From: an uncultured Planctomycetia bacterium
GTDB lineage: Bacteria > Omnitrophota > Gorgyraeia > Duberdicusellales > Duberdicusellaceae
Direction of reading: 5' to 3'
DNA: 64,000 nucleotides
Assembly (NCBI GenBank): GCA_964634935.1
Contig: CAZWJT010000002.1
Location: 10,570 to 74,569, forward strand
Shown one piece after another: positions 1 to 64,000 of the stretch. How positions within the stretch are numbered: position 1 is the first letter of the stretch; the number at the start of each line of letters is the position of its first letter. Both the position numbers and the translations under genes were made by a program. The notes below the pieces were generated by a model. It saw only the letters and a program-made list of their open reading frames with translations. It had not been told where the DNA came from and did no database searches.

Positions 1-2
1 AC

Positions 3-545
3 CTGCCATGCCGAATGAGTTATTTAGGAGATTTTCCTCAAGTTCCCGGAATCGTTGAAGACGGAAAAACTTTTCTTGAGAACGCGGCAAAAAAGGCAAT
101 GAGCATGTCCAGGATTTCCAGCCTATGGACTCTTGCTGATGATTCTGGTCTTGAAGTCAGGGCCTTGAACGGAAAACCGGGAGTTTTCTCTGCTCGATTC
201 GCAGGGACCCATGCGTCGTATGACGCGAACAATCGAAAATTACTGCGACAACTGCGCGGTGTTGCCAGAAAAGAACGGAACGCAAGATTTGTTTGTTGCG
301 TAGCGCTTGCTCGAAGCGGGATGATGGTGAAGCATTTTATGGGATTTTTGAACGGAATGATTGCTGAAGCGCCAGTCGGCAAGAATGGCTTCGGATATGA
401 TCCGGTATTCTTTCTGCCGAAATACCAGAAAACGCTGGCTGAACTTTCGCCGGAATTCAAAAACTCGATCAGCCATCGTTTCAAGGCTTTTATTCGTTTC
501 AAAGAATATTTTTTAAAATATTTGGAGCATCCGGATAAAATCTGA
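3..545 (+). CDS. rdgB: RdgB/HAM1 family non-canonical purine NTP (dITP/XTP) pyrophosphatase, 5'-truncated at the window edge
   Basis: C-terminal part of the Ham1 fold: LADDSGLEVRALNGKPGVFSARFAG, FGYDPVFF. The ORF is open to the window start. Confidence 0.8.
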   Translation: MPCRMSYLGDFPQVPGIVEDGKTFLENAAKKAMSMSRISSLWTLADDSGLEVRALNGKPGVFSARFAGTHASYDANNRKLLRQLRGVARKERNARFVCCVALARSGMMVKHFMGFLNGMIAEAPVGKNGFGYDPVFFLPKYQKTLAELSPEFKNSISHRFKAFIRFKEYFLKYLEHPDKI

Positions 546-598
546 TATAATCTGTTGCCTGTCGCGGATAGTTGTTATTCGATGGGTATTCTATGGTT

Positions 599-673
599 CG
601 GGGCGTGGCTCAGCTTGGCTAGAGCGCTTGGTTTGGGACCAAGATGTCGGAGGTTCAACTCCTCTCGCCCCGA
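599..673 (+). tRNA. tRNA-Pro (anticodon UGG); CCA not encoded
   Basis: Cloverleaf read by hand: 7-bp acceptor CGGGGCG/CGCCCCG, GCTCAG D-loop, anticodon loop TTTGGGA, T-loop GGTTCAACTCC, discriminator A. Confidence 0.8.
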
Positions 674-837
674 CTTTATCTTGATTTAATGCAAAAATTT
701 TCATTTTTAGGGGTGGGGGCGGTTTTCTGGTAACGTTACGGATGAAATAAAACGGTAATAGCTCGCGACTTATCAGAATAACTTGACAAGAGCTGTTTCA
801 GGATAGCGCTCAAAAATAGCGAGGTTGTACCGGTCAT

Positions 838-911
838 GCGCCTGTAGCTCAAACGGATAGAGCATCTGCCTTCTAAGCAGGTGGTTGGCAGTTCGATTCT
901 GCCCAGGCGCG
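838..911 (+). tRNA. tRNA-Arg (anticodon UCU); CCA not encoded
   Basis: Acceptor GCGCCTG/CAGGCGC, D-loop AGCTCAAACGGATAGAGC, anticodon loop CTTCTAA, T-arm GGCAGTTCGATTCTGCC, discriminator G. Confidence 0.8.
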
Positions 912-915
912 TTTT

Positions 916-2193
916 ATGAGCGCAGCACCGAAGAATCAAAACTGCGATATGATCAACAATAAAACCTTCAAAAAAAATCTCATTTTTTTCCTTTTTGGAT
1001 GTGTTATTTTCTATGGGGGTTTATCAATATTTCTTAATACTGCAGGTAAAAACAGACTAAATAAATTGCTCTGTGAATCTCTCGGCGAGCAGATTACTTT
1101 TCGGCGAGCTTTCTTTCTTCCTTTTCTTACTCTTCGGATAACGGGAGTTGTCACTTCGGATGCCGCGATTGAGGAACTTGTTGTAAGTCCGAATATCAGC
1201 AGCTTTTTTTCCGGCAAATTCGGCTTGCATGCCCTTTTAATCAAGCATCCAAGAATACTGATCACACGGAACAAGGATGGTTTTAAAATTCCTTTTCGGA
1301 ATTTGCTTGAAAGAAAGCTGCTCAAGCAGAGGGCGGCAGGGAATTCTGAAACGTCAGAGAGCGCGGAGCCTGTCCGCGATCGAGGAAAATCTTCCAAGCC
1401 AGCTGAATTTTTCTGCGATAAACTTCTCGTTGTAAACGGCGCTCTTGAAGTACGAGATGAAAGCGCCGGGAAAGAAAGATTCTTTGAGCTTCGGGGTATC
1501 CAGATTTCAATTTCTTCATTTCATCCGTCAGCAAACTCGGTATGTAAATTTTCCGTAAACGCACACCTCAAAACAGTTTCGCAGGGAATAAATGATTTCA
1601 TTGATTTTTCCGGCTGGGTTAATTTCCCTAAAAAAGCGATGCAGGCACAATGTCAGATAAAAAGTATCCCTTACCATGATGTGGCTTTTATTCTTCCGCA
1701 TTTTCTTCAGACTGACGCCCTGGGAATCCAGAATGCAGTTTTTTCTTTTGACGCCAAGATGAATTCCAAAGATAATGAACTGGTGATGAACTGTCTTGTG
1801 TTTTTGGATCAATACGTCTTGCAGTCTGAATCAGGCAGTATTTCCCAGGGAGTTCTTTTGCAAAGCCTCATCCGGTTGTTTCACGAAAAAGGCAAGACAG
1901 CCCCTTTTGAATTTACCGTGAAGACAAAATTTGATAATCCCCGGATAGATTTAAACCAGATTGGCAATCAGGCACTTTCACAGATTGGGTCAATAACTTT
2001 TATCGTCGGGAAAGAGGCGATGAAAAAAGCAGGCTCAAACGCAAAAGAGGTTGGGATAAAAGCAGCTGATACAATAAAGAAGGCCGCTCAAGAAATTTCC
2101 GATTCTCCTCGGGAGGCGATCCGCATTGCCGATGATTTTATGAATGCGGTGATCAGCACAAAGCCGGCTGAAGAGAATGCCACCAGCCAGTAA
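916..2193 (+). CDS. Hypothetical membrane-anchored protein (N-terminal TM helix; possibly AsmA/DUF748-like); true start may be ATG 949
   Basis: Long ORF starting 5 nt after tRNA-Arg. Hydrophobic LIFFLFGCVIFYGGLSIFL segment near the N terminus. No confident family match by eye. Confidence 0.45.
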   Translation: MSAAPKNQNCDMINNKTFKKNLIFFLFGCVIFYGGLSIFLNTAGKNRLNKLLCESLGEQITFRRAFFLPFLTLRITGVVTSDAAIEELVVSPNISSFFSGKFGLHALLIKHPRILITRNKDGFKIPFRNLLERKLLKQRAAGNSETSESAEPVRDRGKSSKPAEFFCDKLLVVNGALEVRDESAGKERFFELRGIQISISSFHPSANSVCKFSVNAHLKTVSQGINDFIDFSGWVNFPKKAMQAQCQIKSIPYHDVAFILPHFLQTDALGIQNAVFSFDAKMNSKDNELVMNCLVFLDQYVLQSESGSISQGVLLQSLIRLFHEKGKTAPFEFTVKTKFDNPRIDLNQIGNQALSQIGSITFIVGKEAMKKAGSNAKEVGIKAADTIKKAAQEISDSPREAIRIADDFMNAVISTKPAEENATSQ

Positions 2194-2255
2194 GCGCACG
2201 AAGAAACTTTACAATCGGTTTTTTTTGTATATAGTATACAGTAAGGAGTACCCAT

Positions 2256-2666
2256 ATGAGTCATGTCTATCATGGTCCAGAACGGAGAAATTTTAAGCGG
2301 GTTAAAGTTAATCTTATCGTAGTTTATCGGGAAGATGCGCCGCTCGATGTGCATATCCGGGCAAGCGGTGTTGATTACCAGGCGTCGATGGTTGATATCA
2401 GTGAAGGCGGAATGTCAATTTTAACCGAGGCAAATATTGCGGTTTCTACGACACTCTGGATAAAATTTTCGCTCCTTGACCGTAAAGACAAAGGGGTTGA
2501 TTTCTATGGAACAATGGAGCTGAAAGGCAAGGTTTTGAGCAATATTTTACTTGAAGGAGATACCCACCGCCTCGGCATCCAGTTTTTCAGCGTTGAAGAA
2601 AAAGATAAGTCCGATATCGCCCACTTTGTAGAAATTATCGATCAGCGTTTCAATCCCGGAAGTTAA
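2256..2666 (+). CDS. PilZ domain protein (c-di-GMP binding)
   Basis: RRNFKR..(c-di-GMP switch) and DISEGGMSI match the PilZ RxxxR / DxSxGG motifs. RBS AAGGAG 8 nt upstream. Confidence 0.7.
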   Translation: MSHVYHGPERRNFKRVKVNLIVVYREDAPLDVHIRASGVDYQASMVDISEGGMSILTEANIAVSTTLWIKFSLLDRKDKGVDFYGTMELKGKVLSNILLEGDTHRLGIQFFSVEEKDKSDIAHFVEIIDQRFNPGS

Positions 2667-2798
2667 TCCGCAATATTTTTTTGTTCTGAAAACCAGAGAA
2701 TAAGTTTATTGTTTGACAAAAGCCGTTTCTTTTATACAATAGAAACGTTTCCCGGCAAAAAAACAAATACACTTTAAAAACTTGATGCAGCAACTTTT

Positions 2799-4535
2799 AT
2801 GATTCTCCAGACACGGCAATGTACTCTGCTCGTCCTCATTTTACTTCTTTGCGTTCCGGTTTTTGGAGCTGAAGTATACTATCTGGGCCAGAATTCTTCC
2901 GGGGTCTCCGAAAAGACAACAAATCCTCGCTATTCCCTACAACAACGCTTCGCCGACTTTTTCACTTCACTCCAATCGCCCCAGAAAAACAATGAGAGTT
3001 CCGGGTATTTGGGTGGAACATTTATGCAGTCCGTTACGTGGAATGATATTGATGGCAATACTTCAAAATCCTACCTTGAGCAAGGGACAGACTATCTTAC
3101 CGAAGCGAATCTCAATATGCTTGAAAAGCTCGGAGGTGATTATCATTTTGAGGGGCAGTGGTTTTTGCGGAAAACTGATGACCGGAGGATTGAACCTCGC
3201 CGAGATGTGCGCCTAAAACAAGTTGACTTGCGGGTGTCAAACGATGAAAATCTATACCAGTTCGGTGATTTTTACGCTGACTTCTCACAATTTGTGCTTG
3301 GATCAAGTTTGGAAGGTTTTAATATTGATCTGCGGCCGGAAAAAAATCAGCACTATCAGTTTGTAACCGCCCGAAAGAGTAAGGCCGATATCGCGGCAGA
3401 TCTTTTTCAGAGGAATGTTTTTGGCTTTAAGGCCGACCGATATTTTCTTCAAGATTCAGAAATATTCTCGAACTTGCGTTTTGGTTTTCAGGCTGCCAGC
3501 AGCCAGGACGACAGCTCAACGTTACCCGCGCCGAATAGCACAAAGGATTTGCGCAATACCGTAATCGGATTTGACGGAGAGGTAGCGTTTCAGAGGGGTC
3601 CGGCAGTGCAGTATGAGTATGCCCGTAGTATGTATCTGGAGCATGAAGACTCTGCAACCGGGCATGATACTGATTTCGGGAGTGCCTTCCGAATCCAGCC
3701 TTCCTGGAATCTCGGAAAAACAAATTTACGATACCTTTATTATTACGGCCAGCCGGGATTCTATTCAGATGCCGGGTCATCGATGGCAGACAAGATTCAG
3801 CATCAACTGAGCATTGACCATCGTTTCAGCGATCGCTTGAGCGTGACGGTCAGTGAAAATTACTATTGGGATCATCTAACCGGCAGCACCTTAACCAAGC
3901 GGACGTATAATAATGAGAAGTATCTAAACCTAAACATCGTTCCATTTGCTTGGCGGACCAGCTTGTTTTTACGGCCGTATGTTAATTATCTGGCAAAAGA
4001 TTCGGATGATGAAATTAATTCCGTAGAGTCTCGTACGGTTACCACAGGAATCAATATGAATGATCGCTTGAATGAACATACGACATGCGGGTTAGGGTAT
4101 GAGTACCGGTCTTTTACTGATCAGGCCGCGAAAACTTCTTCCGAAACATTTCATCGGATCAAAGGCGACATCGCGCAGGATTTTATTTTTTTAAAACGGC
4201 GCCTGTACTATTCATTTGGTCCGATCGTGGATATTCGGAATCGCAAAGGCGATGACGATAAGGATGTTCACACGAGCATCGATTGGAATCTTCAGTATGA
4301 TCTGACTCCGGGAACCACGATGCGGATGGGCCACACCATCGCTGATACCAACAGCGCGACCCCCGACGGTGATTACTTGAACAATCGCGGATTTTGGGAA
4401 TTTGATTTTTTGATCAATAAGGAACGTTCGGCGCATTTTGTGCTTCGCAGCGAACGGAACCATTATATCAATGGGAATGGGGCGCAGAGTTATAAGGAGC
4501 TTCGGGTGATTTCGAAACTCGTGGTGAATTTCTGA
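2799..4535 (+). CDS. Outer-membrane beta-barrel protein (signal peptide, C-terminal Phe)
   Basis: N-terminal signal peptide LLVLILLLCVPVFGAEV. Alternating amphipathic pattern. Terminal ...KLVVNF. Stop overlaps the next start (TGATG). Confidence 0.55.
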   Translation: MILQTRQCTLLVLILLLCVPVFGAEVYYLGQNSSGVSEKTTNPRYSLQQRFADFFTSLQSPQKNNESSGYLGGTFMQSVTWNDIDGNTSKSYLEQGTDYLTEANLNMLEKLGGDYHFEGQWFLRKTDDRRIEPRRDVRLKQVDLRVSNDENLYQFGDFYADFSQFVLGSSLEGFNIDLRPEKNQHYQFVTARKSKADIAADLFQRNVFGFKADRYFLQDSEIFSNLRFGFQAASSQDDSSTLPAPNSTKDLRNTVIGFDGEVAFQRGPAVQYEYARSMYLEHEDSATGHDTDFGSAFRIQPSWNLGKTNLRYLYYYGQPGFYSDAGSSMADKIQHQLSIDHRFSDRLSVTVSENYYWDHLTGSTLTKRTYNNEKYLNLNIVPFAWRTSLFLRPYVNYLAKDSDDEINSVESRTVTTGINMNDRLNEHTTCGLGYEYRSFTDQAAKTSSETFHRIKGDIAQDFIFLKRRLYYSFGPIVDIRNRKGDDDKDVHTSIDWNLQYDLTPGTTMRMGHTIADTNSATPDGDYLNNRGFWEFDFLINKERSAHFVLRSERNHYINGNGAQSYKELRVISKLVVNF

Positions 4536-4987
4536 TGAAAAGAACATTCATCTGCATGATCACGGTGAATCTTTTGCTTGCAGGCTGTGCTGGTGCGCCT
4601 GTAGCGTCCATCCAGCGTACCGAAGAAAAAAAGAATGATTTTGTGCTCGCCGAAAAGGTTGTTCGCGACCTGTTTGATATCTACCAGGATTTTACCATGA
4701 AGAAATTCTCGGATGCCGTAGCAGATGATTTTGTTCCGATGCGCAGCGATTTTATCAATACCGCATCGAGGAATACCAGTAAAACCGTTCTTGTGGAAGT
4801 TACCTTTTCTTTGGAGCAGGTTTTGTCCAACAAGGATACGTTGGCAATAGAAATAAAGTGGCAAAAACACTCTCAGTCCTATGGCGATACGTCTGTAGGG
4901 TTAACGCAAGGGCGGGCCAATTTGGTATTTAAGAATAAACCAGGCCGGTGGCAGCTTTACCAGGTGAGCGGCGATAATCCATTTTAA
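4535..4987 (+). CDS. Lipoprotein (lipobox LLLAGC)
   Basis: MKRTFICMITVNLLLAGCAG is a lipoprotein signal. Translationally coupled to the upstream barrel gene. Confidence 0.55.
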   Translation: MKRTFICMITVNLLLAGCAGAPVASIQRTEEKKNDFVLAEKVVRDLFDIYQDFTMKKFSDAVADDFVPMRSDFINTASRNTSKTVLVEVTFSLEQVLSNKDTLAIEIKWQKHSQSYGDTSVGLTQGRANLVFKNKPGRWQLYQVSGDNPF

Positions 4988-5013
4988 TAGATGCACGAGA
5001 ACATGAGGAAACA

Positions 5014-8000
5014 ATGAGGTTTAAAACGATATTTTTTCTTACGCTTCTTGGTTTTCATTTCTGCGGTGTTTGTTGTTCTGGCTACGCGGAGGATGAGAGC
5101 CTTTCTCAGAAAGCGGCAAACCAAGTCATCGACAGCCTGCCTGATTTCATAAAAGATGTTCAGGCGATGCGGAATATGACTCCTCAGCAGAAAATCGATT
5201 ACCTTATGGGTGCGGTTGATGACCGGGTGAAAGAGAAGGTAAGCGAGAAATTCAAGGATCAAATCAAAGATAAAGTGAAAGATTTTACAAGAGCTGCTCT
5301 GCGGGCGCGCGCGTTCCAGGAATTCGGCATTCCTCAAATCCGCAATGCATTTGTTTTGGGCGAAGCGGTCAATTGGGGCAAGATTGAATCTGAGATCGTT
5401 TCCAACGTGGACACGAAGATGCGTATGTTTGATGCCGGATGGAAAGCCGCCGAAATCGGTTGGGGAGCCTATGAGGCATACGCGACAGGTGATGCGGTGG
5501 CGGCTGCGAAATCAATTAGCGGCAGCGTCTGTGAACTTTTGGCTGAGGCTTACATTCCAGGGTGGGGATGGATTAAGTTTGGAGCCAAGATGGTCGAAGC
5601 GCTGGGTAATTATGTTCTTTCATATGCCACGGATACCGCTGTTCAGGGTATGCTTGAAGATATGTATGGCATGAAATCGAATCCCTCGGGTTTTGCAGAT
5701 TGGTTGATTAAACAGTCTCCGCAGGCGATTATGGCGGATTTAAACAGTAAATGGGATGATGGCATGGCGTTTGGCTATCTCTGGCAGGGACAGGGAACGG
5801 ATAAAGGCGACGAAGAGATGAAGTCGCGTTTGCAATCGGTTCTTGTCGGGCTGCGTGGCCAGCTTCTTGCGAAAATCAAGGAAGAAGAAGCCAAAGAAAA
5901 AGAGCTTCAGCAGTATATGGAGCAGTATAACCAGGAGACAGAGAAGAGAGCGAAAGACTTGCAGTCTGTTGCAAAACAGGCTACCGATGAAGCAGAAAAG
6001 ATTTTGGCTCCAGTAAAATCGTTCCGCGAGAAATACTACGGGATTCGTAAACAAGAAGTTCAACAGCAGGAAACAAGAATCCGATCGCAAATGGTAGGCG
6101 GAGCAGGAATTGCGTATTCTTCTCTTAACTACAAAGGGCTGGTCAATATCTATAGAAACGCGCTGTCAGAAGTAAAAGACGGGCCTTCGAAAAGCGGCTT
6201 TGATAAAGAGGCCTACGAGCGTATGTACAATGAGTATGGTCCGGCAGTCGCAAAGGAATTAAAACGTTTCAGTGAGACGAATGAAGCGGCAATACAGGCC
6301 GCGGGAAAGGCCATGTGGGCGGCGTGGGGTCCTCAGTTTGATGCGCTCTCAACGCAGATTAACGCGGCTTTTAAGCGAGGGGATCATAGAACAGTAGAAG
6401 CGTTAAATAATCAGCTTGCCGCTTTGAACGCGCGATTTGCTCCGGTGCAACAGGCACACGCGAAAGCAGTCAGCGAGGCGCGCACAAAGATGGCGCTTGA
6501 AGAACAACTTTTGGGGACAGAGTATACGCTCGCAACGCTTGAAGCTACAGAACGAGGAGCAAAATTCGGCATGCGCATCGTAGAGGCGTATAAGTCAATC
6601 AATGATCAGTTGTCGAAAGCAAACACAGAGCTTGGCCTTGGCTTAAAAATATTGCGCGAAAATATCCATAAACTTAACTATCCAGGTTTATGGCGCCATG
6701 CTGGCAGTATTGCCGGAGCTATTGGCGGGGGTTACAGCGGTCCAGCTGAACAGCTGCGTAAAGGTGAGTATGAATTTTTTGTTGGTCCGGGGCATCTTTC
6801 AGGGGCGATTGCCAATGCTGAAGAAGAGGAGCGTAAACTCAAGGCAGACTTAGAAAAACTCAGTGAGCTTGACAGTGCAGAGCGGAAACTCTATGCGGCA
6901 TATCGCCAGGTAGTTGCTAACGCGTTCAATAGCTATCAAGCGGTCACTCCGGAACGGCTTCAGGTAATACATAAACCGCCAATTTTTTCAGGGGACCAGG
7001 AGGAAAATCGCCGCAATTCAATGATTGGTGCGGCTCGAAGTGGTAACCCGTCTTCGTTGGGAGATGAGTATTGGGGGATTGCTGATTTTCCCTATGTATC
7101 GTTTCCTGGAGGATATCCTCGTATTACCGGGACGATCATTTCTTTAGAGTTTTTAAACCAGATCGACAGTTTTCTGGGGAATCCATCTGAGCCGTATCGC
7201 GAGGCCTTAAAAAAGGTACAGCAAGATATTACGGCTTTACGCGGCTGGGCAGAAACTGACGAATTGGCAGGGATTATCAATCAGCTTGGTCCTCGGCTCT
7301 CCAAGCTTTTTGACCAGTACGCTTATTTTGGCGAAGGTATTCCTGGAATAATTTACAAATTTCGCGCGCTTCCTGAAGGAAAAGGCGGGCAGGGAACCAT
7401 TATTGATGAGCGCACCGTGTTGGATACGGCGGGTTATGTGTATCTTCAGGAGATGAAGGAAGTGTGGGAAAAGAATGGGCATCGTGTTGCGCAATTTGCC
7501 AATCTCGCAAAAGGATATGGGAAAGGCCATAACTATCCAAGGGATTATAACCCAAAGCGGTATATCGATAAGCTCCCTACCTGGCAGGGGATTCCTCAAA
7601 AGATTCAGATCTATGAACAGGCAATGATTCAGGCAATAAAAGAGAGTAAAGAGGCGTATGCTCAGGCTCGAAAGCAAATCGATGAGTTGAAAGACCAATT
7701 TGAGCAGTCGCGCAGCGGATTCGGCGCGATGAATCTGAAGAATATGCAGAATGTTCAAAAAACCCTGAAACTCATTATTCAGTACAATCTTGTTGCTCCA
7801 GGGTATACGGCAATGAAAGATGAGATTCTTCAGTTTGAAAAAGATATGGAAGAAGGAATCGCAACCTGGTTGGAAGAACAGAAAAAAAAGAATGAAGAAT
7901 ACCAGCGTCGGCAGGCAGAAGAAGCCAAATTCCAGGCGGAGGAGGCCCGCAAACAGGAAGAGGCAAGAAATCAGGATGCTTTAAAGCGGACCAATCCGGC

Positions 8001-9246
8001 TGAATACTATGGCTATCGAGTGGTGAGTAGCCGTCTGAATACATACTCGGTTGATGGTGTTTCCGGAGATATTATTGTTACTCGTGACAAGCTTGTTCAG
8101 GGGCAGCTGCATATTGACGCACAATTGAGCCATACAGATAAGGCAAAGACGCTTCTTTTCTCAGAAGATGGAGGAAGGACTTGGAAAGAAATACCACTAA
8201 GCGCGAACATCAGGTATTCGTTTTATCCGATGCCAAACAGGCTTTACAATCCTTTTGTCCAGATTAAAACCGAAGATCTTCTTGTAGTCAATCTCAAGCT
8301 TATTCCCAGCGCGAACGGGATTATCTATAAGGATGAAGATTTTAACCAGCAGGTAGTAGCCGCAGTTAAAGCGCTTGCCGAAGCATACGAGCGCCGGGAT
8401 TTATCGGGTTTTAGCGACCTTATTTCTCGGAATTATGCGGGAAATAAGACATTTCTCGAAGAAGGCGTTCGGTTTGATTTTGATCTTTTTCTCAATATTT
8501 CTTTGAAAATTTACATCAATCGCATTGAACAACGCGGAGATCGATTTGTCGTTGAAACCAAGTGGGATAAAAGCCAAACACCACGTCAGACAGGTCAGAC
8601 TCAAAAGACAACCGGACGAACCACGATTATGTTTGTAGTAGAGGATGGTAAACTCAAAGTTCAAAACCTGCGAGGAGATCTTCTCTATGCGACACTTTCT
8701 CCTGAAATTGCTCAAGCGAGTGGATTGTCTTCCGCCAAGGTTGAAGAAATCCGCACTGCTCGTGATGAGCGTAATCCGATACAACCGGGCGCGGGAACTA
8801 CAGATGATGATGGAGGGATCGCTTCTCCGGCGGCCACTTTGACTGTTACCACAAAAAGCTTGGAAGATGATTACGGTACCGGCGGCATGCCGGATCAGCA
8901 CATAGACTTTGCTACGGGTAATGTTATTTTAGGCGGAGCAGGAGGCGATATCGGACTTGAAGTGAATGGTTTCTGGGCACAAATAGGTGCCGGGATTAAA
9001 GAAGTCGGCACTTCATTCAATGCGACTACCGACGCTTCCGGAGTAACAGCGTTGGATAATAGCGTTTTTGGTCTTACAACAGGCAAAGTCTATATCTTTT
9101 TGACTACGGGTGGTTACTACGGTAAGCTTGAAGTGATTTCTTGGGATGAAGAAGACAGAGATCTTGATACTGTTTTTGATACCTCAATTGTGCAATTTCG
9201 CTATGCTGTCCAGACAAATGGGACATCCGATGTAACTACTCAGTAA
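5014..9246 (+). CDS. Giant (1410 aa) secreted coiled-coil protein, function unknown
   Basis: Signal peptide MRFKTIFFLTLLGFHFCGVCCSGYA. Long K/E/Q-rich heptad stretches (e.g. EEQKKKNEEYQRRQAEEAKFQAEEARKQEEARNQ). Gly/Thr-rich beta-like C-terminal 250 aa. RBS GAGGAAACAATG. Confidence 0.6.
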   Translation: MRFKTIFFLTLLGFHFCGVCCSGYAEDESLSQKAANQVIDSLPDFIKDVQAMRNMTPQQKIDYLMGAVDDRVKEKVSEKFKDQIKDKVKDFTRAALRARAFQEFGIPQIRNAFVLGEAVNWGKIESEIVSNVDTKMRMFDAGWKAAEIGWGAYEAYATGDAVAAAKSISGSVCELLAEAYIPGWGWIKFGAKMVEALGNYVLSYATDTAVQGMLEDMYGMKSNPSGFADWLIKQSPQAIMADLNSKWDDGMAFGYLWQGQGTDKGDEEMKSRLQSVLVGLRGQLLAKIKEEEAKEKELQQYMEQYNQETEKRAKDLQSVAKQATDEAEKILAPVKSFREKYYGIRKQEVQQQETRIRSQMVGGAGIAYSSLNYKGLVNIYRNALSEVKDGPSKSGFDKEAYERMYNEYGPAVAKELKRFSETNEAAIQAAGKAMWAAWGPQFDALSTQINAAFKRGDHRTVEALNNQLAALNARFAPVQQAHAKAVSEARTKMALEEQLLGTEYTLATLEATERGAKFGMRIVEAYKSINDQLSKANTELGLGLKILRENIHKLNYPGLWRHAGSIAGAIGGGYSGPAEQLRKGEYEFFVGPGHLSGAIANAEEEERKLKADLEKLSELDSAERKLYAAYRQVVANAFNSYQAVTPERLQVIHKPPIFSGDQEENRRNSMIGAARSGNPSSLGDEYWGIADFPYVSFPGGYPRITGTIISLEFLNQIDSFLGNPSEPYREALKKVQQDITALRGWAETDELAGIINQLGPRLSKLFDQYAYFGEGIPGIIYKFRALPEGKGGQGTIIDERTVLDTAGYVYLQEMKEVWEKNGHRVAQFANLAKGYGKGHNYPRDYNPKRYIDKLPTWQGIPQKIQIYEQAMIQAIKESKEAYAQARKQIDELKDQFEQSRSGFGAMNLKNMQNVQKTLKLIIQYNLVAPGYTAMKDEILQFEKDMEEGIATWLEEQKKKNEEYQRRQAEEAKFQAEEARKQEEARNQDALKRTNPAEYYGYRVVSSRLNTYSVDGVSGDIIVTRDKLVQGQLHIDAQLSHTDKAKTLLFSEDGGRTWKEIPLSANIRYSFYPMPNRLYNPFVQIKTEDLLVVNLKLIPSANGIIYKDEDFNQQVVAAVKALAEAYERRDLSGFSDLISRNYAGNKTFLEEGVRFDFDLFLNISLKIYINRIEQRGDRFVVETKWDKSQTPRQTGQTQKTTGRTTIMFVVEDGKLKVQNLRGDLLYATLSPEIAQASGLSSAKVEEIRTARDERNPIQPGAGTTDDDGGIASPAATLTVTTKSLEDDYGTGGMPDQHIDFATGNVILGGAGGDIGLEVNGFWAQIGAGIKEVGTSFNATTDASGVTALDNSVFGLTTGKVYIFLTTGGYYGKLEVISWDEEDRDLDTVFDTSIVQFRYAVQTNGTSDVTTQ

Positions 9247-9376
9247 TCTTTTCATCGCACGACATTTGCTCGTGGTATTTTAGAGAAATCTTCCTTTACA
9301 GCTCGCATAAAATTTGATAAAGTTATACAGATTTCTTAGGCCCTCTATACGTTGATTTTTTGGAATACGATAATAC

Positions 9377-9455
9377 GGTGGGTGTAGCTCAGTTTGGCTA
9401 GAGCACTTGACTGTGGCTCAAGATGTCGAGGGTTCAAATCCCTTCACCCACCCCA
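9377..9455 (+). tRNA. tRNA-His (anticodon GUG) with extra G-1 and encoded 3' CCA
   Basis: G(-1) precedes acceptor GTGGGTG/CACCCAC. Anticodon loop CTGTGGC. T-arm GAGGGTTCAAATCCCTT. Discriminator C followed by CCA in the DNA. Confidence 0.8.
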
Positions 9456-9462
9456 TATTTAA

Positions 9463-9518
9463 CCCTCATGCGAACCCGGACTCTTCGGAGCCACAAACGC
9501 ATGAGGGTTTTTCTTTTT
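9463..9518 (+). terminator. Hairpin plus T-run immediately after tRNA-His
   Basis: CCCTCATGCG ... CGCATGAGGG (10-bp stem, large loop) followed by TTTTTCTTTTT. Confidence 0.5.
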
Positions 9519-9553
9519 CTGGTGGGGAAGCGCTTGAGTTTGCTCCCCAAGAG

Positions 9554-10084
9554 ATGGTCGAGTTTATCAAATATCTGAAGAGCTATTCTTCGATATGGCC
9601 GAGAACTTACTTTTGTGAATTTCCTTTCTTTATCTCCATTACCAATTTTAAACGAAAAATATGCTTTGGAACACGGCCCGAAGACTTGGCCGATATGGGG
9701 ATTATTCATCAAAAAGCATGGGAAAGGCATCAGGCGCATTTAAATCGTCTGTCCCGATTTCCGCTTGATAAGGCAGAATATTATCAAAGGTTGAAGGAGA
9801 TGCATGCGGTGAATACCGTTCGTGGGCTTTCGACAATAACAGGGGAGGACTGGTCGTATATTGCTAAGATTCTTAGAGTTTTATTATTGCCGGAACCAAT
9901 TAAAGATTTTTTGAGGAATAATAAGAGCAATTCTGAGATTGTGAAGTTCTTCACTCTACGTCGTCTTCTTAATATTGTGCGGCAACGTGAGGAAAGGCTT
10001 CAATTAAGCTATTTCAGTGAGCTTATGGAAAAATATGGGATGGCGTTTATCGACTCTTGGACGCAGGATAACATCAAAAGATGA
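9554..10084 (+). CDS. Hypothetical protein (first gene of the island downstream of tRNA-His)
   Basis: ORF track 9407..10084 begins inside the tRNA. The first ATG downstream of the tRNA terminator is 9554 (MVEFIKYL...). No recognisable domain. Confidence 0.4.
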   Translation: MVEFIKYLKSYSSIWPRTYFCEFPFFISITNFKRKICFGTRPEDLADMGIIHQKAWERHQAHLNRLSRFPLDKAEYYQRLKEMHAVNTVRGLSTITGEDWSYIAKILRVLLLPEPIKDFLRNNKSNSEIVKFFTLRRLLNIVRQREERLQLSYFSELMEKYGMAFIDSWTQDNIKR

Positions 10085-10119
10085 ATCAAATCGCCGTGCC
10101 TAAATGTCCATTCCGTATG

Positions 10120-10147
10120 AATGTCCGCTCATTAGCGGACATTTTCT
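10120..10147 (+). terminator. Stem-loop after the hypothetical gene
   Basis: AATGTCCGCT-catt-AGCGGACATT followed by TT. The T-run is short, so this is a weak call. Confidence 0.3.
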
Positions 10148-10388
10148 AGCCAGCAGACATTTATAATAAAAGCGTAGGAACTGAAATTCCAATTAAGTTT
10201 ATTCACTTTTTCTGTATTCGGAAAAACAAGTAATATTTTGGGCTTCAAACGGCTCAAATTAGCCTGAAAAATAGTCTATTCCTGCAAAAATTGATTATTT
10301 TGCAGGCTTACGATAAAATGCCTTCGTTTTAGGTATTTGAGAATTTTTTTGATATTTTAGCCATAACATCGTGCAAGAAAAAAAAGAA

Positions 10389-10417
10389 TTGACAAATATT
10401 TGTTAAAATGGTATTAT
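10389..10417 (+). promoter_or_regulatory. Sigma70-like promoter TTGACA-N17-TATTAT for the ATPase/TOPRIM operon, overlapped by the near-palindrome TTGACAAATATTTGTTAA
   Basis: The -35 is 10389..10394 and the -10 is 10412..10417. The -35 lies inside an imperfect 9-9 inverted repeat, which could be an operator. Confidence 0.45.
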
Positions 10418-10462
10418 TACATTGTCAATAACGCTCAAAATAAGTATTTCAGGAGGGATAAA

Positions 10463-11689
10463 ATGATTCATTCATTTACGTTCAAAAATTTTTGTTCCTT
10501 TGCAAATAATGCCACAATATTGTTTCAGGATATTCGCAAAGGAGTAGAAACTAAGAGTAATATGTTTTGCGACACCTCGTTAGGCGACCGTGTAAGCAAA
10601 GTTATGATCGTGGTTGGGCCTAACGCGTCTGGTAAGACAAGCGCCCTTAAGGCGTTGGCTTTTCTTAGTTGGTTTGTGCGAAATTCCTTTGTTGGGCTGG
10701 AAGGGGAAAAGGAGCCAATCCCTGTCGATAATTTCGCTTTCTCAGAGGATAAAGAAAGCGTGTCGGAATTCGAATTGGTTTTTGATCACAAAGATGTTGT
10801 TTATAAATATATCCTGCATTTATGCAAAACCCATGTCATAAAGGAAGAGCTATACCGCAAAGAAGATACCCAGCATTTTAATTATATATTCAAGAGAAAT
10901 TGGAACGCACAGGCGGGGAGTTCTGAGATTGTTCAGCGCATAAATTTAAAGACAGAAATTCTTAAAGAAATCTTGCGCAAGAACGTGTCTTTAATTGCCG
11001 CGTCAGTCGCGATAAAGAACGATTTTCTTACAGATATTGCCGGGTTCTGGGAGAAGATCATTAGCAACGTTAATCGCATGGGAAAATCATGGGACACTTC
11101 TTCGCTTGGCGAACGCGGCTTATTTGAAGCCACAGAGGCCTATAATAAAAATCAAAATCTTTTTGTTAAAGTTGTTCAGTTTTTGAAAGACATTGATCTT
11201 GGTTTAGAGGGAGTGTTGATCGAAGAGGGAGAAGCTCGAAATCCTAAAACCGGAGAAGCGAAGAAAATTTATTTGCCATATGGCGTGCATAAGGTTAAGG
11301 ACAAGCAATATAAATTACCGTTAGCTTTTGAATCCAGCGGCACAAAAAATATGTTTGTGCTTTTGCATTTTCTTTTGCCAGCTATTGAGCAGGGCGGGCT
11401 TGCGGTAATAGACGAGCTTGAGATCGATTTGCATCCTCACGCCGTCCCGCAAATAATCGAGTTGTTCGCTAACCCAGCCACCAACCCTAAAAATAGCCAA
11501 CTCCTTTTTACTTCACATTCCCTGGAGGTTCTTAACCATCTTGAGAAGGAACAAATTGTTCTGGTTGAGAAAAAACAGGAGTGTAAAAGTGAGCTTTATC
11601 GGCTTGATGAATTGAAAGGAATACGTCGCGACGATAACATCTACGCAAAATATATGGCCGGTGCTTATGGCGCGGTTCCAAACATATAA
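10463..11689 (+). CDS. AAA_21/AAA_15 (ABC/OLD-type) ATPase, AbiLi/RloA/AriA-like
   Basis: Walker A VVGPNASGKTSALKAL. C-terminal ESSGTKNMFVLLHFL ... AVIDELEIDLHP ... LLFTSHSLEVL signatures. The ORF track starts at TTG 10400, but ATG 10463 has a strong RBS (AGGAGGG). Confidence 0.75.
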   Translation: MIHSFTFKNFCSFANNATILFQDIRKGVETKSNMFCDTSLGDRVSKVMIVVGPNASGKTSALKALAFLSWFVRNSFVGLEGEKEPIPVDNFAFSEDKESVSEFELVFDHKDVVYKYILHLCKTHVIKEELYRKEDTQHFNYIFKRNWNAQAGSSEIVQRINLKTEILKEILRKNVSLIAASVAIKNDFLTDIAGFWEKIISNVNRMGKSWDTSSLGERGLFEATEAYNKNQNLFVKVVQFLKDIDLGLEGVLIEEGEARNPKTGEAKKIYLPYGVHKVKDKQYKLPLAFESSGTKNMFVLLHFLLPAIEQGGLAVIDELEIDLHPHAVPQIIELFANPATNPKNSQLLFTSHSLEVLNHLEKEQIVLVEKKQECKSELYRLDELKGIRRDDNIYAKYMAGAYGAVPNI

Positions 11690-11705
11690 ATAAGGGAGCC
11701 GCGAT

Positions 11706-12248
11706 ATGACGCCAAGACGAATAAAGCCGACCAGAAACACAAAAACAACTGTTCTCATTGTAGGCGAAGGCCCTACCGAGAAAGCATTTTTGCAATATCT
11801 CAAGGAGTTATACGTCGCGTGTGATTATGCCTGTGCCGTAAAAGTAGAATGCGGTTCTGGCGGCTCACCTCGCTGTGTAGTGCAAAAAGCCATACGTTTA
11901 CGAGGTAGCAGGGCTTATGATAAGTGTTACGTGCTTTTTGACGCGGATAGGCCGCTTGAAACTGATTATAAATTATCTGATCGCATGAATAAGCGGCCTC
12001 GCGTTGAAGTTCTCAAGGCCACGCCATGCATAGAGGGGTTATTTTTGGCAATATTGAAACACCCCGGATTTTCTCAAGGAAGCGCCGCGTCACATGATTG
12101 CAAACGGGATTTCCATGCCGGTTACATATCCGAAGACAAAAAGATGGACAAACGGTCATATGGGGGGAAGTTTCCAAAAACGATACTGGATAGCCAAAGA
12201 GCGCAGGTTGCAGAGTTAGACCTTATTTTAAAGGCAATGCAGGTTTAG
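11706..12248 (+). CDS. RloB/DUF4276-like TOPRIM protein (AbiLii/OLD-nuclease-like partner)
   Basis: N-terminal basic tail then VLIVGEGPTEKAFLQYL (TOPRIM Glu) and VLFDADRP (DxD). Sits 16 bp after the ATPase gene; RBS AAGGGAG. Confidence 0.6.
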   Translation: MTPRRIKPTRNTKTTVLIVGEGPTEKAFLQYLKELYVACDYACAVKVECGSGGSPRCVVQKAIRLRGSRAYDKCYVLFDADRPLETDYKLSDRMNKRPRVEVLKATPCIEGLFLAILKHPGFSQGSAASHDCKRDFHAGYISEDKKMDKRSYGGKFPKTILDSQRAQVAELDLILKAMQV

Positions 12249-12316
12249 TGAATTTGCTTCAGGCGGTGTCGTCAGCAGGACGTTGTGGGTACCGGGAGCA
12301 ATAAACGGAGGATTTT

Positions 12317-12664
12317 ATGGGTGAAATAAAGGAACTTACAGAGAAAATAAAAGAATTCCGTGACGAGCGAGATTGGAAACAATTTCATAATCATAAGGAT
12401 ATGTCTCTCTCACTAATGCTTGAGGCAGCTGAAGTTTTAGAGCACTTTCAGTGGAAATCACAGAGCGAAGTCGAAAAACATGGAAATGCATGCAAAAATG
12501 AAATAGCTGAAGAGCTCGCTGATGTTGCTATGTACCTATTTGAGCTCGCAGATAATCTTGGTATTAATTTGTCCGATGCTATTGAGCATAAGCTGACAAA
12601 AAATGCTAAAAAGTACCCTGTAGAGAAAGCTAAAGGTAAACACACAAAATACGATAAATTATGA
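12317..12664 (+). CDS. MazG-like nucleoside triphosphate pyrophosphohydrolase (small all-alpha NTP-PPase)
   Basis: IKEFRDERDWKQFHNHKDMSLSLMLEAAEVLEHFQWK and EELADVAMYLFELA are typical of the MazG/dUTPase-like fold. RBS GGAGG. Its stop overlaps the next start (ATGA). Confidence 0.7.
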   Translation: MGEIKELTEKIKEFRDERDWKQFHNHKDMSLSLMLEAAEVLEHFQWKSQSEVEKHGNACKNEIAEELADVAMYLFELADNLGINLSDAIEHKLTKNAKKYPVEKAKGKHTKYDKL

Positions 12665-15075
12665 GGCTTTACTCGGGAACATCACAGCAATTCATTCAAG
12701 ATGCAATTCATAACCAAATCGCAGAGAAGTTAAAGAACGCATTTTTCGGATATTATCGTTACAATCCTTCCCCAGCGGAGATTAATTCTTGGCGCAACTC
12801 CCTTCGTTCGATTAGCCAAGTATTTCAGCATGCGGATCTGATGGATCATGGAGTTCTTCTTGAATACCAATTACCTTTAACTTCTCGCCGACTAGATTGC
12901 ATGATCTGTGGCCGTGATCAACAAAAAGCAGATAATGCTGTTATTGTGGAATTAAAACAATGGGATAGATGTGAAGAGGCGTATGGCGATAACGAAGTGC
13001 TCACATGGGTTGGAGGCGCAAAGCGAGAAGTATTACATCCTTCAGTCCAGGTTGGGCAATATCATCTTTACCTAGAAGATACGCACACAGCATTTAATGT
13101 TGATGATGACCCTGTTACCCTGAACGCTTGTACTTATTTACATAATTACAACTATTATTCCGACGACGTTATTTTTTCAGATAAATTCCAACTTCCTCTT
13201 AAACGGTATCCTCTATTTACTGCAGATGATGTTGAAAAGCTAACAGATTATTTGAGGGATAGACTTTTAACCGGAGACGGCCTAGATGTTTTACAAAGGA
13301 TCGAAGAAAGTAAATATCGTCCAAATAAAAAGCTCATGGATCACGTAGGTAACATAATAAAAAACAAAACAGAGTATATTCTGCTAGATGAGCAACTTAT
13401 CGTTTATGATGCTGTCTTGGGATGCGCAAAAAGAAGCTTCCATGATAAGCAAAAGTCTGTAATTGTTGTTAAAGGTGGCCCAGGCACTGGCAAGTCTGTT
13501 ATAGCAATTAACTTAATGGCTGACTTGCTATTGAAAGGTTACAACTCTCATTATGCCACTGGTTCAAAGGCTTTCACAGAGACATTGCGGAAGATCATCG
13601 GAACTCGCGGATCCGTACAGTTTAAATATTTTAACAGTTATGGTCAAGCAGAAGAGAATGCTGTAGATATTCTCATCGCGGATGAGGCCCATCGTATACG
13701 AGAGACAAGCAATAGTCGATTTACACCTCGCGCGAGCCGCTCCGAAATGACACAAATTGAAGAATTGCTTCGGGCGTCTAAGGTCGCGGTATTTTTTATT
13801 GATGATGACCAAGTAGTGCGTCCTAATGAAATAGGCTCTGTTGATTATATTAAGAGAATCGCAGACGATCGCAAAATCAAACTCCATGAATATGAATTAG
13901 AAGCTCAATTTCGTTGTAATGGATCTGATGCGTTTGTAAGTTGGATCAACAATACCTTAGGGATTAAAAGAACCGCCCATGTAATCTGGGATCAACATGA
14001 AGAATTTGATTTTAAGATATTTTCTAGTCCAATTGAACTTGAAAATGCCATACGTAATAATGTTGCACGAGGCTTTACTGGAAGAGTAACAGCTGGTTTT
14101 TGCTGGGATTGGTCGCTCCCGAATGAAGATGGTACGTTGAAAAATGATGTAATCATAGGAGATTATAAACGACCATGGGATGCAAAGCCGGAGGCTAAAC
14201 GCTTAGCTCCAGGTATTCCGAAAGCTTCCCTGTGGGCATATGATCCTAATGGTATTAATCAAGTTGGATGTGTGTATACTGCACAGGGTTTCGAGTTTGA
14301 TTATGTCGGAGTTATTTTTGGTGAAGATTTAGTATATGACTTTGATAAGCAAGAGTGGATCGGCAATTCGGCTAATTCCTCTGATAGCGTAGTTAAGCGG
14401 TCTAAGAACAAATTTGTGGATTTGGTAAAAAATACTTATAGAGTTTTATTAAGCCGAGGAATGAAGGGTTGTTACGTCTATTTTATGAATAAAGATACCG
14501 AGAGGTTTTTTAAATCACGAATTGAAGGTGATAATACACAAATAGATGAATCTTTAACCGTTTCTAGGCTTCTAGGTAGCGAGGTAGATTTTCTTGAACG
14601 TATTCTCCAAGACGTTGATAGCTCTTTGAAATACAAAGAATATTTACCAGTTTATACTTTGGCTGCGGCAGCCGGTGCATTCGGCGAAGGCATGGATGTT
14701 AAAGAAAAGGGTTGGATTAAGGTTAACATCGGTAAGGCTTTGAATAAAAAATTATTCGTTGCGAAAGTAATCGGTAAGTCTATGGAACCGTTAATTCCTG
14801 ATGGGAGCTATTGTGTGTTTAGTGCGAACGTTGTTGGCACGCGAGCGAATAAGATTGTTTTAGTTCAACACAGCAGCATTTCTGATCTTGATAGTGGCGG
14901 AAAATATACGGTGAAGAAATATACGAGTAAGAAAAAATACTCGTCAGATGACACTTGGGAACATGACGAAATAACTTTGTTGCCGCTAAATCCTGACTAC
15001 GCTCCCATCATAATACCGAATACCAATGAGGGCGAGTTTATGGTGATCGCAGAATTTATATCAGTATTAAAATAA
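12661..15075 (+). CDS. DUF2075-type nuclease/helicase: N-terminal PD-(D/E)xK motif, P-loop NTPase, C-terminal LexA/UmuD-type S24 autopeptidase domain
   Basis: RLDCMICG...AVIVELKQW matches D..ExK. Walker A VVKGGPGTGKSV and Walker B ILIADEAHRI. DUF2075 tail CVYTAQGFEFDYVGVIFGEDL. The C terminus has AAAAG (Ala671-Gly672) then 35 aa later VIGKSMEPLIPDGSYCVF (Ser707), TVKKY (Lys), LLPLNPDYAPIIIP, matching the S24 layout. Confidence 0.75.
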   Translation: MRLYSGTSQQFIQDAIHNQIAEKLKNAFFGYYRYNPSPAEINSWRNSLRSISQVFQHADLMDHGVLLEYQLPLTSRRLDCMICGRDQQKADNAVIVELKQWDRCEEAYGDNEVLTWVGGAKREVLHPSVQVGQYHLYLEDTHTAFNVDDDPVTLNACTYLHNYNYYSDDVIFSDKFQLPLKRYPLFTADDVEKLTDYLRDRLLTGDGLDVLQRIEESKYRPNKKLMDHVGNIIKNKTEYILLDEQLIVYDAVLGCAKRSFHDKQKSVIVVKGGPGTGKSVIAINLMADLLLKGYNSHYATGSKAFTETLRKIIGTRGSVQFKYFNSYGQAEENAVDILIADEAHRIRETSNSRFTPRASRSEMTQIEELLRASKVAVFFIDDDQVVRPNEIGSVDYIKRIADDRKIKLHEYELEAQFRCNGSDAFVSWINNTLGIKRTAHVIWDQHEEFDFKIFSSPIELENAIRNNVARGFTGRVTAGFCWDWSLPNEDGTLKNDVIIGDYKRPWDAKPEAKRLAPGIPKASLWAYDPNGINQVGCVYTAQGFEFDYVGVIFGEDLVYDFDKQEWIGNSANSSDSVVKRSKNKFVDLVKNTYRVLLSRGMKGCYVYFMNKDTERFFKSRIEGDNTQIDESLTVSRLLGSEVDFLERILQDVDSSLKYKEYLPVYTLAAAAGAFGEGMDVKEKGWIKVNIGKALNKKLFVAKVIGKSMEPLIPDGSYCVFSANVVGTRANKIVLVQHSSISDLDSGGKYTVKKYTSKKKYSSDDTWEHDEITLLPLNPDYAPIIIPNTNEGEFMVIAEFISVLK

Positions 15076-15085
15076 TAGGTTAGGC

Positions 15086-15790
15086 ATGATATTAAAACCC
15101 GGTGAAATAGTTTCTTATTTAACAATGTGCCAGCACGAAGGGGTAAACCTTCAGCGGGGCATGAATTTCCGGTTAAAGGGCGGGCTAAGTGTCATTTTAA
15201 TGAGCTTAAGAAAGAATGCCCCGTATGCTGATAGAGTCGAGGATGATGGTGGCGTTCTGATCTATGAAGGCCACGATGTTCCGAAATATCAGGGGTTAAA
15301 GCAAAATCCAAAACAAATTGATCAGCCAGGGCTTACTCCCTCAGGGGCATTAACCGAAAATGGCAAGTTTTTCAAAGCGGCCGAAGGATATAAGAAAAAT
15401 AATGGCATTCCAGAGCTCGTTAAAGTTTATGAGAAGATACGTAACGGCATTTGGACGTATTCTGGGATTTTTGAATTGATTGATGCATGGCAGGAAGCTG
15501 CTGGGAAGCGAAAGGTATTTAAATTCAAACTAAAAATTACCGATCGGTCAGAGGCCGATCGCGACCCTGCAAATAAGGACGACTTGGATCATACGCGCGT
15601 AATACCCACAGATGTTAAATTGGCGGTATGGGAGCGCGATAAAGGACGATGTGTTGTATGCAATTCGGCAAACAACTTGCACTTTGATCACATTATCCCA
15701 TTCTCAAAGGGCGGTACATCTTTAAAAGCAGAAAATATTCAATTGATGTGTGCAAGGCATAATCTAAATAAACGAGATAAATTAATTTAG
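15086..15790 (+). CDS. SRA(YDG)-like domain fused to an HNH endonuclease: putative type IV modification-dependent restriction enzyme
   Basis: C-terminal HNH: CVVCNSANNLHFDHIIPFSKGG...NIQLMCARHN. The N-terminal GGLSVILMS...YADRVEDDGGVLIYEGHD resembles the SRA motif S-V-L-SGG...Y-DD-D-G...YTG-GG. 10 bp after the DUF2075 gene. Confidence 0.55.
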   Translation: MILKPGEIVSYLTMCQHEGVNLQRGMNFRLKGGLSVILMSLRKNAPYADRVEDDGGVLIYEGHDVPKYQGLKQNPKQIDQPGLTPSGALTENGKFFKAAEGYKKNNGIPELVKVYEKIRNGIWTYSGIFELIDAWQEAAGKRKVFKFKLKITDRSEADRDPANKDDLDHTRVIPTDVKLAVWERDKGRCVVCNSANNLHFDHIIPFSKGGTSLKAENIQLMCARHNLNKRDKLI

Positions 15791-15970
15791 ATTCGATAAA
15801 CTTTTGATAAGGAAACGAATTAAATGGCATTGGTTTGTTGATCATTGGGTTTTGTTAGCTCAAAATTCGGGGAGCTTCACATTTTTTTGCTCCTGTGGCT
15901 CTAGACTGCGCGGTTTCTAATACCGCGAGGCCACCCCAGCTTAAAAATTTCTGCCAAATTTTTAAGCGTC

Positions 15971-16148
15971 CCAAAGCCATCCCGGGAAATATCCACAGGA
16001 AATTTCCCGGGTATTCAAACGGCGAGGGGCAGGATTACATATCGCTACTTCCAATGTCTTCCTGAGCATATCAATCAGATCTTCTGAATATCAAATGGCA
16101 GAGGGTTTTGTCTGGTAAAGGAAAACCTTTTATAATATAATGTTTTAT
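15971..16148. repeat. 178-bp direct repeat, copy 1 (identical to 18686..18863); contains a palindrome and a consensus promoter
   Basis: Base-by-base comparison of the two copies shows identity over 178 bp. Internal inverted repeat CCCGGGAAAT-N11-ATTTCCCGGG at 15981..16011. Confidence 0.9.
16108..16136 (+). promoter_or_regulatory. Sigma70 promoter TTGTCT-N17-TATAAT at the 3' end of repeat copy 1
   Basis: -35 16108..16113, 17-nt spacer, -10 TATAAT 16131..16136. Points toward the gene starting at 16323. Confidence 0.6.
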
Positions 16149-16322
16149 GCCCTTTTTGTAAATAAGAATGGCCTTGCCCGAGTGCTGGATTGTGCCGTCT
16201 ACCGAGATCAAAGGGCTTCTGTACAAGAACCCAAAGGGCAACCGATCGGTGATTGACTGTTATGGCGAGAAAGGCATGCTAAAAAGAGGGCTTCGCTTTA
16301 AGGATAACTGGGAGCTTCTGAA

Positions 16323-16820
16323 ATGACAGAATTGCTTCAAGCACAAGTTCGATCTATCGGCGAGCATTACGTTGTTGCTCGGCTTACGACGCTGGGGTTT
16401 ATCGTGGGCTTGGCGCCTGAGAATACAAGAGCTGTTGATATTATTGCGATGAGCGAGGATGGCAAAAGAAACCTCCAGATTCAGGTTAAAACGCGAACGG
16501 AAGGCCGTTCTGCCGATAAAGGCTGGATGATGAGTGAGAAACACGAATCCTTAGTGAATGACAATTTATATTATATTTTCGTTACTTTACCGGAGCAATG
16601 GACTGACCGCGATCAACCGTCCACTTTTATTATTCCATCAAAGAAAGTGGCCGCTATTGTTAAGCAATCGCATAAAGACTGGACATCCAGCCCCGGGCGT
16701 AAAGGTCAAAAGCGTAACGATACCAAAATGAGACGAATCAAGCCGATCTATTCAGATTCTCCATCAATTCCTGCTGACTGGATGGATGAATACCGGGATA
16801 ATTGGGAGATTTTGAAATGA
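16323..16820 (+). CDS. Small hypothetical protein with a PD-(D/E)xK-like motif arrangement
   Basis: GEHYVVARL ... VDIIAM ... LQIQVK resembles the E / D / (E/Q)xK restriction-endonuclease-fold core. No other match. Confidence 0.4.
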   Translation: MTELLQAQVRSIGEHYVVARLTTLGFIVGLAPENTRAVDIIAMSEDGKRNLQIQVKTRTEGRSADKGWMMSEKHESLVNDNLYYIFVTLPEQWTDRDQPSTFIIPSKKVAAIVKQSHKDWTSSPGRKGQKRNDTKMRRIKPIYSDSPSIPADWMDEYRDNWEILK

Positions 16821-17470
16821 CTTTAGATCGATATGTCGCATGGGCCTTGGCTAATATTAACATAACCCTTCCCGTTTCCCGCAGAGTTGAGGAAGATTGG
16901 TTATATAATTGGTCGAGGACGTTGGATGCGATTAACAGCGTGACTGGGATATTTGAGGTTACGTCGTTGATATTCTCACGGTCTGAGTTTCTTGGCGGTT
17001 TATATCTTGGAAAAACGGCGGATACAACAGCTGACGATTTTAAACTGTTCTGGGATAAGTTCTTCCCGGAGGAGTATAAGGATTTTCATAATATGAGCGG
17101 CCAAGGTAAAGGTTCAGACATCTTCAATGTATTCAGAAATAATATCCTTCACTCAGGGACAGCAACGGCGATTAAATCTGGTGCCGATGATATTATTGGC
17201 TGGTTGATGGGATACGGGGTAAATCCCGATGGCAAGGGCATATCTTTTAAGGATCGGGCGTTTCATATTGACTGCCAGAATCTAACTACCGAGTTCAAAG
17301 AGGCGCTGAAGAAATATATTTCTTACTTGAAAGATGATACGGATGATTTAAACGGACAGGGCATTCCAAGCGTACGCTGGAGAAAAGGATTTTGGTATAC
17401 CTTAAAGCCTGTTTATATGGATTCTGCTTCATGGGGCGCTTTAGGTCGAGATAATAAGATTTATTCTTAA
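16817..17470 (+). CDS. Hypothetical protein, translationally coupled (ATGA) to the upstream gene
   Basis: ATG 16817 overlaps stop 16818..16820. No recognisable motif. Confidence 0.4.
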   Translation: MTLDRYVAWALANINITLPVSRRVEEDWLYNWSRTLDAINSVTGIFEVTSLIFSRSEFLGGLYLGKTADTTADDFKLFWDKFFPEEYKDFHNMSGQGKGSDIFNVFRNNILHSGTATAIKSGADDIIGWLMGYGVNPDGKGISFKDRAFHIDCQNLTTEFKEALKKYISYLKDDTDDLNGQGIPSVRWRKGFWYTLKPVYMDSASWGALGRDNKIYS

Positions 17471-17485
17471 TGCGAGAGGTTAATT

Positions 17486-18436
17486 ATGGCGAAAATTATA
17501 TGCTTCACTGCAATATTATTGCTGAATACTATTTTAGCAAGCGCGCAGGATACCCCTTTGGAAAAACAACTGACATTGATATACAAGAATGCGGAAGATG
17601 CAACCACCAAAGGCGATATCGAGCAGTCAGATTTTTGGTTGGCCAGATACATGGGTTTAACAGCCACAGATGAAAACACAAACCGTGGCTACCCCGATTT
17701 AATCCCATTGTTTAAAAAACGAGAGGATTTAAAACCCACAGCATTTATCTCTGGAAAGTACGATGATAGTTTTATCGAATTCTACGCTCGCGGAACATGT
17801 GGCATGTGGGGCGCGCCCGATGAAGGTATTGATAGAGAAAAGCGAGAATTTATAATTCAGTCCTATTCAGATGGTCGCTATTTTGTCGAGATAACAGCTT
17901 CGCCTCGGCTTGAGAATTGGTCTATTTTAAAAGAGCCCGCAGTTGTAGCCGTTATCCCTCTCGGGAAAAACCCCATTATCCATTCAGGTAAACTTGATAA
18001 AAATGCGGTTGCTAAACGCTTCAAGAATATGCCCTTTGATATCGGAGAAAGTTTTATCCACTACGTCTGGCAACCGGAAATGCACGATTTAGATGGGGAT
18101 GGCATACCTGAAGTATGGATCCGCTATATTAAGGCTTGGGCCGATGGTTTTTCTCAGGAATTGGCTATATATAAAATTAAAGATGACAGTGATCTTGTCC
18201 TATTAAAGCAGTTCTCCGGTGAAGCCGAAGGCATTGCCAGACGCCTTGACGGGAATGGGGTCGAGATAGGCACCGGCTTTACTAATAAGAATGTTGGGCA
18301 TCTAGGTTTTGATCAGACACGCCTTGAAATATGGGCATACAGAGATGGCAAATTCATAAAGACTTCCGAAAGGAATGTTCCCCATATTCTCTGGAGTAAT
18401 GCATGGGAGAAGTATTATTTTAATAGTCAAAAATGA
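17486..18436 (+). CDS. Secreted hypothetical protein (signal peptide)
   Basis: MAKIICFTAILLLNTILASAQD signal peptide. RBS GAGAGG. Confidence 0.5.
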   Translation: MAKIICFTAILLLNTILASAQDTPLEKQLTLIYKNAEDATTKGDIEQSDFWLARYMGLTATDENTNRGYPDLIPLFKKREDLKPTAFISGKYDDSFIEFYARGTCGMWGAPDEGIDREKREFIIQSYSDGRYFVEITASPRLENWSILKEPAVVAVIPLGKNPIIHSGKLDKNAVAKRFKNMPFDIGESFIHYVWQPEMHDLDGDGIPEVWIRYIKAWADGFSQELAIYKIKDDSDLVLLKQFSGEAEGIARRLDGNGVEIGTGFTNKNVGHLGFDQTRLEIWAYRDGKFIKTSERNVPHILWSNAWEKYYFNSQK

Positions 18437-18463
18437 TGTTTTGCGGGACAATGGATTAGTTAG

Positions 18464-18506
18464 CAGGCTACAAGGCAGTTTCTAACCTGCTTAAGCCATC
18501 GACCCC
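18464..18506. repeat. 45-bp motif copy A (CAGGCTACAAGGCAGTTTCTAA core)
   Basis: A 22-nt perfect match plus a similar 20-nt extension relative to 20515..20557. Starts 28 bp after the stop of the secreted-protein gene. Confidence 0.7.
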
Positions 18507-18685
18507 AATGAAACTTACTTCTTTCTGTCTCGACAAAGCAGAAAGAAGTTTAGTTGAATTGTCCCCGAACAGCTTTCGGAAAATGTCAAAGAGATTTTCC
18601 GAATATGAGAGATGTTCGGGGTACAACACTGCATGCGGTGCAAAAAGCAGCGCAGGCCATCAGAAAAGGCCAAGGTTTAGTTACT

Positions 18686-18863
18686 CCAAAGCCATCCCGG
18701 GAAATATCCACAGGAAATTTCCCGGGTATTCAAACGGCGAGGGGCAGGATTACATATCGCTACTTCCAATGTCTTCCTGAGCATATCAATCAGATCTTCT
18801 GAATATCAAATGGCAGAGGGTTTTGTCTGGTAAAGGAAAACCTTTTATAATATAATGTTTTAT
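18686..18863. repeat. 178-bp direct repeat, copy 2
   Basis: Identical to 15971..16148. ORF-track ORFs 18508..18780 and 18554..18802 lie in it and are considered spurious. Confidence 0.9.
18823..18851 (+). promoter_or_regulatory. Sigma70 promoter TTGTCT-N17-TATAAT (repeat copy 2) driving gltA
   Basis: -10 18846..18851. gltA ATG 18935 with RBS AGAGAGGTGG. Confidence 0.6.
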
Positions 18864-18934
18864 AATCGTGTATTAAGAGATTGTACCTGTTGCTAAAATA
18901 AACCAGTATATGATGTCTGAAAGAGAGGTGGCAA

Positions 18935-20230
18935 ATGAATATTCCGGAATCAGGTAAGCCGCTCGATACGGCCGCAATAACAATTGGTGATAAGATCGTT
19001 TCCTGTCCTATTATCACAGGCGTTGAGAATGAGAAAGCCTTGGATATTTCTGGGCTTCGCAATAAAACAGGTTACGTGACGTATGACGAGGGATATGTCA
19101 ATACCGCCTCTTGCTTAAGCAGCATTACCTACATAGACGGGGAGAATGGAATATTGCGATACAGGGGGATTCCCGTGGAAGAACTTGCCGCAAAACGAAG
19201 CTTTATTGAAGTCGCTCATTTGCTTATTTTCGGGCACTTGCCGTCGGTTACAGAGAAAAGTACCTTTTCTAAACTTCTTACCAGTAACTGCATGATTCAT
19301 GACAATATGGTCAAGCTTTTTGATAACTTGCCCGGTTCAAGCCATCCCATGGCTACTTTGTCGGCAATGGTGGTGACGCTTTCTGCGTATTATCCTGAGT
19401 TGGTAAAGCCCGAGATGAACGCAGGGGAGATGAATAAAATTATTGCCGAACTTCTTGCCAAGATCAGGACCCTTGCGGCGTATTCATACAAAAAATCCAT
19501 CGGTGAACCTATCATTTACCCGAAACGCGAGTATAAATATGTCGAAAACTTTCTTCATATGATGTTTTCCACTCCTGTAGATGAATACCCCTTAGATCAA
19601 GAAGTGGTAGATGCCCTGGAAAAGATTCTTATCCTCCACGCTGATCATGAGCAGAATTGCAGTACTTCAACCGTGCGGTTGGTGGGAAGTTCTAAAGCCA
19701 ATCTTTTTGCGTCTATCTCTGCGGGTATTTGTGCCCTCTGGGGACCTTTACATGGCGGTGCGAATCAAGCCGTTATTGAGATGCTTGAGGCGATCGTTAG
19801 GGATAAGATAGATGTGAGGCATGTTATCGAGAAAGCAAAGGACAAAAATAATCCTTTCTTGCTTATGGGTTTTGGCCATCGAATTTATAAGAATTTTGAT
19901 CCCCGGGCGAGGATTATTAAGGAAATATGCGATAAAGTGCTCACGAAACTGGGTATCAATGATCCTTGTCTTGAGATTGCTAAAAAGATCGAGGAAGTAG
20001 CCCTGAAAGACGATTTCTTCATTCAACGCAAACTTTATCCTAACGTTGATTTTTACAGCGGCATAATTCTTCGCGCGATCGGTATCCCGACGAATATGTT
20101 TACCGTTATTTTTGCTATGGGGCGGCTTCCTGGATGGATCGCACATTGGAAGGAACAATGTGAGTCTCCCAATCAAAAGATTGGGCGACCCCGTCAAGTC
20201 TATATCGGAGCGCCACTGACGCATATATAA
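18935..20230 (+). CDS. gltA: Citrate synthase
   Basis: Canonical LILHADHEQNCSTSTVRLVGSS, GPLHGGANQAV, MGFGHRIYKNFDPRA motifs. Confidence 0.9.
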   Translation: MNIPESGKPLDTAAITIGDKIVSCPIITGVENEKALDISGLRNKTGYVTYDEGYVNTASCLSSITYIDGENGILRYRGIPVEELAAKRSFIEVAHLLIFGHLPSVTEKSTFSKLLTSNCMIHDNMVKLFDNLPGSSHPMATLSAMVVTLSAYYPELVKPEMNAGEMNKIIAELLAKIRTLAAYSYKKSIGEPIIYPKREYKYVENFLHMMFSTPVDEYPLDQEVVDALEKILILHADHEQNCSTSTVRLVGSSKANLFASISAGICALWGPLHGGANQAVIEMLEAIVRDKIDVRHVIEKAKDKNNPFLLMGFGHRIYKNFDPRARIIKEICDKVLTKLGINDPCLEIAKKIEEVALKDDFFIQRKLYPNVDFYSGIILRAIGIPTNMFTVIFAMGRLPGWIAHWKEQCESPNQKIGRPRQVYIGAPLTHI

Positions 20231-20514
20231 CGCTACCGGTTTTCAGGTCGGATATCGTGGGTGATTTGCTGTAGCGGTTATTCCTCTTATAAAAATCCCG
20301 GTTCTTCATGCAAGCAAGCTTCATAGCGACAAGGCCGTTCAACATTTCAAGAATTTTGATCAGATCCATCTTGAAATATTGAGAATATAGAAATGGGCAA
20401 TTTGTGAAAACTTCAGGACGGGATACCTCCTCATATTTTGTGGAAAGAATCTTGGGGGGGGTATTAGTTGGCAGCGCTGAAGGGTGTTCTATGAGATTAT
20501 AGGTGTTACGCCAA

Positions 20515-20557
20515 CAGGCTACAAGGCAGTTTCTAATCCGCTGAATCCGGCGATTCC
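20515..20557. repeat. 45-bp motif copy B (CAGGCTACAAGGCAGTTTCTAA core), with a partial upstream copy at 20463..20483
   Basis: See copy A. Located 284 bp after the gltA stop. Confidence 0.7.
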
Positions 20558-20649
20558 ACAGTTTGACTGCGTACGACCCTTGAATTTTGCATGATAATGT
20601 TTCTGACTGATGTTTTTATTGACTTTAAGAATATTTTTGCTATTATAAT

Positions 20650-20664
20650 TAGAAATAATTTCTA
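20650..20664. promoter_or_regulatory. 7-1-7 palindrome TAGAAATaATTTCTA: putative Fur-family (Zur) operator
   Basis: Perfect 7-1-7 inverted repeat ending 6 nt before the ATG of the Fur-family regulator gene. Fur, Zur and PerR boxes are 7-1-7 repeats. Confidence 0.45.
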
Positions 20665-20670
20665 TTTAGA

Positions 20671-21090
20671 ATGAGCACGCTAGAAGATTATTTAGGCAAA
20701 TTGAAACAGGGCGGGTTTAAACTCACGCCGCGCAGGCAGGCAATTATTGAGCTTTTTGTTGACGGCAAGAGCCACTTGACACCGGAAGATGTGTGGGAAA
20801 AACTCAAGAAGCAGTTCGACCATTGCGGGCTTCCCAGCGTGTACCGTAATCTGGAGAGCCTTGTCGAATGCGGGATATTAACAAGAATTCAGCAATTTGA
20901 CCGCAAGAAGCATTACGGATTGTGTTCATCCGTCCACAGCGACCACCACCATCATATTACCTGCGTGAAATGCGGAAGAGTTGAGGGAATACATGGTTGC
21001 ACAATCGGCAACGCGAAAAAAATTAAAGGATATAAAATTATCAGCCATTTTATGCAGGTGAATGGGGTATGTTCTGGATGTGCCCGATGA
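20671..21090 (+). CDS. zur: Fur-family metalloregulator, probably Zur
   Basis: Winged-helix N terminus (TPRRQAIIELF), His-rich HSDHHHHITC and C-terminal CxxC. Directly upstream of znuACB. Confidence 0.7.
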   Translation: MSTLEDYLGKLKQGGFKLTPRRQAIIELFVDGKSHLTPEDVWEKLKKQFDHCGLPSVYRNLESLVECGILTRIQQFDRKKHYGLCSSVHSDHHHHITCVKCGRVEGIHGCTIGNAKKIKGYKIISHFMQVNGVCSGCAR

Positions 21091-21142
21091 TCGATTTTTG
21101 AGCGTTTTCCGGTGTTTGTATGACCGAAAACGAAGATAGCTT

Positions 21143-22099
21143 ATGAAGGTTGGTTTTATGAGAAATTCCATCGTTCTTCTTTTTATTCTTTTATTGAGCA
21201 TGCCATCCGGGATAAGCCAACAGGCTGCTGAGAAATTGGAGGTTATGACTACGCTTTTTCCTTTCTATGATTTTGTCCGGCAGATCGGCAAAGAAAAAGT
21301 TACCGTACGACTGCTGGTACCGCCTGGCGTTGAACCCCATGCGTTTGAATTGAAGCCACGAGATATCATTCAGATTAACAAATCAGATATTTTTATCTAT
21401 ACGGGAAAATATATGGAGCCGTGGGTTCAGGACATGCTTGCCGGCATCAGACATACGAATCTTTTAGTTATTGACGCAAGTCAGGGAATTGAGCTTTTAT
21501 CGGGAGAACACTCGCATTCCGAATTGCACCATTCCCAAAAAGAGGATGCTTCTCTGGAAAAAGATCCTCACATCTGGCTGGATCTCGGGCATGACCAAAG
21601 CATAGTTGATGCTATTACCCAGGCTCTCATCGAACGTGATCCGGCGAACAAGGAGTTTTATCTTCAAAATGCCAAGGCATATAAACTCAAGCTTGCTGAT
21701 CTCGACAGCCGCTTCAAGAAAAGTTTTGCCGGGGTCCAGCAGAGGACGATTCTTCATGCTGGACATTTCGCATTTGGCTACTTTGCGAAGCGATACGGCT
21801 TAGAGTACGTTTCTCCATACGCTGGTTTTTCTCCAAATGCCGAGCCAAGCCCAAAGGCGATAGCAGAGTTGATTCAGAAGTCAAAGCAACTGAAAGCACA
21901 GCGTATTTATTATGAGGAGCTTTTAGATCCTAAAGTTGCACGAACAATTGCCCGGGAAACAGGGGTGAAGTTGGAGTTGCTCCACGGGGCGCACAATGTC
22001 AGCAAGAATGAGCTTGCAAGAGGGATCACATTTCTGGAAATCATGGAAGACAATCTTAAGAAATTACAAAAAGGGTTTGGTTCTCATGAACATCATTGA
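21143..22099 (+). CDS. znuA: Zinc ABC transporter substrate-binding protein (ZnuA/TroA family) with His-rich loop
   Basis: Signal peptide, His/Glu-rich loop HSHSELHHSQKED, TroA-like fold motifs. The alternative start ATG 21158 has the better RBS. Confidence 0.75.
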   Translation: MKVGFMRNSIVLLFILLLSMPSGISQQAAEKLEVMTTLFPFYDFVRQIGKEKVTVRLLVPPGVEPHAFELKPRDIIQINKSDIFIYTGKYMEPWVQDMLAGIRHTNLLVIDASQGIELLSGEHSHSELHHSQKEDASLEKDPHIWLDLGHDQSIVDAITQALIERDPANKEFYLQNAKAYKLKLADLDSRFKKSFAGVQQRTILHAGHFAFGYFAKRYGLEYVSPYAGFSPNAEPSPKAIAELIQKSKQLKAQRIYYEELLDPKVARTIARETGVKLELLHGAHNVSKNELARGITFLEIMEDNLKKLQKGFGSHEHH

Positions 22100-22826
22100 T
22101 GTCGCTGATCTGAGCGTTGAATACCGGGGTGTTGAGGCTCTTGCAAACATTTCCTTCCAGGTGGATGCCGGAGATTACATTGGGATCGTAGGTCCGAATG
22201 GTTCGGGTAAAACTACGCTTGTCAAGGCACTGCTTGGGCTTGTCGTATGCCGCGGTTCTATATTTTTTGAGGGCACGAGCCTACCCGATTTTTCTTCACG
22301 AAACCACATTGGATACCTTCCGCAGAAAATGTCGTTTCTTGATGCGCGATTTCCCGCGACAGCCCAAGAGATCGTTGTTTCCGGGATGTATTGTTGTAAA
22401 AAGTTTCCCCGGCGTTTATCCAAAGGCGACTACGGGGCTGCGGAAAAGGTGATGGAGCTTCTCGGTATTGCCGATTTGCGCAGTCGTTCCATTGGCAGGC
22501 TTTCCGGCGGTCAGCAGCAACGCGTTTTTTTGGCACGGGCGCTTGTGCAGCGCCCTAAACTTTTAATTTTGGATGAACCAACGGTAGCATTAGATCCGCA
22601 GTCCCGGGAAATATTTTACTCAACCGTTCAGAAACTGAACCGGGAAGATAACATTACGGTTCTTCTGGTGTCGCATGATGTCGGTTCTATCGGGAATTAT
22701 GCTTCAAAATTATTGTATGTCGACAGGCAAATTATATTTTACGGAACATTCGAAGAGTTTTGTAAATCGCAGAAGATGTCCGCTTATTTCGGGTCCGGAC
22801 AGCATATGATCTGTCACCGGCATTAA
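22086..22826 (+). CDS. znuC: Zinc ABC transporter ATP-binding protein
   Basis: Walker A GPNGSGKTT, ABC signature LSGGQQQR, Walker B LLILDEPT. Start taken at ATG 22086, overlapping the znuA stop. Confidence 0.8.
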   Translation: MNIIDVADLSVEYRGVEALANISFQVDAGDYIGIVGPNGSGKTTLVKALLGLVVCRGSIFFEGTSLPDFSSRNHIGYLPQKMSFLDARFPATAQEIVVSGMYCCKKFPRRLSKGDYGAAEKVMELLGIADLRSRSIGRLSGGQQQRVFLARALVQRPKLLILDEPTVALDPQSREIFYSTVQKLNREDNITVLLVSHDVGSIGNYASKLLYVDRQIIFYGTFEEFCKSQKMSAYFGSGQHMICHRH

Positions 22827-22882
22827 TGAACGCAAGAAGCATCATCAGCATGCGCTTTTAGTTTTTATCCAACGAAGGAACA

Positions 22883-23719
22883 ATGATGGAGCATGTTTTT
22901 AATCAAATTCAGGAAGCGCTCCAGTATTCGTTTATTCACCGGGCGTTGATAGCTGGCTGTTGCATAGCATTAGGCTGTTCTTTTCTCGGTGTTTTTCTTG
23001 TATTGCGCAGGCTTTCTTTGATCGGAGATGGTCTTGCGCACGTGAGTTTCGCGACGGTCGCTTTCGCGTTAGTTGTTCACGCCCAGCCGATGCTCATCTC
23101 AATGCCTCTTGTGGGGCTTATGTCGCTTCTCATCCTCAAACTGAATGAAAAAGCACAGGTGTACAGCGACGCGGCAATCGGTCTTGTAGCCTCATTTGGC
23201 ATCGCATTGGGGGTGCTTCTTGCCAGTACCGGAGGAGGATTCAACATTGATTTATTTAGTTACCTGTTTGGCAATATTCTTTCCATCAGCGATCTTGAAG
23301 TCTGGATGACCGCTGGCATCTCTTTTTTGGTCGCCGCAACAATCATGCTTCTGTACCATGATTTATTCGCGATAGCCTTTGATGAAGAATACGCGCAGGT
23401 TTTAGGAATCAAGGTACGTCTGGTCAATAAGATTTTAATCCTTTTGACTGCTTTTATCGTGGTGCTGGGAATTAAGGTGGTTGGCACCATGCTGGTTTCC
23501 AGCCTGATTATTTTGCCAGCGATATCAGCGCTGCAAGTGGTACGGAGTTTCCGGGCGACGATTGTGCTTGCTGGAATATTCGCGATCACTTCGGTCGTTG
23601 CCGGCATCGTTGTTTCATACCTTCTGGATTATCCTTCCGGAGCGACCATTGTTCTGATTAATTTTGTATTTTTTATCGGATCCTTTTTTTCCGGCAGGCT
23701 GAATACAGGAAAACATTAG
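22883..23719 (+). CDS. znuB: Zinc/manganese ABC-3 family permease
   Basis: Multi-TM ABC-3 permease pattern, ending in a hydrophobic Gly-rich C terminus. Confidence 0.7.
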   Translation: MMEHVFNQIQEALQYSFIHRALIAGCCIALGCSFLGVFLVLRRLSLIGDGLAHVSFATVAFALVVHAQPMLISMPLVGLMSLLILKLNEKAQVYSDAAIGLVASFGIALGVLLASTGGGFNIDLFSYLFGNILSISDLEVWMTAGISFLVAATIMLLYHDLFAIAFDEEYAQVLGIKVRLVNKILILLTAFIVVLGIKVVGTMLVSSLIILPAISALQVVRSFRATIVLAGIFAITSVVAGIVVSYLLDYPSGATIVLINFVFFIGSFFSGRLNTGKH

Positions 23720-23777
23720 TCTATTTTTTAAAACCTCGCGATTCTATTCTTGGCGCCCTGGATTTAAACAAGATTTC

Positions 23778-23806
23778 TTGACAATGTGGTTTATTGCTGT
23801 ATTATT
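23778..23806 (+). promoter_or_regulatory. Sigma70-like promoter TTGACA-N17-ATTATT ending 5 nt before the ATG (possibly leaderless transcript)
   Basis: -35 23778..23783. -10 about 23801..23806. ATG 23812 has no RBS. Confidence 0.4.
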
Positions 23807-23811
23807 AGCAT

Positions 23812-24156
23812 ATGCCAGAAAATAAACAATTGGTGGTTGGCCGGCCGAAAAAATACCGCTGTGTTCAGGGTGAGCCGAAGATTAAATATTTTAAGCCGCA
23901 AGGAGTTCCGCCGCGGCTTCTCAGGGAAGTTTTGCTTACGATTGATGAGTGTGAAGCGCTTTGTCTGGCCGACCGGCAGGGTAAGTACCATTTGGATGCT
24001 GCTCGGATCATGAGGATCTCCCGCCAAACTTTCGGCAATATTCTTGCGAGCGCACGTCAAAAGGTAGCTGAGGCGATTCTTTCCGGCAAAGCGCTCCGCA
24101 TTGGTGGTGGAACATACGAAATTTCGAAACACTCAAAGGAAGAAAAAGATGCGTAA
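23812..24156 (+). CDS. DUF134/UPF0251 family small DNA-binding protein (sigma-70 region-4-like HTH)
   Basis: GRPKKYRCVQGEPKIKYFKPQGVP...LTIDECEALCLADRQGKYHLDAARIMRISRQTFGNILASARQKVAEAIL matches the DUF134 consensus. Confidence 0.7.
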   Translation: MPENKQLVVGRPKKYRCVQGEPKIKYFKPQGVPPRLLREVLLTIDECEALCLADRQGKYHLDAARIMRISRQTFGNILASARQKVAEAILSGKALRIGGGTYEISKHSKEEKDA

Positions 24157-24508
24157 AGCACGCGCGAAGAAATATTTTTTGGGCGAAGGGAACAGCCGGA
24201 GATTGAATTGCGCTCAGGCGGTCATTGAAGCCTATCGGGATCTGTTTGGCGTGCCTGAAGGAGAAACTGCCCAGTTTGCACAATGCGGCGGGGGACGGGC
24301 CCCTGAAGGTAAATGTGGCGCTTACTATGCGGCTCAGTATTTAGTCGCCAGAAAGGACGCAAAGGAGCTGGTTGGCTTAGAGCAATTATTCAAGACTGCC
24401 GCCGGTTCTCTCCGATGTAGAGATATACGCCGCCAGGGGAAACTTTCTTGCGTTGGTTGTGTTGAAGTTGCTTCAGAATTTCTTGAAGGAGGGTGTCATG
24501 ATTCATAA
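24149..24508 (+). CDS. C_GCAxxG_C_C family redox-active Cys-rich protein
   Basis: CAQAVIEAY ... CGGGRAPEGKCGAYYAAQY ... CVGC spacing. Start ATG 24149 (RBS AAAGGAAGAAAAAG) overlaps the DUF134 stop. Confidence 0.55.
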   Translation: MRKARAKKYFLGEGNSRRLNCAQAVIEAYRDLFGVPEGETAQFAQCGGGRAPEGKCGAYYAAQYLVARKDAKELVGLEQLFKTAAGSLRCRDIRRQGKLSCVGCVEVASEFLEGGCHDS

Positions 24509-27014
24509 ACTCATTGCGTTTGCCTTGGCCAAGCCAAAAATTGTATTTTTTTTAACCGGACTAGCAGTTTTTCTGTCTTTCTTTGCGTTTCTTCGGATAA
24601 AAGTTGATACGGATCCTGAGAATATGCTTCCTGAGAATGAATTTGTTCGCGTGTTTAACCATGAGGTAAAACGCGAATTTGCCATTTATGATTATGTGGT
24701 GCTGGGAGTGGTGAACGAGCACGATGCAAATGGAGTTTTTAATCCGGCTACATTGGAAAAAATATATGCGATCAGTGGCGAGATAAAAACCGTAGATGGT
24801 GTTATTTCCTATGAGGTGATGAGTATTTCAAATAAAGATGATATCGAGCAAGCCGGAGAAGGCGCAATCAGTTTTCGCTGGCTTATGGGCAAACCACCCT
24901 ATACTGTAAATGAAGCCCTTCGCATTAAGTCGCGTGCTTTAGAAAATCCGATGTTTTACGACACGTTGATTTCGCGTGATGGCAAGGCGCTTTGCGTCTA
25001 TGTTCCGATCAAAGAAAAGAAATTGAGTTACCGTGTAGCAAAGTCAATTCAAAAAATTCTTCAGAAATATCCCGGAACAGAGCAATATCATTTAACCGGT
25101 CTTCCTCTGGCGGAGGATGCCTTTGGGATTGAAATGTTCTGGCAGATGGGGATTTCTGCTCCGCTTGCGGTCCTAGTCATTTTTCTTCTTATGTGGTGGT
25201 TCTTCCAGCATGTGGTTTTGGTTATCATGCCGCTGGTTATGGCTCTTGTTGTTGTTATTTTGACTATGGGCCTTTTGGTTGGGCTTGGTTTTCCTATTCA
25301 TATTATGAGTTCGATGATTCCCATATTTCTTTTGCCGATATCAGTGCTTGATTCCATCCATATCCTGAATGAATTCTTTGAGAAATATCGGACCTTTCGC
25401 GATAAAAATAAAACAATTACCCATGTTTTGAACGAGCTTTACCGGCCAAACCTTTTTACTTCTCTCACTACAGTTGCTGGTTTTTTCTCGCTTTCCTTCG
25501 CGCCGATCCCCCCGGTTCAGGTATTCGGTATTGCCGTGGCTTTTGGCGTTAGTCTTGCTTGGTTTCTTACGGTATTGTTAATTCCCGCATATATTGCGCT
25601 TTTGGATGAAAAAAAGATGGTGCATTTCGGTGTGCATGAAGATGAGATAAAAAAAGGTTTTTTAAGCCGCCTGCTTGCGGCCTGGGGAAGGTTTACCGTA
25701 GTACGATGGCAGCAGGTATTGTTTGGCGCTTTTGTGGTGGTGGGTGTTTCGATTTATGGGATTACACACATTGAGATTAACGATAATCCTACGAAGTGGT
25801 TTAACAAAAAACACCCGATACGAGTCGCCGATAAGGTATTGAATGCGCATTTTGGAGGTACGTACAGTGCGTATCTTGTACTTGACGCTCATGACAAACA
25901 GGCACAGGTTTTCCAGGAACCGCAGATGTTACGCTACATTGAAGGTTTGCAGAGCTATCTTCTGGAAAAAGGAAAAGTGGGGAAATCGACGTCTGTGGCA
26001 GATATCACCAAAAAGGTATACTATGAGTTATTGGGCGGGGATAAAAAGAATAACGTGATACCCGCAACACCGCAGGCTGTGGCTCAAGCGTTGATCTCAT
26101 TCGAGAATTCGCATAAGCCGGATGATCTATGGCATTTTGTGACTCCGGATTATTCCAAAGCGAATCTTTGGCTTCAGCTGACTTCAGGAGACAATAAGGA
26201 TATGGCAGCGGTAGTACGACAGGTAGATGAATACTTCAAGGCTCATCCTGCGCCTTTTCGCCTATCGCATCACTGGGCAGGATTGACCTATGTCAATATG
26301 GTTTGGCAGGATAAGATGGTAGTGGGAATGCTCGTGAACTTTTTAGGGAGTTTTCTTATTGTTCTTTTCATGATGCTCATCCTTTTTAAATCTCCTTTTA
26401 CCGGGTTTTTATCGATGCTGCCGCTTACGCTCACCATTCTTTTTATCTACGGGTCGCTGGGTTTCACCGGCAAGGAATATGATATGCCGGTAGCCGTGCT
26501 TTCTGCCCTTACCTTGGGATTGGCAGTTGATTTTGCGATTCATTTTATTGAACGTTCCAGGATGCTGTACGCGGAAAATAAAAGCTGGCCGAAAACCGCT
26601 GAAAAAATGTTTGCTACTCCAGCGAGGGCTTTGATCAAGAACGCGCTGGTTATTTCAATAGGGTTTCTTCCGCTTTTTGCTTCGCCGCTTGTTCCGTACA
26701 ATACCGTTGGTTTTTTCATGTTTATGATCATGCTTATCGCAAGCATAACAACGCTTATGGTCCTGCCGGCTTTTATCACCGGTTTTCCACGGCTTGTATT
26801 TAACGATTCAGAAGTAAGAACGCTCTGCTCTTGCAGTAAGTGCGTTTTTCTGTCATTGTTCATTGCGGCTGCGGTCGTTTATATTCTTCTGGGTTATAAC
26901 TTGGCAAGAATGAATGTAGCGACAATCATCGGAGTGGGGGTCGTCGTCCTTTTATCAGGAATTTGTTTTTTTACTTCGCGACAAAAAATGTGCAAAAAAG
27001 GAGGATCACAATGA
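24498..27014 (+). CDS. MMPL/RND-superfamily transporter (HpnN-like lipid exporter)
   Basis: Two 6-TM bundles with large periplasmic loops, MMPL-type. Start ATG 24498 with RBS GAAGGAGGG. Confidence 0.7.
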   Translation: MIHKLIAFALAKPKIVFFLTGLAVFLSFFAFLRIKVDTDPENMLPENEFVRVFNHEVKREFAIYDYVVLGVVNEHDANGVFNPATLEKIYAISGEIKTVDGVISYEVMSISNKDDIEQAGEGAISFRWLMGKPPYTVNEALRIKSRALENPMFYDTLISRDGKALCVYVPIKEKKLSYRVAKSIQKILQKYPGTEQYHLTGLPLAEDAFGIEMFWQMGISAPLAVLVIFLLMWWFFQHVVLVIMPLVMALVVVILTMGLLVGLGFPIHIMSSMIPIFLLPISVLDSIHILNEFFEKYRTFRDKNKTITHVLNELYRPNLFTSLTTVAGFFSLSFAPIPPVQVFGIAVAFGVSLAWFLTVLLIPAYIALLDEKKMVHFGVHEDEIKKGFLSRLLAAWGRFTVVRWQQVLFGAFVVVGVSIYGITHIEINDNPTKWFNKKHPIRVADKVLNAHFGGTYSAYLVLDAHDKQAQVFQEPQMLRYIEGLQSYLLEKGKVGKSTSVADITKKVYYELLGGDKKNNVIPATPQAVAQALISFENSHKPDDLWHFVTPDYSKANLWLQLTSGDNKDMAAVVRQVDEYFKAHPAPFRLSHHWAGLTYVNMVWQDKMVVGMLVNFLGSFLIVLFMMLILFKSPFTGFLSMLPLTLTILFIYGSLGFTGKEYDMPVAVLSALTLGLAVDFAIHFIERSRMLYAENKSWPKTAEKMFATPARALIKNALVISIGFLPLFASPLVPYNTVGFFMFMIMLIASITTLMVLPAFITGFPRLVFNDSEVRTLCSCSKCVFLSLFIAAAVVYILLGYNLARMNVATIIGVGVVVLLSGICFFTSRQKMCKKGGSQ

Positions 27015-27796
27015 AAAATTTTCTCGCAGCTATCAGCATGATGCTCTTGCTCGGGAATGTGCACGCTCAAGAATTGAGCGTTGATGCGATTGTCAGCAAA
27101 GCGAATGACCGTTCATACTATCAAGGGAAGGATGGCAGCGCGAAAGCGACCATGGTCGTCACCGATGCTCAGGGGCGTACCCGGCAGCGTCAGTTAACAA
27201 TTTTGAAACTGAATACCCAGAAAGGCGGAGACCAAAAGTATTATGTGTATTTTCATAAGCCGAATGATGTGAAAGGAATGAGTTATGTTGTTTGGAAGCA
27301 CACAGGTAAAGATGACGACCGCTGGTTATATCTTCCGGCTATGGATTTAGTACGGCGGATTGCCGCATCGGACAAGCGTTCCAGCTTTGCCGGGACAACA
27401 TTCCTCTATGAAGATATATCAGGCCGTTCCATTACCCTGGATACGCATGAATTAGTTTCAAGCGACGGCAGCCGGTATGTTGTCAAAAATACCCCGAAAG
27501 ACCCTGGAGAAGTTGAATTTATTTCTTACCTTGTTTCGATTGACAAGCATAACTTCCTTCCATTGAAAGCAGAATATTTTGATAAGTCCGGGAAGCTCTA
27601 CCGAACTATCGAGGCTTTAGAAGTGCGGGATATTCAAGGGTATCCGACTATTACCAAAATGAAGGCCGTTGATTTAAACGCCAACTCCAATACGGTAACA
27701 GAATTCAGCGATATTGCATATGATTTGGGGTTGCAGGATGATATATTTACTGAGCGCTCCTTGCGCACGCCGCCGCAGAAATGGCTGAAGGAGTGA
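27011..27796 (+). CDS. Outer-membrane lipoprotein-sorting (LolA-like) periplasmic protein
   Basis: Signal peptide MKNFLAAISMMLLLGNVHAQ. LolA-like family commonly paired with MMPL exporters. RBS AGGAGG. Confidence 0.55.
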   Translation: MKNFLAAISMMLLLGNVHAQELSVDAIVSKANDRSYYQGKDGSAKATMVVTDAQGRTRQRQLTILKLNTQKGGDQKYYVYFHKPNDVKGMSYVVWKHTGKDDDRWLYLPAMDLVRRIAASDKRSSFAGTTFLYEDISGRSITLDTHELVSSDGSRYVVKNTPKDPGEVEFISYLVSIDKHNFLPLKAEYFDKSGKLYRTIEALEVRDIQGYPTITKMKAVDLNANSNTVTEFSDIAYDLGLQDDIFTERSLRTPPQKWLKE

Positions 27797-27800
27797 AGTA

Positions 27801-29081
27801 ATGAGGCGTATTCTGACATTGAGCGTGCTTGCCATTTTTTCTACGTTGCCCTTAGCTCAAGCAGTAGATTTTCCTGAATGGCACGGGTTTATTGAACATG
27901 CGTTTGGCGGCCGTGCGAATCAAGATTTCCTTACGAAACACAAAAACTACAATTTATTGGAACAGAGGTTGCAGCTCAAGACCCGCTACGCGATACCGGG
28001 AGATAATCTTTTATCTTCCTGGAACGGAGTTTTAACCTATAAGGGTGATTTTGTTCTCGACGAATACTTTAATACTACAGGGTCTTACGAGGTACGTGAT
28101 TTCAATCTTGCTTTTAGTCCGGTGCGATTTATGGATCTTAAGCTTGGGCGTCAAGTGCTAACCTGGGGTACCGGTGATTATCTCTTTATTAACGATCTTT
28201 TTCCAAAAGACTATGTTTCTTTCTATGCTGGAAGGGACGATGAATATCTGAAAAAGCCTTCTGACGCGCTGCGTGTATCATTGTACCCGAGCATGGCGAA
28301 TGTTGATTTTGTCGTCATTCCACATTTTACCCCGAATACCTTACCCGAAGGAGACAGACTCTCGTTTTTTGACAGTTTCCAGGGCGGTATCTCCGGCAGA
28401 GAAAGCGATCGTAACGCTGTGAAACCAGCCTGGCAAGCGCGCAATTTCCAATATGCCTTACGTTTTTATCGCACCTTTGGCAGTGTTGAGGGCGCTTTCT
28501 ATTATTATCGAGGGTTTGACCCTTCACCAAGGAGCTATCTTAATGAGGCAAACCGACAGCTTTTTTATGAACGCTTAGATGCGTATGGCGCAAGTGTGCG
28601 AGGTCATTTTTTTGGAGGCATCGGCTCTTTTGAGATGGGGTATTACCGGTCACGGCAGGATCCCAACGGGAATAACCGGCTTATTGAGAATTCAATGCTG
28701 AAGTGGCTTATTGGATATGAGAAAGACATGGGGAATGATTTCAAACTTGGACTGCAGTATCTTTTTGAGCAAAAGTTAAATTACGATAATTATCAAGCGG
28801 CGCTTTTACCTCAAGATTATTTTTGGGATGAATATAAACATCTTTTGACGCAGCGTTTAACCAAATTTTATAAGAATCAAACTGTGATGCTGGGAATTTT
28901 CAACTTTTGGTCTCCGTCGGATAAAGACGGGTATGTTCGAATATTAGGAACCTATGATTTAAACGATCAGTGGAAACTTGCCTGCGGCTTTAATATTCCG
29001 TGGGGGGAAGATGAGAATACTGATTTTGGGATGATGCAGAAGAACAAAAATGTATTCATCCGTATGCGCTATAGTTTTTAG
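27801..29081 (+). CDS. Outer-membrane beta-barrel protein (DUF1302-like partner of MMPL/LolA-like systems)
   Basis: Signal peptide, beta-strand periodicity, C-terminal FIRMRYSF. Confidence 0.5.
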   Translation: MRRILTLSVLAIFSTLPLAQAVDFPEWHGFIEHAFGGRANQDFLTKHKNYNLLEQRLQLKTRYAIPGDNLLSSWNGVLTYKGDFVLDEYFNTTGSYEVRDFNLAFSPVRFMDLKLGRQVLTWGTGDYLFINDLFPKDYVSFYAGRDDEYLKKPSDALRVSLYPSMANVDFVVIPHFTPNTLPEGDRLSFFDSFQGGISGRESDRNAVKPAWQARNFQYALRFYRTFGSVEGAFYYYRGFDPSPRSYLNEANRQLFYERLDAYGASVRGHFFGGIGSFEMGYYRSRQDPNGNNRLIENSMLKWLIGYEKDMGNDFKLGLQYLFEQKLNYDNYQAALLPQDYFWDEYKHLLTQRLTKFYKNQTVMLGIFNFWSPSDKDGYVRILGTYDLNDQWKLACGFNIPWGEDENTDFGMMQKNKNVFIRMRYSF

Positions 29082-29115
29082 AATTTACAGGAGTTTTTCT
29101 GGGTGAGGAGGAGAC

Positions 29116-29295
29116 ATGGAACGGATCTTAAGGGGTATAGCTGGTTTTTTTGTACTGGGAAGCTTATTGCTTGCGCATTTTGTTGATATCCGCTGGCTCT
29201 GGTTTACTGCTTTTGTTGGAGCGAATCTTTTCCAGTCGGCGTTTACCAACTGGTGTCCAATGATGGAAATCTTGCGGAAATTACGCATCCGGTGA
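29116..29295 (+). CDS. DUF2892 (YgaP-like) small membrane protein, 59 aa; below the ORF-track cutoff
   Basis: MERILRGIAGFFVLGSLLLAHFVDIRWLWFTAFVGANLFQSAFTNWCPMMEILRKL has the DUF2892 GxxLxxxG...NLFQS..TxxCP pattern. RBS GAGGAGGAG. Confidence 0.6.
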   Translation: MERILRGIAGFFVLGSLLLAHFVDIRWLWFTAFVGANLFQSAFTNWCPMMEILRKLRIR

Positions 29296-29329
29296 TGGGC
29301 CATACGCACAACTTCTTGGCTCTATCGAA

Positions 29330-30076
29330 ATGAGAGAAATGGCGAATCCCGCGGCTATGAATGCATCTTCCTCAGTTACCTTTCTTCAGGATATCTTTCA
29401 GGCAAGAGGTGTTTCCTTCGCGCGCATTGCTTACTATGCGGATAGCTACCTTTTTCCGTTTGATGTTCACGGCTGTCGGATTCTTGAAGTTGGAGGAGGA
29501 AATGGAGCTTTGGCTCTCTATATCCAGGCTTGCCGAAAAGCGCGAATCGACGTGCTTGACGCATACTGCGGGCCTGGAAATACAATTTCCAATCAAGAGA
29601 CCTTTTTAAGCTGGATTGAGCGCACCGGAGCCATGAGTATACAGATCATGAAGGAAGATGCGCGCACAGCATCAATAGAGAAATCTTCCTACAACCATAT
29701 TTATATGCGTAATTGCCTGCATCACATCTTTGGAAAAACCAAGCATAGCCACGATGATATTACACGCCAGATGAGTTTATTTTATGACTGGCTTACCCCA
29801 GGAGGCTCATTGGTTCTGGGAGAGGTTGGCTGGATGGTAGCCTGGCGGCTCTGTCCACCATTGCGGCAGCTCCTTTTCCCTGGGGTTGTGTATGCCTCGA
29901 AGCATGGTTTTCGAAGCTGGCTTTTTTGCGCAGAGCAAGCGGGATTTCAATTCAAGGGTATTCGTTGGTATGTACCATTTAGGCTGAGAAAGATAAGTTT
30001 TTTATTCGCGAATGAATTTGCCAATATGTTTCTTACCGGAGCATTTGTGCTTTATTTCGATAAGCCGAAAGTGTGA
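29330..30076 (+). CDS. Class I SAM-dependent methyltransferase
   Basis: Motif I ILEVGGGNGALAL. Post-I acidic residue. Confidence 0.55.
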   Translation: MREMANPAAMNASSSVTFLQDIFQARGVSFARIAYYADSYLFPFDVHGCRILEVGGGNGALALYIQACRKARIDVLDAYCGPGNTISNQETFLSWIERTGAMSIQIMKEDARTASIEKSSYNHIYMRNCLHHIFGKTKHSHDDITRQMSLFYDWLTPGGSLVLGEVGWMVAWRLCPPLRQLLFPGVVYASKHGFRSWLFCAEQAGFQFKGIRWYVPFRLRKISFLFANEFANMFLTGAFVLYFDKPKV

Positions 30077-30395
30077 CTTCAGAAAGAAGAGGAAACAGTT
30101 CGTGTCATATCTCATCAGGGATGTTATTTTAAAGGTGGTTTCTATTCATAAATCGTCATGAGTTTTTTTGTGGATCAGTATTATCATATTGGATGTCGCA
30201 TGTTTTTTTCTTCCATAGTGTAACAATATTTATGAGCGCATAGATTCTTTTCATTTGCGCAAATCGCTTCTGGTATTCCAAAAATATACCCCGTTCTGCG
30301 CACACGATCGAAAGTAAAAACAAAAATACTTGCAAAGCAGTTCAATATTGATTATTATGAATGTGCAATATTCTTAACATGTAACAAAGCTTTAT

Positions 30396-31499
30396 ATGTT
30401 GATCGAAACGCCATATTATTTAATTCATGAGAGGAAATTGCTGAAAAATCTCAAGGTCATCCAGTATGTACGCGAGCATTCTGGAGTAAAATCAGTGCTG
30501 GCGCTTAAGTGTTTTTCAACCTGGAGTGTTTTTGGACTGATGAAAAAATATATGGATGGAACAACAGCCAGTTCGGTCTATGAAGCTCGCCTGGGTTATG
30601 AAAAGTTCGGCAAGGAAGTGCACGTTTATTCAGTAGCTTTCTCTCAAAAAGAGATCGAAGAGGTTGGTAAATTTTCCGATACAGTTATTTTCAATTCGGT
30701 CAATCAATTAAAAACGTTTTTCCCTTATGTCCGCTCGCGGCGAATCGGATTGCGTATTAATCCTTTCGTCAGCTATTCGCATTTTGATTTAGCAGATCCA
30801 GCGCGGAAATTTTCTCGGCTTGGCGTTGTCCAGAAAAAACTGCCGCGCGATGCGTGTTCCCTGATTAACGGCGTTATGTTCCATTTTAACTGTGAAAATG
30901 ACAACTTCAGCAATTTTTCTTCAAATCTCGATTTTATCAGCCAGCGATATGGGGCTGTATTGCGTGATTTAGAATGGGTAAGTCTTGGTGGGGGAATTTA
31001 TTTTACCAAAACTGGCTATCCGCTTGAACAGTTTTGCAAGAAACTGAAGGAATTTCGTGATCGTTTTCATCTCGATGTGTATTTAGAGCCGGGCGAAGGC
31101 GCGATCACTGAGTCAACCGAATTGGTTACCCGTGTTCTCGATATTGTTCGGAACAAAGTCGATATCGCAATTGTAGATGCGTCTACCGAAGCGCACATGC
31201 TTGATTTGTTGGTTTACCGCATACCGGCTAAGGTGGAAAATGTTGGACGAGGGAAGTTTCGCTATATGATCACCGGACGGTCGTGTCTGGCGGGGGATAT
31301 CTTTGGTAATTTTGAGTTTCAAAGGAAACTGAAAATCGGTACTGTTATTAAATTTTCTGATGCGGCTGGCTATACGATGGTTAAAAAAAACTGGTTTAAC
31401 GGGCTTCCAATGCCGGCTATCGTTGTTGAGAGGCTTGATGGGTCAGTTGAAATGATCCGTCGGTTCAATTATAAAGATTTTGTCACAAGCTTATCTTAG
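30396..31499 (+). CDS. nspC: Carboxynorspermidine/carboxyspermidine decarboxylase
   Basis: NspC family N terminus and PLP-fold motifs (VLALKCFS..., EPGEGAI). Confidence 0.8.
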   Translation: MLIETPYYLIHERKLLKNLKVIQYVREHSGVKSVLALKCFSTWSVFGLMKKYMDGTTASSVYEARLGYEKFGKEVHVYSVAFSQKEIEEVGKFSDTVIFNSVNQLKTFFPYVRSRRIGLRINPFVSYSHFDLADPARKFSRLGVVQKKLPRDACSLINGVMFHFNCENDNFSNFSSNLDFISQRYGAVLRDLEWVSLGGGIYFTKTGYPLEQFCKKLKEFRDRFHLDVYLEPGEGAITESTELVTRVLDIVRNKVDIAIVDASTEAHMLDLLVYRIPAKVENVGRGKFRYMITGRSCLAGDIFGNFEFQRKLKIGTVIKFSDAAGYTMVKKNWFNGLPMPAIVVERLDGSVEMIRRFNYKDFVTSLS

Positions 31500-31535
31500 G
31501 AACAAGGTTCTACCACAATAAGGAGATTTGATGAG

Positions 31536-32783
31536 ATGAAGAAAAACGTGTTGATTCTTGGGGCGGGGGGAGTGGCAAATGTTGCAGCACATAAATGTGC
31601 TCAGCACAACGATATTCTCGGTGATATTTGTATTGCTTCAAGAAAACAAGATAAATGCGATATGATTATCGAAAGTATCCGGAAAAAGAAAAACATTCGC
31701 GATGCGTCAAAAAAAATATATTCTCGCCAGATTGAGCTTTTTGATATTCCGGCGACCGTTAAGCTTATCAACGAAACAGGTTCGCAGATAGTGATCAATC
31801 TTGCCCAGGCTTATGTAAATATGTCTGTACTTGAAGCCTGTATTCAGGCGGGAGTGTCCTATATGGATACCGCAATACACGAGGATCCCAATAAAGTCTG
31901 CGAAGATCCGCCGTGGTACGCAAATTATGAGTGGAAAAGAAAAGGCCGCTGTAAGGAGAAAAACATTACCGCTATTCTTGGTGTTGGTTTTGATCCGGGA
32001 GTTGTTAATGCGTATTGCGCGCTTGCCGTAAAGCGATATTTTGACACGATAGACACCATCGACATATTAGATGTGAACGCTGGAAGCCACGGAAAGTATT
32101 TTGCAACCAATTTTGATCCTGAAATAAATTTCCGTGAGTTTAAAAAAGTCTGGACATGGATTGACCGTTCCTGGGTTATGGAAAAGATGCATTCAATAAA
32201 GATGATCTACGATTTTCCCGTTGTTGGCAGGCAGCCGATCTACTTGAATGGGCATGATGAGCTGCATTCGTTGTCTAAAAACATCGATGCGAATAGTATT
32301 CGTTTTTGGATGGGTTTTAGCGATCACTACATCAATGTTTTTACGGTTTTGACAAATCTGGGGATGATTTCAGAGAAACCAATAAAAACAGCAGAAGGTA
32401 TTGAAGTCGTTCCTTTAAAGGTGTTAAAGGCTCTTCTTCCGGATCCGGCCTCTCTTGCTCCGAGCTATACCGGAAAAACCTGTATCGGAAATTTCATAAG
32501 AGGAACGAAAGAGAGGAAAGCACGCGAAATATTTATCTATAATATCTGTGACCACGCTGAATGTTTTCAGGAAGTCGAATCGCAGGCGATTTCATATACT
32601 GCTGGTGTTCCGCCTGCGGCAGCCGCTATTCTTCTTGCCCAAGGTATCTGGGATGTGGGAACTATGGTAAATGTTGAGGAGTTAGATCCGGATCCTTTTC
32701 TGAAATTATTAGACACTATGGGGCTTACTACGAGCATTGAAGAACATCCGGTACCTCTGGAACCAAGCGTACGAATCAAATAG
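31536..32783 (+). CDS. Carboxynorspermidine synthase / saccharopine dehydrogenase family
   Basis: Rossmann LILGAGGVANVAAHK. Adjacent to nspC, the canonical alternative spermidine pathway pair. Confidence 0.75.
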   Translation: MKKNVLILGAGGVANVAAHKCAQHNDILGDICIASRKQDKCDMIIESIRKKKNIRDASKKIYSRQIELFDIPATVKLINETGSQIVINLAQAYVNMSVLEACIQAGVSYMDTAIHEDPNKVCEDPPWYANYEWKRKGRCKEKNITAILGVGFDPGVVNAYCALAVKRYFDTIDTIDILDVNAGSHGKYFATNFDPEINFREFKKVWTWIDRSWVMEKMHSIKMIYDFPVVGRQPIYLNGHDELHSLSKNIDANSIRFWMGFSDHYINVFTVLTNLGMISEKPIKTAEGIEVVPLKVLKALLPDPASLAPSYTGKTCIGNFIRGTKERKAREIFIYNICDHAECFQEVESQAISYTAGVPPAAAAILLAQGIWDVGTMVNVEELDPDPFLKLLDTMGLTTSIEEHPVPLEPSVRIK

Positions 32784-32806
32784 TCAGGAAACCCCTGGAG
32801 TGAGTA

Positions 32807-34081
32807 GTGATTGAACCAAGGATCATAGCGCTTTTTGTTTTTATCGTAACCTATATTCTTTTTGTTTTTTTGCCGCATAAAAGGACAATTGTCTGCATTT
32901 TTTCTTCATTACTGCTGCTTCTTCTGCGAACGATTTCTTGCCGGGAGGCTTTTTCGGCGATTAATTGGAATGTGATGGGCATTTTTATCGGTACACTCGC
33001 GGTTGCTGATGTTTTCATGAAAAGCCGGGTTCCGGCTTATATCGCGGAAATAATCGTTGATCGAGCAAAGAATACCTGCCAGGCAATTTTATTTATTTGT
33101 CTTTTGACTGGATTTATTTCTGCATTTGTTGAGAATGTGGCGACCGTACTGATCGTTGCGCCTATCGCATTGTCTTTAGCAAAGAAACTCAAAATGAACC
33201 CAACCAATATGATGATAGCAATTGCTATCTCAAGTAATCTCCAGGGAACTGCGACGTTAATCGGAGATCCGCCAAGTATGCTTTTAGGCGGGTTTGCCAA
33301 GATGAACTTCATGGATTTCTTTTTCTACCAGGGAAAACCCAGCATATTCTTTGCAGTCGAATTAGGAGCGGTTGCTTCATTTTTTATTCTGTATTTCGTT
33401 TTTCGAAACTACCGTCAAAAAACTCAGCTTGTGCCGGTAGAGAAGGTATATTCTTGGGTTCCAACGGTTATGCTGGTTACGCTTATTCTTTTGCTGGCAG
33501 TAAGTTCATTCTTTGATACAGGGTTTTCTTACCTTGCGGGAGTTTTAAGTATGGTATTTGGGGTTATTGCGCTTCTTTGGCAGAAATGTATCTATCGGAA
33601 ATCGCTTATTCAGGATCTGAAAGCGCTCGATTGGGATACTACTTTTTTTCTGATCGGTGTTTTTATTCTCGTCGGGAGCATTACCGTGACCGGATGGATT
33701 GAGGTTGCTTCAAGTTTTCTTTCAAGCGTGGTAGGGGAGAATCTTTTTCTGGGGTATACTCTGCTTGTTTTCCTAGCGATGGTTCTTTCGGCCTTTGTCG
33801 ACAATGTTCCATTCTTGGCTACAATGTTGCCGGTTGCAATCTCAATGTCTGACAAATTACAGATTCATCCCGCACTGTTTCTGTTCGGACTACTCATTGG
33901 AGCAAGTCTTGGGGGAAATATTACTCCCATAGGCGCTTCAGCAAATATCGTCGCGTGTGGGCTTTTAAAAAAAGAAGGATACCGGGTAACTTTTAAGGAT
34001 TTTGGAAAGATCGGGATACCCTTTACGCTTGCTGCAGTGGGCGCTGCGTATCTTTTTGTCTGGTTTACTTGGAAAGGGTAA
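32807..34081 (+). CDS. ArsB/NhaD-superfamily permease (GTG start)
   Basis: Multi-TM, inverted-repeat transporter pattern. GTG start with RBS GGAG. Confidence 0.5.
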   Translation: MIEPRIIALFVFIVTYILFVFLPHKRTIVCIFSSLLLLLLRTISCREAFSAINWNVMGIFIGTLAVADVFMKSRVPAYIAEIIVDRAKNTCQAILFICLLTGFISAFVENVATVLIVAPIALSLAKKLKMNPTNMMIAIAISSNLQGTATLIGDPPSMLLGGFAKMNFMDFFFYQGKPSIFFAVELGAVASFFILYFVFRNYRQKTQLVPVEKVYSWVPTVMLVTLILLLAVSSFFDTGFSYLAGVLSMVFGVIALLWQKCIYRKSLIQDLKALDWDTTFFLIGVFILVGSITVTGWIEVASSFLSSVVGENLFLGYTLLVFLAMVLSAFVDNVPFLATMLPVAISMSDKLQIHPALFLFGLLIGASLGGNITPIGASANIVACGLLKKEGYRVTFKDFGKIGIPFTLAAVGAAYLFVWFTWKG

Positions 34082-34274
34082 GCTTAAACAGGGGCCGTGT
34101 GCTTTGCCAATCCTGCCTTGACAAAGACTTTGGAATGTGTTATTATTTATCCACGGTGACATTATGAGCCCAAAAAATATCTCCACAAAGAAATCTTTGG
34201 CGTATGTGCTTGTACGCGTAGAGGTATTTTTTGCCTCGGTGTTTTCACCGTAAAGCTCGCGCATTGCTTAATCA

Positions 34275-34306
34275 AGCCCTGTCGGTGAAAACCGACAGGG
34301 CTTTTT
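34275..34306 (+). terminator. Rho-independent terminator GCCCTGTCGG-tgaaaa-CCGACAGGGC-TTTTTT
   Basis: Perfect 10-bp GC-rich stem followed by a T6 run. Confidence 0.75.
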
Positions 34307-34366
34307 TGTTTTTAAACGCATCCTAAATTGGTAGTTTCGGTGAAGAAAAAAAGTAATTCGGGAAGA

Positions 34367-34429
34367 ATGATTATGAATTTTATGGTTGCAGTTATTTTAG
34401 TATGTGTGCTTGTATGTGCTCCGCCATAG
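34367..34429 (+). CDS. Branched-chain amino-acid leader peptide MIMNFMVAVILVCVLVCAPP
   Basis: 20-codon ORF with 5 Val, 2 Ile and 2 Leu. RBS GGGAAG. Followed 20 nt later by a terminator hairpin, directly upstream of ilvB. Confidence 0.6.
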   Translation: MIMNFMVAVILVCVLVCAPP

Positions 34430-34449
34430 CGGGTATTTTTCCATTTATA

Positions 34450-34485
34450 CCCCTGTTGGCGGAAGTGAACAGGGGTTTTTCTTTT
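34450..34485 (+). terminator. Attenuator terminator CCCCTGTT-N10-AACAGGGG-TTTTTCTTTTT
   Basis: 8-bp stem plus T-run between the leader peptide and ilvB (start 34505). Confidence 0.65.
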
Positions 34486-34504
34486 TATCAGGAAAGGAGT
34501 AAAA

Positions 34505-36154
34505 ATGAAATATTCAGGAGCAGAAATAATCATTCGGATTTTGGAAATAAATGGAATAGGCCTTATTGCTGGGATTCCAGGGGGTTCTAACTTGCCTTTG
34601 TATGACGCGCTGCACAAAAGCACGATACGTCATATTTTGGCCCGCCATGAACAAGGAGCTGGATTTATTGCTCAGGGCATAGCCCGTTCCACAGGGAAAC
34701 CCGGAATTTGTTTTGCCACTTCTGGTCCGGGAGCGGCAAACTTAATTACTGCGATTGCTGATGCAAAATTAGACTCTATTCCCATTATTGCGATTACCGG
34801 CCAGGTTCCCCGCGCATACATTGGGACTGATGCTTTTCAGGAAGTGGATATGTACGGAATGACCATTCCTATTACAAAGCATAATTTTCTTGTGAAGGAA
34901 GCGAAAGAATTGGTTCGGATTATACCTGAAGCGTTTCACATCGCTTTGTCCGGGAGGCCAGGCCCTGTTCTTGTGGATGTTCCCAGGGATGTGCAGATTG
35001 AAAAGGCAACAGTATCAAATTGGCCGGATGCGTTCTCTGGGGGAAAACCATCGCTGATTCATCTTCACGATATCAGAAAGGCGGTAGCGTTATTTCAAAA
35101 ATCACGGCTACCTCTTTTCTATGTAGGCGGAGGAATACGTTTTGGGAATGCTGGTAAATATATTGAAGAGATATCATCAGATGGGAATATACCGATTGCT
35201 GCAACACTGATGGGCTTGAGCACTATTGATACCGCTCATCCCTGGTACTACGGATTGGTGGGAATGCACGGCCAGCGTGAAACCAATGAAATGTTCCGGA
35301 AGGCAGATTTGATTATTGCATTAGGAGCGCGATTCGGCGATCGGACGACCGGAGACATCGAATACTTTTGTCCGCAGGCAAAAATCATCCATGTTGACAT
35401 TGATGAAGCCGAAATTGGAAAGAACCAGAGCGTGGATTTAGGCATCTGCGCGGATAGTGCCAGTTTTCTACGCGCATTTCAGAAACATTGCGACATAAGA
35501 AAGAGTAGGTGGCCTTGTCGGGTGCGGCAATTTACTCTTGGGGCAAACAGTTCATTCGAGCGTGCTCTACAACCAAGAGCAATCATGCAATATATTGCCC
35601 GGTGTGTTGGCCGGAACGCTCTTATTACTACGGATGTTGGCCAACATCAGATGTGGACAGCGCAATATTACCCATTTACGCCAAAAAATAAGTTTTTGAC
35701 TTCGGGTGGTCTTGGGACAATGGGCTTTGGATTTCCTGCGGCGATAGGAGCGGCTCTCATGCATCCAAAAAGAAAAGTTATCTGCATAAGCGGCGATGGC
35801 TCATTCTTAATGAACATGCAGGAGTTAGCAGTTTTAAGTGAGGAGAACTTGGACTTGAAAATCATTATATTGAAAAACAACCATTTGGGGCTTGTGCGGC
35901 AGCAACAGAATCTTTTCTATAACCAGCGCTATATTGCGTCGCAGCTTCAGTGTTCACCTGATTTTGCAGGCATTGCTCGTGGTTTTGGCGTCTTAGGTTA
36001 TGATCTGTCCTGCACGGAAAATCCAGAAGCGCTCTTATACGACGCATTAAAAAAGAAAGGTCCGGCTCTGGTTAGTATACCAATCAGCCATGAGGAAGCA
36101 GTTTTGCCGATGGTTATTCCGGGGAAAAGTAATCTTGAAATGATAGGAGGTTAA
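34505..36154 (+). CDS. ilvB: Acetolactate synthase large subunit (biosynthetic, TPP-dependent)
   Basis: IAGIPGGSNLPLYDAL ... GPGAANLITAIADAKLDSIPIIAITGQVP ... TPP motif GDGSFLMNMQEL. Confidence 0.85.
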   Translation: MKYSGAEIIIRILEINGIGLIAGIPGGSNLPLYDALHKSTIRHILARHEQGAGFIAQGIARSTGKPGICFATSGPGAANLITAIADAKLDSIPIIAITGQVPRAYIGTDAFQEVDMYGMTIPITKHNFLVKEAKELVRIIPEAFHIALSGRPGPVLVDVPRDVQIEKATVSNWPDAFSGGKPSLIHLHDIRKAVALFQKSRLPLFYVGGGIRFGNAGKYIEEISSDGNIPIAATLMGLSTIDTAHPWYYGLVGMHGQRETNEMFRKADLIIALGARFGDRTTGDIEYFCPQAKIIHVDIDEAEIGKNQSVDLGICADSASFLRAFQKHCDIRKSRWPCRVRQFTLGANSSFERALQPRAIMQYIARCVGRNALITTDVGQHQMWTAQYYPFTPKNKFLTSGGLGTMGFGFPAAIGAALMHPKRKVICISGDGSFLMNMQELAVLSEENLDLKIIILKNNHLGLVRQQQNLFYNQRYIASQLQCSPDFAGIARGFGVLGYDLSCTENPEALLYDALKKKGPALVSIPISHEEAVLPMVIPGKSNLEMIGG

Positions 36155-36157
36155 CGA

Positions 36158-36583
36158 ATGGAACATAAATCTATTTTTTGCCTTGAGCTTATTGTGCGAA
36201 ACCATTCCGGAGTCATGGCGCATATTACGGGTCTTTTCTCGCGGCGTAACTTCAATTTAGAAGGTATTCTTTGTGCGCCGCTGAGGGATGAAGAAAAAAG
36301 CTGTGTCTATTTATTCGTGAGAGAGACTGGGCGGATGGAGCAGACGATAAAACAACTTCTTAAACTCTATGACGTTGTTTCGGTTCGGATGCGGATGGAC
36401 AGAAACCAATATTTTTTCCACGATTTGCGCAAACTTGTTCGGCGCCATGCAAAATTTTTGCATGGAAGGAACTTTGCCGGAGAGAGCGTGTCTAAGGAAA
36501 AGGAATCCATCAAAGGTTTTCATCCGGTGTTTTCGGGCAAAACACCGGAAGACGTGCTGAAAAAAAATAAAAAAGTGGTATAG
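36158..36583 (+). CDS. ilvN: Acetolactate synthase small (regulatory, ACT-domain) subunit
   Basis: LIVRNHSGVMAHITGLFSRRNFNLEGI ACT-domain signature. 3 nt after ilvB. Confidence 0.7.
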   Translation: MEHKSIFCLELIVRNHSGVMAHITGLFSRRNFNLEGILCAPLRDEEKSCVYLFVRETGRMEQTIKQLLKLYDVVSVRMRMDRNQYFFHDLRKLVRRHAKFLHGRNFAGESVSKEKESIKGFHPVFSGKTPEDVLKKNKKVV

Positions 36584-36590
36584 TATATCT

Positions 36591-37853
36591 ATGAAATTAT
36601 TCCGTGTAATTTTCCTGTGTCTTATTTCTTTTTCTTTTTTTTCAGAATTAGACGCAGAAGAAATTCTTTCCTGGGGCGACTGTCTGCTCGAAGCGCAAAA
36701 AAACAACCCTGACTTAATTTCCGCAGCCGCCAGCATCAGCCAGAAGCAAGCGGCAAAAACTATTGCTGGAAGTGGGCTTTACCCGCGTGTTGATCTGAGC
36801 GCTGCTGCTTCTTCGAGCAAATCTGAACCAGCGAGCGCCTCTGACTCTTATTCATACGCAGTCACCGGAAAACAACTCTTATTCGACGGTTTTAAGACGA
36901 TCAATAAAGTAGGATCCGCTTCGGAGAACATAAAGGTTGCACAGGAAGGATACCGCTATACTTCGGGTGATGTCCGTTTTCGTCTGCGTGCTGCTTTTGT
37001 GAATCTTCTAAAAGCGCAAGAACTTATTAACGTTGCTGAAGAGATTGTGCGCATTCGACGGAGCAGTCTTGAGCTTATTACGTTGCGTTATCTATCGGGT
37101 TTCGAACACAAGGGAGCTTTGCTGACCGCAGAAGCGAATCTTCGGCAAGCAAAGTTTGAGCTTTCTCAGTCGCGACGTAATGCTGAATTTTTGCAAAGGC
37201 AGTTAACCAAAGAAATGGGACGGAAGATCTTTGCGCCGGTAACCGTAAGGGGAGATTTTTCCGTGCGTACCGATATTTCGGAAAGACCAGAATTTGAGCG
37301 CTTAGCAAAAGAACATCCATCGGTTCTTCAGGGGGCAGCAAAAAAGAACGCGGCATTTCTTGATCTTCGATCTGCGTATGGAGAGTTTATTCCTCAGGTT
37401 TCAGCAAACACATCAGTCGGGAAGCGAGGTTCTCATCTTTTTCCAGAGAATGATCAGTGGAGTTTAGGGCTTACCTTTTCACTGCCTTTGTTGGAAGGTG
37501 GGTTACGGCACGCTCAGGTAGCGCAAGCCCAGGCAGTCTATGCCCAGCTTATTGCGGATGAGCAGAGCACGCTTGATGCAATTTCCGTTCATCTTCATGA
37601 CGCTTGGATGGCGCTTGAAGATGCCCTAGAGAACGTTGAGGTACAGGATAAGATTTTAATCGCGGCAAAAGAACGATTGAAGATTGCTGAAGCCCAGTAC
37701 TCCACTGGTTTTATCAATTTTGATAACTGGATTATCATAGAAAACGATTTAGTCAAAGCCAAGAAGACCTACCTTGAAGCTGAGGCAAACGCGCTGCTTG
37801 TGGAAGCAAGTTGGGTTTTGGCGAAAGGAGAAACCTTAGAATATGCACAGTAG
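36591..37853 (+). CDS. TolC-family outer-membrane efflux protein
   Basis: Signal peptide plus two OEP repeat halves. Confidence 0.7.
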   Translation: MKLFRVIFLCLISFSFFSELDAEEILSWGDCLLEAQKNNPDLISAAASISQKQAAKTIAGSGLYPRVDLSAAASSSKSEPASASDSYSYAVTGKQLLFDGFKTINKVGSASENIKVAQEGYRYTSGDVRFRLRAAFVNLLKAQELINVAEEIVRIRRSSLELITLRYLSGFEHKGALLTAEANLRQAKFELSQSRRNAEFLQRQLTKEMGRKIFAPVTVRGDFSVRTDISERPEFERLAKEHPSVLQGAAKKNAAFLDLRSAYGEFIPQVSANTSVGKRGSHLFPENDQWSLGLTFSLPLLEGGLRHAQVAQAQAVYAQLIADEQSTLDAISVHLHDAWMALEDALENVEVQDKILIAAKERLKIAEAQYSTGFINFDNWIIIENDLVKAKKTYLEAEANALLVEASWVLAKGETLEYAQ

Positions 37854-38817
37854 AGCCCTAAAAATCATTCTCGTTGTTTTGTTACTGACTGGTATTGGAT
37901 GGTGGGTATACATGAAGACCCACTCAGTGAAGCAGGGGCAATCGTTAGTGCGTGAAGTCAGTCCATCGTATGGGAGTTTGCAGAAGATTATTTCTGCGAC
38001 GGGAACAGTCCTTCCTAAGAACAGGCTTGCGGTAAAACCGCCAGTAAACGGAAGAATTGACCAGATGCTTGTAAAAGAAGGAGAAAAAGTGAAAGCTGGC
38101 CAAGTTCTGGCCTGGATGAGTTCGACCGAGCGGGCGGCTCTGCTTGATGCGGCACGCGGCCAAGGAGCAGAAACTCTGGATTATTGGAGTCAGGTTTACA
38201 AGGCAATTCCTCTTGTTTCTCCGATAGACGGCGAAGTTATCGTTGCTACCATACAGCCTGGACAAAGCATCACGACAAATGATCCAGTAGCCGTTATTTC
38301 CGACCAGCTCATTATCCGGGCGCAGGTCGATGAAACTGATATCGGTCATATTCTGGTTGGCCAAAAAGCAACGGTTATAATCGATGCGTATCCACAAGAG
38401 CGGATTGATGCTTCGGTGGAGCATTTGTATTACGAATCGGCAACCGTAAACAATGTTACGATTTATCAGGTGGATCTTACGCCTCAGAAAATTATGCCGT
38501 TTTTCCGTTCCGGGATGAATGCCACGATTGATTTTATCATCCAGCAAAAAGATCATGTTTTAGTGATTCCTCAGGAAGCTGTATATGCGTCTGATGATGA
38601 ACAGTATGTTTTTGTTCGAGATCCTGACCAGGGTGAACCAAGGCGGATTCCAGTCCAATTAGGTCTTTCTGATGACAAGAATGTTGAAATTCTATCCGGG
38701 GTTACGAGTCAGGATGTGATTATCGTAACGACAAAAAAATATACTTTACCGAGTGGTAATACCGGAAGCAATCCATTTATGCCTAGAATGTCCGGTTTAC
38801 GGAGACAAGCTCGGTAG
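37843..38817 (+). CDS. macA: Efflux periplasmic adaptor (MacA/HlyD family membrane fusion protein)
   Basis: N-terminal TM, barrel-sandwich and lipoyl motifs. Overlaps the TolC gene stop. Confidence 0.7.
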   Translation: MHSRALKIILVVLLLTGIGWWVYMKTHSVKQGQSLVREVSPSYGSLQKIISATGTVLPKNRLAVKPPVNGRIDQMLVKEGEKVKAGQVLAWMSSTERAALLDAARGQGAETLDYWSQVYKAIPLVSPIDGEVIVATIQPGQSITTNDPVAVISDQLIIRAQVDETDIGHILVGQKATVIIDAYPQERIDASVEHLYYESATVNNVTIYQVDLTPQKIMPFFRSGMNATIDFIIQQKDHVLVIPQEAVYASDDEQYVFVRDPDQGEPRRIPVQLGLSDDKNVEILSGVTSQDVIIVTTKKYTLPSGNTGSNPFMPRMSGLRRQAR

Positions 38818-38836
38818 AACTGAGTTGCCTACAAAG

Positions 38837-40810
38837 ATGATCAGTGTAAGGAATATATCCAAGGCATACCAGATGGGTGAAGTGCGGGTTGAGGCTCTGT
38901 GCGCTGTATCCTTAGAGATTACCCAGGGAGAATTTGTTGCGATTATGGGAGCTTCTGGCTCAGGGAAATCTACCTTAATGCATGTTCTTGGTTTGTTGGA
39001 TCGTCCTGATTCCGGAGAGTATTTTTTGGCGGGACATGATGTAACGAAGCTTACCGATAACGATCTGGCGCTCGTTCGAAATCAGTTGGTTGGTTTTGTT
39101 TTCCAGCAGTTTCATCTGTTGTCACGGATGACTGCTCTGGAGAATGCTGAGCTTCCACTTGTTTATGCCGGCAAACGGAACTTAAAGGAACGAGCGATCA
39201 AAGAGCTTACCGAAGTTGGTCTTCATGAGAGGCTTATGCACCGGCCGAATGAGATGTCTGGGGGACAACAGCAGAGAGTTGCTATTGCACGAAGTTTAGT
39301 GAATGATCCACTGATCATTTTTGCTGACGAGCCAACAGGGAATTTGGATTCAAAGAGCAAGGAGGAAATACTAGGGATATTACAAAAGCTACACAGAAGT
39401 GGGAAAACAGTAGTTATTGTTACTCATGAAAATGATATTGCTGCTCATGCTCAGCGCATTATTACGATGCGCGATGGGCAGATTATTGCTGATCGAGTTG
39501 TTTCGGATGTGAAAAAAGATCCAGGAATAAAATTGCAGGAAAACCTGGTTGGAAATGTTTTATCACGCTCCGAGAAAATGTTTAAGGGAGGGATGGAGTT
39601 TCTTGATTATGTGAAGCAAGCGGTTTCCGCGATGATAACGCACAAGCTGCGGGCATTTTTGTCCATTCTCGGGATCTTGATTGGCGTTGCTGCTGTTGTT
39701 GCAATGCTTGCAATTGGGCAAGGCGCGAAAGAATCAATCGAGAAGCAACTTTTATCCCTGGGATCGAATTTGTTGGTTGTGCGTCCCGGGGCGCAGCGTT
39801 CCATGGGCGTAGCTTTGCAATCAGGCGTAACCACTCGTTTTACGCTGCGCGATGTCGAAGAAATCAAGAAGAATATTCATTTAGTGAAGGATGTCAGTCC
39901 TTCCATGCGCGCGAGAGCTCAACTGGTGTATGCGAATAAAAATTGGAATACGCAGATTGAAGGAGTCGGAGTCGGGTATGCTCAACTACGTTCCGCAATT
40001 CCGGAAATTGGAAGGTTTTTTACCGAAGAAGAAGTAAAAACGCGCAGCAAGGTAGTGTTACTTGGTATCACTGTGGCAAAGGAGCTTTTTGGTGTTCTGA
40101 ATCCTGTTGGTGAAAACATAAAAATCAATCTGATTAACTTTAAAGTGATTGGTGTATTGCCGGAGAAAGGTTCAGCCGGTCATCAGGATCAGGATGATTT
40201 GGCTCTTATTCCGGTGACTACTGCAATGTACCGGGTCATCGGAAGGCAATATATTGATTCGATTTATGTCGAAGCCGTCGATGCCGATTCCCTGGGTGAA
40301 GTCGAGGATGCCATCAGAGATACGATTATCAAGCAACACCGCCTTCTTACTGAAGAACAGAAAGATTCATTTCAGATTAGGAATATGTCGGATATCCGGA
40401 AAACTTTGGAATCTACAACGCACACCATGTCTCTTTTACTTGGGGCAATTGCCGCTATCTCGCTTGTGGTTGGGGGGATAGGGATTATGAATATCATGCT
40501 GGTGTCTGTTACTGAGCGCACACGCGAAATCGGGCTACGGAAAGCAATCGGAGCTAATAATCGAGATATTTTGAACCAGTTTCTCATCGAAGCAATATTA
40601 ATGTCATCTATTGGCGGCGTAGCTGGTATCTTATTGGGTAGTGGAGCATCGATGCTGATTGCATTGATAACCGGATGGTCGGTTAAGATTTCCGTCTTTG
40701 CCGCGACTCTTTCTACTGTTTTTTCGCTCTTGGTCGGAGTAATTTTCGGTTTGTGGCCGGCAAAACAAGCATCCCGCTTAAACCCGATCGAAGCACTGCG
40801 TTATGAGTAA
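38837..40810 (+). CDS. macB: MacB-type ABC transporter (ATPase fused to FtsX-like permease)
   Basis: Walker A GASGSGKST, LSGGQQQR, Walker B IIFADEPT, then an FtsX 4-TM domain. Start ATG 38837. Confidence 0.8.
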   Translation: MISVRNISKAYQMGEVRVEALCAVSLEITQGEFVAIMGASGSGKSTLMHVLGLLDRPDSGEYFLAGHDVTKLTDNDLALVRNQLVGFVFQQFHLLSRMTALENAELPLVYAGKRNLKERAIKELTEVGLHERLMHRPNEMSGGQQQRVAIARSLVNDPLIIFADEPTGNLDSKSKEEILGILQKLHRSGKTVVIVTHENDIAAHAQRIITMRDGQIIADRVVSDVKKDPGIKLQENLVGNVLSRSEKMFKGGMEFLDYVKQAVSAMITHKLRAFLSILGILIGVAAVVAMLAIGQGAKESIEKQLLSLGSNLLVVRPGAQRSMGVALQSGVTTRFTLRDVEEIKKNIHLVKDVSPSMRARAQLVYANKNWNTQIEGVGVGYAQLRSAIPEIGRFFTEEEVKTRSKVVLLGITVAKELFGVLNPVGENIKINLINFKVIGVLPEKGSAGHQDQDDLALIPVTTAMYRVIGRQYIDSIYVEAVDADSLGEVEDAIRDTIIKQHRLLTEEQKDSFQIRNMSDIRKTLESTTHTMSLLLGAIAAISLVVGGIGIMNIMLVSVTERTREIGLRKAIGANNRDILNQFLIEAILMSSIGGVAGILLGSGASMLIALITGWSVKISVFAATLSTVFSLLVGVIFGLWPAKQASRLNPIEALRYE

Positions 40811-40988
40811 TTTTCTAAGCGTAATGCAGTTGGTTCATCAAAGATATTTTTAGAAACTTCTTGTTCTCTTGTCACAATACTATATAATCGTTAAATCGCT
40901 TGTGTCGTTTGTCTGTTCGTTTCGCTAAGCTTTCGCGCAGAATTGGTGAGCGGTTTGTGATTTTTAGGCTATCAAATTTGTTAGGATA

Positions 40989-42431
40989 ATGAAATACAAA
41001 AATGCTTTGTTTCTCAACCCGTATGTTGAAGGTTCCGCGACAAGCGCAATGAAATTTTTTCCTCCTACCGGGCTTGAATATGTCGCGACAAGCGCCAAGG
41101 GTTATGTCGAAAAAGTAACCTTGCTTGATTTACGTTATGAACCGGAACTTTCCAAGCCCGACGCGCTTATTGATCTTATCAGCAGAGAAATCGACATTGT
41201 TTGTGCCGGAATAGGCTGGGATAGACAGCTTCCCGAAATCTGCAGTCTTCTCAACCGTATCCCTGAAGGAATTTTAGTTATTGTTGGAGGGTATACAGCG
41301 ACTGAAAAAGTTGAGGAGCTTTTTAAAAATTGCCAGAGGATAGACATAATTGTTCGTGGTGAAGGGGAAGAAACGATACGTGAGATTCTCCGGGGTTTGT
41401 CACTTGATCGAATTCTTGGTATTTCGTACCGTCAAAAGGAAGGAATTATTCACAACGCGAATCGTCCTTTGCCGGATATTGATAACATTCTTTCTCCTGA
41501 TCGTTCATTACGGCGGAATCAATATCGACTCAACTTCAGCGGGGTCAATATTTCAAACTTAAGTTTTGACACAGTCTTAAGTGCCAGAGGATGCCCTTTT
41601 AACTGTAAATTCTGCACTTTCAGTTTAAACCCGCTTGGGCAAAAAAGAAGCTACGCCCCACGAAATGCCGTTTCAGTAGTTGAAGAAATAGCCAACCTTA
41701 ACGCCAATATTATTCTTTTTAGCGACGAGAATTTTTCCGTTGATCCTCGGCGTGCAGAGGAAATTTGCGATTTGATTATTGCCCGTAAGCTAAAAAAAAG
41801 ATTTGCAGCGCAGGTCCGTCTTGATATCGCGAAATATCCGATTCTCCTTGAGAAAATGGTTCAAGCTGGATTTAAAGCGCTTTTGATCGGAATTGAATCT
41901 CCCCACGATTGGATTCTTGCCCAATTGAATAAAGGTTTTGATTCAAAAACTATTCGCGAGTCCTTTAAGGTACTTACCAAATACCCTATTTTTTATCACG
42001 GCTATTTTATTTACGGCAACATTGGCGAAACCGAGGACGAGATGCTCCAGATTCCCATTTTTGCCAAACAAATAGGGGTTGATTCAATTACCTGTCTTAA
42101 ATTGCGCATTGAAAAATTTTCTCCGTTGCGGGAGCTTGCCGAGCGTACACCTGGGTATCACGTAACCTCGCGAGGTGAACTCTATTCCGATTCCTACAGC
42201 CATGCTGCTCTGAAAAAAATCGGCAGGCGGATCAAATTCTCTTTTTATAACCCCGGGAGATTTATTAAGATTCTTCGTAAATCAACGAAGGTAAGATTTT
42301 TCACTTTCAAGGAAATTTTTCTTTTAATCCTTGCTTTGCCGCTTGTTTTGGCGAATTTTATTATCCGGGATATCCAAAAAGGTAGGCTTCTTGATTCTCT
42401 AAAGCGCCTTTTTATTAAGAATACCCGATAA
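40989..42431 (+). CDS. B12-binding domain-containing radical SAM protein
   Basis: N-terminal cobalamin-binding Rossmann fold and CPFNCKFC (CxxxCxxC). Confidence 0.7.
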   Translation: MKYKNALFLNPYVEGSATSAMKFFPPTGLEYVATSAKGYVEKVTLLDLRYEPELSKPDALIDLISREIDIVCAGIGWDRQLPEICSLLNRIPEGILVIVGGYTATEKVEELFKNCQRIDIIVRGEGEETIREILRGLSLDRILGISYRQKEGIIHNANRPLPDIDNILSPDRSLRRNQYRLNFSGVNISNLSFDTVLSARGCPFNCKFCTFSLNPLGQKRSYAPRNAVSVVEEIANLNANIILFSDENFSVDPRRAEEICDLIIARKLKKRFAAQVRLDIAKYPILLEKMVQAGFKALLIGIESPHDWILAQLNKGFDSKTIRESFKVLTKYPIFYHGYFIYGNIGETEDEMLQIPIFAKQIGVDSITCLKLRIEKFSPLRELAERTPGYHVTSRGELYSDSYSHAALKKIGRRIKFSFYNPGRFIKILRKSTKVRFFTFKEIFLLILALPLVLANFIIRDIQKGRLLDSLKRLFIKNTR

Positions 42432-42574
42432 GTCCAGATTTTAACCTAAAAACCACTTTTCATCTTCCGTTCCTCTAGATATAATTATTGTGTAACGTGT
42501 CATTGCGATGGTTTGTTTTCTGGTTCTATACGGAACTTTTCCAATGATTTCAGTGTCTAAGGAGTAAAAGCCGG

Positions 42575-43129
42575 ATGGAAAATGTTAATCATGAGATTAT
42601 TCATAACGCAGCATCAGGCGACATTTCTGCATTTGAAGAGATTTATAAAACATACGGAGGTTTTGTGTATACTTTAGCCTTAAAAGTTACGCGAAATACC
42701 CATGATGCTGAAGAAATTACCCAAGAGGTATTTTTAAAGATATACTCGCATTTACGGGGGTTTCGTTTTCGTTCTTCCTTTAAAACCTGGGTGTATCGAA
42801 TCGCCATCAATACAAGTTTCAATTATTTGAGAAAGCATAAAAAAGAAAAACAGCAAGTTGTGCACGTTGAAGATATTCAGCAAATTCCAACCAAGGAGAT
42901 TGAACCAGATTACACCAATGAGAAGCGGGAAGAGATTTCCCGCGCACTTTTAACCCTTAATCTTCAACAAAAAACCTGCATACTACTGCGGGAAATAGAA
43001 GGGTTAAGTTATCAGGAAATATCTCAAGCATTGAAAATCCCGATAAATACTGTTCGTTCTCGAATTAAGCGAGCCCGTCAGGCGCTCCTGGCGTATGGGC
43101 AACGGGGGATTAAAGATTATGCAGTGTAA
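42575..43129 (+). CDS. ECF-subfamily RNA polymerase sigma-70 factor
   Basis: Regions 2 and 4 (YRIAINTSFNYLR; LSYQEISQALKIPINTVRSRIKRAR). Confidence 0.8.
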   Translation: MENVNHEIIHNAASGDISAFEEIYKTYGGFVYTLALKVTRNTHDAEEITQEVFLKIYSHLRGFRFRSSFKTWVYRIAINTSFNYLRKHKKEKQQVVHVEDIQQIPTKEIEPDYTNEKREEISRALLTLNLQQKTCILLREIEGLSYQEISQALKIPINTVRSRIKRARQALLAYGQRGIKDYAV

Positions 43130-43601
43130 TCAGGTTCAGGATATTTTATTGACAGATTATTCGGATCGCGAGATTGCTCCCTGGAAAAAACAGGAAATCG
43201 ACAGACATCTTGCGCAGTGCTCTGGATGCCGGGAGCTTTATGAGCAAATTCAGGGGCTTCGTATTGAACTCAAAAAAGATCGCTCGGATTTTCCGCCTTC
43301 CCGGGTCTGGGAGAGGATTCGAGCGCGCATTGAAGGACAGCGTTTAGCTGTGCCGGAAAGAATTCCATGGTTCCAGAGATTATTTGAGCGTATCCGTTTA
43401 CCCGCTCCAGTGTTGTATCCTGTTTTTGCATCTTTCGCAGTCATTCTTCTTTTGGCGGGCACGGTTTATTTTCACTCATCCCATCGGCCGAGTTTACGAC
43501 CGGGATCCGGGGTAAGCTTGTTTCAGCTGGCTGCATTAGCAACCGACGCGCAGGATGATGAAAAGAATTTTCTCATGGACGTTGAGAAATATTTTCTCTG
43601 A
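43119..43601 (+). CDS. Anti-sigma factor (zinc-finger HxxxCxxC, single TM)
   Basis: HLAQCSGC zinc-binding motif and a central TM helix. Overlaps the sigma-factor gene stop. Confidence 0.6.
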   Translation: MQCNQVQDILLTDYSDREIAPWKKQEIDRHLAQCSGCRELYEQIQGLRIELKKDRSDFPPSRVWERIRARIEGQRLAVPERIPWFQRLFERIRLPAPVLYPVFASFAVILLLAGTVYFHSSHRPSLRPGSGVSLFQLAALATDAQDDEKNFLMDVEKYFL

Positions 43602-43647
43602 AGGAACTTTTCTTGGGTTCCTTTGTCTAAGTTTTTGAAAGGAGGTA

Positions 43648-44145
43648 ATGAACATGAAGATTCCAAGGATGATTTTAGGGGTGCTTTTTGGGTGTTTTGT
43701 CGCAGTTTCTGGTTATGCCCAAGAAGAAGGAGTAGAAGAGAAAGGTTCTGGATCGCATTTTGAGCGCATGATGGACGGAGTAACCCAAGGGTTGGGCTTA
43801 ACTGCCCAACAGCAAGAACAACTGCAACAAAACAGAAAACTTCAGCGTGAAAAAATAGCGGTTTTACGAAAAGAACTCAAGGGAAAATGGACACGTCTCA
43901 ATGATGCTTTGCGCGATCCAAAGGTAACAAAAGACTCTGTGCAGCCGCTTCTTGCAGAGTTAAAATCCGTACACAGTCAGATTATTGATGCACGCATCGA
44001 TGGCATCTTAAGAGTACGGACAATTCTCACTCCGGAGCAGTATGAGAAATTTCAGAAATTTGCCCTAGAGCGTAAAGAAAAAAATAAAGGACGTTTTCAG
44101 GAGCGGATGAGAGAAAAGCGGCAAAAATACGAGTCGGAAGAATAA
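43648..44145 (+). CDS. Periplasmic LTXXQ-motif protein (CpxP/Spy family)
   Basis: Signal peptide, LTAQQQEQL and LTPEQYEKF repeats. Confidence 0.65.
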   Translation: MNMKIPRMILGVLFGCFVAVSGYAQEEGVEEKGSGSHFERMMDGVTQGLGLTAQQQEQLQQNRKLQREKIAVLRKELKGKWTRLNDALRDPKVTKDSVQPLLAELKSVHSQIIDARIDGILRVRTILTPEQYEKFQKFALERKEKNKGRFQERMREKRQKYESEE

Positions 44146-44166
44146 AACTTTTTCCTGTTCCTTCTG

Positions 44167-44203
44167 CTATCCCATGGGTTAAGCCCGTGGGATAGTTTTG
44201 TTT
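44167..44203 (+). terminator. Rho-independent terminator CTATCCCATGGG-ttaag-CCCGTGGGATAG-TTTTGTTT
   Basis: 12-bp stem (one G-U) plus T-run after the LTXXQ gene. Confidence 0.7.
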
Positions 44204-45166
44204 ACTTTATTGATTTCATTTTCAAAAAGTTACAAGAAGATTCGACAGGGTATTCTAGTGCAAAAAAAACGTCTTTCTATTTGGATTCAGGCAGTACGTC
44301 CGTTTGCCTTTTCGGCATCCGTAATTCCAGTTTTGCTTGGTGGAGCAACGGCGTTCTTTTTTTCACAGCGAGCGGATTGGTATTTATTGCCAGTTGCGAT
44401 GCTTTGTGCGATCCTTTTCCATTCCGGGACAAACCTGATTAATGAATATTATGATTTTAAGCGGGGAGTTGATCGGAAAGAGACTTTTGGCTCAAGCCGG
44501 GTATTAGTCGATAACCTCGAAAAACCAGAAGTTATTCTGCAGCTCGGTGTTACATTTTTTATCATAGGAATTTTGTTTTCAGGATTCCTGATCTCAGTGC
44601 GTGGTTTCGGGCTGTTTCTTTTTATGCTCGTAGGACTGATTGGAGGTTTTTTTTATACCGGTGGCCCACGCGGTTATAAGTACTTAGCGTTGGGGGATAT
44701 TTTGGTTTTTCTCTTGATGGGTCCGGTCATGGTGATTGGTTCGTATTTTACCTTGACTGGGACCTATCGGGTTGAGGCGTTCTATTTTTCTTTGCCGGTA
44801 GGTTTGTTGGTTGTCGCCATACTCAGTGTGAACAATATGCGCGATATACGACATGATCGTCAAGCCGGCATATGGACTTTAGAAAATATTGTGGGATTTG
44901 AAAGGGCAAAGATTGGAAATATTTTGCTTCTTATCGGTGCCTATCTCAGTGTTTTGTTGATGATCGCGGTGAGGATTTTGCCGTTCTGGTCATTCTCGAT
45001 ATTGCTAAGCCTTCCGTTGGGGCTACGCAGTATGAGGGTTATTCTAGCTAGTAACCAAGATAACAGTTTCACCCTCATGCATGCTGACCGGCAGAATGCT
45101 CAACTGCATCTTTTTTTTGGCCTCCTTTTGATTTTATCGCTGGTGTTTGGCAAAATTCTCAGATAG
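44198..45166 (+). CDS. UbiA-family prenyltransferase (MenA-like 1,4-dihydroxy-2-naphthoate octaprenyltransferase)
   Basis: NLINEYYDFKRGVD and a second Asp-rich region in an 8-9 TM protein. Confidence 0.6.
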   Translation: MFTLLISFSKSYKKIRQGILVQKKRLSIWIQAVRPFAFSASVIPVLLGGATAFFFSQRADWYLLPVAMLCAILFHSGTNLINEYYDFKRGVDRKETFGSSRVLVDNLEKPEVILQLGVTFFIIGILFSGFLISVRGFGLFLFMLVGLIGGFFYTGGPRGYKYLALGDILVFLLMGPVMVIGSYFTLTGTYRVEAFYFSLPVGLLVVAILSVNNMRDIRHDRQAGIWTLENIVGFERAKIGNILLLIGAYLSVLLMIAVRILPFWSFSILLSLPLGLRSMRVILASNQDNSFTLMHADRQNAQLHLFFGLLLILSLVFGKILR

Positions 45167-45262
45167 ATTGTGCCCGGTAAGCGGAACTTCTTTCGTTAAA
45201 TTATCCAGATCGTTTGCCGTTGCAAAATATTCAGTAATGATTTTTAGCAAATATTTTTTGCG

Positions 45263-46402
45263 ATGTTCCATCATTGGGTTTCGCTAAACCTTCCAAGAAA
45301 AATACATAAATCAGGCGCTTTTGTCTGGGTATCCTATTTTTCGTTCTTCACCGTTATGGTTTTTTATGTTTATTCTGCTTTCGGTTTGTCGCAAGATACC
45401 TTCCGATTACTTCCGCAAAATCGTTCATTTTTGATGGGATTTATTCCGATCCCTAAGCAGCCACTCGGTACAAAAAGTTGGCAGGATGCATTTCTGTTGC
45501 TTGGAAAACATTCTGAGGTTGTATTGCATCATCTTCATGTTGACTGGGGTTATTTTCTCGGACGAACGACGCATGCTCCAGAAATAGAAAGTCTGGAATT
45601 TATCTCTGCGATGGCCAAAAAGCACAATCTTCATCTATTTTTAGTTATTGATCCCTTGACTCCCGATCGGTCGACTATTGATTGTTTTGAAACTGGGCTG
45701 AGTCCGAGTTTTTCCGATGAGAACATCCGGAAGGCTTTCCGCAAGTGTGTTCAGCGGGTAATTGCGCGATATCAGCCTGCGTACCTTGCGCTTGGTTCGG
45801 AGTTCAATACATATTTTGCAAAGAACCAGGCGGAAAAAAAACATTTTCTCAGCTTATACCGGATACTTTACAAAGGTTTGAAAGAGAGGTTTCCGGCGCT
45901 TCCGATTTTCATAACTTTCCAATTCGAATCTTTGTCCGGTATGGTTGACGGGAATTCGCAGTGGGAGCTCATCGAAGATTTTTTCCCGTATCTCGATATT
46001 TTTGCAATCAGTACTTATCCCTATCCGTGGTTCCGCAATCCAGGCTTGATACCCGAAAATTACTATCATCAGATCAAAGAGCACATCAATAAGCCGCTTG
46101 TGATCGCTGAATCTGGTTGGCCGAGTAATCCCCCGGGAAACCGAGATAGCGGTGATCAGCAAGAAGCATTTTTAAGGATTTTTGCTAGGCATATCGAAGA
46201 GCTTTCTGTCCAGGTATGGATTTGGTGGTTTTTGCACGATTGGCAGGGAGAAGGGTATCCGGAAGTTTTTAGGACAATGGGTTTTTTTAGTTCGCAGGGG
46301 AGAAAGAAGCCTGCCTGGGATTTTTGGGTACAACTACAGAATTTGCCGCTTTCGTCCATCGCGCGAAAACCTTTTTCAGATTGTTCACTCGAATTTCAAT
46401 GA
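45263..46402 (+). CDS. Putative clan GH-A (TIM-barrel) glycoside hydrolase
   Basis: LALGSEFN (acid/base Glu) and VIAESGWPSNPPG (nucleophile Glu) resemble GH5/GH17/GH26 signatures. Confidence 0.4.
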   Translation: MFHHWVSLNLPRKIHKSGAFVWVSYFSFFTVMVFYVYSAFGLSQDTFRLLPQNRSFLMGFIPIPKQPLGTKSWQDAFLLLGKHSEVVLHHLHVDWGYFLGRTTHAPEIESLEFISAMAKKHNLHLFLVIDPLTPDRSTIDCFETGLSPSFSDENIRKAFRKCVQRVIARYQPAYLALGSEFNTYFAKNQAEKKHFLSLYRILYKGLKERFPALPIFITFQFESLSGMVDGNSQWELIEDFFPYLDIFAISTYPYPWFRNPGLIPENYYHQIKEHINKPLVIAESGWPSNPPGNRDSGDQQEAFLRIFARHIEELSVQVWIWWFLHDWQGEGYPEVFRTMGFFSSQGRKKPAWDFWVQLQNLPLSSIARKPFSDCSLEFQ

Positions 46403-46471
46403 GTGTGCGTTTGTTTCTGTTGAAAAACAATTTTCGTCGCAGTAGAATAAGCATATAATTTTTAGAACATT

Positions 46472-47107
46472 ATGGAGATAGATTTTACGGTTCTCCGCGA
46501 GCACATGGTTTCCGAACAAATTGAGAAGAGGGGGATACAGGATACCCGCCTTCTTGATGTTTTGCGTTCAGTTGAACGCCATCTTTTTGTCTCCGATCAT
46601 ATGCGCCAGTTTGCTTATGAAGATCGACCCTTGCCGATCGGAGCAGAACAAACGATTTCTCAGCCGTATATCGTTGCATTCATGACCGAGCTTCTTGCTC
46701 TTCAAGGAACTGAGCGCGTTCTTGAGATTGGCACTGGCAGCGGTTACCAGGCAGCCATTTGTTCGCGCTTAGCCAATGAGGTATATACGGTTGAGATAAT
46801 CCCCGAGCTTGCCCAAAAAGCGGAGCTAGTTGTTCGGGCGCTTGGGTATGACAATATTCATATTCTTTGTGCCGATGGAATTGAGGGTTGGGCTGGGGCT
46901 GCTCCTTTTGACGCGATTATCGTAACCTGTGCGCCCGCTGAAGTGCCAAAACAGCTTATCCTGCAGCTGAAAGATAATGGGAAAATGGTTATTCCGGTTG
47001 GAATCGATTATCAAAATCTTCAGATTGTGCATAAACAAAAAACGCATATTGAACGGCAAACCGTTCTTCCAGTGATGTTTGTTCCAATGATTCGAAAGAG
47101 CGGATAA
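46472..47107 (+). CDS. pcm: Protein-L-isoaspartate O-methyltransferase
   Basis: VLEIGTGSGYQAAI SAM motif and Pcm-specific N terminus. Confidence 0.8.
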   Translation: MEIDFTVLREHMVSEQIEKRGIQDTRLLDVLRSVERHLFVSDHMRQFAYEDRPLPIGAEQTISQPYIVAFMTELLALQGTERVLEIGTGSGYQAAICSRLANEVYTVEIIPELAQKAELVVRALGYDNIHILCADGIEGWAGAAPFDAIIVTCAPAEVPKQLILQLKDNGKMVIPVGIDYQNLQIVHKQKTHIERQTVLPVMFVPMIRKSG

Positions 47108-47115
47108 GGAAAATG

Positions 47116-47766
47116 TTACTGTGAGCGTTTTTGTTCAGTTTCAATTTTTTGAATCAGGCGGTCTATCTCGTTTGTTATCGGGGCAGGGAGGACATTGAGT
47201 AGCTGCACATCGTTGCGAAATTTTTTAAGTGCATGGATAAACTGGATTACGATGAGTTTTTGTTTTCTTTTTTCTTCATCCGGGTCATGAGCTTTCCGCT
47301 GGCGGATTAAATCAACCACTTCCTTTTTTACAGTCTCATAGTTATCCGTATTTTCGATAAAATTTTGCTTTACCTTTTGATACATTGGTGCGTCAAGGCT
47401 TTTTTTTGCTTTTTGCAGCATCGTAACCATTTCCAATGTCGGCATTTCTTGGTTTTGGTCCGATGTTTTGGCACCGGAAGAATCCGGCAGTTCTTTTTTC
47501 AGAAACAGATGCGATCGGATAAGCTTAAGGGCGGTCAGCTTTTTAATTTTGAGTTCTTGGTTGATGTAGCCGTCAAAATCATCAAAGCCCCACTGCCGGT
47601 ATATTTTTTCCTGCCAAACCCAAGAAAGGACTTCTCCGAATTTACGCCATGAATGTTTAAAATTGCGCGAACTCTGCAATACCTGTGCGCGCAAGGTATT
47701 TTCCTCGGGCAAGCACTGGCGTTCGTGTGGAGGAATTTTTTTGTTGTTCGCTGTCGATGGTTCCAT
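47116..47766 (-). CDS. Hypothetical protein (the only clear minus-strand gene)
   Basis: 216-aa ORF convergent with pcm. No recognised domain. Confidence 0.45.
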   Translation of the reverse strand: MEPSTANNKKIPPHERQCLPEENTLRAQVLQSSRNFKHSWRKFGEVLSWVWQEKIYRQWGFDDFDGYINQELKIKKLTALKLIRSHLFLKKELPDSSGAKTSDQNQEMPTLEMVTMLQKAKKSLDAPMYQKVKQNFIENTDNYETVKKEVVDLIRQRKAHDPDEEKRKQKLIVIQFIHALKKFRNDVQLLNVLPAPITNEIDRLIQKIETEQKRSQ

Positions 47767-47864
47767 TTCTTGAGTATTGTATAGGAGGTATCCGCGCTGT
47801 CAAGCACGATATCGATGATTTAAATTTTTCTTATTTTTTCCTTTCCCAATGATATAATATCTCC

Positions 47865-48563
47865 ATGATTCATGAAACGATAGTTTTTCGCTGGTCGTAT
47901 AGGTTCTTGTCGGCAATTTTTCTTTTTTCCAGCACTTTCTTTTCCGTCTTTGCAGATACGATATACCTGCGCAACGGCCGGGCTATGGAAGGGGTTATTC
48001 GTCAGGAAAATGAATCAGGAATAAAGCTTGAAGTTGGTTTTGGGACGGTTACAGTAGAGCGTGAGGAAATTCTGCGTGTCGAAAGGACAGAAGGTTCAGA
48101 GTCGGCATTGCAGGAAAAATGGGAAGAAAAGAAAAAGTTTCGGGCAAAAATAGATGAAGAATTAAGCGCGCAACCTAAAACCGTCCGTTACGACCAAGCA
48201 GCCGGTCATATTATTGTAAGCGTTCTATTGAATAAAAAAACCCGTGTTCTCCTGCTTCTTGATACTGGAGCTTCTTTGGTAATATTGACGAACCGCATTG
48301 CCCAGGAACTTGGTATTGATATGAATAAACTCACCGGCGATCTTCAATTGCAATTGGCTGATGGTAGGCGTGTTCTTGCCAAGCGCGTGCTTTTGGAGAG
48401 CGTTAAAGTTGAAGATGCCGAGGTTGAAAACGTTGAAGCCGCAATTATTCCCACTGAAATCGGAGGGGGCACAGAGGGGCTGCTCGGGATGTCGTTTTTA
48501 AAGAATTTTAACTTTCGCATTGATCAAGATAATAAAAAGTTAATTTTAGAGAAAGTGCGGTAA
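47865..48563 (+). CDS. Retropepsin-like (clan AA) aspartic protease, membrane-anchored
   Basis: LLLDTGASLVILT catalytic D-T-G motif. N-terminal TM. Confidence 0.65.
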   Translation: MIHETIVFRWSYRFLSAIFLFSSTFFSVFADTIYLRNGRAMEGVIRQENESGIKLEVGFGTVTVEREEILRVERTEGSESALQEKWEEKKKFRAKIDEELSAQPKTVRYDQAAGHIIVSVLLNKKTRVLLLLDTGASLVILTNRIAQELGIDMNKLTGDLQLQLADGRRVLAKRVLLESVKVEDAEVENVEAAIIPTEIGGGTEGLLGMSFLKNFNFRIDQDNKKLILEKVR

Positions 48564-48582
48564 TTCATACTCTTCCATCGAT

Positions 48583-49794
48583 ATGTCGAGTGAAACAAAA
48601 CGCGCAATGTCTCTCATCGTTCTTTTTGGCTTTGTGAGCCTTTTCGGTGACATCGTTTATGAAGGCGCGAGAAGTGTTAACGGGCCGTATCTTAAAATTC
48701 TGGGAGCAAATGCAGCGCTTGTAGGTATTATTGCTGGCATCGGAGAGCTTTTTGGATATGCGATCAGATTATTTTCCGGGTATTTTGCCGATCGGACTAG
48801 GGCATATTGGGTTTTTATGTTTTTAGGCTACGGAATGCTTATTACGGTTCCGCTTCTCTCGCTCGCAAACACCTGGCAAGTCGCCGCTCTTTTTATCGTT
48901 GCCGAACGCTTAGGTAAGGCATTGCGTGGTCCTGCGCGCGATACCATTCTTTCGCAAGCCACCAAAAAAGTAGGCACTGGATTTGGATTCGCCATCGCAG
49001 AGTTTCTTGACCAGATTGGCGCAATTACTGGTCCGTTGATCTTTGTTTTGTTTTTTATGATCCAGGGTGTTCGCGAGAAGGCAATTTTAGATTATCAGAA
49101 TGCCTATGCATTGCTTTGGGTGCCTTTTCTCATAGTGTTTCTCTGTATATGGTGGGCACGGCGGAAAGTACCGAATCCAGAAATTTTTGAACAAGTTTCA
49201 TCGAGAAAAAGCGATAAACTTACGCGTGTATTTTGGCTGTATGTTTGTTTTACTTTTATTACCACGCTTGGTTTTGTTAATTTTGTTCTTGTCGGGTATC
49301 ATCTGAAAGCAGCAGGATTAGTCAGTGAAACCGTCATCCCGTTATTATATGCAATTGCCATGGGAGTTGATGCTTTTGTCGCACTTGCAGTCGGTAAGTG
49401 GTATGATCTTTGCAAGGAGAAAACCAAGAATGAGAACGCCGGATTGTCAGTGCTTTTAATCATTCCTTTTTGCTCGTTGCTTATTCCGCTATGCGTTTTT
49501 TCGACAAAGATTCCACTCTTAATTGCTGGTGTTATTTTATGGGGAATGACCATGGGAGCGCATGAGACGGTGATGCGTTCGGCAATCGCTGATATCACGC
49601 CTCTTTTGAAGCGCGGAACCGGATATGGTATTTTTAATACCAGTTACGGAATTGCTCTCTTTTTAGGAAGTGCTGGTATGGGTTTTTTTTATGATTTTTC
49701 ACGCGCTGCTTTAATTGGAATATCAATGCTAGTCCAATGCATCGCAATCGGGATGTTTTTTGTCTTACGGAAGCATGCTTTTCAAATTTCATAA
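48583..49794 (+). CDS. MFS transporter
   Basis: 12-TM MFS pattern. Confidence 0.6.
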   Translation: MSSETKRAMSLIVLFGFVSLFGDIVYEGARSVNGPYLKILGANAALVGIIAGIGELFGYAIRLFSGYFADRTRAYWVFMFLGYGMLITVPLLSLANTWQVAALFIVAERLGKALRGPARDTILSQATKKVGTGFGFAIAEFLDQIGAITGPLIFVLFFMIQGVREKAILDYQNAYALLWVPFLIVFLCIWWARRKVPNPEIFEQVSSRKSDKLTRVFWLYVCFTFITTLGFVNFVLVGYHLKAAGLVSETVIPLLYAIAMGVDAFVALAVGKWYDLCKEKTKNENAGLSVLLIIPFCSLLIPLCVFSTKIPLLIAGVILWGMTMGAHETVMRSAIADITPLLKRGTGYGIFNTSYGIALFLGSAGMGFFYDFSRAALIGISMLVQCIAIGMFFVLRKHAFQIS

Positions 49795-49807
49795 CTGAAG
49801 GAGATGT

Positions 49808-50902
49808 ATGTCGCAGAAAAAGAAAAAAGTGGCAATTCTTACTGGCGGGGGTGATTGTCCTGGACTGAATGCGGTGATTCGGGCAATTACAAAAAAATTG
49901 ATTTTGGGATATGACATCGAGGTTCTTGGCATTGAAGATGGCTATGAAGGCTTGGTCCAGAATCGTTGGCATCGGCTTTCCTATAACGATGTTTCAGGGA
50001 TCTTGACACTCGGTGGGACGATATTGGGTACGTCTAATGTCGCGAATCCATATCGGTACGCCATCAAAAAAAATGGAAGAGTTTTTTTTAGGGATTTTTC
50101 TCGGAAAACGTTAAGAAATATCCGCCGGATGGGTATTGATGCATTGGTGTGCATCGGCGGCGATGGCACTCTGAATACAGCATACCGTCTTTTCCAAGAC
50201 GGAGTTTCGGTAATCGGGGTTCCGAAAACGATTGATAATGACATAAAAGAAACGGATATTACTTTTGGTTTTGATACGGCGGTGGCAATAGCTACGGAGG
50301 GCATCGATCGGATTCATACTACCGCTCAATCCCATCATCGGATTATGATTGTAGAACTTATGGGTCGCAAAGCGGGTTGGATTGCTCTTTATGCCGGTGT
50401 CGCCGGCGGGGGTGATATTATTTTGATCCCCGAGATCAAGTATTCTTTGCAATCCGTAGCGAAAAAAGTTGAGGAGCGTAATCGGAAAGGAAAGAAGTTT
50501 AGCATTATTGTGGTTGCCGAGGGCGCTCGTGCGCGGGGAAAAGATTTTACGGTACAAAGAATTGTAAAGGAAAGTCCGGATGCGCTGCGTTTTGGAGGTG
50601 TCGGTTTTTCCTTAGGCGCAAGCCTTGAGCATATGACTGATATTGAAACGAGAACAGTTGTAATGGGGCATTTGCAGCGGGGAGGTACTCCCACGGCGTT
50701 TGATCGTATTTTAGCAACTCAGCTTGGTGCGGAAGCGGCAGAAATGGTTGCCCAGGGAAAGTTTGGGAAGATGGTAGCAGTGCGAAACGGAGAGTTTGTC
50801 CATGTCCCGTTGGAACATGTAGCGGGAGGGTTTAAAGAGGTCCCGCCGGACAATAAGGTATTCTTATCAGCTCGTGAAGTCGGCATTTGTTTCGGCGATT
50901 AA
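49808..50902 (+). CDS. pfkA: 6-phosphofructokinase
   Basis: GGDCPGLNAVIRA, GGDGT, MGR motifs. Confidence 0.85.
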   Translation: MSQKKKKVAILTGGGDCPGLNAVIRAITKKLILGYDIEVLGIEDGYEGLVQNRWHRLSYNDVSGILTLGGTILGTSNVANPYRYAIKKNGRVFFRDFSRKTLRNIRRMGIDALVCIGGDGTLNTAYRLFQDGVSVIGVPKTIDNDIKETDITFGFDTAVAIATEGIDRIHTTAQSHHRIMIVELMGRKAGWIALYAGVAGGGDIILIPEIKYSLQSVAKKVEERNRKGKKFSIIVVAEGARARGKDFTVQRIVKESPDALRFGGVGFSLGASLEHMTDIETRTVVMGHLQRGGTPTAFDRILATQLGAEAAEMVAQGKFGKMVAVRNGEFVHVPLEHVAGGFKEVPPDNKVFLSAREVGICFGD

Positions 50903-50929
50903 CCGGGCGTGAGCAGGTAAAGCATTGGA

Positions 50930-52471
50930 ATGCGAGCGAAGCTTCAGGAAAAATACATTCTGTTTTCTGTCCCGCTTCATCCCCAATTGGAGGTTTTTTC
51001 TCGGAAAATCATAGAACAGGGTTGGAGGATCATCGCGACAGAACCGGCCTATTCCTATCTTCGAAAACGAGGGCTTATGATTCGAAGCATGAATAGCTTT
51101 ACTGGCATGCATTTTCACTATCCATTTCCTGATACGCTCTCTCCGAAAGTAGAGGCGGCTTTAACTTTGGATATCCCTGAACGAATTGATGCACTCTATG
51201 AAATCCCATACCCTCTTTCTGAAGGGAATGACGTGGGAGGTATGACGCTTGTGGCTTTGGCATTAAAAGGAAAAAGAGTCGTGATGACCGAGCCTGCGCA
51301 GATGCGGATATTTCTTTCTGAGCTTGAACAAGGGCGGTGTTTTTCGGTGTCGCTCAGAGAAAGCTTTTCAAGCGATGCATACAGGAAAATTTGTCAGCAT
51401 TATCTTTCGTTAGCGCAACGCGATTGTGCTTTGCATGATACAGTCGGTATCTGCGGCAGCAAGATACGCAATTTATCGCACGGGGAAAACCCATATCAAA
51501 AGAATGCAGCTTTCTATGCGCTCAATGGGGTTTCTGCCGGCGTTGCTTCGTTACGGCAAGTGCTTGGGGTTGATCCTTGTTACACCAATCTCGCTGATGT
51601 TGATTCACTTTTGATCACTCTGGGAAAACTCCAGGAGGCTTTTAGAGTAAATCAAATCGGAAGGCCATATATCGCGGTTTCAGCAAAGCATGGAAATGCT
51701 TGCGGTATAGGAGTGAGTCTGTGTAGCCCTTTTCAGGCATTGCTAAAGGCTTTTTGGGGAAATCCCCGAGCTATCTGGGGAGGGGAGTGTATTGTTAATT
51801 TTCCCATTGATGAACAACTTGCCGAGATGTTTTTAAGAAGTACAAGGCGCAAGCGGCTTCACGGGTCATCGTATTGGATGTTTGATGTTGTGATCGCCCC
51901 GAGGCTACGGAATGGGGCGAAAAAGATTCTGGGCGTAAATTCACAGAGAAAGGTGTTTCTTTATTCCCAGGCGCAGTATGGGAAGAGCTATTTGCAAAAA
52001 AAGCAGTTAAGAATTCTTCAGGGAGGATTTCTTGTCCAAGATCCGCCAAATTATATTCTGCGATTGAATGCCCTTCAGTGGTTTCGGAAACCGAAGAGCA
52101 TGAGGACAAAGATCGATTTGTTAATTGCCTGGGCTGCTGCGTATACATCGTTTCACGGAGGAAATGAAATTGCCGTTGCGCGTAACGGAATGCTTCTTGC
52201 AGCAGGGGGCGGGCCGTCGACTTTCGATGCCGCGCAGACTCTTGTTCAGCGTGCTCGAGAGTGTGGACATCTATTGCAGAAATCTGCTTTTTGCGCCAAT
52301 GCTTTTTTCCCTTTTCCGGATTCTGCCCGGGTGCTTATCCGCAGTGGTTGCGATAGCGGAGTTGTTCCTGAAGGAGGGAAGCGCTTTGCAGAAGTATCGT
52401 CATTCCTTTCGCGGCACACATCGGCCCTTGGTTTTATTCCTTTCTGCTATCGTGGATTCTGCCGTCATTAA
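50930..52471 (+). CDS. purH: Divergent bifunctional AICAR transformylase / IMP cyclohydrolase
   Basis: GENPYQKNAAFY, KHGNACGIG, VVIAPRL and the C-terminal NAFFPFPDS...GVVPEGG match PurH landmarks. N-terminal MGS-like domain. Confidence 0.65.
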   Translation: MRAKLQEKYILFSVPLHPQLEVFSRKIIEQGWRIIATEPAYSYLRKRGLMIRSMNSFTGMHFHYPFPDTLSPKVEAALTLDIPERIDALYEIPYPLSEGNDVGGMTLVALALKGKRVVMTEPAQMRIFLSELEQGRCFSVSLRESFSSDAYRKICQHYLSLAQRDCALHDTVGICGSKIRNLSHGENPYQKNAAFYALNGVSAGVASLRQVLGVDPCYTNLADVDSLLITLGKLQEAFRVNQIGRPYIAVSAKHGNACGIGVSLCSPFQALLKAFWGNPRAIWGGECIVNFPIDEQLAEMFLRSTRRKRLHGSSYWMFDVVIAPRLRNGAKKILGVNSQRKVFLYSQAQYGKSYLQKKQLRILQGGFLVQDPPNYILRLNALQWFRKPKSMRTKIDLLIAWAAAYTSFHGGNEIAVARNGMLLAAGGGPSTFDAAQTLVQRARECGHLLQKSAFCANAFFPFPDSARVLIRSGCDSGVVPEGGKRFAEVSSFLSRHTSALGFIPFCYRGFCRH

Positions 52472-52593
52472 CCGGGAAAATTGCCAAAAAGTTCTTGATT
52501 AATTAAAAAAGCGCGATAAAATTTTTCTTTACATTCATGGATAAAATTTAAAAAAGAACGACAGCGAAAGTTCAGATAAAAAGGACGGTTCAT

Positions 52594-53070
52594 ATGAATG
52601 CTGGGCCAGTAAGCAAAGAAATTGAAAACCTTGTTGCGGAATGGAAAGACAAGGAAGGGAACCTCATTATGATTCTTCATGCTATTCAGAATCACCATGG
52701 GTATGTTCCCCGGGAACTTTCGCTTGAGCTTTCCCGTCTGCTTGATGTACCGCTTGCGCGTATTTATGAAGTAATTACTTTCTATAATTTTTTCAAAATA
52801 GATGCCCCCGGGAAGCATACAATTTCTATCTGTATGGGTACCGCGTGCTATCTGAGAGGCGCCCCTGATATCTTAGAGCAGGTGAAAGGGATTCTTAATA
52901 TTGTAGAAGGGCAGACAACGGAAGATGGTTTGTTTCATCTCGAAGTTGTGCGGTGTCTCGGATGTTGCGGGTTAGCCCCGGTAGTGAAGATTGACGAAAA
53001 GATATACGGAAAGCTGAAAAAAAGTGAGATTGCCGAGATTCTCGCGCATTACGATAAAACAGAGGAATGA
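52594..53070 (+). CDS. hndA: NuoE-like [2Fe-2S] subunit of NAD(P)-dependent [FeFe]-hydrogenase
   Basis: CMGTACYLRG ... CLGCCGLAP thioredoxin-like 2Fe-2S motif. Confidence 0.8.
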   Translation: MNAGPVSKEIENLVAEWKDKEGNLIMILHAIQNHHGYVPRELSLELSRLLDVPLARIYEVITFYNFFKIDAPGKHTISICMGTACYLRGAPDILEQVKGILNIVEGQTTEDGLFHLEVVRCLGCCGLAPVVKIDEKIYGKLKKSEIAEILAHYDKTEE

Positions 53071-53073
53071 TCT

Positions 53074-53433
53074 ATGAAAAAAATTCTGAAGGAAGATCTT
53101 GAGAGGATGGTTCAACCAGGAGAATCTTCTGCGCGCCAATATATCAAAGTCGGAATGAGCAGTTGCGGTATTGCTGCCGGAGCGGAGGAAGTTTTTCGTA
53201 CTTTGGTTGAAGAATCAGCCAAGCGCAACATCACCATTGAGATTAAGAAAAGCGGGTGTCTTGGCATGTGTCATCTTGAGCCGCTTGTTGAAGTTTCAGT
53301 CCAGGATGTTCCTCGGGTCATCTATGGAAAAGTCACCAAAGATTCAGCAGTCGCTATTCTCGAGAAACATGTCGTTGGCAAAAGTTTAGTGCAAGATGCG
53401 ATCGTTGAATTTCAAGCAAAGGAAGGCCTATAG
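53074..53433 (+). CDS. hndB: Small [2Fe-2S] ferredoxin-like hydrogenase subunit
   Basis: SSCGIAAGAEEV ... SGCLGMCHLEP. Confidence 0.65.
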   Translation: MKKILKEDLERMVQPGESSARQYIKVGMSSCGIAAGAEEVFRTLVEESAKRNITIEIKKSGCLGMCHLEPLVEVSVQDVPRVIYGKVTKDSAVAILEKHVVGKSLVQDAIVEFQAKEGL

Positions 53434-55176
53434 ATGTATACGCGGCACATATTGCTGAAAGATACCTCGAATAAAGGGCCGGACGTTACCAAGGAATTTT
53501 ATGCCCAATTTGTGAATCAGCTTCGGGAGGCAAACTTAGTAGATATCATTCAGGTTGTCCGGGTAGCGGATATTGGGTTCTATGGGCAGGGAGTAGTTGT
53601 TAAAATTCTCCCTGAGAACCTCGTTTATGTCAACGTGAAGGATGTTGATATCCGGAACATTATCGCCCATGCCTTTCAATCCGGCGAAGCTCCCGCAGGT
53701 TTACAGCATGATTTTCAGCCGAAGCAGAGCAGAATTGTTTTACGGAATTGCGGGGTTATCGATCCGGAAAATATTGAAGATTATATAGCGCATGGAGGTT
53801 ACCAAGCGCTCAAGAAAGCTATTTTTGACCTGACTTCTGAGCAGGTGCTCGATGAAATGAAAAAAAGCGGGCTGCGGGGCCGGGGTGGAGCAGGATATCC
53901 AACCTGGATGAAATGGAAGTTTACCCGTGACCAGAAAGCAGAGCAGAAATATATTATTTGCAATGGCGACGAAGGCGATCCTGGAGCATATATGGATCGG
54001 AGCGTTTTGGAAGGTGATCCCCATTCAGTTATTGAAGGATTGATGATCGGCGGCATTACCATTGGAGCGCAGAAAGGCTATTTTTATATTCGTGCCGAAT
54101 ATCCCTTGGCTGTTGAACGCATCAAAAAGGCTATTGGTCAAGCATATGAATGCGGGTTAGCCGGAAAGAATATCTTAGGGAGTAAGGTTTGTTTTGATCT
54201 TGATGTGCGGCTTGGAGCAGGAGCGTTTGTTTGTGGAGAAGAAACAGCGTTGATTGCCTCAATTGAAGGAAGAAGAGGAACTCCACGTCCCAGGCCACCA
54301 TATCCTTCGGTGAAAGGACTCTGGAATAAACCAACGGCAATTAATAATGTTGAAACCTTGGCCAATGTTCCGCAGATTATCAGGCATGGAGGTAGCCGGT
54401 TTGCTCAAATTGGTACGGAAAAGTCAAAAGGGACCAAAGTGTTTGCGGTAACTGGAAAAGTAAAAAACTCAGGCTTGGTAGAAGTTCCTATGGGTATTGC
54501 GCTTCGTGAAATAGTTTATGATATCGGTGGGGGCACCGTTTCGGGTAAGGATGTGAAAGCCGTACAAACCGGAGGACCATCTGGGGGGGTGATTCCGAAA
54601 GAATTTTTGGATACGCCCATTGATTATGAAAATCTCCAGAAGCTTGGCTCAATCATGGGTTCGGGCGGTATGATCGTGATGGATACAGATGACTGCATGG
54701 TTGATATTGCGAAATTTTATCTCCAGTTTTGTGTTGATGAATCATGCGGTAAATGCGCCCCGTGTCGTATCGGCGGATATCAGTTGCTGAGTATTTTGAA
54801 TAAAATTTCAGAAGGACGTGCTTCACTCGATGATTTAGGTAATTTAAAAAAGATAGCTCATGCTATGCAAAAAGCGTCACTCTGCGCTCTCGGGCAGACT
54901 GCAGCGAATCCGGTTTTATCGACGATACAGTATTTTGAACAGGAATATAAGGAACACATACTTAATAAGAAGTGTCCCGCTCACCGTTGCAAAGCTTTAG
55001 TGACGTACAGTATCGTCCAGGCAAAATGTAAGCGCTGTAAAGTGTGTGCAATGAATTGTCCGGTGCACGCTATCGGGGGTGATCGGGATAAAGGTTTTTA
55101 TGTTGAATTGGATAAATGCATTAAGTGTGGCAAGTGTCTTGAGGTATGTAAGTTTGGGGCAATTTTAAAGGAGTAG
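53434..55176 (+). CDS. hndC: NuoF-like NAD(P)H-binding flavoprotein subunit (FMN, [4Fe-4S], C-terminal 2x[4Fe-4S])
   Basis: GRGGAGYPT, FMN/NADH motifs, CGKCAPC, and C-terminal CKRCKVCAMNCP / CIKCGKCLEVC. Confidence 0.85.
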   Translation: MYTRHILLKDTSNKGPDVTKEFYAQFVNQLREANLVDIIQVVRVADIGFYGQGVVVKILPENLVYVNVKDVDIRNIIAHAFQSGEAPAGLQHDFQPKQSRIVLRNCGVIDPENIEDYIAHGGYQALKKAIFDLTSEQVLDEMKKSGLRGRGGAGYPTWMKWKFTRDQKAEQKYIICNGDEGDPGAYMDRSVLEGDPHSVIEGLMIGGITIGAQKGYFYIRAEYPLAVERIKKAIGQAYECGLAGKNILGSKVCFDLDVRLGAGAFVCGEETALIASIEGRRGTPRPRPPYPSVKGLWNKPTAINNVETLANVPQIIRHGGSRFAQIGTEKSKGTKVFAVTGKVKNSGLVEVPMGIALREIVYDIGGGTVSGKDVKAVQTGGPSGGVIPKEFLDTPIDYENLQKLGSIMGSGGMIVMDTDDCMVDIAKFYLQFCVDESCGKCAPCRIGGYQLLSILNKISEGRASLDDLGNLKKIAHAMQKASLCALGQTAANPVLSTIQYFEQEYKEHILNKKCPAHRCKALVTYSIVQAKCKRCKVCAMNCPVHAIGGDRDKGFYVELDKCIKCGKCLEVCKFGAILKE

Positions 55177-55177
55177 A

Positions 55178-56923
55178 ATGCTTAAGGCGAGAATTAATGA
55201 TATCGAAGTGAGCGTCAAAGAAGGGACGACGATTCTAGACGCAGCAAAACAAGTACAGATAAAAATACCGACTCTTTGCAAGCATCCAGATCTTTTCTCT
55301 TCCGCCGCATGCGGCATCTGTATCGTTCGCATTAAAGGTTCTGCCAAGATGTTGCGTGCGTGTTGCACGCCTATTGAATCAGGGATGGAAATTATTACGC
55401 ACGATCCCGAAATAGTTGCTGTACGCAGGACGGTTCTCGAGCTCATTTTGTCAAATCACCCAAATGATTGTTTGAAATGTGGAAGAAATAACAACTGTGA
55501 ACTGCAAAAATTAGCCGCTGATTTCGGGATTCGGGAGGATCTTTTCGCCAAGTTTCTGAAAAATATTCCGAAGGATGAGTCGACGGGAACAATTGTCCTT
55601 GAGCCGTCAAAATGTATCCTTTGTGGTAGGTGCATTGAAGTCTGTCAAGATATGCAGAATGTTTGGGCGCTTTCTTTTCTCGAAAGAGGATTTAGTACGC
55701 GCATTTCACCTGCGGGGGATATTAAATTATCGGATTCACCTTGTGTGCGTTGTGGGCAGTGCTCCAACCATTGTCCGACAGGGGCAATTTTCGAGAAAGA
55801 TGATACGGAAAAAATATGGCGAGCGCTTCAGGATACCGAGAAATACTGCGTTGTTCAGATTGCTCCGGCGGTACGCGTTGCCATCGGTGAAGCCTTTGGA
55901 TTTGGCATTGGAAAGAATTTGACCAAAAAACTCTACGCTGCCTTGCGTCGGCTTGGTTTTGAAGCGGTGTTTGATACAAGTTTTGGCGCAGATGTGACGA
56001 TTATGGAAGAAGCCAGTGAGTTTGTCGAGCGGTTTCAACATCAAAAAGGTCCTTTACCGCTTATTACCACCTGTTGTCCTTCCTGGGTTGATTTTATGGA
56101 AAAATTTCATCACGATATGATTCCGCATTTTTCATCCTGTAAATCACCCCACGAAATCGTAGGGGCTATTGCGAAAACATATTACGCAAAACAACGCGGG
56201 ATTGATCCGAAAAAGATTTTTATGGTTTCGATAATGCCCTGCACATCAAAAAAATATGAGATTACACGAAGTGACGAAATGTTTGCTTCTGGTTGTCAGG
56301 ATATCGATGTTTCGATCACGACCCGGGAGCTTGCGCGGATGATTAAACAATCGGGAATTTATTTTGAAGACCTTCCAGAAGAGGATGCCGATAGCCTGCT
56401 GGGTCAGTATACTGGAGCAGGGGTAATTTTCGGGGCGACAGGAGGGGTTATGGAGGCAGCTCTGCGCACCGCTTATTTTTTTATTACCGGCAAAGATATC
56501 GTTGATGTGGAGTTTAAAAATGTGAGAGGCCTGAAAGGGGTTAAAGAGACAGAGATTGAAATCAACGGGAAAATTATTCGGCTGGCAATTGCCCATGGTT
56601 TGAGCAATGTTGAGTATGTTATCGATAAAGTACGCCAAGCTCAGCTGATGCACGCAGAGCTTCCCTATCACTTCATTGAAGTAATGGCGTGCGCCGGCGG
56701 CTGTGTTGGCGGAGGAGGACAGCCCTACGGCGTGACTGACGAACTACGCACAAAACGCGCAAACGGTCTTTATCAGGATGACCGGGAGCAGCAGGTTCGA
56801 TATTCGCATCGCAATCCGGCGATTGAGAAGCTCTATCAGGACTTTTTGGAAAAACCCTTAAGCATACAGTCAGAAAAACTTCTCCATACTACGTATAAAG
56901 CACGCCCGCTTTATCGGAAATAA
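55178..56923 (+). CDS. hndD: [FeFe]-hydrogenase catalytic subunit (H-cluster)
   Basis: L1 TTCCPSWV, L2 MPCTSKKYE, L3 EVMACAGGCVGGGGQP. N-terminal 2Fe-2S and 4Fe-4S ferredoxin modules. Confidence 0.9.
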   Translation: MLKARINDIEVSVKEGTTILDAAKQVQIKIPTLCKHPDLFSSAACGICIVRIKGSAKMLRACCTPIESGMEIITHDPEIVAVRRTVLELILSNHPNDCLKCGRNNNCELQKLAADFGIREDLFAKFLKNIPKDESTGTIVLEPSKCILCGRCIEVCQDMQNVWALSFLERGFSTRISPAGDIKLSDSPCVRCGQCSNHCPTGAIFEKDDTEKIWRALQDTEKYCVVQIAPAVRVAIGEAFGFGIGKNLTKKLYAALRRLGFEAVFDTSFGADVTIMEEASEFVERFQHQKGPLPLITTCCPSWVDFMEKFHHDMIPHFSSCKSPHEIVGAIAKTYYAKQRGIDPKKIFMVSIMPCTSKKYEITRSDEMFASGCQDIDVSITTRELARMIKQSGIYFEDLPEEDADSLLGQYTGAGVIFGATGGVMEAALRTAYFFITGKDIVDVEFKNVRGLKGVKETEIEINGKIIRLAIAHGLSNVEYVIDKVRQAQLMHAELPYHFIEVMACAGGCVGGGGQPYGVTDELRTKRANGLYQDDREQQVRYSHRNPAIEKLYQDFLEKPLSIQSEKLLHTTYKARPLYRK

Positions 56924-57005
56924 TGCCGTGTTTTCTCGGGGGAAAATATTTTACTTGACAAATGATACGAATATAGTATCATTATTATCAGCAAGGAGGT
57001 CACGT

Positions 57006-57497
57006 ATGAACGATAAAAAAGAAACAACCATTATACGAGATATAGCGACTGTTCTTGAAGCAGAAAATTTTTTCTCTACCTGCTTTGGGCATCTGGAGGT
57101 TTTAATTAAGAATGGAACAATACAAAGCACGATTCGTTTCTATCGTGAACAGTCACTGAAGAACGCTCAGTTTTTACGCAAGTATCTGAATACGTTTGCG
57201 GGAGAGCGTACGCCAGAAAAGAGCACTTGTTCGCAATGCAAGGTATTGCCGGAGAGTTTTTCTCTCGAAGGAGCTCTGAATTTGGGTCTTGAAATTATCG
57301 ATGTAGCCATTACTCATTATCGCTCAATCATCAAAAAAATTCCTGCGTCACCCGAAAAAGAAACACTTGAGAGGTATCTTTCCGAGAAACTTGAGCAGAA
57401 AAAGTTTTTTAAGCGAGAAAAGCAGTTTGATCATATACACAGCGCAGGAGTGGTTGATTCATTTTGTGTGCCATATTTGCTTTCCCGGTTATATTAA
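57006..57497 (+). CDS. Hypothetical protein downstream of the hydrogenase
   Basis: ATG 57006 with RBS AGGAGG. The ORF track starts earlier at GTG 56928. Confidence 0.4.
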   Translation: MNDKKETTIIRDIATVLEAENFFSTCFGHLEVLIKNGTIQSTIRFYREQSLKNAQFLRKYLNTFAGERTPEKSTCSQCKVLPESFSLEGALNLGLEIIDVAITHYRSIIKKIPASPEKETLERYLSEKLEQKKFFKREKQFDHIHSAGVVDSFCVPYLLSRLY

Positions 57498-57524
57498 TCT
57501 TGCAAATTATCAGGTAAAGACGGT

Positions 57525-57923
57525 ATGAAATTGATTACGCGTGATACTGACTACGCAATACGTTCGTTGATTTATTTTGCAAAAGGGAAAAATTCGATAA
57601 TTTCGGTCAACCAGCTCGTTGAGGATTTAAAAATTCCGCGGGCTTTTCTCCGGAAAATCCTCCAGGTGCTCAGCGCGAATCATCTGTTGGCGTCTACAAA
57701 AGGGAAACGAGGGGGGTTTTATCTTGCGAGAGAGCCAAAGAAAATTAGGATTTTTGATGTCGCAATTCTTTTTCAAAAAAAACTCCCTTTTACCGAATGT
57801 TTTTTTAAGAAAAATATTTGCCCAGAACAGAGAACTTGTCCACTCAGGAAGAGGCTTTTGGGTATTGAGAGATATATTGTTATGAATTTGAAGGATATGT
57901 CCATTGCTTCGCTTTTATCCTAG
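57525..57923 (+). CDS. Rrf2-family transcriptional regulator (NsrR/IscR-like, 3 Cys)
   Basis: MKLITRDTDYAIRSLIYFA ... wHTH. C-terminal Cys cluster CFFKKNICPEQRTC. Confidence 0.75.
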   Translation: MKLITRDTDYAIRSLIYFAKGKNSIISVNQLVEDLKIPRAFLRKILQVLSANHLLASTKGKRGGFYLAREPKKIRIFDVAILFQKKLPFTECFFKKNICPEQRTCPLRKRLLGIERYIVMNLKDMSIASLLS

Positions 57924-57933
57924 ATAGAATTCC

Positions 57934-58728
57934 ATGAAGCGGACGATTATCACTATTCACAAAGATAAATGCATCGGTTGCGGTATGTGCATAAGCGGAT
58001 GTCCTGAGGGAGCAATAGAGTTAATTGATGGGAAGGCATGCCTGGTGAATGCCAGTCATTGCGATGGGCTGGGTGCGTGCGTCGGAGTGTGTCCATATGG
58101 GGCAATCGAGACGGTTGAAAAAGAAAGTGCCGCTTACAACGAGCAGGCAGTTCTTGAAAGCATTATCCCACAGGGAAAAGAATCGGTTTCTCAACATCTA
58201 CGGCATTTAAAAGAACATCAGCAGTATGAGTATTTACGTGATGCGAAAAAGTATCTTGATCAACACGGTCTCTCGGATTATTATTCTTCAGCGGACAATG
58301 TTCATTCCGCTTGTCCTTTTAGTTCTCCAGAAAGATCATCAGGGATGAAGTCTGACATTGGCAAGAATTTACAACCCTGGCCGATACAGCTTCAACTCGT
58401 GAATCCGGATGCGCTCTTCTTCGAAAATGCGAAAATAGTTATTGCCGCCGATTGTGTTGCCTATCGTTATAGAGATTTTCAAAGCGCGGTTTCTTGGGGC
58501 AGTGTGGTTTTAATATTTTGTCCGAAACTTGATCATGCAAATGAACTTTATCAGGAAAAACTCGTATCGATTTTTAAGGCTCATACCATTCTTTCTGTAA
58601 CTGTTTTTCGAATGGAAGTTCCCTGTTGTTCTGCGTTAAGTAAATTAGTTTTTCAGGCTCAGAAAACTTCTGGAAAGGACTTTTTGATCCAAGAGCAAGT
58701 CATTTCCATTGCTGGCGAGAAACTATAA
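57934..58728 (+). CDS. 4Fe-4S dicluster ferredoxin-domain protein with uncharacterised C-terminal domain
   Basis: CIGCGMCISGCP and CDGLGACVGVCP. Confidence 0.6.
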   Translation: MKRTIITIHKDKCIGCGMCISGCPEGAIELIDGKACLVNASHCDGLGACVGVCPYGAIETVEKESAAYNEQAVLESIIPQGKESVSQHLRHLKEHQQYEYLRDAKKYLDQHGLSDYYSSADNVHSACPFSSPERSSGMKSDIGKNLQPWPIQLQLVNPDALFFENAKIVIAADCVAYRYRDFQSAVSWGSVVLIFCPKLDHANELYQEKLVSIFKAHTILSVTVFRMEVPCCSALSKLVFQAQKTSGKDFLIQEQVISIAGEKL

Positions 58729-58756
58729 AGGAAACCAGATAAGCAAGGAGGATGTT

Positions 58757-60421
58757 ATGGATATGTTGTGTCGTCAATGCGAGCAAACTGCTCGGGGGAC
58801 CGGCTGTACGGTCAAAGGAGTATGCGGTAAAACTCCGGAAACAGCGGGTCTACAGGATTTATTGATTTATTCATTGAAAGGCATTGCTTATTATGGTTGG
58901 CGTGCCGCTGAACTCGGTGTACGAGAATCCAGCGTTGAGCGATTTGTTATCGAAAGCCTTTTTACAACGATTACCAATGTGAATTTTGATCAGCAGGTGA
59001 TCGCTGAGTTGATTTATGCCTCTGTATCAATGAGGGAAAAAATAAGAGATTCTTTTCTGTCCGCCTACAAAGCCAAATACGGTTGTCCATGTACCGACGC
59101 ACTTTCTCAGTCTGCACTTTATATGCCAGAAAAGACAATTGCGGGCTTGCTTGCTCAAGCGTATGCGGTTCGCCAAGAAGCTTTATCCGAAGTGGATTCC
59201 GACACAACGAGCTTACGTGAGATTCTTCTTTTTGGGCTTAAGGGGATGGCCGCATATGCTGATCATGCCGCTCTTTTGGGCAGGGAGGATACGGGGGTGA
59301 ATCTTTTCTTCTATAAAGGTCTTATGGCGCTTGCCGACAAAAACTTTACCTCGGAACGACTCGTCAACTTAATCATGGATTTTGGCCTTCAAAACCTGCG
59401 TTGTATGGAGATTTTGGATGATGGGCATACGGGTACATTCGGGCATCCTGTTCCAACGAAAGTCATTGTTGGGGTCAGGAAGGGTCCAGCGATTATTGTC
59501 TCTGGGCATGATCTCAATGATTTACAGCAGCTCCTTGAACAGACAAAGAACAAAGGAATCAACATCTATACTCACGGTGAGATGCTGCCGGCTCATGGGT
59601 ATCCAGTGCTTAAGGACTATTCTCATTTAGTCGGTCATTTTGGCACGGCTTGGCAGAATCAACAACGTGAATTTGATAATCTACCGGCAGTCATACTCAT
59701 GACAACCAATTGTATCCAAGAACCGCGGACGTCGTATCAAGACAGAATTTTTACTACTGGTCTTGTTCGATGGCCAGGCGTCCGTCATATCAGCGCTCAG
59801 AATGGCAAGAAAGATTTTACGCCAGTTATTGAAAAAGCTCTTGCTTTGGGAGGTTTTAGTGCTGAGAAGCAAGATGCCCAGACCATGGTAGGTTTTTCAC
59901 GCAATGCGGTTCTCAATGTCGCAAGTAAAGTAATTGAACTTGTTCAGACAAAGAAAATCAGGCATTTTTTCCTGGTTGGCGGTTGTGATGGGGCAAAACC
60001 CGGTAGAAATTACTATACCGAATTAGTCAAGAAAATTCCGTCCGATTGTCTGATTCTTACTCTTGCCTGCGGTAAATTTCGATTTAATACCATAGATTTT
60101 GGAACGATAGAAGGTTTGCCGCGCCTGCTCGACTGTGGTCAATGTAACGACGCATACTCTGCGATTCAGATCGCACTGGCCCTGGCAAAAGCATTCCGTT
60201 GCGACGTCAATAGTCTGCCACTTTCTTTAATACTTTCCTGGTATGAACAGAAAGCCGTTTGTATCTTACTTACGCTTCTGGCCCTAGGGGTAAAAAACAT
60301 ACGCATAGGACCTTCTTTGCCTGCGTTCATTTCTCCGAATATACTTACCGTGCTTGTCGAAAAGTTTGGTTTAAAGCCAATTTCAACTCCCGAAGAAGAT
60401 TTGCGTTCAATTTTAGGGTAA
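58757..60421 (+). CDS. hcp: Hybrid-cluster protein / hydroxylamine reductase
   Basis: N-terminal CRQCEQTARGTGC Cys cluster plus the Hcp fold. Start ATG 58757 after AAGGAGGA. Confidence 0.85.
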   Translation: MDMLCRQCEQTARGTGCTVKGVCGKTPETAGLQDLLIYSLKGIAYYGWRAAELGVRESSVERFVIESLFTTITNVNFDQQVIAELIYASVSMREKIRDSFLSAYKAKYGCPCTDALSQSALYMPEKTIAGLLAQAYAVRQEALSEVDSDTTSLREILLFGLKGMAAYADHAALLGREDTGVNLFFYKGLMALADKNFTSERLVNLIMDFGLQNLRCMEILDDGHTGTFGHPVPTKVIVGVRKGPAIIVSGHDLNDLQQLLEQTKNKGINIYTHGEMLPAHGYPVLKDYSHLVGHFGTAWQNQQREFDNLPAVILMTTNCIQEPRTSYQDRIFTTGLVRWPGVRHISAQNGKKDFTPVIEKALALGGFSAEKQDAQTMVGFSRNAVLNVASKVIELVQTKKIRHFFLVGGCDGAKPGRNYYTELVKKIPSDCLILTLACGKFRFNTIDFGTIEGLPRLLDCGQCNDAYSAIQIALALAKAFRCDVNSLPLSLILSWYEQKAVCILLTLLALGVKNIRIGPSLPAFISPNILTVLVEKFGLKPISTPEEDLRSILG

Positions 60422-60430
60422 GCCACGAAA

Positions 60431-60477
60431 AACCCGCACAGCTGATTCGAAAAGGTTGTGCGGGTTTCCTTTTTTTC
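60431..60477 (+). terminator. Rho-independent terminator after hcp
   Basis: AACCCGCACA-N16-TGTGCGGGTT-TCCTTTTTTT. Confidence 0.7.
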
Positions 60478-60487
60478 AAGAAACAGG

Positions 60488-60515
60488 TTTACAACTTTTT
60501 TGCGGCGGATATAAT
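60488..60515 (+). promoter_or_regulatory. Sigma70 promoter TTTACA-N16-TATAAT
   Basis: -35 60488..60493. -10 60510..60515. Upstream of the small ORF and olsBA. Confidence 0.45.
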
Positions 60516-60542
60516 ACACCTATTATAAATTCAGGATGGATA

Positions 60543-60800
60543 ATGCTTCTTTTTTATCTGATTATCTTTATTTCAGGGATCTTTACGTTTTGGACTGTGC
60601 CAGCCCGAGAGTTTCCTTTCATTGGAGACAGCGCGCCTTCTTTTGCCGTTGAAACTACACAAGATTCAGCTCATTTTCTGGATACTGATCGCGGTACAGC
60701 CAAGATGCGCATCGAGCCAGTCTATGCTTCTTATGCGTATTCAGCTTGTTTTTTTGTGAGCAACAATTACCATCCAAAAAACAACCAGAACAATACATGA
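60543..60800 (+). CDS. Small single-TM protein, translationally coupled (ATGA) to olsB
   Basis: MLLFYLIIFISGIFTFW TM helix. Its stop overlaps the olsB ATG 60797. Confidence 0.35.
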   Translation: MLLFYLIIFISGIFTFWTVPAREFPFIGDSAPSFAVETTQDSAHFLDTDRGTAKMRIEPVYASYAYSACFFVSNNYHPKNNQNNT

Positions 60801-61513
60801 GCGTAGTATCTCGGCGTTTTCAGATTATGCGAATTTCTGATGGTATTTTTTTGCAAAAAGCCCAGGCATTGCGCCAACGCGTTTTCTTTGGAAGCCAAGG
60901 GTATGACACGGATCAATACGATTCGTTTTGTACGCATCTTGTCGTCGTTGACAAAACGACAGGTTCGGTTGTTGGTACGTATCGAATGTTGCTGCGTTCG
61001 GAGGCGGAAAAAGGATGCGGTTTCTATTCAGAAAGTGAGTTTGATCTGCGCCGCATACGTGATTATTACCAGGGTGAGATTTTAGAAATAGGCCGGGCAT
61101 GCGTAGATCCTCTCTACCGAAAATACCCGGTTTTGAATAGAATTTGGAAAGAAATTTTTTTGTTTTGCAGTGAACACAAAGTTCAGGTTATTATTGGGTG
61201 TGCAAGTATCCTGGAGCCAAAACCTGATTCTCTAGGGAGAATAAATGCTTTTTTTCGTGCCCATTGTTTTTCATCGGAAGCATTAAGGGTGTATCCGCAT
61301 CCCGGGAAAGCTTATCCATATGATCGATCCGTTTCTTTGCAGCCAGCGGATCATATCGCGAAAACGCTTCCTTCTTTAATCAAAGGATATTTAAATCTAG
61401 GCGCTGTTGTTTGCGGAGATCCGGTGTGGGATGGCGTATTTCAGACGGCAGATTTTTTTATGATGCTGGATTTGACTAAATCACAAACCGCCTATCACCG
61501 TAAGTTTTTATAA
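60797..61513 (+). CDS. olsB: Ornithine-acyl-ACP N-acyltransferase (GNAT-like, OlsB family)
   Basis: OlsB/hemolysin-like acyltransferase family motifs. Confidence 0.65.
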   Translation: MSVVSRRFQIMRISDGIFLQKAQALRQRVFFGSQGYDTDQYDSFCTHLVVVDKTTGSVVGTYRMLLRSEAEKGCGFYSESEFDLRRIRDYYQGEILEIGRACVDPLYRKYPVLNRIWKEIFLFCSEHKVQVIIGCASILEPKPDSLGRINAFFRAHCFSSEALRVYPHPGKAYPYDRSVSLQPADHIAKTLPSLIKGYLNLGAVVCGDPVWDGVFQTADFFMMLDLTKSQTAYHRKFL

Positions 61514-61514
61514 C

Positions 61515-62315
61515 ATGTCTGCGATGCGGTTTTTCTTTTTTTGTCTTGCGCTTTTACTCTGCATCTGCGGTACGGCATTTCTTCAGATTCTCTTTTTTAT
61601 ACCTCGCGCATATCGCCGCCGGGCAATCGCTCTTTTTATCCGTTTTTTTGGGCGAATATTTATTTTTCTTTTAGGTATCCGGGTAAAGATATCGGGGAAA
61701 CTCGATGTTCTTTTTCTAAGGGGTGCATTTTTAGTCTCTAACCATCTTGGATATCTTGATGGGATTATTCTGACAAGTATTTTTCCATTGGTATTTGTCG
61801 CCAGGGCTGATTTACGCACATGGCCAGTTTTTGGTTTTTTTTCGTTTCTTTCAAATACTATTTTTGTAAATCGTACGAATCCAGGGAATATCCGAAATGA
61901 GATTGCCAGGATCCAATCTTTTTTAAAAGACCGGGTTAACGTTGTTCTGTTTCCTGAAGGAACTTCGACCGATGGCATGCGTATGAATCCTTTTAAATCT
62001 TCATTCTTTGAAGCCCCGTTGCAGGCACAAGCCAGTATTTTGCCGATAGCAATTACCTATAGGTATTTGGACGATGTTTTAGTTGATGAAACGAATAAAG
62101 ATCATTTATACTGGTACGGTGATATGCGGTTTTTCCCTCATTTCTTCAGGCTTTTTCAGCATAAATCGATTGACGTGACCGTGGATGTTGCGGAACCGAT
62201 TGCATACGAGGAAAACGTACAAACCCGTAAGGATGTTTGTAATTTGGTTCGCAAGTCTATTCAAGAATCCCTTCAGGCCGCTCAGCGCAATAGTTCCGAA
62301 GCAGTAGAAGCATAG
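61515..62315 (+). CDS. olsA: Lyso-ornithine lipid O-acyltransferase (PlsC family)
   Basis: NHLGYLD (HxxxxD) and FPEGTST motifs. 2 nt after olsB. Confidence 0.65.
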   Translation: MSAMRFFFFCLALLLCICGTAFLQILFFIPRAYRRRAIALFIRFFGRIFIFLLGIRVKISGKLDVLFLRGAFLVSNHLGYLDGIILTSIFPLVFVARADLRTWPVFGFFSFLSNTIFVNRTNPGNIRNEIARIQSFLKDRVNVVLFPEGTSTDGMRMNPFKSSFFEAPLQAQASILPIAITYRYLDDVLVDETNKDHLYWYGDMRFFPHFFRLFQHKSIDVTVDVAEPIAYEENVQTRKDVCNLVRKSIQESLQAAQRNSSEAVEA

Positions 62316-62452
62316 AATCATATACGCACTTCTTGACTTTTGGTCAATACTTCCTTACAATACCGTCGTATAGAAAAAGATCCTTTCGAGCAATATTTCC
62401 AGAGGCGGAGGAGATTTCGTGAAAAATCTCAGGGTTGTAAGCGGAGGATAGT

Positions 62453-62974
62453 ATGGAGCAGACTGAAAATATTTTCTTTGAAGAAATCCAGCAATTTCGC
62501 AGAAAGGTTCATATTGCTATTGCCCTCGGATTCTCGATGCTTTTTTGGGGAGTGGCTTCCTTCTTGTTTTTCATGCGTACTATTTTCCTTGAGGATGTCG
62601 TGTCGGTTCAAGAAGTGCTTCCTGGAGTATTGCTTTTCGGTCTTCTTTTGCCGTGGTTCCTTTATGCTGCCAAATTGATCGTTGAAGTAAGAGCTGACGG
62701 GGTTTACTTTCGATTTTTTCCTTTTCATTGCAAAATGCGGAAAATTCCACTGAGCGCGCTTATAAGCTATGAGCCAAAGCCATGCAATCCCTTGCCAGAT
62801 GTTGGCGGGTTTGGTTTTGGGCGTTTTCCCAAAACGAGAGTATACAATATTTGCGGTACAACGGGCGTACGACTCGAGTTATCCGATGGCAAGGGGATTA
62901 TTTTCGGTTCACAGCGGCCCAAGGAATTTATTGAAGCAATCTCTTTGGTTAAAAAACAGCAGGTTGTTTCATAA
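62453..62974 (+). CDS. Hypothetical membrane protein (2 TM plus PH-like C-terminal domain?)
   Basis: Two hydrophobic helices. No family assigned. Confidence 0.4.
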   Translation: MEQTENIFFEEIQQFRRKVHIAIALGFSMLFWGVASFLFFMRTIFLEDVVSVQEVLPGVLLFGLLLPWFLYAAKLIVEVRADGVYFRFFPFHCKMRKIPLSALISYEPKPCNPLPDVGGFGFGRFPKTRVYNICGTTGVRLELSDGKGIIFGSQRPKEFIEAISLVKKQQVVS

Positions 62975-63032
62975 TGTAAGTAGTCTTTTCAGAGATTACG
63001 GTAAAAAGCGATTCAGAAGAAAGGAGTCTTGT

Positions 63033-63611
63033 ATGGGAAAATCTTTACGCGGCACAGAGACTGAAAAGAATCTTTTAAAGGCATTTGCGGGTGAATCACA
63101 GGCGAGGAACCGCTATACCTATTTCGCGAGTGTTGCGAAAAAAGAAGGATTTGAGCAGATTGCCAATATTTTCGACGAAACCGCCCTGAATGAAAAAGAA
63201 CACGCAAAAGTGTTTTTTAAATATCTTGAAGGAGGGGAAGTTGAAATTACTGCGGCATATCCTGCGGGTATGATACAGAATACGCTCAAAAATCTTGAAG
63301 CTGCTGCCGATGGGGAAAAAATGGAGTGGACGACGCTCTACGCAGATTTTGCTCAAGTTGCGAAGAACGAAGGATTCCCTGAAGTTGCGCGTTCATTTGA
63401 ACAAATCGCCAAAGTAGAAAAGTTCCACGAATCCCGCTACCGGACATTAATTTCTTCTATTGCCGCAGGCGAGGTATTCAAGAAGAAAACGACCGTGAAG
63501 TGGCATTGTATAAATTGTGGATATGTTTTTGAGGGTGCGGAAGCTCCTCGGGAGTGTCCGGCTTGCAAGCATCCACAGTCATTCTACGAGGTTCTGGCGG
63601 AAAATTATTAA
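63033..63611 (+). CDS. rbr: Rubrerythrin
   Basis: Two EXXH ferritin-like motifs and C-terminal rubredoxin CINCGY...CPAC. RBS AAGGAG. ATG 63033, internal to the ORF-track ORF. Confidence 0.85.
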   Translation: MGKSLRGTETEKNLLKAFAGESQARNRYTYFASVAKKEGFEQIANIFDETALNEKEHAKVFFKYLEGGEVEITAAYPAGMIQNTLKNLEAAADGEKMEWTTLYADFAQVAKNEGFPEVARSFEQIAKVEKFHESRYRTLISSIAAGEVFKKKTTVKWHCINCGYVFEGAEAPRECPACKHPQSFYEVLAENY

Positions 63612-63641
63612 GATATCATAATAAACTGCAAAAGAGGAGGC

Positions 63642-64000
63642 ATGATGAAATTCAAACGGGTAGGAGTAGTATTTTTTGTTCTTGGCTTGATTGTTTCTCT
63701 GTTTTTTCTCGGAAATATCCAGGCTCAAGAATTTTCTGCAGACATCGTTTCTAAAGTGTCTGGAACCGAGATGAAGGGGAAAATTTATTCGGCGAAAGAC
63801 AAAGTTCGCATGGAAGCCGGACAGCAAATCACGATAACCAGAATGGATAAAAAACTAGCAATTGTGCTGATGCCGGATCAGAAAATGTATATGGAGATGC
63901 CGATTCAAGGGCAAATTCCAACCCCGATGGACGTGTCTTCTCAGGATACCGCTGATCGTATTTTAGTTGGCACGGAAGTTCTGGAAGGGAAAACGGTTGA
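63642..64000 (+). CDS. Secreted protein, 3'-truncated at the window end (LolA/DUF4412-like?)
   Basis: Signal peptide VVFFVLGLIVSLFFLGNIQAQ. Open to the window end. Confidence 0.4.
   Translation, partial: MMKFKRVGVVFFVLGLIVSLFFLGNIQAQEFSADIVSKVSGTEMKGKIYSAKDKVRMEAGQQITITRMDKKLAIVLMPDQKMYMEMPIQGQIPTPMDVSSQDTADRILVGTEVLEGKTV

What the first reader, a model, noticed from the sequence alone, without database searches (positions are those of the whole stretch)
2256..9246. PilZ protein followed by an outer-membrane barrel, a lipoprotein and a 1410-aa secreted coiled-coil protein: candidate cell-surface or envelope-spanning assembly
The barrel and lipoprotein genes overlap (TGATG), and the giant gene follows 27 bp later with a good RBS. 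The giant protein has a signal peptide, hundreds of residues of K/E/Q-rich heptad repeats (TolA/SMC-like) and a Gly/Thr-rich beta C terminus. No catalytic motif is visible. Such triads (barrel, lipoprotein, giant fibrous protein) are typical of surface fibres, S-layer anchors or trans-envelope tethers. The upstream PilZ gene hints at c-di-GMP control.
Basis: partly seen in the sequence, partly recalled or inferred. Interest (0 to 1): 0.5.

Follow-up and report, generated by a model that had tools for sequence, protein, structure and literature searches.

The report
Omnitrophota barrel–NTF2–giant protein envelope cassette
Three of the four flagged genes form a gene cassette conserved across Omnitrophota relatives (a very wide outer-membrane barrel, a small partner protein and a large exported protein carrying a copy of that partner's fold) that matches no described system and probably anchors or exports large envelope or surface proteins.

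Summary
All four genes are real. PilZ (2256-2666) is a motif-complete c-di-GMP receptor. It has its own promoter-like site and is not a conserved neighbour of the other three.

The core is a three-gene unit, 2799-9246.
- **Barrel.** A 578-aa protein modelled with high confidence as a 26-stranded outer-membrane barrel. Its loops are at most 14 residues, so no loop can plug it, and its charged lumen is highly conserved.
- **Small partner.** A translationally coupled 150-aa lipoprotein.
- **Giant.** A 1410-aa protein with a signal peptide.

New finding: the lipoprotein is a free-standing copy of an NTF2-fold domain inside the giant's conserved C-terminal module (beta-sandwich, NTF2, conserved linker, HmuY-like tip). 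In all 30 related loci with sequence downstream of the barrel, an NTF2-bearing gene follows at once. This holds at 33% barrel identity and with unrelated flanks. Large clients number 1-3 and carry three unrelated N-terminal head types on one C-terminal module.

No Pfam, NCBIfam, PDB or literature match defines the system. All named relatives trace to Omnitrophota, apart from a few oddly labelled MAG bins.

Best reading (inferred): the barrel is a docking or translocation pore and the NTF2 fold is its plug or dock. The "TolA/SMC-like" coiled coil is overstated. The c-di-GMP link is weak.

The parts
2256..2666 (+). Single-domain PilZ protein (136 aa). It is a neighbour, not a conserved member of the cassette.
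   Evidence: Pfam PilZ E 4e-12. RRNFKR and DISEGG motifs. Own promoter-like site at 2208-2235. No PilZ near the cassette in 27 other loci (26 scanned by profile; L001-L004, L032 and L033 by precomputed Pfam tables).
2713..2740 (+). Sigma-70-like promoter candidate for the three-gene unit (TTGACA-16-TACAAT).
   Evidence: It is the best match in 500-9500, at 11 of 12 positions. This is a consensus match only. The number of such sites in the region is not above the shuffled expectation.
2799..4535 (+). 26-stranded outer-membrane beta-barrel (578 aa) with no loop long enough to plug it.
4535..4987 (+). Small exported NTF2-fold partner (150 aa). In this genome it is a lipoprotein (LLAG|C). Its start overlaps the barrel's stop codon.
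   Evidence: Translation. BLASTP to giant aa 1081-1222, E 3e-5. hhalign of the family against the giant's C-terminal module gives 97.1% probability, E 5e-11. Present straight after the barrel in 27 of 30 loci. A lipobox is present in about 15 of 24 homologues and a plain signal peptide in the others.
5014..5088 (+). Signal peptide of the giant protein (aa 1-25, predicted cleavage after GYA).
   Evidence: Read from the sequence. The only strongly hydrophobic stretch lies in aa 1-25. Homologues carry equivalent signal peptides.
5089..6303 (+). Family-specific N-terminal head domain (aa 26 to about 430) with a conserved IPGWG...YATDT...GTDKGD core.
   Evidence: A full HMMER scan of 1.84 billion representatives gives only 62 hits, nearly all at the N-terminus of ~880-1470-aa proteins or in short fragments. 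Conservation profile. It is head type 1 of three.
6304..7998 (+). Variable middle region (aa about 431-995) with short heptad-like helical pieces and unassigned segments.
   Evidence: Heptad-like segments at aa 455-491, 521-555, 593-642, 862-912 and 919-958. A long helix at aa 961-993 is modelled at pLDDT above 90. No structure was predicted for most of this region.
8020..8331 (+). Beta-sandwich domain (aa 1003-1106), the first domain of the conserved C-terminal module.
   Evidence: AF2 model, pLDDT 91-97. Conserved in all clients and present in stand-alone 380-460-aa proteins.
8341..8676 (+). NTF2-fold domain (aa 1110-1221), the most conserved part of the giant and a paralogue of the small lipoprotein.
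8701..8829 (+). Two short helices (aa 1230-1253) followed by a conserved but disordered Pro/Gly linker (aa 1254-1272, RNPxQPGAGTTxDxGG).
   Evidence: pLDDT falls below 50 at model residues 295-313. The motif is nearly invariant in the alignment.
8845..9213 (+). C-terminal beta tip domain (aa 1278-1400), HmuY-like here. Homologues carry other Ig-type domains in its place.
9258..9274 (+). Terminator-like hairpin 12 nt after the giant's stop codon.
   Evidence: This is a weak consensus match with 5 pairs.
9378..9455 (+). tRNA-His, which marks the right-hand boundary. A low-GC defence-gene island follows.

Best explanation
The unit 2799-9246 is an outer-membrane cassette seen almost only in Omnitrophota.

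Shown here:
- A 26-stranded barrel with loops too short to plug it and a conserved charged lumen.
- A translationally coupled small exported NTF2-fold protein, lipid-anchored in this genome.
- A Sec-exported 1410-aa client whose conserved C-terminal module contains a paralogous NTF2 domain.

Inferred mechanism:
- The barrel is the docking or translocation pore of the outer membrane.
- The NTF2 fold is the element that binds, and probably plugs, the barrel.
- The small protein fills that site constitutively or acts as a gate.
- Each client uses its own NTF2 copy, flanked by a beta-sandwich and a conserved flexible linker, to dock.
- The client therefore ends up anchored at or threaded through the outer membrane, with the variable tip on one face and the variable head and stalk on the other.

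The client would then be an anchored, adhesin-like or spacer-like envelope protein of these ultra-small, host-dependent bacteria. PilZ is at most an occasional local regulator.
For: Barrel:
- 26 strands at pLDDT 89.4.
- Loops of at most 14 aa, so no loop can occlude so wide a barrel. The other 26-stranded barrels I know of (LptD, MtrB) hold a partner protein in the lumen (my own knowledge).
- Lumen residues are far more conserved than lipid-facing ones, and many of the conserved ones are charged.

Homology of the small protein to giant aa 1108-1225: BLASTP E 3e-5, reciprocal phmmer hits, hhalign 97.1%. The fold is NTF2.

Strict linkage:
- In 30 of 30 loci with downstream sequence, an NTF2-bearing ORF follows the barrel directly.
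- 21 of 22 loci with at least 3.8 kb downstream have at least one large or mid-sized client, and 8 have two or more.
- Flanking genes are unrelated in every locus examined.
- The triad persists at 33-34% barrel identity.

Modularity points to the C-terminal module as the shared address:
- Three unrelated head types sit on one C-terminal module.
- Stand-alone C-terminal-module proteins of 380-460 aa exist. In L004 and L024 one follows the barrel directly in place of the small protein (in L018 a full-length client does).
- The tip domain is swapped among HmuY-like, Kre9/He_PIG/Big_7-type and a third type.

Export and transcription:
- Signal peptides are present on all three products and on their homologues.
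- The unit has its own promoter-like and terminator-like sites.
Against: - No physical interaction was tested.
- The topology is unknown: which side the head or tip faces, and whether the client leaves the periplasm at all.
- About a third of the small-protein homologues lack a lipobox, so lipid anchoring is not essential.
- L012 has the barrel and small protein but no recognisable client within 10 kb.
- NTF2 folds are generic ligand- or peptidoglycan-binding modules elsewhere (Pgp2, Csd6 and Bd1075 appear among the structural hits). Barrel binding is therefore one of several possible roles.
- The promoter and terminator calls are consensus matches whose number in the region does not exceed the shuffled expectation.
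Confidence: 0.45

Rival explanations
1. Dedicated secretion. The barrel is a client-specific outer-membrane translocon, working like two-partner secretion or Slam/T11SS. It exports the giants, and perhaps the small lipoprotein, to the cell surface or medium. The C-terminal module is the secretion signal. The clients are released rather than staying bound to the barrel.
For: - One barrel serves 1-3 adjacent clients with a shared C-terminal module, as is usual for translocon-plus-cargo loci.
- The tip domains are Ig/HmuY-type folds common on cell surfaces.
- At 578 aa the barrel is about the size of a TpsB (my own knowledge).
Against: - There are no POTRA, ShlB, TPS or DUF560 signatures.
- A 26-strand barrel is far wider than known single-chain protein-export barrels of type V or Slam systems.
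- The constant small NTF2 partner has no counterpart in those systems.
- Nothing shows release of the client.
Confidence: 0.2
2. Periplasmic scaffold or tether between the outer membrane and peptidoglycan. The NTF2 domains bind peptidoglycan, as proposed for the NTF2 domains of Pgp2, Csd6 and Bd1075. The small lipoprotein ties the outer membrane to the wall. The roughly 1400-aa clients are periplasmic spacers of fixed length anchored at the barrel. The analogy is to OmpM/SlpA or Thermotoga Omp-alpha with Omp-beta.
For: - Pgp2, Csd6 and Bd1075 are among the structural neighbours.
- Client length is held at about 1340-1555 aa across the two main head types, as expected for a ruler or spacer.
- The middle region contains helical segments.
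- The small protein is a lipoprotein here.
Against: - There is no recognised peptidoglycan-binding domain (SLH, OmpA_C, LysM) in any component.
- The similarity to Pgp2-type proteins is at fold level only, 9-14% identity.
- The variable tip and head domains suggest diversifying, outward-facing functions.
- A third of the small proteins are not lipidated.
Confidence: 0.15
3. Transport of a lipid or other hydrophobic ligand. The NTF2-fold proteins carry a small hydrophobic or glycolipid ligand, as MlaC does. The wide barrel inserts or exports it, as LptDE does. The giants bridge the periplasm.
For: - The barrel has 26 strands, as LptD does (LptD strand count from my own knowledge).
- NTF2 cones commonly bind small molecules, and MlaC has an NTF2-like domain (PMC12153054, found).
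- A DUF748/AsmA-like gene lies upstream in this window.
Against: - The conserved NTF2 residues are largely polar or charged: R, D, W, K, Q, T, E, N.
- The DUF748 neighbour is not conserved.
- There is no OstA or LptD signature.
- This model does not explain the variable heads and tips.
Confidence: 0.08
4. There is no joint function. The barrel is an ordinary porin and the neighbouring genes are merely co-transcribed.
For: - No interaction has been shown.
- The barrel gives only generic structural matches.
Against: - Barrel and NTF2-bearing gene are adjacent in 30 of 30 loci with unrelated flanks.
- The stop and start codons overlap.
- The small protein and the clients are paralogous.
- The lumen is highly conserved and charged.
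Confidence: 0.05

Closest known systems
LptD-LptE (LPS translocon)
   Same: A 26-stranded outer-membrane barrel that needs a small lipoprotein partner, which in LptDE sits inside the lumen as a plug. This is the best analogy for the barrel plus small-protein pair.
   Different: - No OstA/beta-jellyroll N-terminal domain and no LptD or LptE family match.
- The partner has an NTF2 fold, not the LptE fold.
- The partner's fold is duplicated in large client proteins, which LptDE lacks.
MtrCAB / PioAB porin-cytochrome complexes
   Different: - The giant has no CXXCH haem motifs and only four Cys, three of them in the signal peptide; the small protein has two, one the lipobox Cys.
- No MtrB_PioB family match.
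- The clients are helical multidomain proteins, not cytochromes.
Two-partner secretion (TpsB/TpsA, type Vb) and Slam/T11SS
   Same: An outer-membrane barrel of roughly 580 aa is encoded next to one or more large exported proteins that share a conserved recognition module.
   Different: - TpsB has 16 strands plus two POTRA domains and recognises an N-terminal TPS domain.
- Slam is a 14-strand DUF560 barrel with TPR repeats.
- Here the barrel has 26 strands with only about 45 residues N-terminal to it.
- The shared module is C-terminal and built around an NTF2 fold.
- A small NTF2 partner is always present.
Chaperone-usher ushers (FimD/PapC)
   Different: - No usher plug, N-terminal or C-terminal domains.
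- No usher Pfam match.
- No chaperone or pilin genes nearby.
- About 10% sequence identity.
Pfam BBP2_2 (PF10082, putative beta-barrel porin 2)
   Same: This is the only sequence-family signal. One homologue (P0019) just passes the cut-off, at 25.0 bits against 23.7. A second scores E 0.005. Both matches cover only the last 90-140 residues.
   Different: - The window protein and 40 of 42 relatives do not match.
- The Pfam model is 378 positions long, which I take to mean a smaller barrel.
- The similarity is generic strand-level resemblance, not family membership.
NTF2-domain periplasmic proteins (Pgp2, Csd6, Bd1075) and HmuY-family surface lipoproteins (BfrB, Tfo)
   Same: The fold of the client's NTF2 domain and of its C-terminal tip.
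   Different: - There is no L,D-transpeptidase/carboxypeptidase domain, and no Cys in that region of the giant.
- Haem-ligand residues of the HmuY-like tip were not examined.
- Identity is 9-22%.

Membership tests
PilZ domain (c-di-GMP receptor), gene 2256-2666 | Pfam PF07238 match above the gathering score | tested here: met
   46.8 bits against a cut-off of 22.5, E 4e-12.
PilZ domain (c-di-GMP receptor), gene 2256-2666 | RxxxR and (D/N)xSxxG c-di-GMP-binding motifs | tested here: met
   RRNFKR at aa 10-15 and DISEGG at aa 47-52 in the translation. Binding itself was not tested.
Outer-membrane beta-barrel (MBB-type), gene 2799-4535 | Signal peptide, even number of amphipathic antiparallel strands, C-terminal aromatic residue | tested here: met
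   26 strands at pLDDT 89.4. Alternating hydrophobic and polar pattern. The protein ends ...VVNF.
LptD/LptE | LptD (OstA_C) and N-terminal OstA family matches; LptE-fold lipoprotein | tested here: not met
LptD/LptE | 26-stranded barrel with a lipoprotein inside the lumen | tested here: inconclusive
   The strand count matches. Whether the lipoprotein occupies the lumen could not be modelled.
MtrB/PioB porin-cytochrome | Adjacent multihaem (CXXCH) partner and MtrB_PioB family match | tested here: not met
   No CXXCH in the giant. No family hit.
Two-partner secretion (type Vb) | TpsB with POTRA domains and a 16-strand Omp85 barrel; TpsA with an N-terminal TPS (Haemagg_act) domain | tested here: not met
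   No ShlB, POTRA or Haemagg_act hits. The barrel has 26 strands with no periplasmic domains. The conserved client module is C-terminal.
Chaperone-usher | Usher family match with plug domain; adjacent chaperone and pilin genes | tested here: not met
   No Pfam hits. The neighbouring genes are unrelated.
Pfam BBP2_2 (PF10082) | Score above the gathering cut-off over most of the model | tested here: not met
   The window protein gives no hit. Only 1 of 42 relatives reaches the cut-off, on a partial match.
NTF2-like superfamily (giant aa 1110-1221 and the small lipoprotein) | Alpha+beta cone fold: three helices packed on a curved antiparallel sheet | tested here: met
HmuY family (giant aa 1278-1400) | HmuY all-beta fold | tested here: inconclusive
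HmuY family (giant aa 1278-1400) | Haem-coordinating His/Met pair | not tested
   The domain has one His and one Met. Their conservation and position were not examined.
   The longest heptad-like segment is about 70 aa. There are 7 pieces totalling 314 aa, separated by Gly/Pro-containing stretches (ad hoc score). No SMC or TolA family hits.

The most novel reading that the evidence does not exclude
The cassette is a previously unrecognised system for anchoring or exporting outer-membrane proteins, seen so far almost only in Omnitrophota. An NTF2-fold domain serves as the plug or docking element of a 26-stranded barrel. Interchangeable large clients (three head types, several tip types) are mounted on the cell envelope through a common C-terminal NTF2 module. 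They may serve as the contact apparatus of these host-dependent nanobacteria.
Probability: 0.3. Interest if true: 0.75.

Novelty: new variant of a known kind. Interest (0 to 1): 0.58.

Why it matters
- **Cell biology of an uncultured phylum.** Omnitrophota are uncultured, ultra-small and apparently host-dependent, and almost nothing is known about their envelope. The literature concentrates on their much larger giant ORFs, Tad and type IV pili (PMC10066038).
- **A defined target.** This cassette is a compact, conserved set of three proteins with no annotated domain, so it is an experimentally tractable candidate for how these cells mount large proteins on their outer membrane.
- **A possible new principle.** If the NTF2 fold proves to be a barrel plug or dock, that adds a third solution alongside LptDE and MtrCAB for filling a 26-stranded barrel. 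It would also add a new C-terminal address for envelope proteins.
- **Annotation.** The C-terminal module could be used to find and name clients in Omnitrophota metagenome bins.

Tried and rejected
Searches that found nothing useful:
- Pfam and NCBIfam on the barrel, lipoprotein and giant gave no hits.
- Pfam on 42 barrel homologues, 6 type-2 giants and 40 head-domain homologues gave only weak BBP2_2, HmuY and a few Ig-type tip domains.
- PDB sequence-profile searches: none for the barrel, none meaningful for the small protein. For the C-terminal module there were only coiled-coil noise and weak HmuY-like hits.
- Literature searches found no description of this cassette.

Tools that failed or were unavailable:
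- The afdb50 Foldseek library was not available, so no AlphaFold-database neighbours of the barrel were obtained.
- The search for related loci with the 42-sequence alignment failed for lack of a conserved stretch. It worked with 12 sequences.
- Exact look-up of the window's giant for its source record found nothing. Cluster look-up gave no names. The Omnitrophota origin of the window is therefore inferred from its homologues.

Ideas rejected:
- PilZ or the DUF748-like gene as conserved members of the cassette. Both are absent from the other loci.
- A porin-cytochrome reading. There are no haem motifs.
- A continuous TolA/SMC-like coiled coil.
- An L,D-transpeptidase-like reading of the beta-sandwich plus NTF2 pair, prompted by the Bd1075/Csd6/Pgp2 hits. 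There is no Cys in that region and the superpositions have very high rmsd.
Full report
**1. What is in the sequence**

- 2256-2666, 136 aa
- 2799-4535, 578 aa
- 4535-4987, 150 aa
- 5014-9246, 1410 aa

The barrel's TGA stop and the lipoprotein's ATG overlap within TGATG at 4533-4537. The giant starts 26 nt after the lipoprotein's stop, with GAGGA 5 nt upstream.

The PilZ protein is a good Pfam PilZ match (E 4e-12). It carries the RxxxR and DxSxxG motifs.

None of the barrel, lipoprotein or giant matches any Pfam or NCBIfam family.

The region is bounded by tRNA genes: tRNA-Pro and tRNA-Arg on the left and tRNA-His at 9378-9455 on the right. After tRNA-His the GC content falls and a defence-type island begins.

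**2. Transcription unit**

The best sigma-70-like site in 500-9500 (TTGACA-16-TACAAT, 11 of 12 positions) lies at 2713-2740, in the 132-nt gap between PilZ and the barrel. PilZ has its own site at 2208-2235. A hairpin followed by a T-run lies at 9258-9274, just after the giant.

These are consensus matches only. They agree with the comparative data below: the unit is barrel, small protein and giant, and PilZ lies outside it.

**3. The barrel**

AlphaFold2 with 42 homologues gives a confident model (pLDDT 89.4) with 26 beta-strands and about 45 residues between the signal peptide and strand 1.

- Loops alternate between longer ones (6-14 aa) and short ones (2-9 aa). This is the usual pattern of extracellular loops and periplasmic turns. 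None is long enough to fold back and close such a wide barrel.
- Lumen-facing residues are much more conserved than lipid-facing ones (0.67 against 0.50). Forty-seven lumen positions are at least 90% conserved, and many of them are Arg, Asp, Glu or Lys.
- A profile search of PDB sequences finds nothing.
- One homologue just reaches the Pfam BBP2_2 cut-off on its last 90 residues. That is strand-level resemblance, not family membership.

From my own knowledge, the other 26-stranded barrels (LptD, MtrB) hold a partner protein in the lumen. That is the basis for expecting a partner here. It is an inference, not a result.

**4. The small protein and the giant are paralogous**

- BLASTP aligns the lipoprotein with giant aa 1081-1222 (E 3e-5).
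- phmmer finds the same relationship reciprocally in many loci.
- hhalign of the small-protein family against the giants' C-terminal module gives 97.1% probability (E 5e-11) over 118 columns. That covers nearly the whole mature small protein.

The AF2 model of giant aa 960-1410 (pLDDT 84.5) shows this order of elements:

| Element | Residues |
|---|---|
| Long helix | 961-993 |
| Beta-sandwich | 1003-1106 |
| Alpha+beta cone | 1110-1221 |
| Two short helices | 1230-1253 |
| Disordered linker, nearly invariant in sequence (RNPxQPGAGTTxDxGG) | 1254-1272 |
| Beta domain | 1278-1400 |

The final domain resembles HmuY-family lipoproteins:
- PDB profile hit, E 1.5e-3
- Pfam HmuY, E 5e-4, in a paralogue

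**5. Architecture of the rest of the giant**

The signal peptide is the only strongly hydrophobic stretch. There are no haem motifs, and only one Cys lies outside the signal peptide.

Head domain:
- Residues 26 to about 430 form a family-specific head with a conserved IPGWG...YATDT...GTDKGD core.
- An exhaustive HMMER scan of 1.84 billion representative proteins finds it in only 62 clusters. Nearly all full-length hits carry it at the N-terminus of ~880-1470-aa proteins.
- Pfam sees nothing in 40 of these proteins except occasional Ig-type tip domains.

Coiled coil:
- Heptad-like sequence is limited to seven pieces of 30-70 aa, 314 aa in total at the 99th percentile of shuffles (my own crude score).
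- "TolA/SMC-like" therefore overstates it.
- No structure was predicted for aa 1-959, so the middle region is only roughly described.

**6. Comparative genomics**

Family size:
- The giant has 17 relatives in the word-indexed 5.8-billion-protein set.
- The barrel has 91.
- All named relatives trace to Omnitrophota MAGs, apart from a few bins with odd labels (Clostridiales, Alphaproteobacteria, Bathyarchaeia, Planctomycetales). I take these to be mis-binned or auto-labelled. That is an inference.

Linkage was examined in 33 fetched loci:
- Of the 30 loci that carry the barrel with downstream sequence, every one has an NTF2-bearing ORF directly after the barrel.
- In 27 of these it is the roughly 150-aa protein. 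In L004 and L024 it is a 440-460-aa stand-alone C-terminal-module protein, and in L018 a full-length client.
- 21 of 22 loci with at least 3.8 kb downstream carry at least one large or mid-sized client. Eight carry two or three.
- L012 is the exception. It has only the barrel and the small protein.
- Flanking genes differ in every locus.
- The most distant barrels (33-34% identity) still show 578-155-1407 and 577-143-1421 aa.

Modularity:
- Clients fall into three unrelated head types that share one C-terminal module.
- The last domain is swapped among at least three types.
- Client length stays near 1340-1555 aa for the two main head types.

The small protein has a lipobox in about 15 of 24 homologues and a plain signal peptide in the rest. 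Export is therefore conserved but lipidation is not.

**7. The c-di-GMP link**

An iterated profile built from the window's PilZ finds no PilZ within 10 kb of the barrel in 26 other loci. Precomputed Pfam tables agree for L001-L004, L032 and L033. The window's own clade behaves differently:

| Locus | Neighbouring c-di-GMP gene |
|---|---|
| L028 | One PilZ about 220 nt downstream and another upstream, beyond one intervening gene |
| L029 | PilZ about 1.8 kb downstream on the other strand |
| L030 | A convergent REC-EAL gene immediately downstream |

These genes sit in different positions. The L028 PilZ is only 26% identical to the window's, whereas the giants are about 60% identical. I read this as a weak, clade-limited association. 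It suggests occasional regulatory coupling but does not show it.

**8. Most likely mechanism**

Shown:
- A wide barrel that no loop can plug, with a conserved polar lumen.
- An obligately adjacent exported NTF2 partner.
- Clients carrying a paralogous NTF2 domain in a conserved C-terminal module.
- Modular heads and tips.

Inferred:
- The NTF2 fold is the barrel-binding element, acting as plug or dock.
- The small protein fills or gates the barrel.
- Clients dock through their own NTF2 copy and are thereby anchored at or threaded through the outer membrane, with the conserved flexible linker crossing it.
- Variable parts at both ends, together with the Ig/HmuY-type tips, fit an outward-facing recognition or adhesion role. 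That would suit the host-dependent lifestyle proposed for Omnitrophota (PMC10066038).

I put this at 0.45. The rivals are:

| Rival | Confidence |
|---|---|
| Pure secretion translocon | 0.2 |
| Outer membrane to peptidoglycan tether or periplasmic ruler, with NTF2 binding peptidoglycan as in Pgp2-type proteins | 0.15 |
| Lipid or ligand transport | 0.08 |
| No joint function | 0.05 |

The topology is not established. It is unknown which end of the client faces outward, or whether the client leaves the periplasm at all.

**9. Comparison with known systems**

In how it probably works, the closest analogues are LptDE and MtrCAB (a 26-strand barrel filled by a partner), and two-partner secretion and Slam (a barrel encoded next to cargo that shares an address module).

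It is a member of none of them. Each defining sequence or domain feature that could be tested was not met (see the membership table).

The literature searches found no description of this cassette.

**10. Verdict**

- The cassette is a new variant of a known kind of system, a partner-filled outer-membrane barrel with adjacent exported clients. It is built from unrelated parts and seen almost only in Omnitrophota.
- Interest is moderate to good. It is a clean, conserved and testable unit in a phylum with almost no cell biology, but its function rests wholly on inference.

Noticed in passing
window 9456-18436: Directly after tRNA-His (9378-9455) the GC content drops to about 0.36-0.40. A run of + strand genes there looks like a defence island: a ParB-HTH-like ORF, an AAA_21/AAA_15 ATPase with an RloB-like partner, a MazG-like protein, a Schlafen-group-3 helicase fused to an S24 peptidase, an SRA-HNH endonuclease, and three ORFs with no family match. 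Housekeeping genes resume at citrate synthase (18935). No integrase or tRNA-derived direct repeat was looked for.
   Followed up: partly
L028 3183-3614 and 11568-11927; L029 9597-10289 (-); L030 8924-10048 (-): In the window's own clade (giants 58-63% identical in these loci) c-di-GMP genes recur within about 2 kb of the cassette. These are two PilZ genes, one PilZ and one REC-EAL. Their positions and orientations differ and the PilZ genes are not orthologous. No PilZ was detected in the other 27 loci (EAL and GGDEF domains were not screened for there).
   Followed up: partly
window 916-2193: A 425-aa protein with a sub-threshold DUF748 (AsmA-like) match lies between tRNA-Arg and PilZ. It has no counterpart near the cassette in the 27 loci scanned (L001-L027).
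   Followed up: partly
L002 5956-18743; L009, L010, L011, L014, L026: Many loci carry two or three tandem client genes behind one barrel. Client length stays at about 1340-1555 aa even between unrelated head types. This hints at a length constraint, as for a ruler or spacer.
   Followed up: partly
L004 5491-6825 and 7016-12361: This locus has a split architecture. A 444-aa protein consisting only of the C-terminal module follows the barrel. It is followed by a 1781-aa protein that has the type-1 head but no NTF2 module (faint PKD hit).
   Followed up: no
window 4535-4555: The public gene call for the lipoprotein is 143 aa, starting at the second Met (MITVNLLLAGC...), rather than 150 aa. Only the 150-aa start overlaps the barrel's stop codon. 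The lipobox is unaffected.
   Followed up: no
L008 161-3433: A 1091-aa client with a third, unrelated head type lies upstream of the barrel rather than downstream.
   Followed up: no
barrel aa 25-68 (window 2871-3002): The short N-terminal extension of the barrel is conserved (AAEVYYLG after the signal peptide). It also has a helix at aa 47-56 with invariant R50 and D53.
   Followed up: no

What the first reader, a model, noticed from the sequence alone, without database searches (positions are those of the whole stretch)
9456..18934. Accessory (defense) island inserted immediately downstream of tRNA-His, with no integrase or transposase
After tRNA-His and its terminator, all genes up to the promoter repeat before gltA are hypothetical or defense-like: an AAA_21 ATPase + RloB/TOPRIM pair, MazG-like, DUF2075-S24, SRA-HNH, a PD-(D/E)xK-like small protein, and two unknowns. 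Housekeeping genes flank both sides (tRNAs and envelope operon upstream; gltA and zur-znuACB downstream). tRNA 3' ends are classic integration sites. There is no recombinase, and I found no long direct repeat of the tRNA 3' end. This suggests an old or degraded island, or a cassette-type gain mediated by the repeated promoter and motif elements described below.
Basis: partly seen in the sequence, partly recalled or inferred. Interest (0 to 1): 0.7.

Follow-up and report, generated by a model that had tools for sequence, protein, structure and literature searches.

The report
Patchwork phage-defence island beside tRNA-His
A 9.5-kb stretch after a tRNA-His gene in an uncultured Omnitrophota bacterium is a real cluster of anti-phage genes, but it looks like several independently mobile gene modules collected at a chromosomal breakpoint rather than one element inserted into the tRNA, which is a familiar kind of genome feature.

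Summary
tRNA-His (9378-9455) and its terminator are followed by nine + strand genes with no recombinase, ending at gltA. The content is defence-type: an AbiL pair (ABC ATPase + RloB), a MazG-like gene coupled to a nuclease-DUF2075 helicase-S24 peptidase, an HNH nuclease (its SRA domain is below threshold), and a 217-aa 'unknown' shown here to be a HEPN-like Rx4H protein.

In the nearest available relatives gltA follows an aminotransferase, not tRNA-His. The conserved gene trio upstream of tRNA-His is followed by different genes in each relative. No 'empty site' exists to compare, and composition is only weakly atypical.

The block is modular:
- The MazG/DUF2075-S24 pair recurs with exact gene-end boundaries in two other Omnitrophota, in different contexts, and also in a Halomonas replicon.
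- The AbiL pair recurs on a Photobacterium plasmid.
- The last 2.7 kb is bracketed by a perfect 178-nt promoter-bearing repeat. Its second copy lies ~10 nt from the point where ancestral gltA-upstream sequence resumes.

Best reading: a mosaic defence island at a synteny breakpoint. This is a new member of a known kind, of moderate interest.

The parts
9378..9455 (+). tRNA-His (anticodon GTG); left landmark of the block
   Evidence: ARAGORN; Rfam tRNA 67.1 bits
9461..9519 (+). Intrinsic-terminator-like hairpin (12-bp stem) plus U-run after the tRNA
   Evidence: RNA fold: dG -28.5 kcal/mol, z -4.6, 0 of 200 shuffles as stable
9554..10084 (+). Small ORF with a ParB-type HTH only. The start is uncertain (9554 or 9695). 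It may be a truncated remnant
   Evidence: Pfam HTH_ParB 1.4e-05, 25.6 bits against a cutoff of 22.6. No PADLOC, PHROG, NCBIfam, plasmid or viral match
10389..10417 (+). Best sigma-70-like promoter in the region (TTGACA-17-TATTAT with TG), 46 nt upstream of the AbiLi start
   Evidence: Consensus scan, 11 of 12 matches. This is a consensus match only
10463..11689 (+). AbiLi-type ABC (AAA_21/AAA_15) ATPase
   Evidence: Pfam AAA_21 6.6e-32; PADLOC AbiLi 1.9e-75; phrog_5836 1.7e-72. The same pair architecture occurs on a Photobacterium plasmid
11706..12248 (+). AbiLii / RloB (TOPRIM-class) partner, 16 nt after AbiLi
   Evidence: Pfam RloB 1.6e-09, above the cutoff; PADLOC AbiLii 3.3e-11; homologue of the plasmid RloB gene at 3.1e-16
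12317..12664 (+). MazG-like NTP pyrophosphohydrolase. It overlaps the next gene by 4 nt and is the conserved partner of DUF2075-S24
   Evidence: Pfam MazG-like 8.6e-21; phrog_3301 pyrophosphatase 4.5e-18. Adjacent to the DUF2075-S24 gene in L172, L173 and L175
12661..15075 (+). Three-domain protein: N-terminal PD-(D/E)xK-type motif (D79, E97-x-K99), DUF2075/SLFN-g3 SF1 helicase, and a C-terminal LexA-like S24 peptidase with an AAAG cleavage-like site
   Evidence: Pfam 1.9e-88 and 1.1e-09; weak PADLOC hits to PDC-S41, AbiO and Nhi; invariant catalytic residues in 26 homologues; more than 8000 homologues across several phyla
15086..15790 (+). HNH endonuclease with an SRA-like (sub-threshold) N-terminal domain; candidate modification-dependent restriction enzyme
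   Evidence: Pfam HNH 28.6 bits (above cutoff), HNH_5 27.6 bits, SAD_SRA 22.2 bits (below the 30.7 cutoff); PADLOC REase_II 2e-05; no PDB sequence match
15896..15938 (+). Hairpin motif U1 (loop GTTTCTAA), 36 nt before repeat R1
   Evidence: One of only three copies in 64 kb
15971..16148 (+). Repeat R1. It carries a perfect palindrome (CCCGGGAAAT-N10-ATTTCCCGGG) at its 5' end and TTGTCT-17-TATAAT at its 3' end (16108-16136). Presumed promoter of the three-gene cassette
   Evidence: 100% identical to 18686-18863; promoter scan. An independent Logan contig (L162) breaks 30 nt into it
16149..16326 (+). Possible 3' stump of a paralogue of the 165-aa gene. It ends ...DNWELLK and overlaps the next start as ATGA
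   Evidence: 26-nt junction 23 of 26 identical to 16795-16821; BLASTP matches only the last 9 aa, E 5e-04. Weak evidence
16323..16820 (+). 165-aa protein of a phage/plasmid-associated family. The nuclease-like assignment is unverified
   Evidence: phrog_29029 7e-18; homologues on Agrobacterium (40% identity), Klebsiella, Pantoea and Burkholderia plasmids
16817..17470 (+). 217-aa HEPN-like protein with an Rx4H motif (R107, H112); predicted RNase effector from a rare family
17486..18436 (+). 316-aa protein with an N-terminal signal-peptide-like segment; function unknown
   Evidence: No family hit. A 45%-identical homologue lies immediately downstream of the MazG/DUF2075-S24 pair in L173
18464..18507 (+). 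Hairpin motif U2
18686..18863 (+). Repeat R2; presumed promoter now serving gltA (TTGTCT-17-TATAAT at 18823-18851)
18873..18934 (+). Remnant of the ancestral aminotransferase 3' end plus the gltA leader. It marks the rearrangement breakpoint and the true right edge of the block
   Evidence: Alignment with relatives L163, L167 and L168; blastn homology starts at 18896-18925
18935..20230 (+). gltA (citrate synthase); right flank, displaced from its ancestral operon
   Evidence: Pfam 9e-136; synteny comparisons
20515..20558 (+). Hairpin motif U3, after gltA

Best explanation
The block is a mosaic defence island. At least four separately mobile units have accumulated in one variable chromosomal spot, which happens to start at tRNA-His and now ends at a relocated gltA. 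It is not a single integrative element that targeted the tRNA.

Unit 1 is an AbiL-type pair with its own promoter. By analogy with the OLD/PARIS class, an ABC ATPase senses infection and a TOPRIM-class RloB partner acts as the effector.

Unit 2 is a translationally coupled MazG-like pyrophosphohydrolase plus a nuclease-helicase (Nhi-like architecture) that carries a LexA-type S24 self-cleaving domain. I infer that RecA-ssDNA filaments, produced by phage replication or by DNA damage, trigger cleavage at the conserved Ala-Gly site. That would release or activate the nuclease-helicase to degrade replicating phage DNA. The MazG-like partner would act on a nucleotide pool or a signal nucleotide.

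Unit 3 is an HNH nuclease with an SRA-like reader domain, probably a modification-dependent restriction enzyme.

Unit 4 is a three-gene operon: a phage/plasmid-family 165-aa protein, a HEPN-like Rx4H predicted RNase, and a secreted 316-aa protein. It is driven by one copy of a 178-nt promoter-bearing repeat. The second copy sits at the breakpoint where gltA was cut from its ancestral aminotransferase operon, and it now supplies gltA's promoter. Recombination between the two perfect copies could delete the 2.7-kb unit, or could have inserted it.

Shown: gene content, module boundaries, the repeat, the breakpoint and the lack of mobility genes. Inferred: all of the biochemistry, the promoter activity and the order of events.
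For: - Domain and family assignments.
- Defence hits occur in the block but not in the flanks.
- The MazG/DUF2075-S24 pair is shared with two other Omnitrophota MAGs, with DNA homology limited to 12317-15077 and unrelated flanks. A MazG-like gene is also adjacent in a Halomonas replicon whose DUF2075-S24 is 35% identical.
- DUF2075-S24 homologues are 64-73% identical in MAGs labelled Betaproteobacteria and Actinomycetota, against at most ~63% for gltA outside Omnitrophota.
- Invariant D/ExK, Walker A/B, S24 Ser/Lys and the AAG site.
- The AbiLi-like + RloB pair is on a 5-kb Photobacterium plasmid.
- HEPN-like fold and Rx4H motif.
- The 165-aa family is on plasmids.
- Perfect 178-nt repeat with promoter-like hexamers.
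- Ancestral sequence resumes ~10 nt after R2.
- gltA's context differs in every relative.
- Synteny ends right after the upstream trio.
- No integrase and no tRNA-end repeat.
- Literature: AbiL grouped with ABC ATPase + TOPRIM systems (PMC11464382); Nhi / Nhi-like defined as nuclease + DUF2075 (10.1101/776245 and 10.1101/2022.05.11.491447); SRA-HNH enzymes as modification-dependent restriction enzymes (PMC6765204).
Against: - No same-species genome was available, so presence/absence polymorphism of the block, or of its units, was not observed directly.
- Relatives anchored on the upstream trio are distant (58-65% aa identity), so loss of synteny there is weak evidence.
- Composition is only mildly atypical and codon usage is not. 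This fits old or within-phylum acquisition, but equally fits vertical inheritance.
- L172 has the MazG/DUF2075-S24 pair ~5 kb from orthologues of window genes 30396-32783. The pair may therefore have been inherited vertically in this neighbourhood.
- The window comes from a metagenome-assembled contig, so the order of segments around a 178-nt perfect repeat could be an assembly choice.
- No function was tested.
Confidence: 0.6

Rival explanations
1. The block is a classical tRNA-targeted genomic island. One element integrated into the 3' end of tRNA-His through a tyrosine integrase and later lost its integrase and distal att repeat.
For: - The block starts directly after the tRNA and its terminator.
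- A lone ParB-HTH-like ORF next to the tRNA could be a remnant of a mobile element.
- Block GC is slightly lower than the flanks.
Against: - No integrase or fragment of one was found, and no repeat of the tRNA 3' end within 3 mismatches.
- The right end is a rearrangement breakpoint inside a former aminotransferase-gltA operon, not an att site.
- The internal units have separate histories and sharp boundaries of their own.
- tRNA-His is absent after the conserved trio in relatives, so it may itself belong to the variable region.
Confidence: 0.15
2. The block is a lineage-specific but vertically inherited chromosomal region. These genes are long-standing residents of this Omnitrophota clade, and the apparent lack of synteny simply reflects rapid genome shuffling in a poorly sampled phylum.
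For: - Codon usage is indistinguishable from the rest of the window.
- The closest DUF2075-S24 homologues are Omnitrophota.
- L172 keeps the pair near orthologues of window genes 30396-32783, and L173 keeps a homologue of the 316-aa gene next to the pair.
- gltA's neighbourhood is scrambled even at 93% identity.
Against: - The flanks of the shared pair are unrelated in all three genomes, and homology stops at the gene ends.
- Homologues occur on plasmids and in other phyla at high identity.
- The 217-aa family is very sparse.
- DUF2075-S24 is more similar between genomes (87% aa) than the adjacent housekeeping pair (71-79%).
Confidence: 0.15
3. The right-hand 2.7 kb arrangement (R1-cassette-R2-gltA) is an assembly artefact. 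R is a multi-copy element, and the assembler joined unlinked segments through it.
For: - The window is from a MAG contig.
- A 178-nt perfect repeat exceeds typical k-mer sizes.
- The independent Logan assembly breaks exactly 30 nt into R1.
Against: - A graph break at a repeat is expected for a true repeat too.
- A 178-nt repeat is shorter than a read pair's span, so it can be resolved.
- The ancestral gltA leader begins ~10 nt after R2, and the cassette genes are coupled and on the same strand, which is a coherent structure.
- R was found nowhere else in 64 kb or in any related locus.
Confidence: 0.1

Closest known systems
Defence islands and integrase-less chromosomal defence hotspots
   Same: Several unrelated anti-phage modules are packed between ordinary chromosomal genes, next to a tRNA, with no dedicated mobility genes. 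The modules recur in other genomes in different contexts.
   Different: Hotspots are normally defined by conserved flanking core genes across many strains. Here neither flank is conserved with the block in any available relative, and the right flank (gltA) has itself been relocated.
AbiL (AbiLi/AbiLii) abortive-infection system; OLD/PARIS-class ABC ATPase + TOPRIM systems
   Same: A two-gene unit: an AAA_21/AAA_15 ATPase followed by an RloB-domain protein. PADLOC models for both AbiL genes match. The same pair occurs on a small plasmid.
   Different: It is only ~30% identical to the plasmid examples. No phenotype, trigger or target is known for this version.
Nhi / Nhi-like single-protein defence (N-terminal nuclease + DUF2075 helicase)
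   Same: An invariant D...ExK motif in the N-terminal region is followed by a DUF2075 SF1 helicase with intact Walker A and B motifs. It lies in a defence-gene context.
   Different: It carries an extra C-terminal LexA-type S24 peptidase with a conserved Ser/Lys dyad and an Ala-Gly site. It is always paired with a MazG-like gene in the three contexts seen. It matches the PADLOC Nhi model only weakly and partially (1e-13, residues 237-436).
SRA-HNH modification-dependent restriction endonucleases (ScoA3IV, TagI)
   Same: A C-terminal HNH nuclease of the right size follows an N-terminal domain of ~150 aa whose best Pfam match is SAD_SRA. No methyltransferase is adjacent.
   Different: The SRA match is below the family threshold, and there is no sequence match to any solved SRA structure.
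HEPN-domain toxins and abortive-infection effectors (HEPN-MNT, AbiV)
   Same: A helical fold whose best structural matches are HEPN proteins, with an Rx4H motif conserved across the family.

Membership tests
tRNA-integrating genomic island | Site-specific recombinase (integrase) at one end | tested here: not met
   No integrase or transposase domain in any of the 9 proteins (Pfam, NCBIfam, PHROGs). The largest non-coding gap is 532 nt.
tRNA-integrating genomic island | Direct repeat of the tRNA 3' end at the distal boundary | tested here: not met
   The 25-mer of the tRNA-His 3' end occurs once in 64 kb at up to 3 mismatches.
tRNA-integrating genomic island | Empty site (tRNA directly followed by the distal flank) in related genomes | tested here: inconclusive
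   No relative has tRNA-His next to either flank. gltA follows an aminotransferase in the relatives that keep an intact upstream operon, and the trio is followed by different genes in each relative. No same-species genome was found.
tRNA-integrating genomic island | Composition distinct from the host chromosome | tested here: inconclusive
   GC 41.3% against 44.0% (p=0.007). GC3 (p=0.18) and synonymous codon usage (p=0.75) do not differ.
AbiL system | AbiLi: AAA_21/AAA_15 ABC-type ATPase | tested here: met
   PADLOC AbiLi 1.9e-75; Pfam AAA_21 112 bits, AAA_15 71 bits.
AbiL system | AbiLii: RloB-domain partner encoded immediately downstream | tested here: met
   Pfam RloB 38.7 bits against a cutoff of 31.5; PADLOC AbiLii 3.3e-11; 16-nt spacer.
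AbiL system | Confers phage resistance by abortive infection | not testable with these tools
   Needs expression and phage challenge.
Nhi / Nhi-like | DUF2075 SF1 helicase domain with intact NTPase motifs | tested here: met
   Pfam PF09848 1.9e-88. GGPGTGKS and DE..H are invariant in 26 homologues.
Nhi / Nhi-like | N-terminal PD-(D/E)xK nuclease | tested here: inconclusive
   D79 and E97-L-K99 are invariant, but there is no family or fold match for residues 1-240.
Nhi / Nhi-like | Stand-alone single-gene, two-domain architecture | tested here: not met
   It has an additional S24 domain and a conserved MazG-like partner gene in 3 of 3 contexts.
LexA/UmuD-type S24 self-cleaving module | Ser-Lys catalytic dyad | tested here: met
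   G-x-S-M-E-P and T-V-K-[KRV]-Y are present in all 23 S24-bearing homologues.
LexA/UmuD-type S24 self-cleaving module | Ala-Gly (or Cys-Gly) cleavage site upstream of the catalytic core | tested here: met
   An A-A-[AC]-G motif lies ~35 residues before the Ser in most members.
LexA/UmuD-type S24 self-cleaving module | RecA*-stimulated autocleavage | not testable with these tools
   Biochemical assay needed.
SRA-HNH modification-dependent restriction enzyme | HNH catalytic domain | tested here: met
   Pfam HNH 28.6 bits against 21.4; HNH_5 27.6 bits against 27.5.
SRA-HNH modification-dependent restriction enzyme | SRA (SAD_SRA) modified-cytosine reader domain | tested here: inconclusive
   22.2 bits against a cutoff of 30.7. 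No significant PDB sequence match.
HEPN superfamily | Rx4-6H motif | tested here: met
   R107-N-N-I-L-H112; conserved in 29 of 30 family members.
HEPN superfamily | HEPN helical-bundle fold | tested here: inconclusive
Integron / attC cassette array | IntI integrase | tested here: not met
   No integrase domain in any block protein. attC sites were not tested with a dedicated model.

The most novel reading that the evidence does not exclude
The MazG-like + (PD-(D/E)xK)-DUF2075 helicase-S24 peptidase pair is an undescribed, widespread, cross-phylum two-gene anti-phage system. In it a LexA-type self-cleaving domain makes an Nhi/Schlafen-like nuclease-helicase respond to RecA-ssDNA filaments, so the SOS signal would be wired directly into an immune effector. 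The neighbouring 165-aa + HEPN-like Rx4H pair would be a second new toxin-type module.
Probability: 0.3. Interest if true: 0.65.

Novelty: new member of a known kind. Interest (0 to 1): 0.4.

Why it matters
As an island this is ordinary. Clusters of defence genes at variable chromosomal sites are well known, and this one adds an example from Omnitrophota, a phylum with almost no cultured members.

Three by-products are more useful:
1. A nuclease-DUF2075 helicase carrying a LexA-type S24 domain and coupled to a MazG-like enzyme is very common: more than 8000 homologues at E<=1e-30, with S24-bearing members at >=60% identity in several phyla. It sits in defence contexts in every genome inspected. 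I found no description of it in the papers searched. DUF2075 is the helicase domain of human Schlafens, so a damage-triggered bacterial version would be a testable model.
2. A rare HEPN-like family is now recognisable by its Rx4H motif.
3. A housekeeping gene (gltA) that lost its operon promoter appears to have gained one through a duplicated 178-nt promoter module. This is a concrete example of promoter capture at a rearrangement breakpoint.

Tried and rejected
- The exact look-up of gltA found nothing. Look-ups of the Fur-family and HNH proteins only recovered fragments of the same organism (L161, L162).
- Viral-contig scans for DUF2075-S24, the ParB-like ORF, the 165-aa protein and the HEPN-like family all came back empty.
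- Phage and plasmid searches found nothing for the 316-aa, 217-aa and ParB-like proteins.
- PDB sequence searches found nothing for DUF2075-S24, the HNH protein or the HEPN-like profile.
- The single-sequence AF2 model of the 165-aa protein was unusable (pLDDT 34.5), so 'PD-(D/E)xK-like' stays unverified.
- The afdb50 fold library was unavailable.
- Integron or CALIN reading: rejected because there is no IntI. The hairpin motif has no attC-like inverted core pair that I could see.
- MITE or IS reading of the 178-nt repeat: rejected because it has no terminal inverted repeats and no target-site duplication.
- R as the native gltA promoter: rejected because relatives have only 28-55 nt between the aminotransferase and gltA, and none has R.
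- Literature searches for DUF2075 with MazG, and for S24 with helicase and anti-phage, found no description of the pair.

Full report
**What is there.** ARAGORN and Rfam place tRNA-His(GTG) at 9378-9455. A 12-bp hairpin with a U-run follows it (dG -28.5 kcal/mol, z -4.6). From 9554 to 18436 there are nine + strand genes:
- a short ORF with only a ParB-type HTH (25.6 bits);
- an AAA_21/AAA_15 ATPase (PADLOC AbiLi 1.9e-75), followed 16 nt later by an RloB protein (PADLOC AbiLii 3.3e-11);
- a 115-aa MazG-like protein that overlaps the next gene by 4 nt;
- that next gene, an 804-aa protein with a DUF2075/SLFN-g3 helicase (1.9e-88) and a C-terminal Peptidase_S24 (1.1e-09);
- a 234-aa HNH nuclease whose N-terminal half matches SAD_SRA below threshold (22.2 bits against 30.7);
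- three proteins without Pfam matches.

gltA (18935-20230), a Fur-family regulator and ZnuA/ABC/ABC-3 genes follow. Further downstream the genes are ordinary chromosomal ones. None of the block proteins has a recombinase domain. The tRNA 3' 25-mer is unique at up to 3 mismatches. PADLOC models hit 3 of 9 block proteins at <=1e-5, against 0 of 10 flanking proteins.

**Whose genome.** The closest gltA homologues are all labelled Candidatus Omnitrophota. Fragments of the same organism occur in the Logan assembly of SRR12133403 (L161 and L162).

**Synteny test.** The two collection scans anchored on gltA were swamped by conserved motifs and gave nothing closer than 62%. Through the protein search I fetched gltA loci at 85-93% aa identity (L163-L168).
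- gltA is the only window gene they share.
- In two lineages gltA lies 28-55 nt after an aminotransferase in a purC-hexapeptide-purE-aminotransferase string. In the closest relative (L168, 92.6%) a 1761-aa gene lies upstream.
- None of these loci has tRNA-His.
- On the other side, orthologues of the 1410-aa gene that precedes tRNA-His (58-65% identity) sit in a conserved trio (578 aa, 150 aa, ~1400 aa) in L169-L171. Synteny ends right after that gene, the downstream genes differ in each locus, and no tRNA-His is present.

A tRNA-His|gltA 'empty site' therefore does not exist among the available relatives. The block lies at a synteny breakpoint. This neither proves nor excludes insertion, because no same-species genome was found.

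**The right edge.** An alignment of the gltA upstream regions shows that window ~18873-18934 is still homologous to the last ~50 nt of the relatives' aminotransferase gene plus the short spacer. Immediately to the left, at 18686-18863, lies copy 2 of a perfect 178-nt direct repeat. Copy 1 is at 15971-16148.
- Each copy begins with a perfect 10-bp-arm palindrome and ends with TTGTCT-17-TATAAT.
- Copy 1 faces the three-gene operon 16323-18436, and copy 2 faces gltA.
- In this lineage gltA was cut from its ancestral operon and now sits behind a duplicated promoter module.
- The repeat has no terminal inverted repeats and no target duplication. It occurs nowhere else in the window or in any related locus.
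- The independent Logan contig L162 stops 30 nt into copy 1, which is what a k=31 graph does at a true repeat. The order of segments still needs read-level confirmation.

**Composition.** Block genes average 41.3% GC against 44.0% for the other 49 genes (Mann-Whitney p=0.007). The difference is driven by the MazG-like and DUF2075-S24 genes, which have the lowest GC3 in the window (0.31 and 0.33). Overall GC3 (p=0.18) and synonymous codon usage (p=0.75) do not differ. The signal is weak.

**Modularity.** DUF2075-S24 has more than 8000 homologues at E<=1e-30.
- Homologues that carry S24 are at least 60% identical in MAGs labelled Omnitrophota, Betaproteobacteria and Actinomycetota (Oleimmundimicrobium).
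- Variants of ~625 aa without S24, one of them from an Auribacterota MAG, are 77-84% identical over the helicase part.
- In two other Omnitrophota MAGs (L172 and L173; 87% aa identity) a 115-aa MazG-like gene precedes it with the same 4-nt overlap. DNA homology to the window runs only from 12317 to 15077, and the flanks are unrelated. L172 has a second DUF2075 gene and a radical SAM gene there. L173 has AbiEii, SLFN_AlbA_2 and PLD/DEAD genes.
- In a Halomonas replicon whose DUF2075-S24 is only 35% identical, a MazG-like ORF lies directly downstream (phmmer 1.2e-21).
- All three S24-bearing contexts inspected therefore have the MazG-like partner, while the HNH gene is not linked to the pair.
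- The AbiLi-like + RloB pair occurs with the same architecture on a 5-kb Photobacterium plasmid.
- The 165-aa protein matches phrog_29029 (7e-18) and has plasmid homologues in Proteobacteria.

Two observations point the other way. L172 has orthologues of window genes 30396-32783 about 5 kb from the pair. L173 has a 45%-identical homologue of the 316-aa protein right after the pair. Some vertical continuity of this neighbourhood within the clade is therefore possible.

**What the proteins are likely to do.** In an alignment of 26 DUF2075-S24 homologues the following are invariant or nearly so:
- D79 and E97-x-K99 (a PD-(D/E)xK-type motif);
- the Walker A motif (GGPGTGKS) and D341-E342;
- in all 23 S24-bearing members, the Ser of G-x-S-M-E-P and the Lys of T-V-K-[KRV]-Y;
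- in most members, an A-A-[A/C]-G motif ~35 residues upstream, as at LexA/UmuD cleavage sites.

'Nuclease + DUF2075' is the architecture of the anti-phage proteins Nhi and Nhi-like (10.1101/776245 and 10.1101/2022.05.11.491447). The S24 domain and the MazG-like partner are additions. I infer that RecA-ssDNA-stimulated self-cleavage is the activation step. This is not shown.

AbiL belongs with the ABC ATPase + TOPRIM defence systems (PMC11464382). SRA-HNH enzymes are modification-dependent restriction endonucleases (PMC6765204). Membership of that family is open here because the SRA match is sub-threshold and no solved structure matches by sequence.

**Verdict.** The block is a real, defence-rich accessory region without mobility genes. 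It is best read as a mosaic of separately mobile units at a rearrangement-prone site (confidence 0.6). The classical tRNA-targeted island (0.15), a purely vertical lineage-specific region (0.15) and an assembly artefact for the right-hand part (0.1) remain possible. As a kind of feature it is known, so I file it as a new member of a known kind. The most novel reading that the evidence does not exclude is that MazG-like + nuclease-DUF2075-S24 is an undescribed, SOS-triggered, cross-phylum defence system (probability about 0.3).

Noticed in passing
window 15896-15938, 18464-18507, 20515-20558: A hairpin motif with a conserved loop (GTTTCTAA) and an (A)CCCCA tail occurs only three times in 64 kb. 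All three are on the + strand, in the spacers after the HNH gene, after the 316-aa gene and after gltA. The stems of U1 and U2 differ by compensatory changes. There is no Rfam match, and the motif is absent from related loci. Its role is unknown (terminator-like element, processing site or recombination site).
   Followed up: partly
window 15981-16010 and 18696-18725: There is a perfect palindrome, CCCGGGAAAT-N10-ATTTCCCGGG, at the 5' end of each 178-nt repeat, about 100 nt upstream of the promoter-like hexamers. It could be an operator or an insulating hairpin.
   Followed up: no
window 16296-16326 vs 16795-16821: The two gene ends share a 26-nt junction (GGATAAYTGGGAGMTTYTGAAATGA, 23 of 26 identical), and both peptides end ...DNWE(L/I)LK. 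The stretch right of repeat R1 may be the 3' stump of a paralogue of the 165-aa gene, truncated when R1 arrived.
   Followed up: partly
L168 5726-5820 (JGI 2140918012 contig00059): The closest gltA relative (92.6% aa) also keeps only a remnant of the aminotransferase 3' end upstream of gltA, behind an unrelated 1761-aa gene. The aminotransferase-gltA junction therefore appears to have been broken independently in two lineages.
   Followed up: partly
L173 12605-13558: A 317-aa homologue (45% aa identity) of the window's 316-aa secreted protein lies 196 nt downstream of the MazG/DUF2075-S24 pair in another Omnitrophota MAG. This is either an ancestral adjacency or a recurrent association.
   Followed up: partly
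L172 370-5135; L174 1904-5890: Tandem DUF2075 genes occur in another Omnitrophota MAG (a 657-aa gene, then MazG-like, then the 805-aa S24 form) and on a Hymenobacter canadensis plasmid next to a DNA methyltransferase and a DUF4747 gene.
   Followed up: no
window 2799-9246; L169, L170, L171: A conserved three-gene set (578 aa, 150 aa, ~1400 aa) with no Pfam assignment is shared at 35-67% aa identity across several Omnitrophota. It is a lineage-specific cluster of unknown function, possibly envelope-related.
   Followed up: no
window 1-64000: 58 of the 61 ORFs picked by a simple longest-ORF caller are on the + strand, and cumulative GC skew rises almost monotonically across the window. The whole window appears to lie on the leading strand of one replichore.
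   Followed up: no
window 20090 (start of L161): The Logan contig from the same organism begins inside gltA at window 20090, where no repeat is obvious. This may reflect strain variation or low coverage in that sample.
   Followed up: no

What the first reader, a model, noticed from the sequence alone, without database searches (positions are those of the whole stretch)
10281..12248. AbiL/PARIS-like two-gene ATPase-TOPRIM module with palindromic elements in its leader
An AAA_21-type ABC ATPase (Walker A GPNASGKT, C-terminal ESSGT..IDELE..LHP..TSHS) is followed 16 bp later by a 180-aa protein. That protein has a basic N-tail and the VLIVGEGPTEKAFLQYL / FDADR TOPRIM-like motifs of RloB/DUF4276. 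This is the architecture of AbiLi/AbiLii and, more loosely, PARIS AriA/AriB and split OLD nucleases. Upstream, the -35 hexamer of a TTGACA-N17-TATTAT promoter is embedded in the near-palindrome TTGACAAATATTTGTTAA. A second inverted repeat, CCTGCAAAA-N8-TTTTGCAGG, lies at 10281..10306. Both are candidate operator sites, although no regulator gene is nearby.
Basis: partly seen in the sequence, partly recalled or inferred. Interest (0 to 1): 0.5.

Follow-up and report, generated by a model that had tools for sequence, protein, structure and literature searches.

The report
AbiL-type ATPase–TOPRIM phage-defence cassette
This is an ordinary member of a known two-gene anti-phage family (AbiL/RloAB: a sensor ATPase plus a small TOPRIM nuclease) in an uncultured Omnitrophota genome; the one new detail is that its promoter carries a palindrome that stays with the gene pair across several bacterial phyla.

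Summary
Window 10463..11689 encodes a 408-aa Rad50/SMC-like ABC ATPase (Pfam AAA_21 6.6e-32; PADLOC AbiLi 1.9e-75). After a 16-nt gap, 11706..12248 encodes a 180-aa RloB protein (Pfam RloB above its cut-off; PADLOC AbiLii 3.3e-11). Its AlphaFold model (pLDDT 91) resembles OLD-nuclease TOPRIM domains, and E21, D79, D81 and E110 are conserved. AriB (DUF4435) is not matched, so this is AbiL/RloAB, not PARIS.

Homology to more than 30 related loci covers only the promoter and the two genes. Neighbours differ between loci (integrases, type I R-M genes, other defence genes), so the unit is a self-contained mobile defence cassette.

The TTGACA-N17-TATTAT promoter is conserved well above synonymous-site level. 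Its palindrome (TYRACA-N6-TGTYRA) recurs in 26 of 28 non-redundant loci, including relatives only 41-52% identical from other phyla. No covariation supports it statistically, so an operator role remains a hypothesis.

The second inverted repeat is not significant by itself (p about 0.08). It overlaps a conserved upstream element (AAATATTGATTATTTT) found in 13 of 20 close loci; its function is unknown.

Verdict: new member of a known kind, modest interest.

The parts
10261..10320 (+). Conserved upstream element (UE). Its core is AAAAATTGATTATTTT (10286-10301). Function unknown.
   Evidence: The inverted repeat is perfect (I10). The core AAATATTGATTATTTT (at most 2 mismatches) lies 103-147 nt upstream of the -35 in 13 of 20 non-redundant close loci. 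It is absent where an integrase gene abuts the promoter and in relatives of 41-52% identity. The RNAalifold consensus is a weak AU hairpin, TTATTTTG...CAAAATAA, at -1.4 kcal/mol, with one G-C to A-U pair change. There is no Rfam match.
10375..10388 (+). A-rich, UP-element-like tract directly upstream of the -35.
   Evidence: An A-rich block (consensus GATAAAAATAA) is partly conserved in 18 aligned promoters. blastn homology to related loci begins at 10373-10389.
10389..10417 (+). Sigma-70-type promoter TTGACA-N17-TATTAT with an extended -10 TG (10409-10410). It includes the imperfect palindrome TTGACA-aatatt-TGTTAA (10389-10406), a candidate operator. The predicted TSS is near 10424.
   Evidence: It scores 11/12, the best in 6.9 kb. 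Columns TTGACAA, GTT, A.ATG and TATTATT are at least 90% conserved in 18 loci, whereas 4-fold degenerate sites have a mean majority frequency of 0.51 and 0 of 52 reach 0.9. All 11 metagenome matches to the promoter pattern precede this ATPase family. The palindrome is present in 26 of 28 loci; 90.5% of cells pair in register against 26-52% when slid, but there is no excess over column shuffles.
10451..10457 (+). Ribosome-binding site AGGAGGG for the ATPase gene.
   Evidence: Read from the sequence. It is conserved as AGGAG(G/A) in related loci.
10463..11689 (+). AbiLi-type ABC ATPase (AAA_21/AAA_15; Rad50/SMC-like head), 408 aa. Walker A is GPNASGKT (aa 52-59), the signature-like motif is ESSGT (290), Walker B/D-loop is VIDELEIDLHP (315-325) and the H-loop is TSHS (350).
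11692..11698 (+). Ribosome-binding site AAGGGAG for the RloB gene, inside the 16-nt intergenic gap.
   Evidence: Read from the sequence. The gap between the two genes is 9-17 nt in 17 related loci and they overlap by 4 nt in L020.
11706..12248 (+). AbiLii/RloB-type TOPRIM (OLD-like) nuclease, 180 aa. The basic N-terminal tail (aa 1-13) is predicted disordered. The acidic residues are E21, D79, D81 and E110.

Best explanation
Window 10375..12248 is a self-contained, horizontally mobile AbiL/RloAB-type anti-phage cassette. It consists of one strong, cassette-specific sigma-70 promoter, a Rad50/SMC-like ABC ATPase (AbiLi type) and a closely following small OLD-type TOPRIM nuclease (AbiLii/RloB type).

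Shown here:
- the domain identities and the conserved catalytic and ATP-binding residues;
- the two-gene arrangement (separate RBS for each gene; 9-17 nt between the genes in 17 related loci, a 4-nt overlap in L020) and purifying selection on both genes;
- that promoter plus two genes travel as a unit between unrelated genomic contexts rich in defence genes and integrases.

Inferred by analogy with PARIS, the only mechanistically solved split ABC-ATPase/TOPRIM system, and with AAA/TOPRIM_OLD toxin-antitoxin pairs:
- the ATPase oligomer holds the nuclease inactive and acts as the infection sensor;
- a phage cue, together with ATP binding or hydrolysis, releases or activates the nuclease;
- the nuclease then cuts a host or phage nucleic acid using its E/DxD/E metal site. 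A tRNA is the precedent from AriB; DNA is the precedent from OLD and Gabija;
- this stops phage production at the cost of the cell's growth.

The conserved palindrome over the -35 is most simply read as part of a conserved strong promoter that may also be an operator. Because no other gene travels with it, any such operator would be bound by a cassette-encoded protein.
For: Classification:
- PADLOC AbiLi 1.9e-75 and AbiLii 3.3e-11 on adjacent co-directional genes.
- Pfam AAA_21 and RloB, both above their cut-offs.
- Of 44 partner homologues, 43 hit RloB.
- TOPRIM fold and acidic residues.
- ATPase fold closest to Rad50/SMC, then the defence ATPases PtuA, the retron ATPase and AriA.

Operon and selection:
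- The pair is kept in 18 loci, with 9-17 nt between the genes in 17 of them and a 4-nt overlap in L020.
- The ATPase is 96% identical in protein but only 85% in DNA to L018.

Cassette boundaries and context:
- Homology runs from 10373-10389 to 12247-12253 only.
- Neighbours elsewhere are integrases, a KAP NTPase, an SNF2 helicase, PLD, PIF1-WYL and type I R-M HsdR/HsdM/HsdS.
- In the window the neighbours are MazG-like, SLFN-g3 helicase-S24 and SRA-HNH genes, next to tRNA-His.

Promoter:
-.

Literature:
- AbiL is grouped with ABC-ATPase + TOPRIM defence systems (PMC11464382, PMC13064643).
- RloB is treated as an OLD_TOPRIM toxin neutralised by AAA ATPases (PMC10440598).
- The PARIS mechanism is described in PMC11464382.
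Against: - No experiment exists for this clade or phylum. Defence, toxicity, nuclease substrate and trigger are all inferred.
- No AbiLii/RloB structure has been solved; a profile search of PDB sequences found nothing.
- AbiLii and AriB models superimpose poorly according to PMC13064643, so the PARIS mechanism may not transfer.
- The partner, at 180 aa, covers only positions 1-147 of the 195-position Pfam RloB model.
- The palindrome shows no covariation beyond column composition.
Confidence: 0.78

Rival explanations
1. The pair is primarily a toxin-antitoxin-like addiction module: the TOPRIM protein is the toxin and the ATPase is the antitoxin. It stabilises the genomic island and is autoregulated through the promoter palindrome. 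It has no dedicated anti-phage role.
For: AAA ATPase / TOPRIM_OLD pairs behave as toxin-antitoxin pairs in neutralisation assays (PMC10440598). A conserved palindrome overlaps the -35, as in type II TA operators. The cassette lies in integrase-linked islands.
Against: TA behaviour and defence are not exclusive; PARIS shows both (PMC13064643). The neighbours are overwhelmingly defence genes. Neither protein has a recognisable DNA-binding domain.
Confidence: 0.12
2. The palindromes are not operators. The promoter palindrome is a by-product of a conserved strong promoter (UP tract, -35, constrained spacer, TGn -10). The 10281-10306 inverted repeat is a chance or insulating hairpin.
For: The left arm of the palindrome is simply the -35 hexamer. 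Pairing frequency equals that of column shuffles (90.5 against 90.1%). A 9-nt inverted repeat arises in 8% of shuffles. The arms of the second inverted repeat are not conserved, and the upstream element is dispensable in 6-7 loci. No regulator gene travels with the cassette.
Against: Spacer bases GTTRA are at least 90% conserved, whereas synonymous sites are about 51%. The palindrome persists, and is perfect, in L019 (TCAACA/TGTTGA) and L043 (TCGACA/TGTCGA). In those loci the aligned -10 is degenerate (TGTTTG, AAAATT) and the left arm is no longer TTGACA. The upstream-element core is identical (16/16) in four loci whose ATPases are only 72-77% identical to the window's.
Confidence: 0.45
3. It is a PARIS (AriA/AriB) system proper.
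Against: The two PADLOC AriA profiles have about the same lengths (304 and 373 positions) as Pfam AAA_21 (304) and AAA_15 (374), so they look generic. There is no AriB or DUF4435 hit for the partner or for any of 44 homologues. The AbiLi score is far higher. Rad50, SMC and PtuA are structurally closer than AriA.
Confidence: 0.03
4. It is an accessory of a type I restriction-modification system (the original RloA/RloB context) and acts with Hsd proteins rather than alone.
For: Related cassettes lie beside or between hsd genes: L037/L038 between hsdR and hsdS, L042 between hsdS and hsdR, L041 downstream of hsdS, and L015 upstream of hsdM. RloB was first seen in type I R-M loci (PMC10440598).
Against: In the window and in most related loci no hsd gene flanks the pair. 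The cassette brings its own promoter. The family also occurs as a stand-alone pair on a 5.3-kb Photobacterium plasmid.
Confidence: 0.05

Closest known systems
AbiL (AbiLi/AbiLii) of Lactococcus lactis plasmid pND861, as modelled in PADLOC
   Same: Two co-directional genes: an AAA_15/21 ABC ATPase followed by an RloB-type TOPRIM protein. Both PADLOC models hit (1.9e-75 and 3.3e-11).
   Different: The host phylum is Omnitrophota, known only from uncultured MAGs. The partner is compact (180 aa, matching Pfam RloB positions 1-147 of 195). The prototype sequences were not compared directly. The phenotype is unknown. The conserved promoter palindrome and upstream element did not come up in the AbiL/RloB passages retrieved by term search in three papers; the original AbiL paper was not available.
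RloA/RloB of Campylobacter type I R-M loci, and 'ATP-binding protein + RloB domain-containing protein' pairs on plasmids (Photobacterium toruni pCECT9189-5, Vibrio alginolyticus pMBL287)
   Same: The gene order is the same and the annotation is RloB. The plasmid pairs are 30-33% identical over the full length. Some related loci lie beside or between hsd genes.
   Different: The window copy is not in an hsd locus. The plasmid homologues lack the TYRACA-N6-TGTYRA palindrome at the same spacing.
PARIS (AriA/AriB), class 4 OLD-like system
   Same: A split ABC ATPase sensor plus a TOPRIM effector. It is the best available mechanistic model: an AriA hexamer sequesters AriB, a trigger releases it, and AriB cleaves tRNA-Lys (PMC11464382).
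OLD-family nucleases (P2 Old, class 1; Gabija GajA, class 2)
   Different: In those systems the ATPase and TOPRIM are fused in one polypeptide. Here they are separate genes, and the TOPRIM protein has only a short helical C-terminal part.
Septu / retron PtuA-PtuB
   Different: The effector there is an HNH nuclease, not a TOPRIM protein.

Membership tests
AbiL (PADLOC/DefenseFinder sense) | AbiLi-type AAA_15/AAA_21 ABC ATPase | tested here: met
   PADLOC PDLC02335 AbiLi 1.9e-75 (252 bits). Pfam AAA_21 112 bits and AAA_15 71 bits, both above their cut-offs.
AbiL (PADLOC/DefenseFinder sense) | AbiLii / RloB-domain partner | tested here: met
   Pfam RloB 38.7 bits against a cut-off of 31.5. PADLOC AbiLii 3.3e-11 and 4.4e-9. 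Of 44 homologues, 43 hit RloB.
AbiL (PADLOC/DefenseFinder sense) | The two genes are adjacent, co-directional and co-transcribed | tested here: met
   The gap is 16 nt with its own RBS and no terminator between the genes. The gap is 9-17 nt in 17 related loci and the genes overlap by 4 nt in L020. Co-transcription itself is inferred.
AbiL (PADLOC/DefenseFinder sense) | Confers phage resistance by abortive infection | not testable with these tools
   Needs phage challenge in a host. Only the defence-island context supports it.
AbiL (PADLOC/DefenseFinder sense) | Direct sequence similarity to the L. lactis AbiLi/AbiLii prototypes | not tested
   The prototype sequences were not retrieved. Similarity is shown only through the PADLOC HMMs.
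OLD-type TOPRIM nuclease superfamily | TOPRIM fold (four-stranded parallel sheet flanked by helices) | tested here: met
OLD-type TOPRIM nuclease superfamily | Conserved acidic metal-binding residues (Glu after strand 1; DxD; further Glu) | tested here: met
   E21, D79 and E110 are invariant and D81 is at least 90% conserved in 44 sequences.
OLD-type TOPRIM nuclease superfamily | Metal-dependent nuclease activity | not testable with these tools
   Biochemistry is required.
PARIS (AriA/AriB) | AriB effector with a DUF4435 (PF14491) TOPRIM domain | tested here: not met
   There is no PF14491 hit at E of 1 or lower in any of 44 members, and no PADLOC AriB hit.
PARIS (AriA/AriB) | AriA-type ABC ATPase | tested here: inconclusive
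RloA/RloB of type I R-M loci | Located inside an hsd (type I R-M) gene cluster | tested here: not met
   The window neighbours are a ParB-HTH ORF and MazG-like, SLFN-g3 helicase-S24 and SRA-HNH genes. The feature is met in related loci: L037/L038 and L042 lie between hsdR and hsdS, L041 lies downstream of hsdS, and L015 lies upstream of hsdM.
Class 1/2 OLD nucleases (P2 Old, GajA) | ATPase and TOPRIM fused in one polypeptide | tested here: not met
   There are two separate ORFs with a stop codon, a 16-nt gap and a second RBS.
Type II toxin-antitoxin module | Autoregulatory operator in its own promoter, bound by the antitoxin or the complex | tested here: inconclusive
   A conserved palindrome overlaps the -35 in 26 of 28 loci, but it shows no covariation beyond column composition. 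Neither protein has a known DNA-binding domain. Binding is untested.

The most novel reading that the evidence does not exclude
The imperfect palindrome TYRACA-N6-TGTYRA is the only non-coding sequence that stays with this ATPase-RloB pair from Omnitrophota to Gammaproteobacteria, Phycisphaerae, Goldbacteria and Sumerlaeota. On this reading it is an autoregulatory operator bound by the cassette's own proteins, for example through the conserved basic N-terminal tail of RloB or through the ATPase-RloB complex. The clade-specific upstream element (AAATATTGATTATTTT, 103-147 nt upstream of the -35) would be an auxiliary site. This would make AbiL-type systems transcriptionally self-limiting in the manner of type II toxin-antitoxin modules, a layer of control not described for ABC-ATPase/TOPRIM defence systems.
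Probability: 0.22. Interest if true: 0.55.

Novelty: new member of a known kind. Interest (0 to 1): 0.3.

Why it matters
As a gene pair it adds little. AbiL/RloAB cassettes are already detected automatically, and this copy only extends them to Omnitrophota and allied candidate phyla.

Two things are of modest use:
- It gives a clean definition of the mobile unit (promoter plus two genes, about 1.9 kb). That unit would be convenient for heterologous testing of a defence family whose mechanism, trigger and substrate are still untested.
- The promoter palindrome and the upstream element are conserved far above neutral expectation. They offer a concrete, cheap hypothesis (autoregulation) to test with EMSA and reporter fusions.

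Tried and rejected
- Known RNA family in the leader: Rfam found only the tRNAs, both with E-value mode on 9300-12700 and with gathering thresholds on the whole window.
- RNA or hairpin covariation for the promoter palindrome: pairing is in register (90.5% against 26-52% when slid), but it equals column shuffles (222 of 500 reach it), so there is no statistical support.
- Upstream element as a structured RNA: RNAalifold gives only a weak 8-bp AU hairpin at -1.4 kcal/mol.
- Upstream element as a sigma-70 promoter: the window's TTGATT-N17-TAAAAT (9/12) is not conserved in other loci (my reading).
- Upstream element as an intrinsic terminator: T-runs follow it in some loci (L021, L007) but not in the window.
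- Small conserved ORF in the leader: none of 20 aa or more is shared between loci.
- Upstream ParB-HTH ORF as the cassette's regulator: it is found only in the window's own genome (L035). L003's upstream ORF is unrelated.
- Promoter block shared with other cargo: all 11 metagenome matches precede this ATPase, so it is cassette-specific and not a general host promoter type. The spacer/-10 motif GTTRAAATGGTATTAT is unique in the window.
- Upstream-element copies elsewhere: two matches with 3 mismatches in the window (30342, 45672) look like chance or ordinary promoter sequence. L008 9844 lies inside a coding sequence.
- Sequence search of solved structures with the RloB profile: nothing.
- A scan of public collections for the upstream element alone was not run. 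By my own rough estimate an AT-rich 16-18-mer would give hundreds to thousands of chance hits.
- dif/attC-like recombination site: I found no second copy of the upstream-element motif in the 68 nt downstream of RloB (12249-12316, my reading), and the attC core GTTRRRY is not matched.
Full report
1. OBSERVATION

The ATPase gene is 10463..11689 (408 aa). ATG 10463 is preceded by AGGAGGG at 10451-10457. The mechanical ORF list extends it to a TTG at 10400, but homologues all start at MIHSF. The motifs are Walker A GPNASGKT (aa 52), ESSGT (290), IDELE (316), LHP (323) and TSHS (350).

The stop is TAA 11687-11689. A 16-nt gap containing AAGGGAG follows, and the 180-aa partner is 11706..12248. It carries VLIVGEGPTEKAFLQYL (aa 16) and FDADR (aa 78).

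The promoter TTGACA(10389)-N17-TATTAT(10417), with a TG at 10409-10410, scores 11/12. That is the best of 21 promoter-like sites in 6.9 kb.

The near-palindrome 10389-10406 and the perfect inverted repeat 10281-10289/10298-10306 are both real. Taken alone, the 9-nt inverted repeat is not beyond chance: 8% of dinucleotide shuffles of the intergenic region contain one.

2. WHAT THE GENES ARE

The ATPase matches Pfam AAA_21 (6.6e-32) and AAA_15 (1.8e-19). It matches the PADLOC AbiLi model at 1.9e-75.

The partner matches Pfam RloB at 38.7 bits, above the 31.5-bit cut-off, and PADLOC AbiLii at 3.3e-11. When 44 partner homologues were scanned one by one, 43 hit RloB, 19 hit DUF4276 weakly, 4 hit OLD-like_TOPRIM weakly, and none hit DUF4435, the AriB domain.

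In the 44-sequence alignment E21, D79, E110 and G52-G53 are invariant, and D81 is at least 90% conserved. This is the Glu / DxD / Glu pattern of TOPRIM metal sites (established knowledge of the fold).

3. THE UNIT AND ITS CONTEXT

A genome-collection scan returned 20 related loci, mostly Omnitrophota MAGs. In 18 of them an RloB-like gene follows the ATPase gene: 9-17 nt downstream in 17 loci, and overlapping it by 4 nt in L020.

blastn homology between the window and these loci starts at 10373-10389 and ends at 12247-12253. That span is the promoter plus the two genes and nothing else.

The flanks are unrelated between loci. They include tyrosine recombinases, a KAP NTPase, a STAND-like ATPase, an SNF2 helicase, HsdM, a PLD nuclease and a PIF1-WYL helicase. 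More distant members lie between or next to type I R-M genes: hsdR/hsdS in L037/L038 and L042, and hsdS in L041. That is the classical RloA/RloB setting.

In the window the pair lies just after tRNA-His (9378-9455). Upstream is a small ParB-HTH ORF. Downstream are a MazG-like gene, a Schlafen-group-3 helicase fused to an S24 peptidase, and an SRA-HNH gene. This is a defence island, and it ends before citrate synthase.

The closest relative (L018) has a 96% identical ATPase at only 85% DNA identity, which indicates purifying selection. The exact protein also occurs on a Logan contig with the same neighbours.

The nearest homologues in cultured organisms are 'ATP-binding protein + RloB domain-containing protein' pairs on Photobacterium and Vibrio plasmids, at 30-33% identity.

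4. THE LEADER

(a) Promoter. In 18 non-redundant loci whose ATPases are 70-96% identical to the window's, these columns are at least 90% conserved: TTGACAA, GTT, A.ATG (which includes the extended -10 TG) and TATTATT. An A-rich UP-like tract precedes them. By contrast, 4-fold degenerate sites at invariant residues have a mean majority frequency of 0.51, and none of 52 reaches 0.9. A metagenome scan for TTGACAAW-N5-GTTRAAATGGTATTATT found 11 stretches, and all 11 are followed by this ATPase. The promoter is therefore real, under constraint and specific to the cassette.

(b) Palindrome. Written as hexamers, the element is TYRACA-N6-TGTYRA. It is present in 26 of 28 non-redundant loci. These include relatives that are only 41-52% identical, from Gammaproteobacteria, Phycisphaerae, Goldbacteria, Sumerlaeota and unassigned metagenome contigs.
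- Where the left arm is the -35 hexamer TTGACA, the right arm is TGTTAA, TGTTGA or CGTTRA, giving 3-5 of 6 complementary positions.
- Where the left arm differs, the palindrome is as good or better: TCAACA/TGTTGA in L019 and TCGACA/TGTCGA in L043 are both perfect.
- In L019 and L043 the aligned -10 is degenerate. This hints that the palindrome is kept for a reason other than sigma-factor contact.
- The pattern occurs once in the 64-kb window, against 0.04 expected.

The formal test is sobering. 90.5% of cells pair in register, against 26-52% when the partner is slid. But column shuffles give 90.1% (222 of 500 reach the observed value), so there is no covariation signal. Two independently conserved half-sites explain the data equally well.

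(c) Second inverted repeat. Its arms are not conserved. It does, however, enclose a conserved core (consensus AAATATTGATTATTTT). The core has at most 2 mismatches in 13 of 20 close loci and is identical in four loci whose ATPases are 72-77% identical to the window's. It lies 103-147 nt upstream of the -35, within a block of about 45 nt of partial conservation.

The core is missing where an integrase gene abuts the promoter (L013, L016, L028) and in all distant relatives. It is therefore clade-specific and dispensable.

The consensus fold is a weak AU hairpin (-1.4 kcal/mol) with one G-C to A-U exchange. There is no Rfam family, no shared small ORF and no conserved sigma-70 match. Its function is unknown.

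(d) Regulator. The ParB-HTH ORF upstream (Pfam 5.5e-5; called as a 91-aa gene on the Logan contig) occurs only in this genome. It is therefore not the cassette's regulator. No other gene travels with the pair. If the palindrome is an operator, the binding protein must be cassette-encoded or universal.

5. HOW IT MOST LIKELY WORKS

Shown here:
- a strong promoter and two genes with intact ATP-binding and metal-binding motifs;
- mobility of these parts as a single unit;
- location in defence islands.

Inferred from PARIS and from AAA/TOPRIM_OLD toxin-antitoxin pairs:
- In PARIS, an AriA hexamer sequesters AriB. Ocr-like triggers release AriB, which dimerises and cleaves tRNA-Lys (PMC11464382).
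- In AAA/TOPRIM_OLD toxin-antitoxin pairs, the ATPase neutralises the TOPRIM toxin (PMC10440598).
- By analogy, the ATPase here would hold the RloB nuclease inactive and sense infection. On activation the nuclease would cut tRNA or DNA and abort the infection.

Whether AbiL really follows PARIS is explicitly an open question (PMC13064643). That review also reports that AbiLii and AriB models superimpose poorly.

6. COMPARISON AND NOVELTY

This is an AbiL/RloAB-type system. All sequence-testable membership features are met.

It is not PARIS, because the DUF4435 effector is absent. It is not a fused OLD or Gabija nuclease, because the ATPase and TOPRIM are separate genes. In this window it is not embedded in a type I R-M locus.

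Novelty: a new member of a known kind. The cross-phylum promoter palindrome and the clade-specific upstream element did not come up in the AbiL/RloB passages I retrieved by term search in three papers. The original AbiL paper was not available.

Interest is modest (0.3). The most novel reading that the evidence does not exclude is autoregulation of an ABC-ATPase/TOPRIM defence cassette through its own operator. I put its probability at about 0.2.

Noticed in passing
window 15971-16148 and 18686-18863: A perfect 178-nt direct repeat flanks a 2.5-kb segment. The segment holds three ORFs without Pfam hits (16323..16820, 16802..17470, 17486..18436). It lies between the SRA-HNH gene and citrate synthase. 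It could be an insertion with duplicated ends or an assembly artefact. A further 44-nt repeat (82% identical) is at 18464-18507 / 20515-20558.
   Followed up: partly
window 9378-18900: This is a defence island next to tRNA-His with no integrase. After the AbiL pair come a MazG-like gene (12317..12664), a Schlafen-group-3 (DUF2075) helicase fused to a C-terminal LexA-like S24 peptidase (12661..15075; PADLOC PDC-S41, AbiO and Nhi hits) and an SRA+HNH protein (15086..15790). No terminator is predicted between RloB and the MazG-like gene, so read-through is possible.
   Followed up: partly
window 10101-10165; L003 1391-1490: A strong terminator-like hairpin (AATGTCCGCT-cauu-AGCGGACATT + TTTTCT, -22.8 kcal/mol, z -5.4) follows the ParB-HTH ORF. 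Extra AAATGTCC / GGACATTT copies surround it. L003 carries seven similar repeats at the equivalent upstream position, although its upstream ORF is unrelated. These may be binding sites for a ParB/KorB-like protein.
   Followed up: partly
window 9407-10084: The mechanical 225-aa ORF starts inside tRNA-His, so its N-terminus is spurious. The gene call on the identical Logan contig is a 91-aa protein (window 9809..10084) that carries the ParB-type HTH.
   Followed up: partly
L021 2660-4730; L010 5694-6001: In two related loci the conserved promoter is separated from the ATPase start by an insertion in the 5' UTR. In L021 the upstream element is displaced with it. The insertion is about 1.8 kb with minus-strand ORFs in L021 and about 190 nt of GC-rich sequence in L010. 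These cassettes may be silenced or re-wired.
   Followed up: no
window 11706-12248 (RloB residues C74, C108, C132): Three cysteines are at least 90% conserved across 44 homologues. C108 lies two residues before the invariant E110. A possible metal or redox role was not examined in the model.
   Followed up: no
L034 (Vibrio alginolyticus pMBL287) 2470-2503: In the 30%-identical plasmid homologue, a TGGTATTAT extended -10 lies 7 nt before the annotated ATG and there is no RBS. This suggests a leaderless transcript. The same TGGTATTAT motif forms the -10 of the Omnitrophota cassettes.
   Followed up: no
window 5014-9246: A 1410-aa ORF with a signal-peptide-like N-terminus and long charged coiled-coil-like stretches has no Pfam hit. 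It lies directly upstream of tRNA-His.
   Followed up: no
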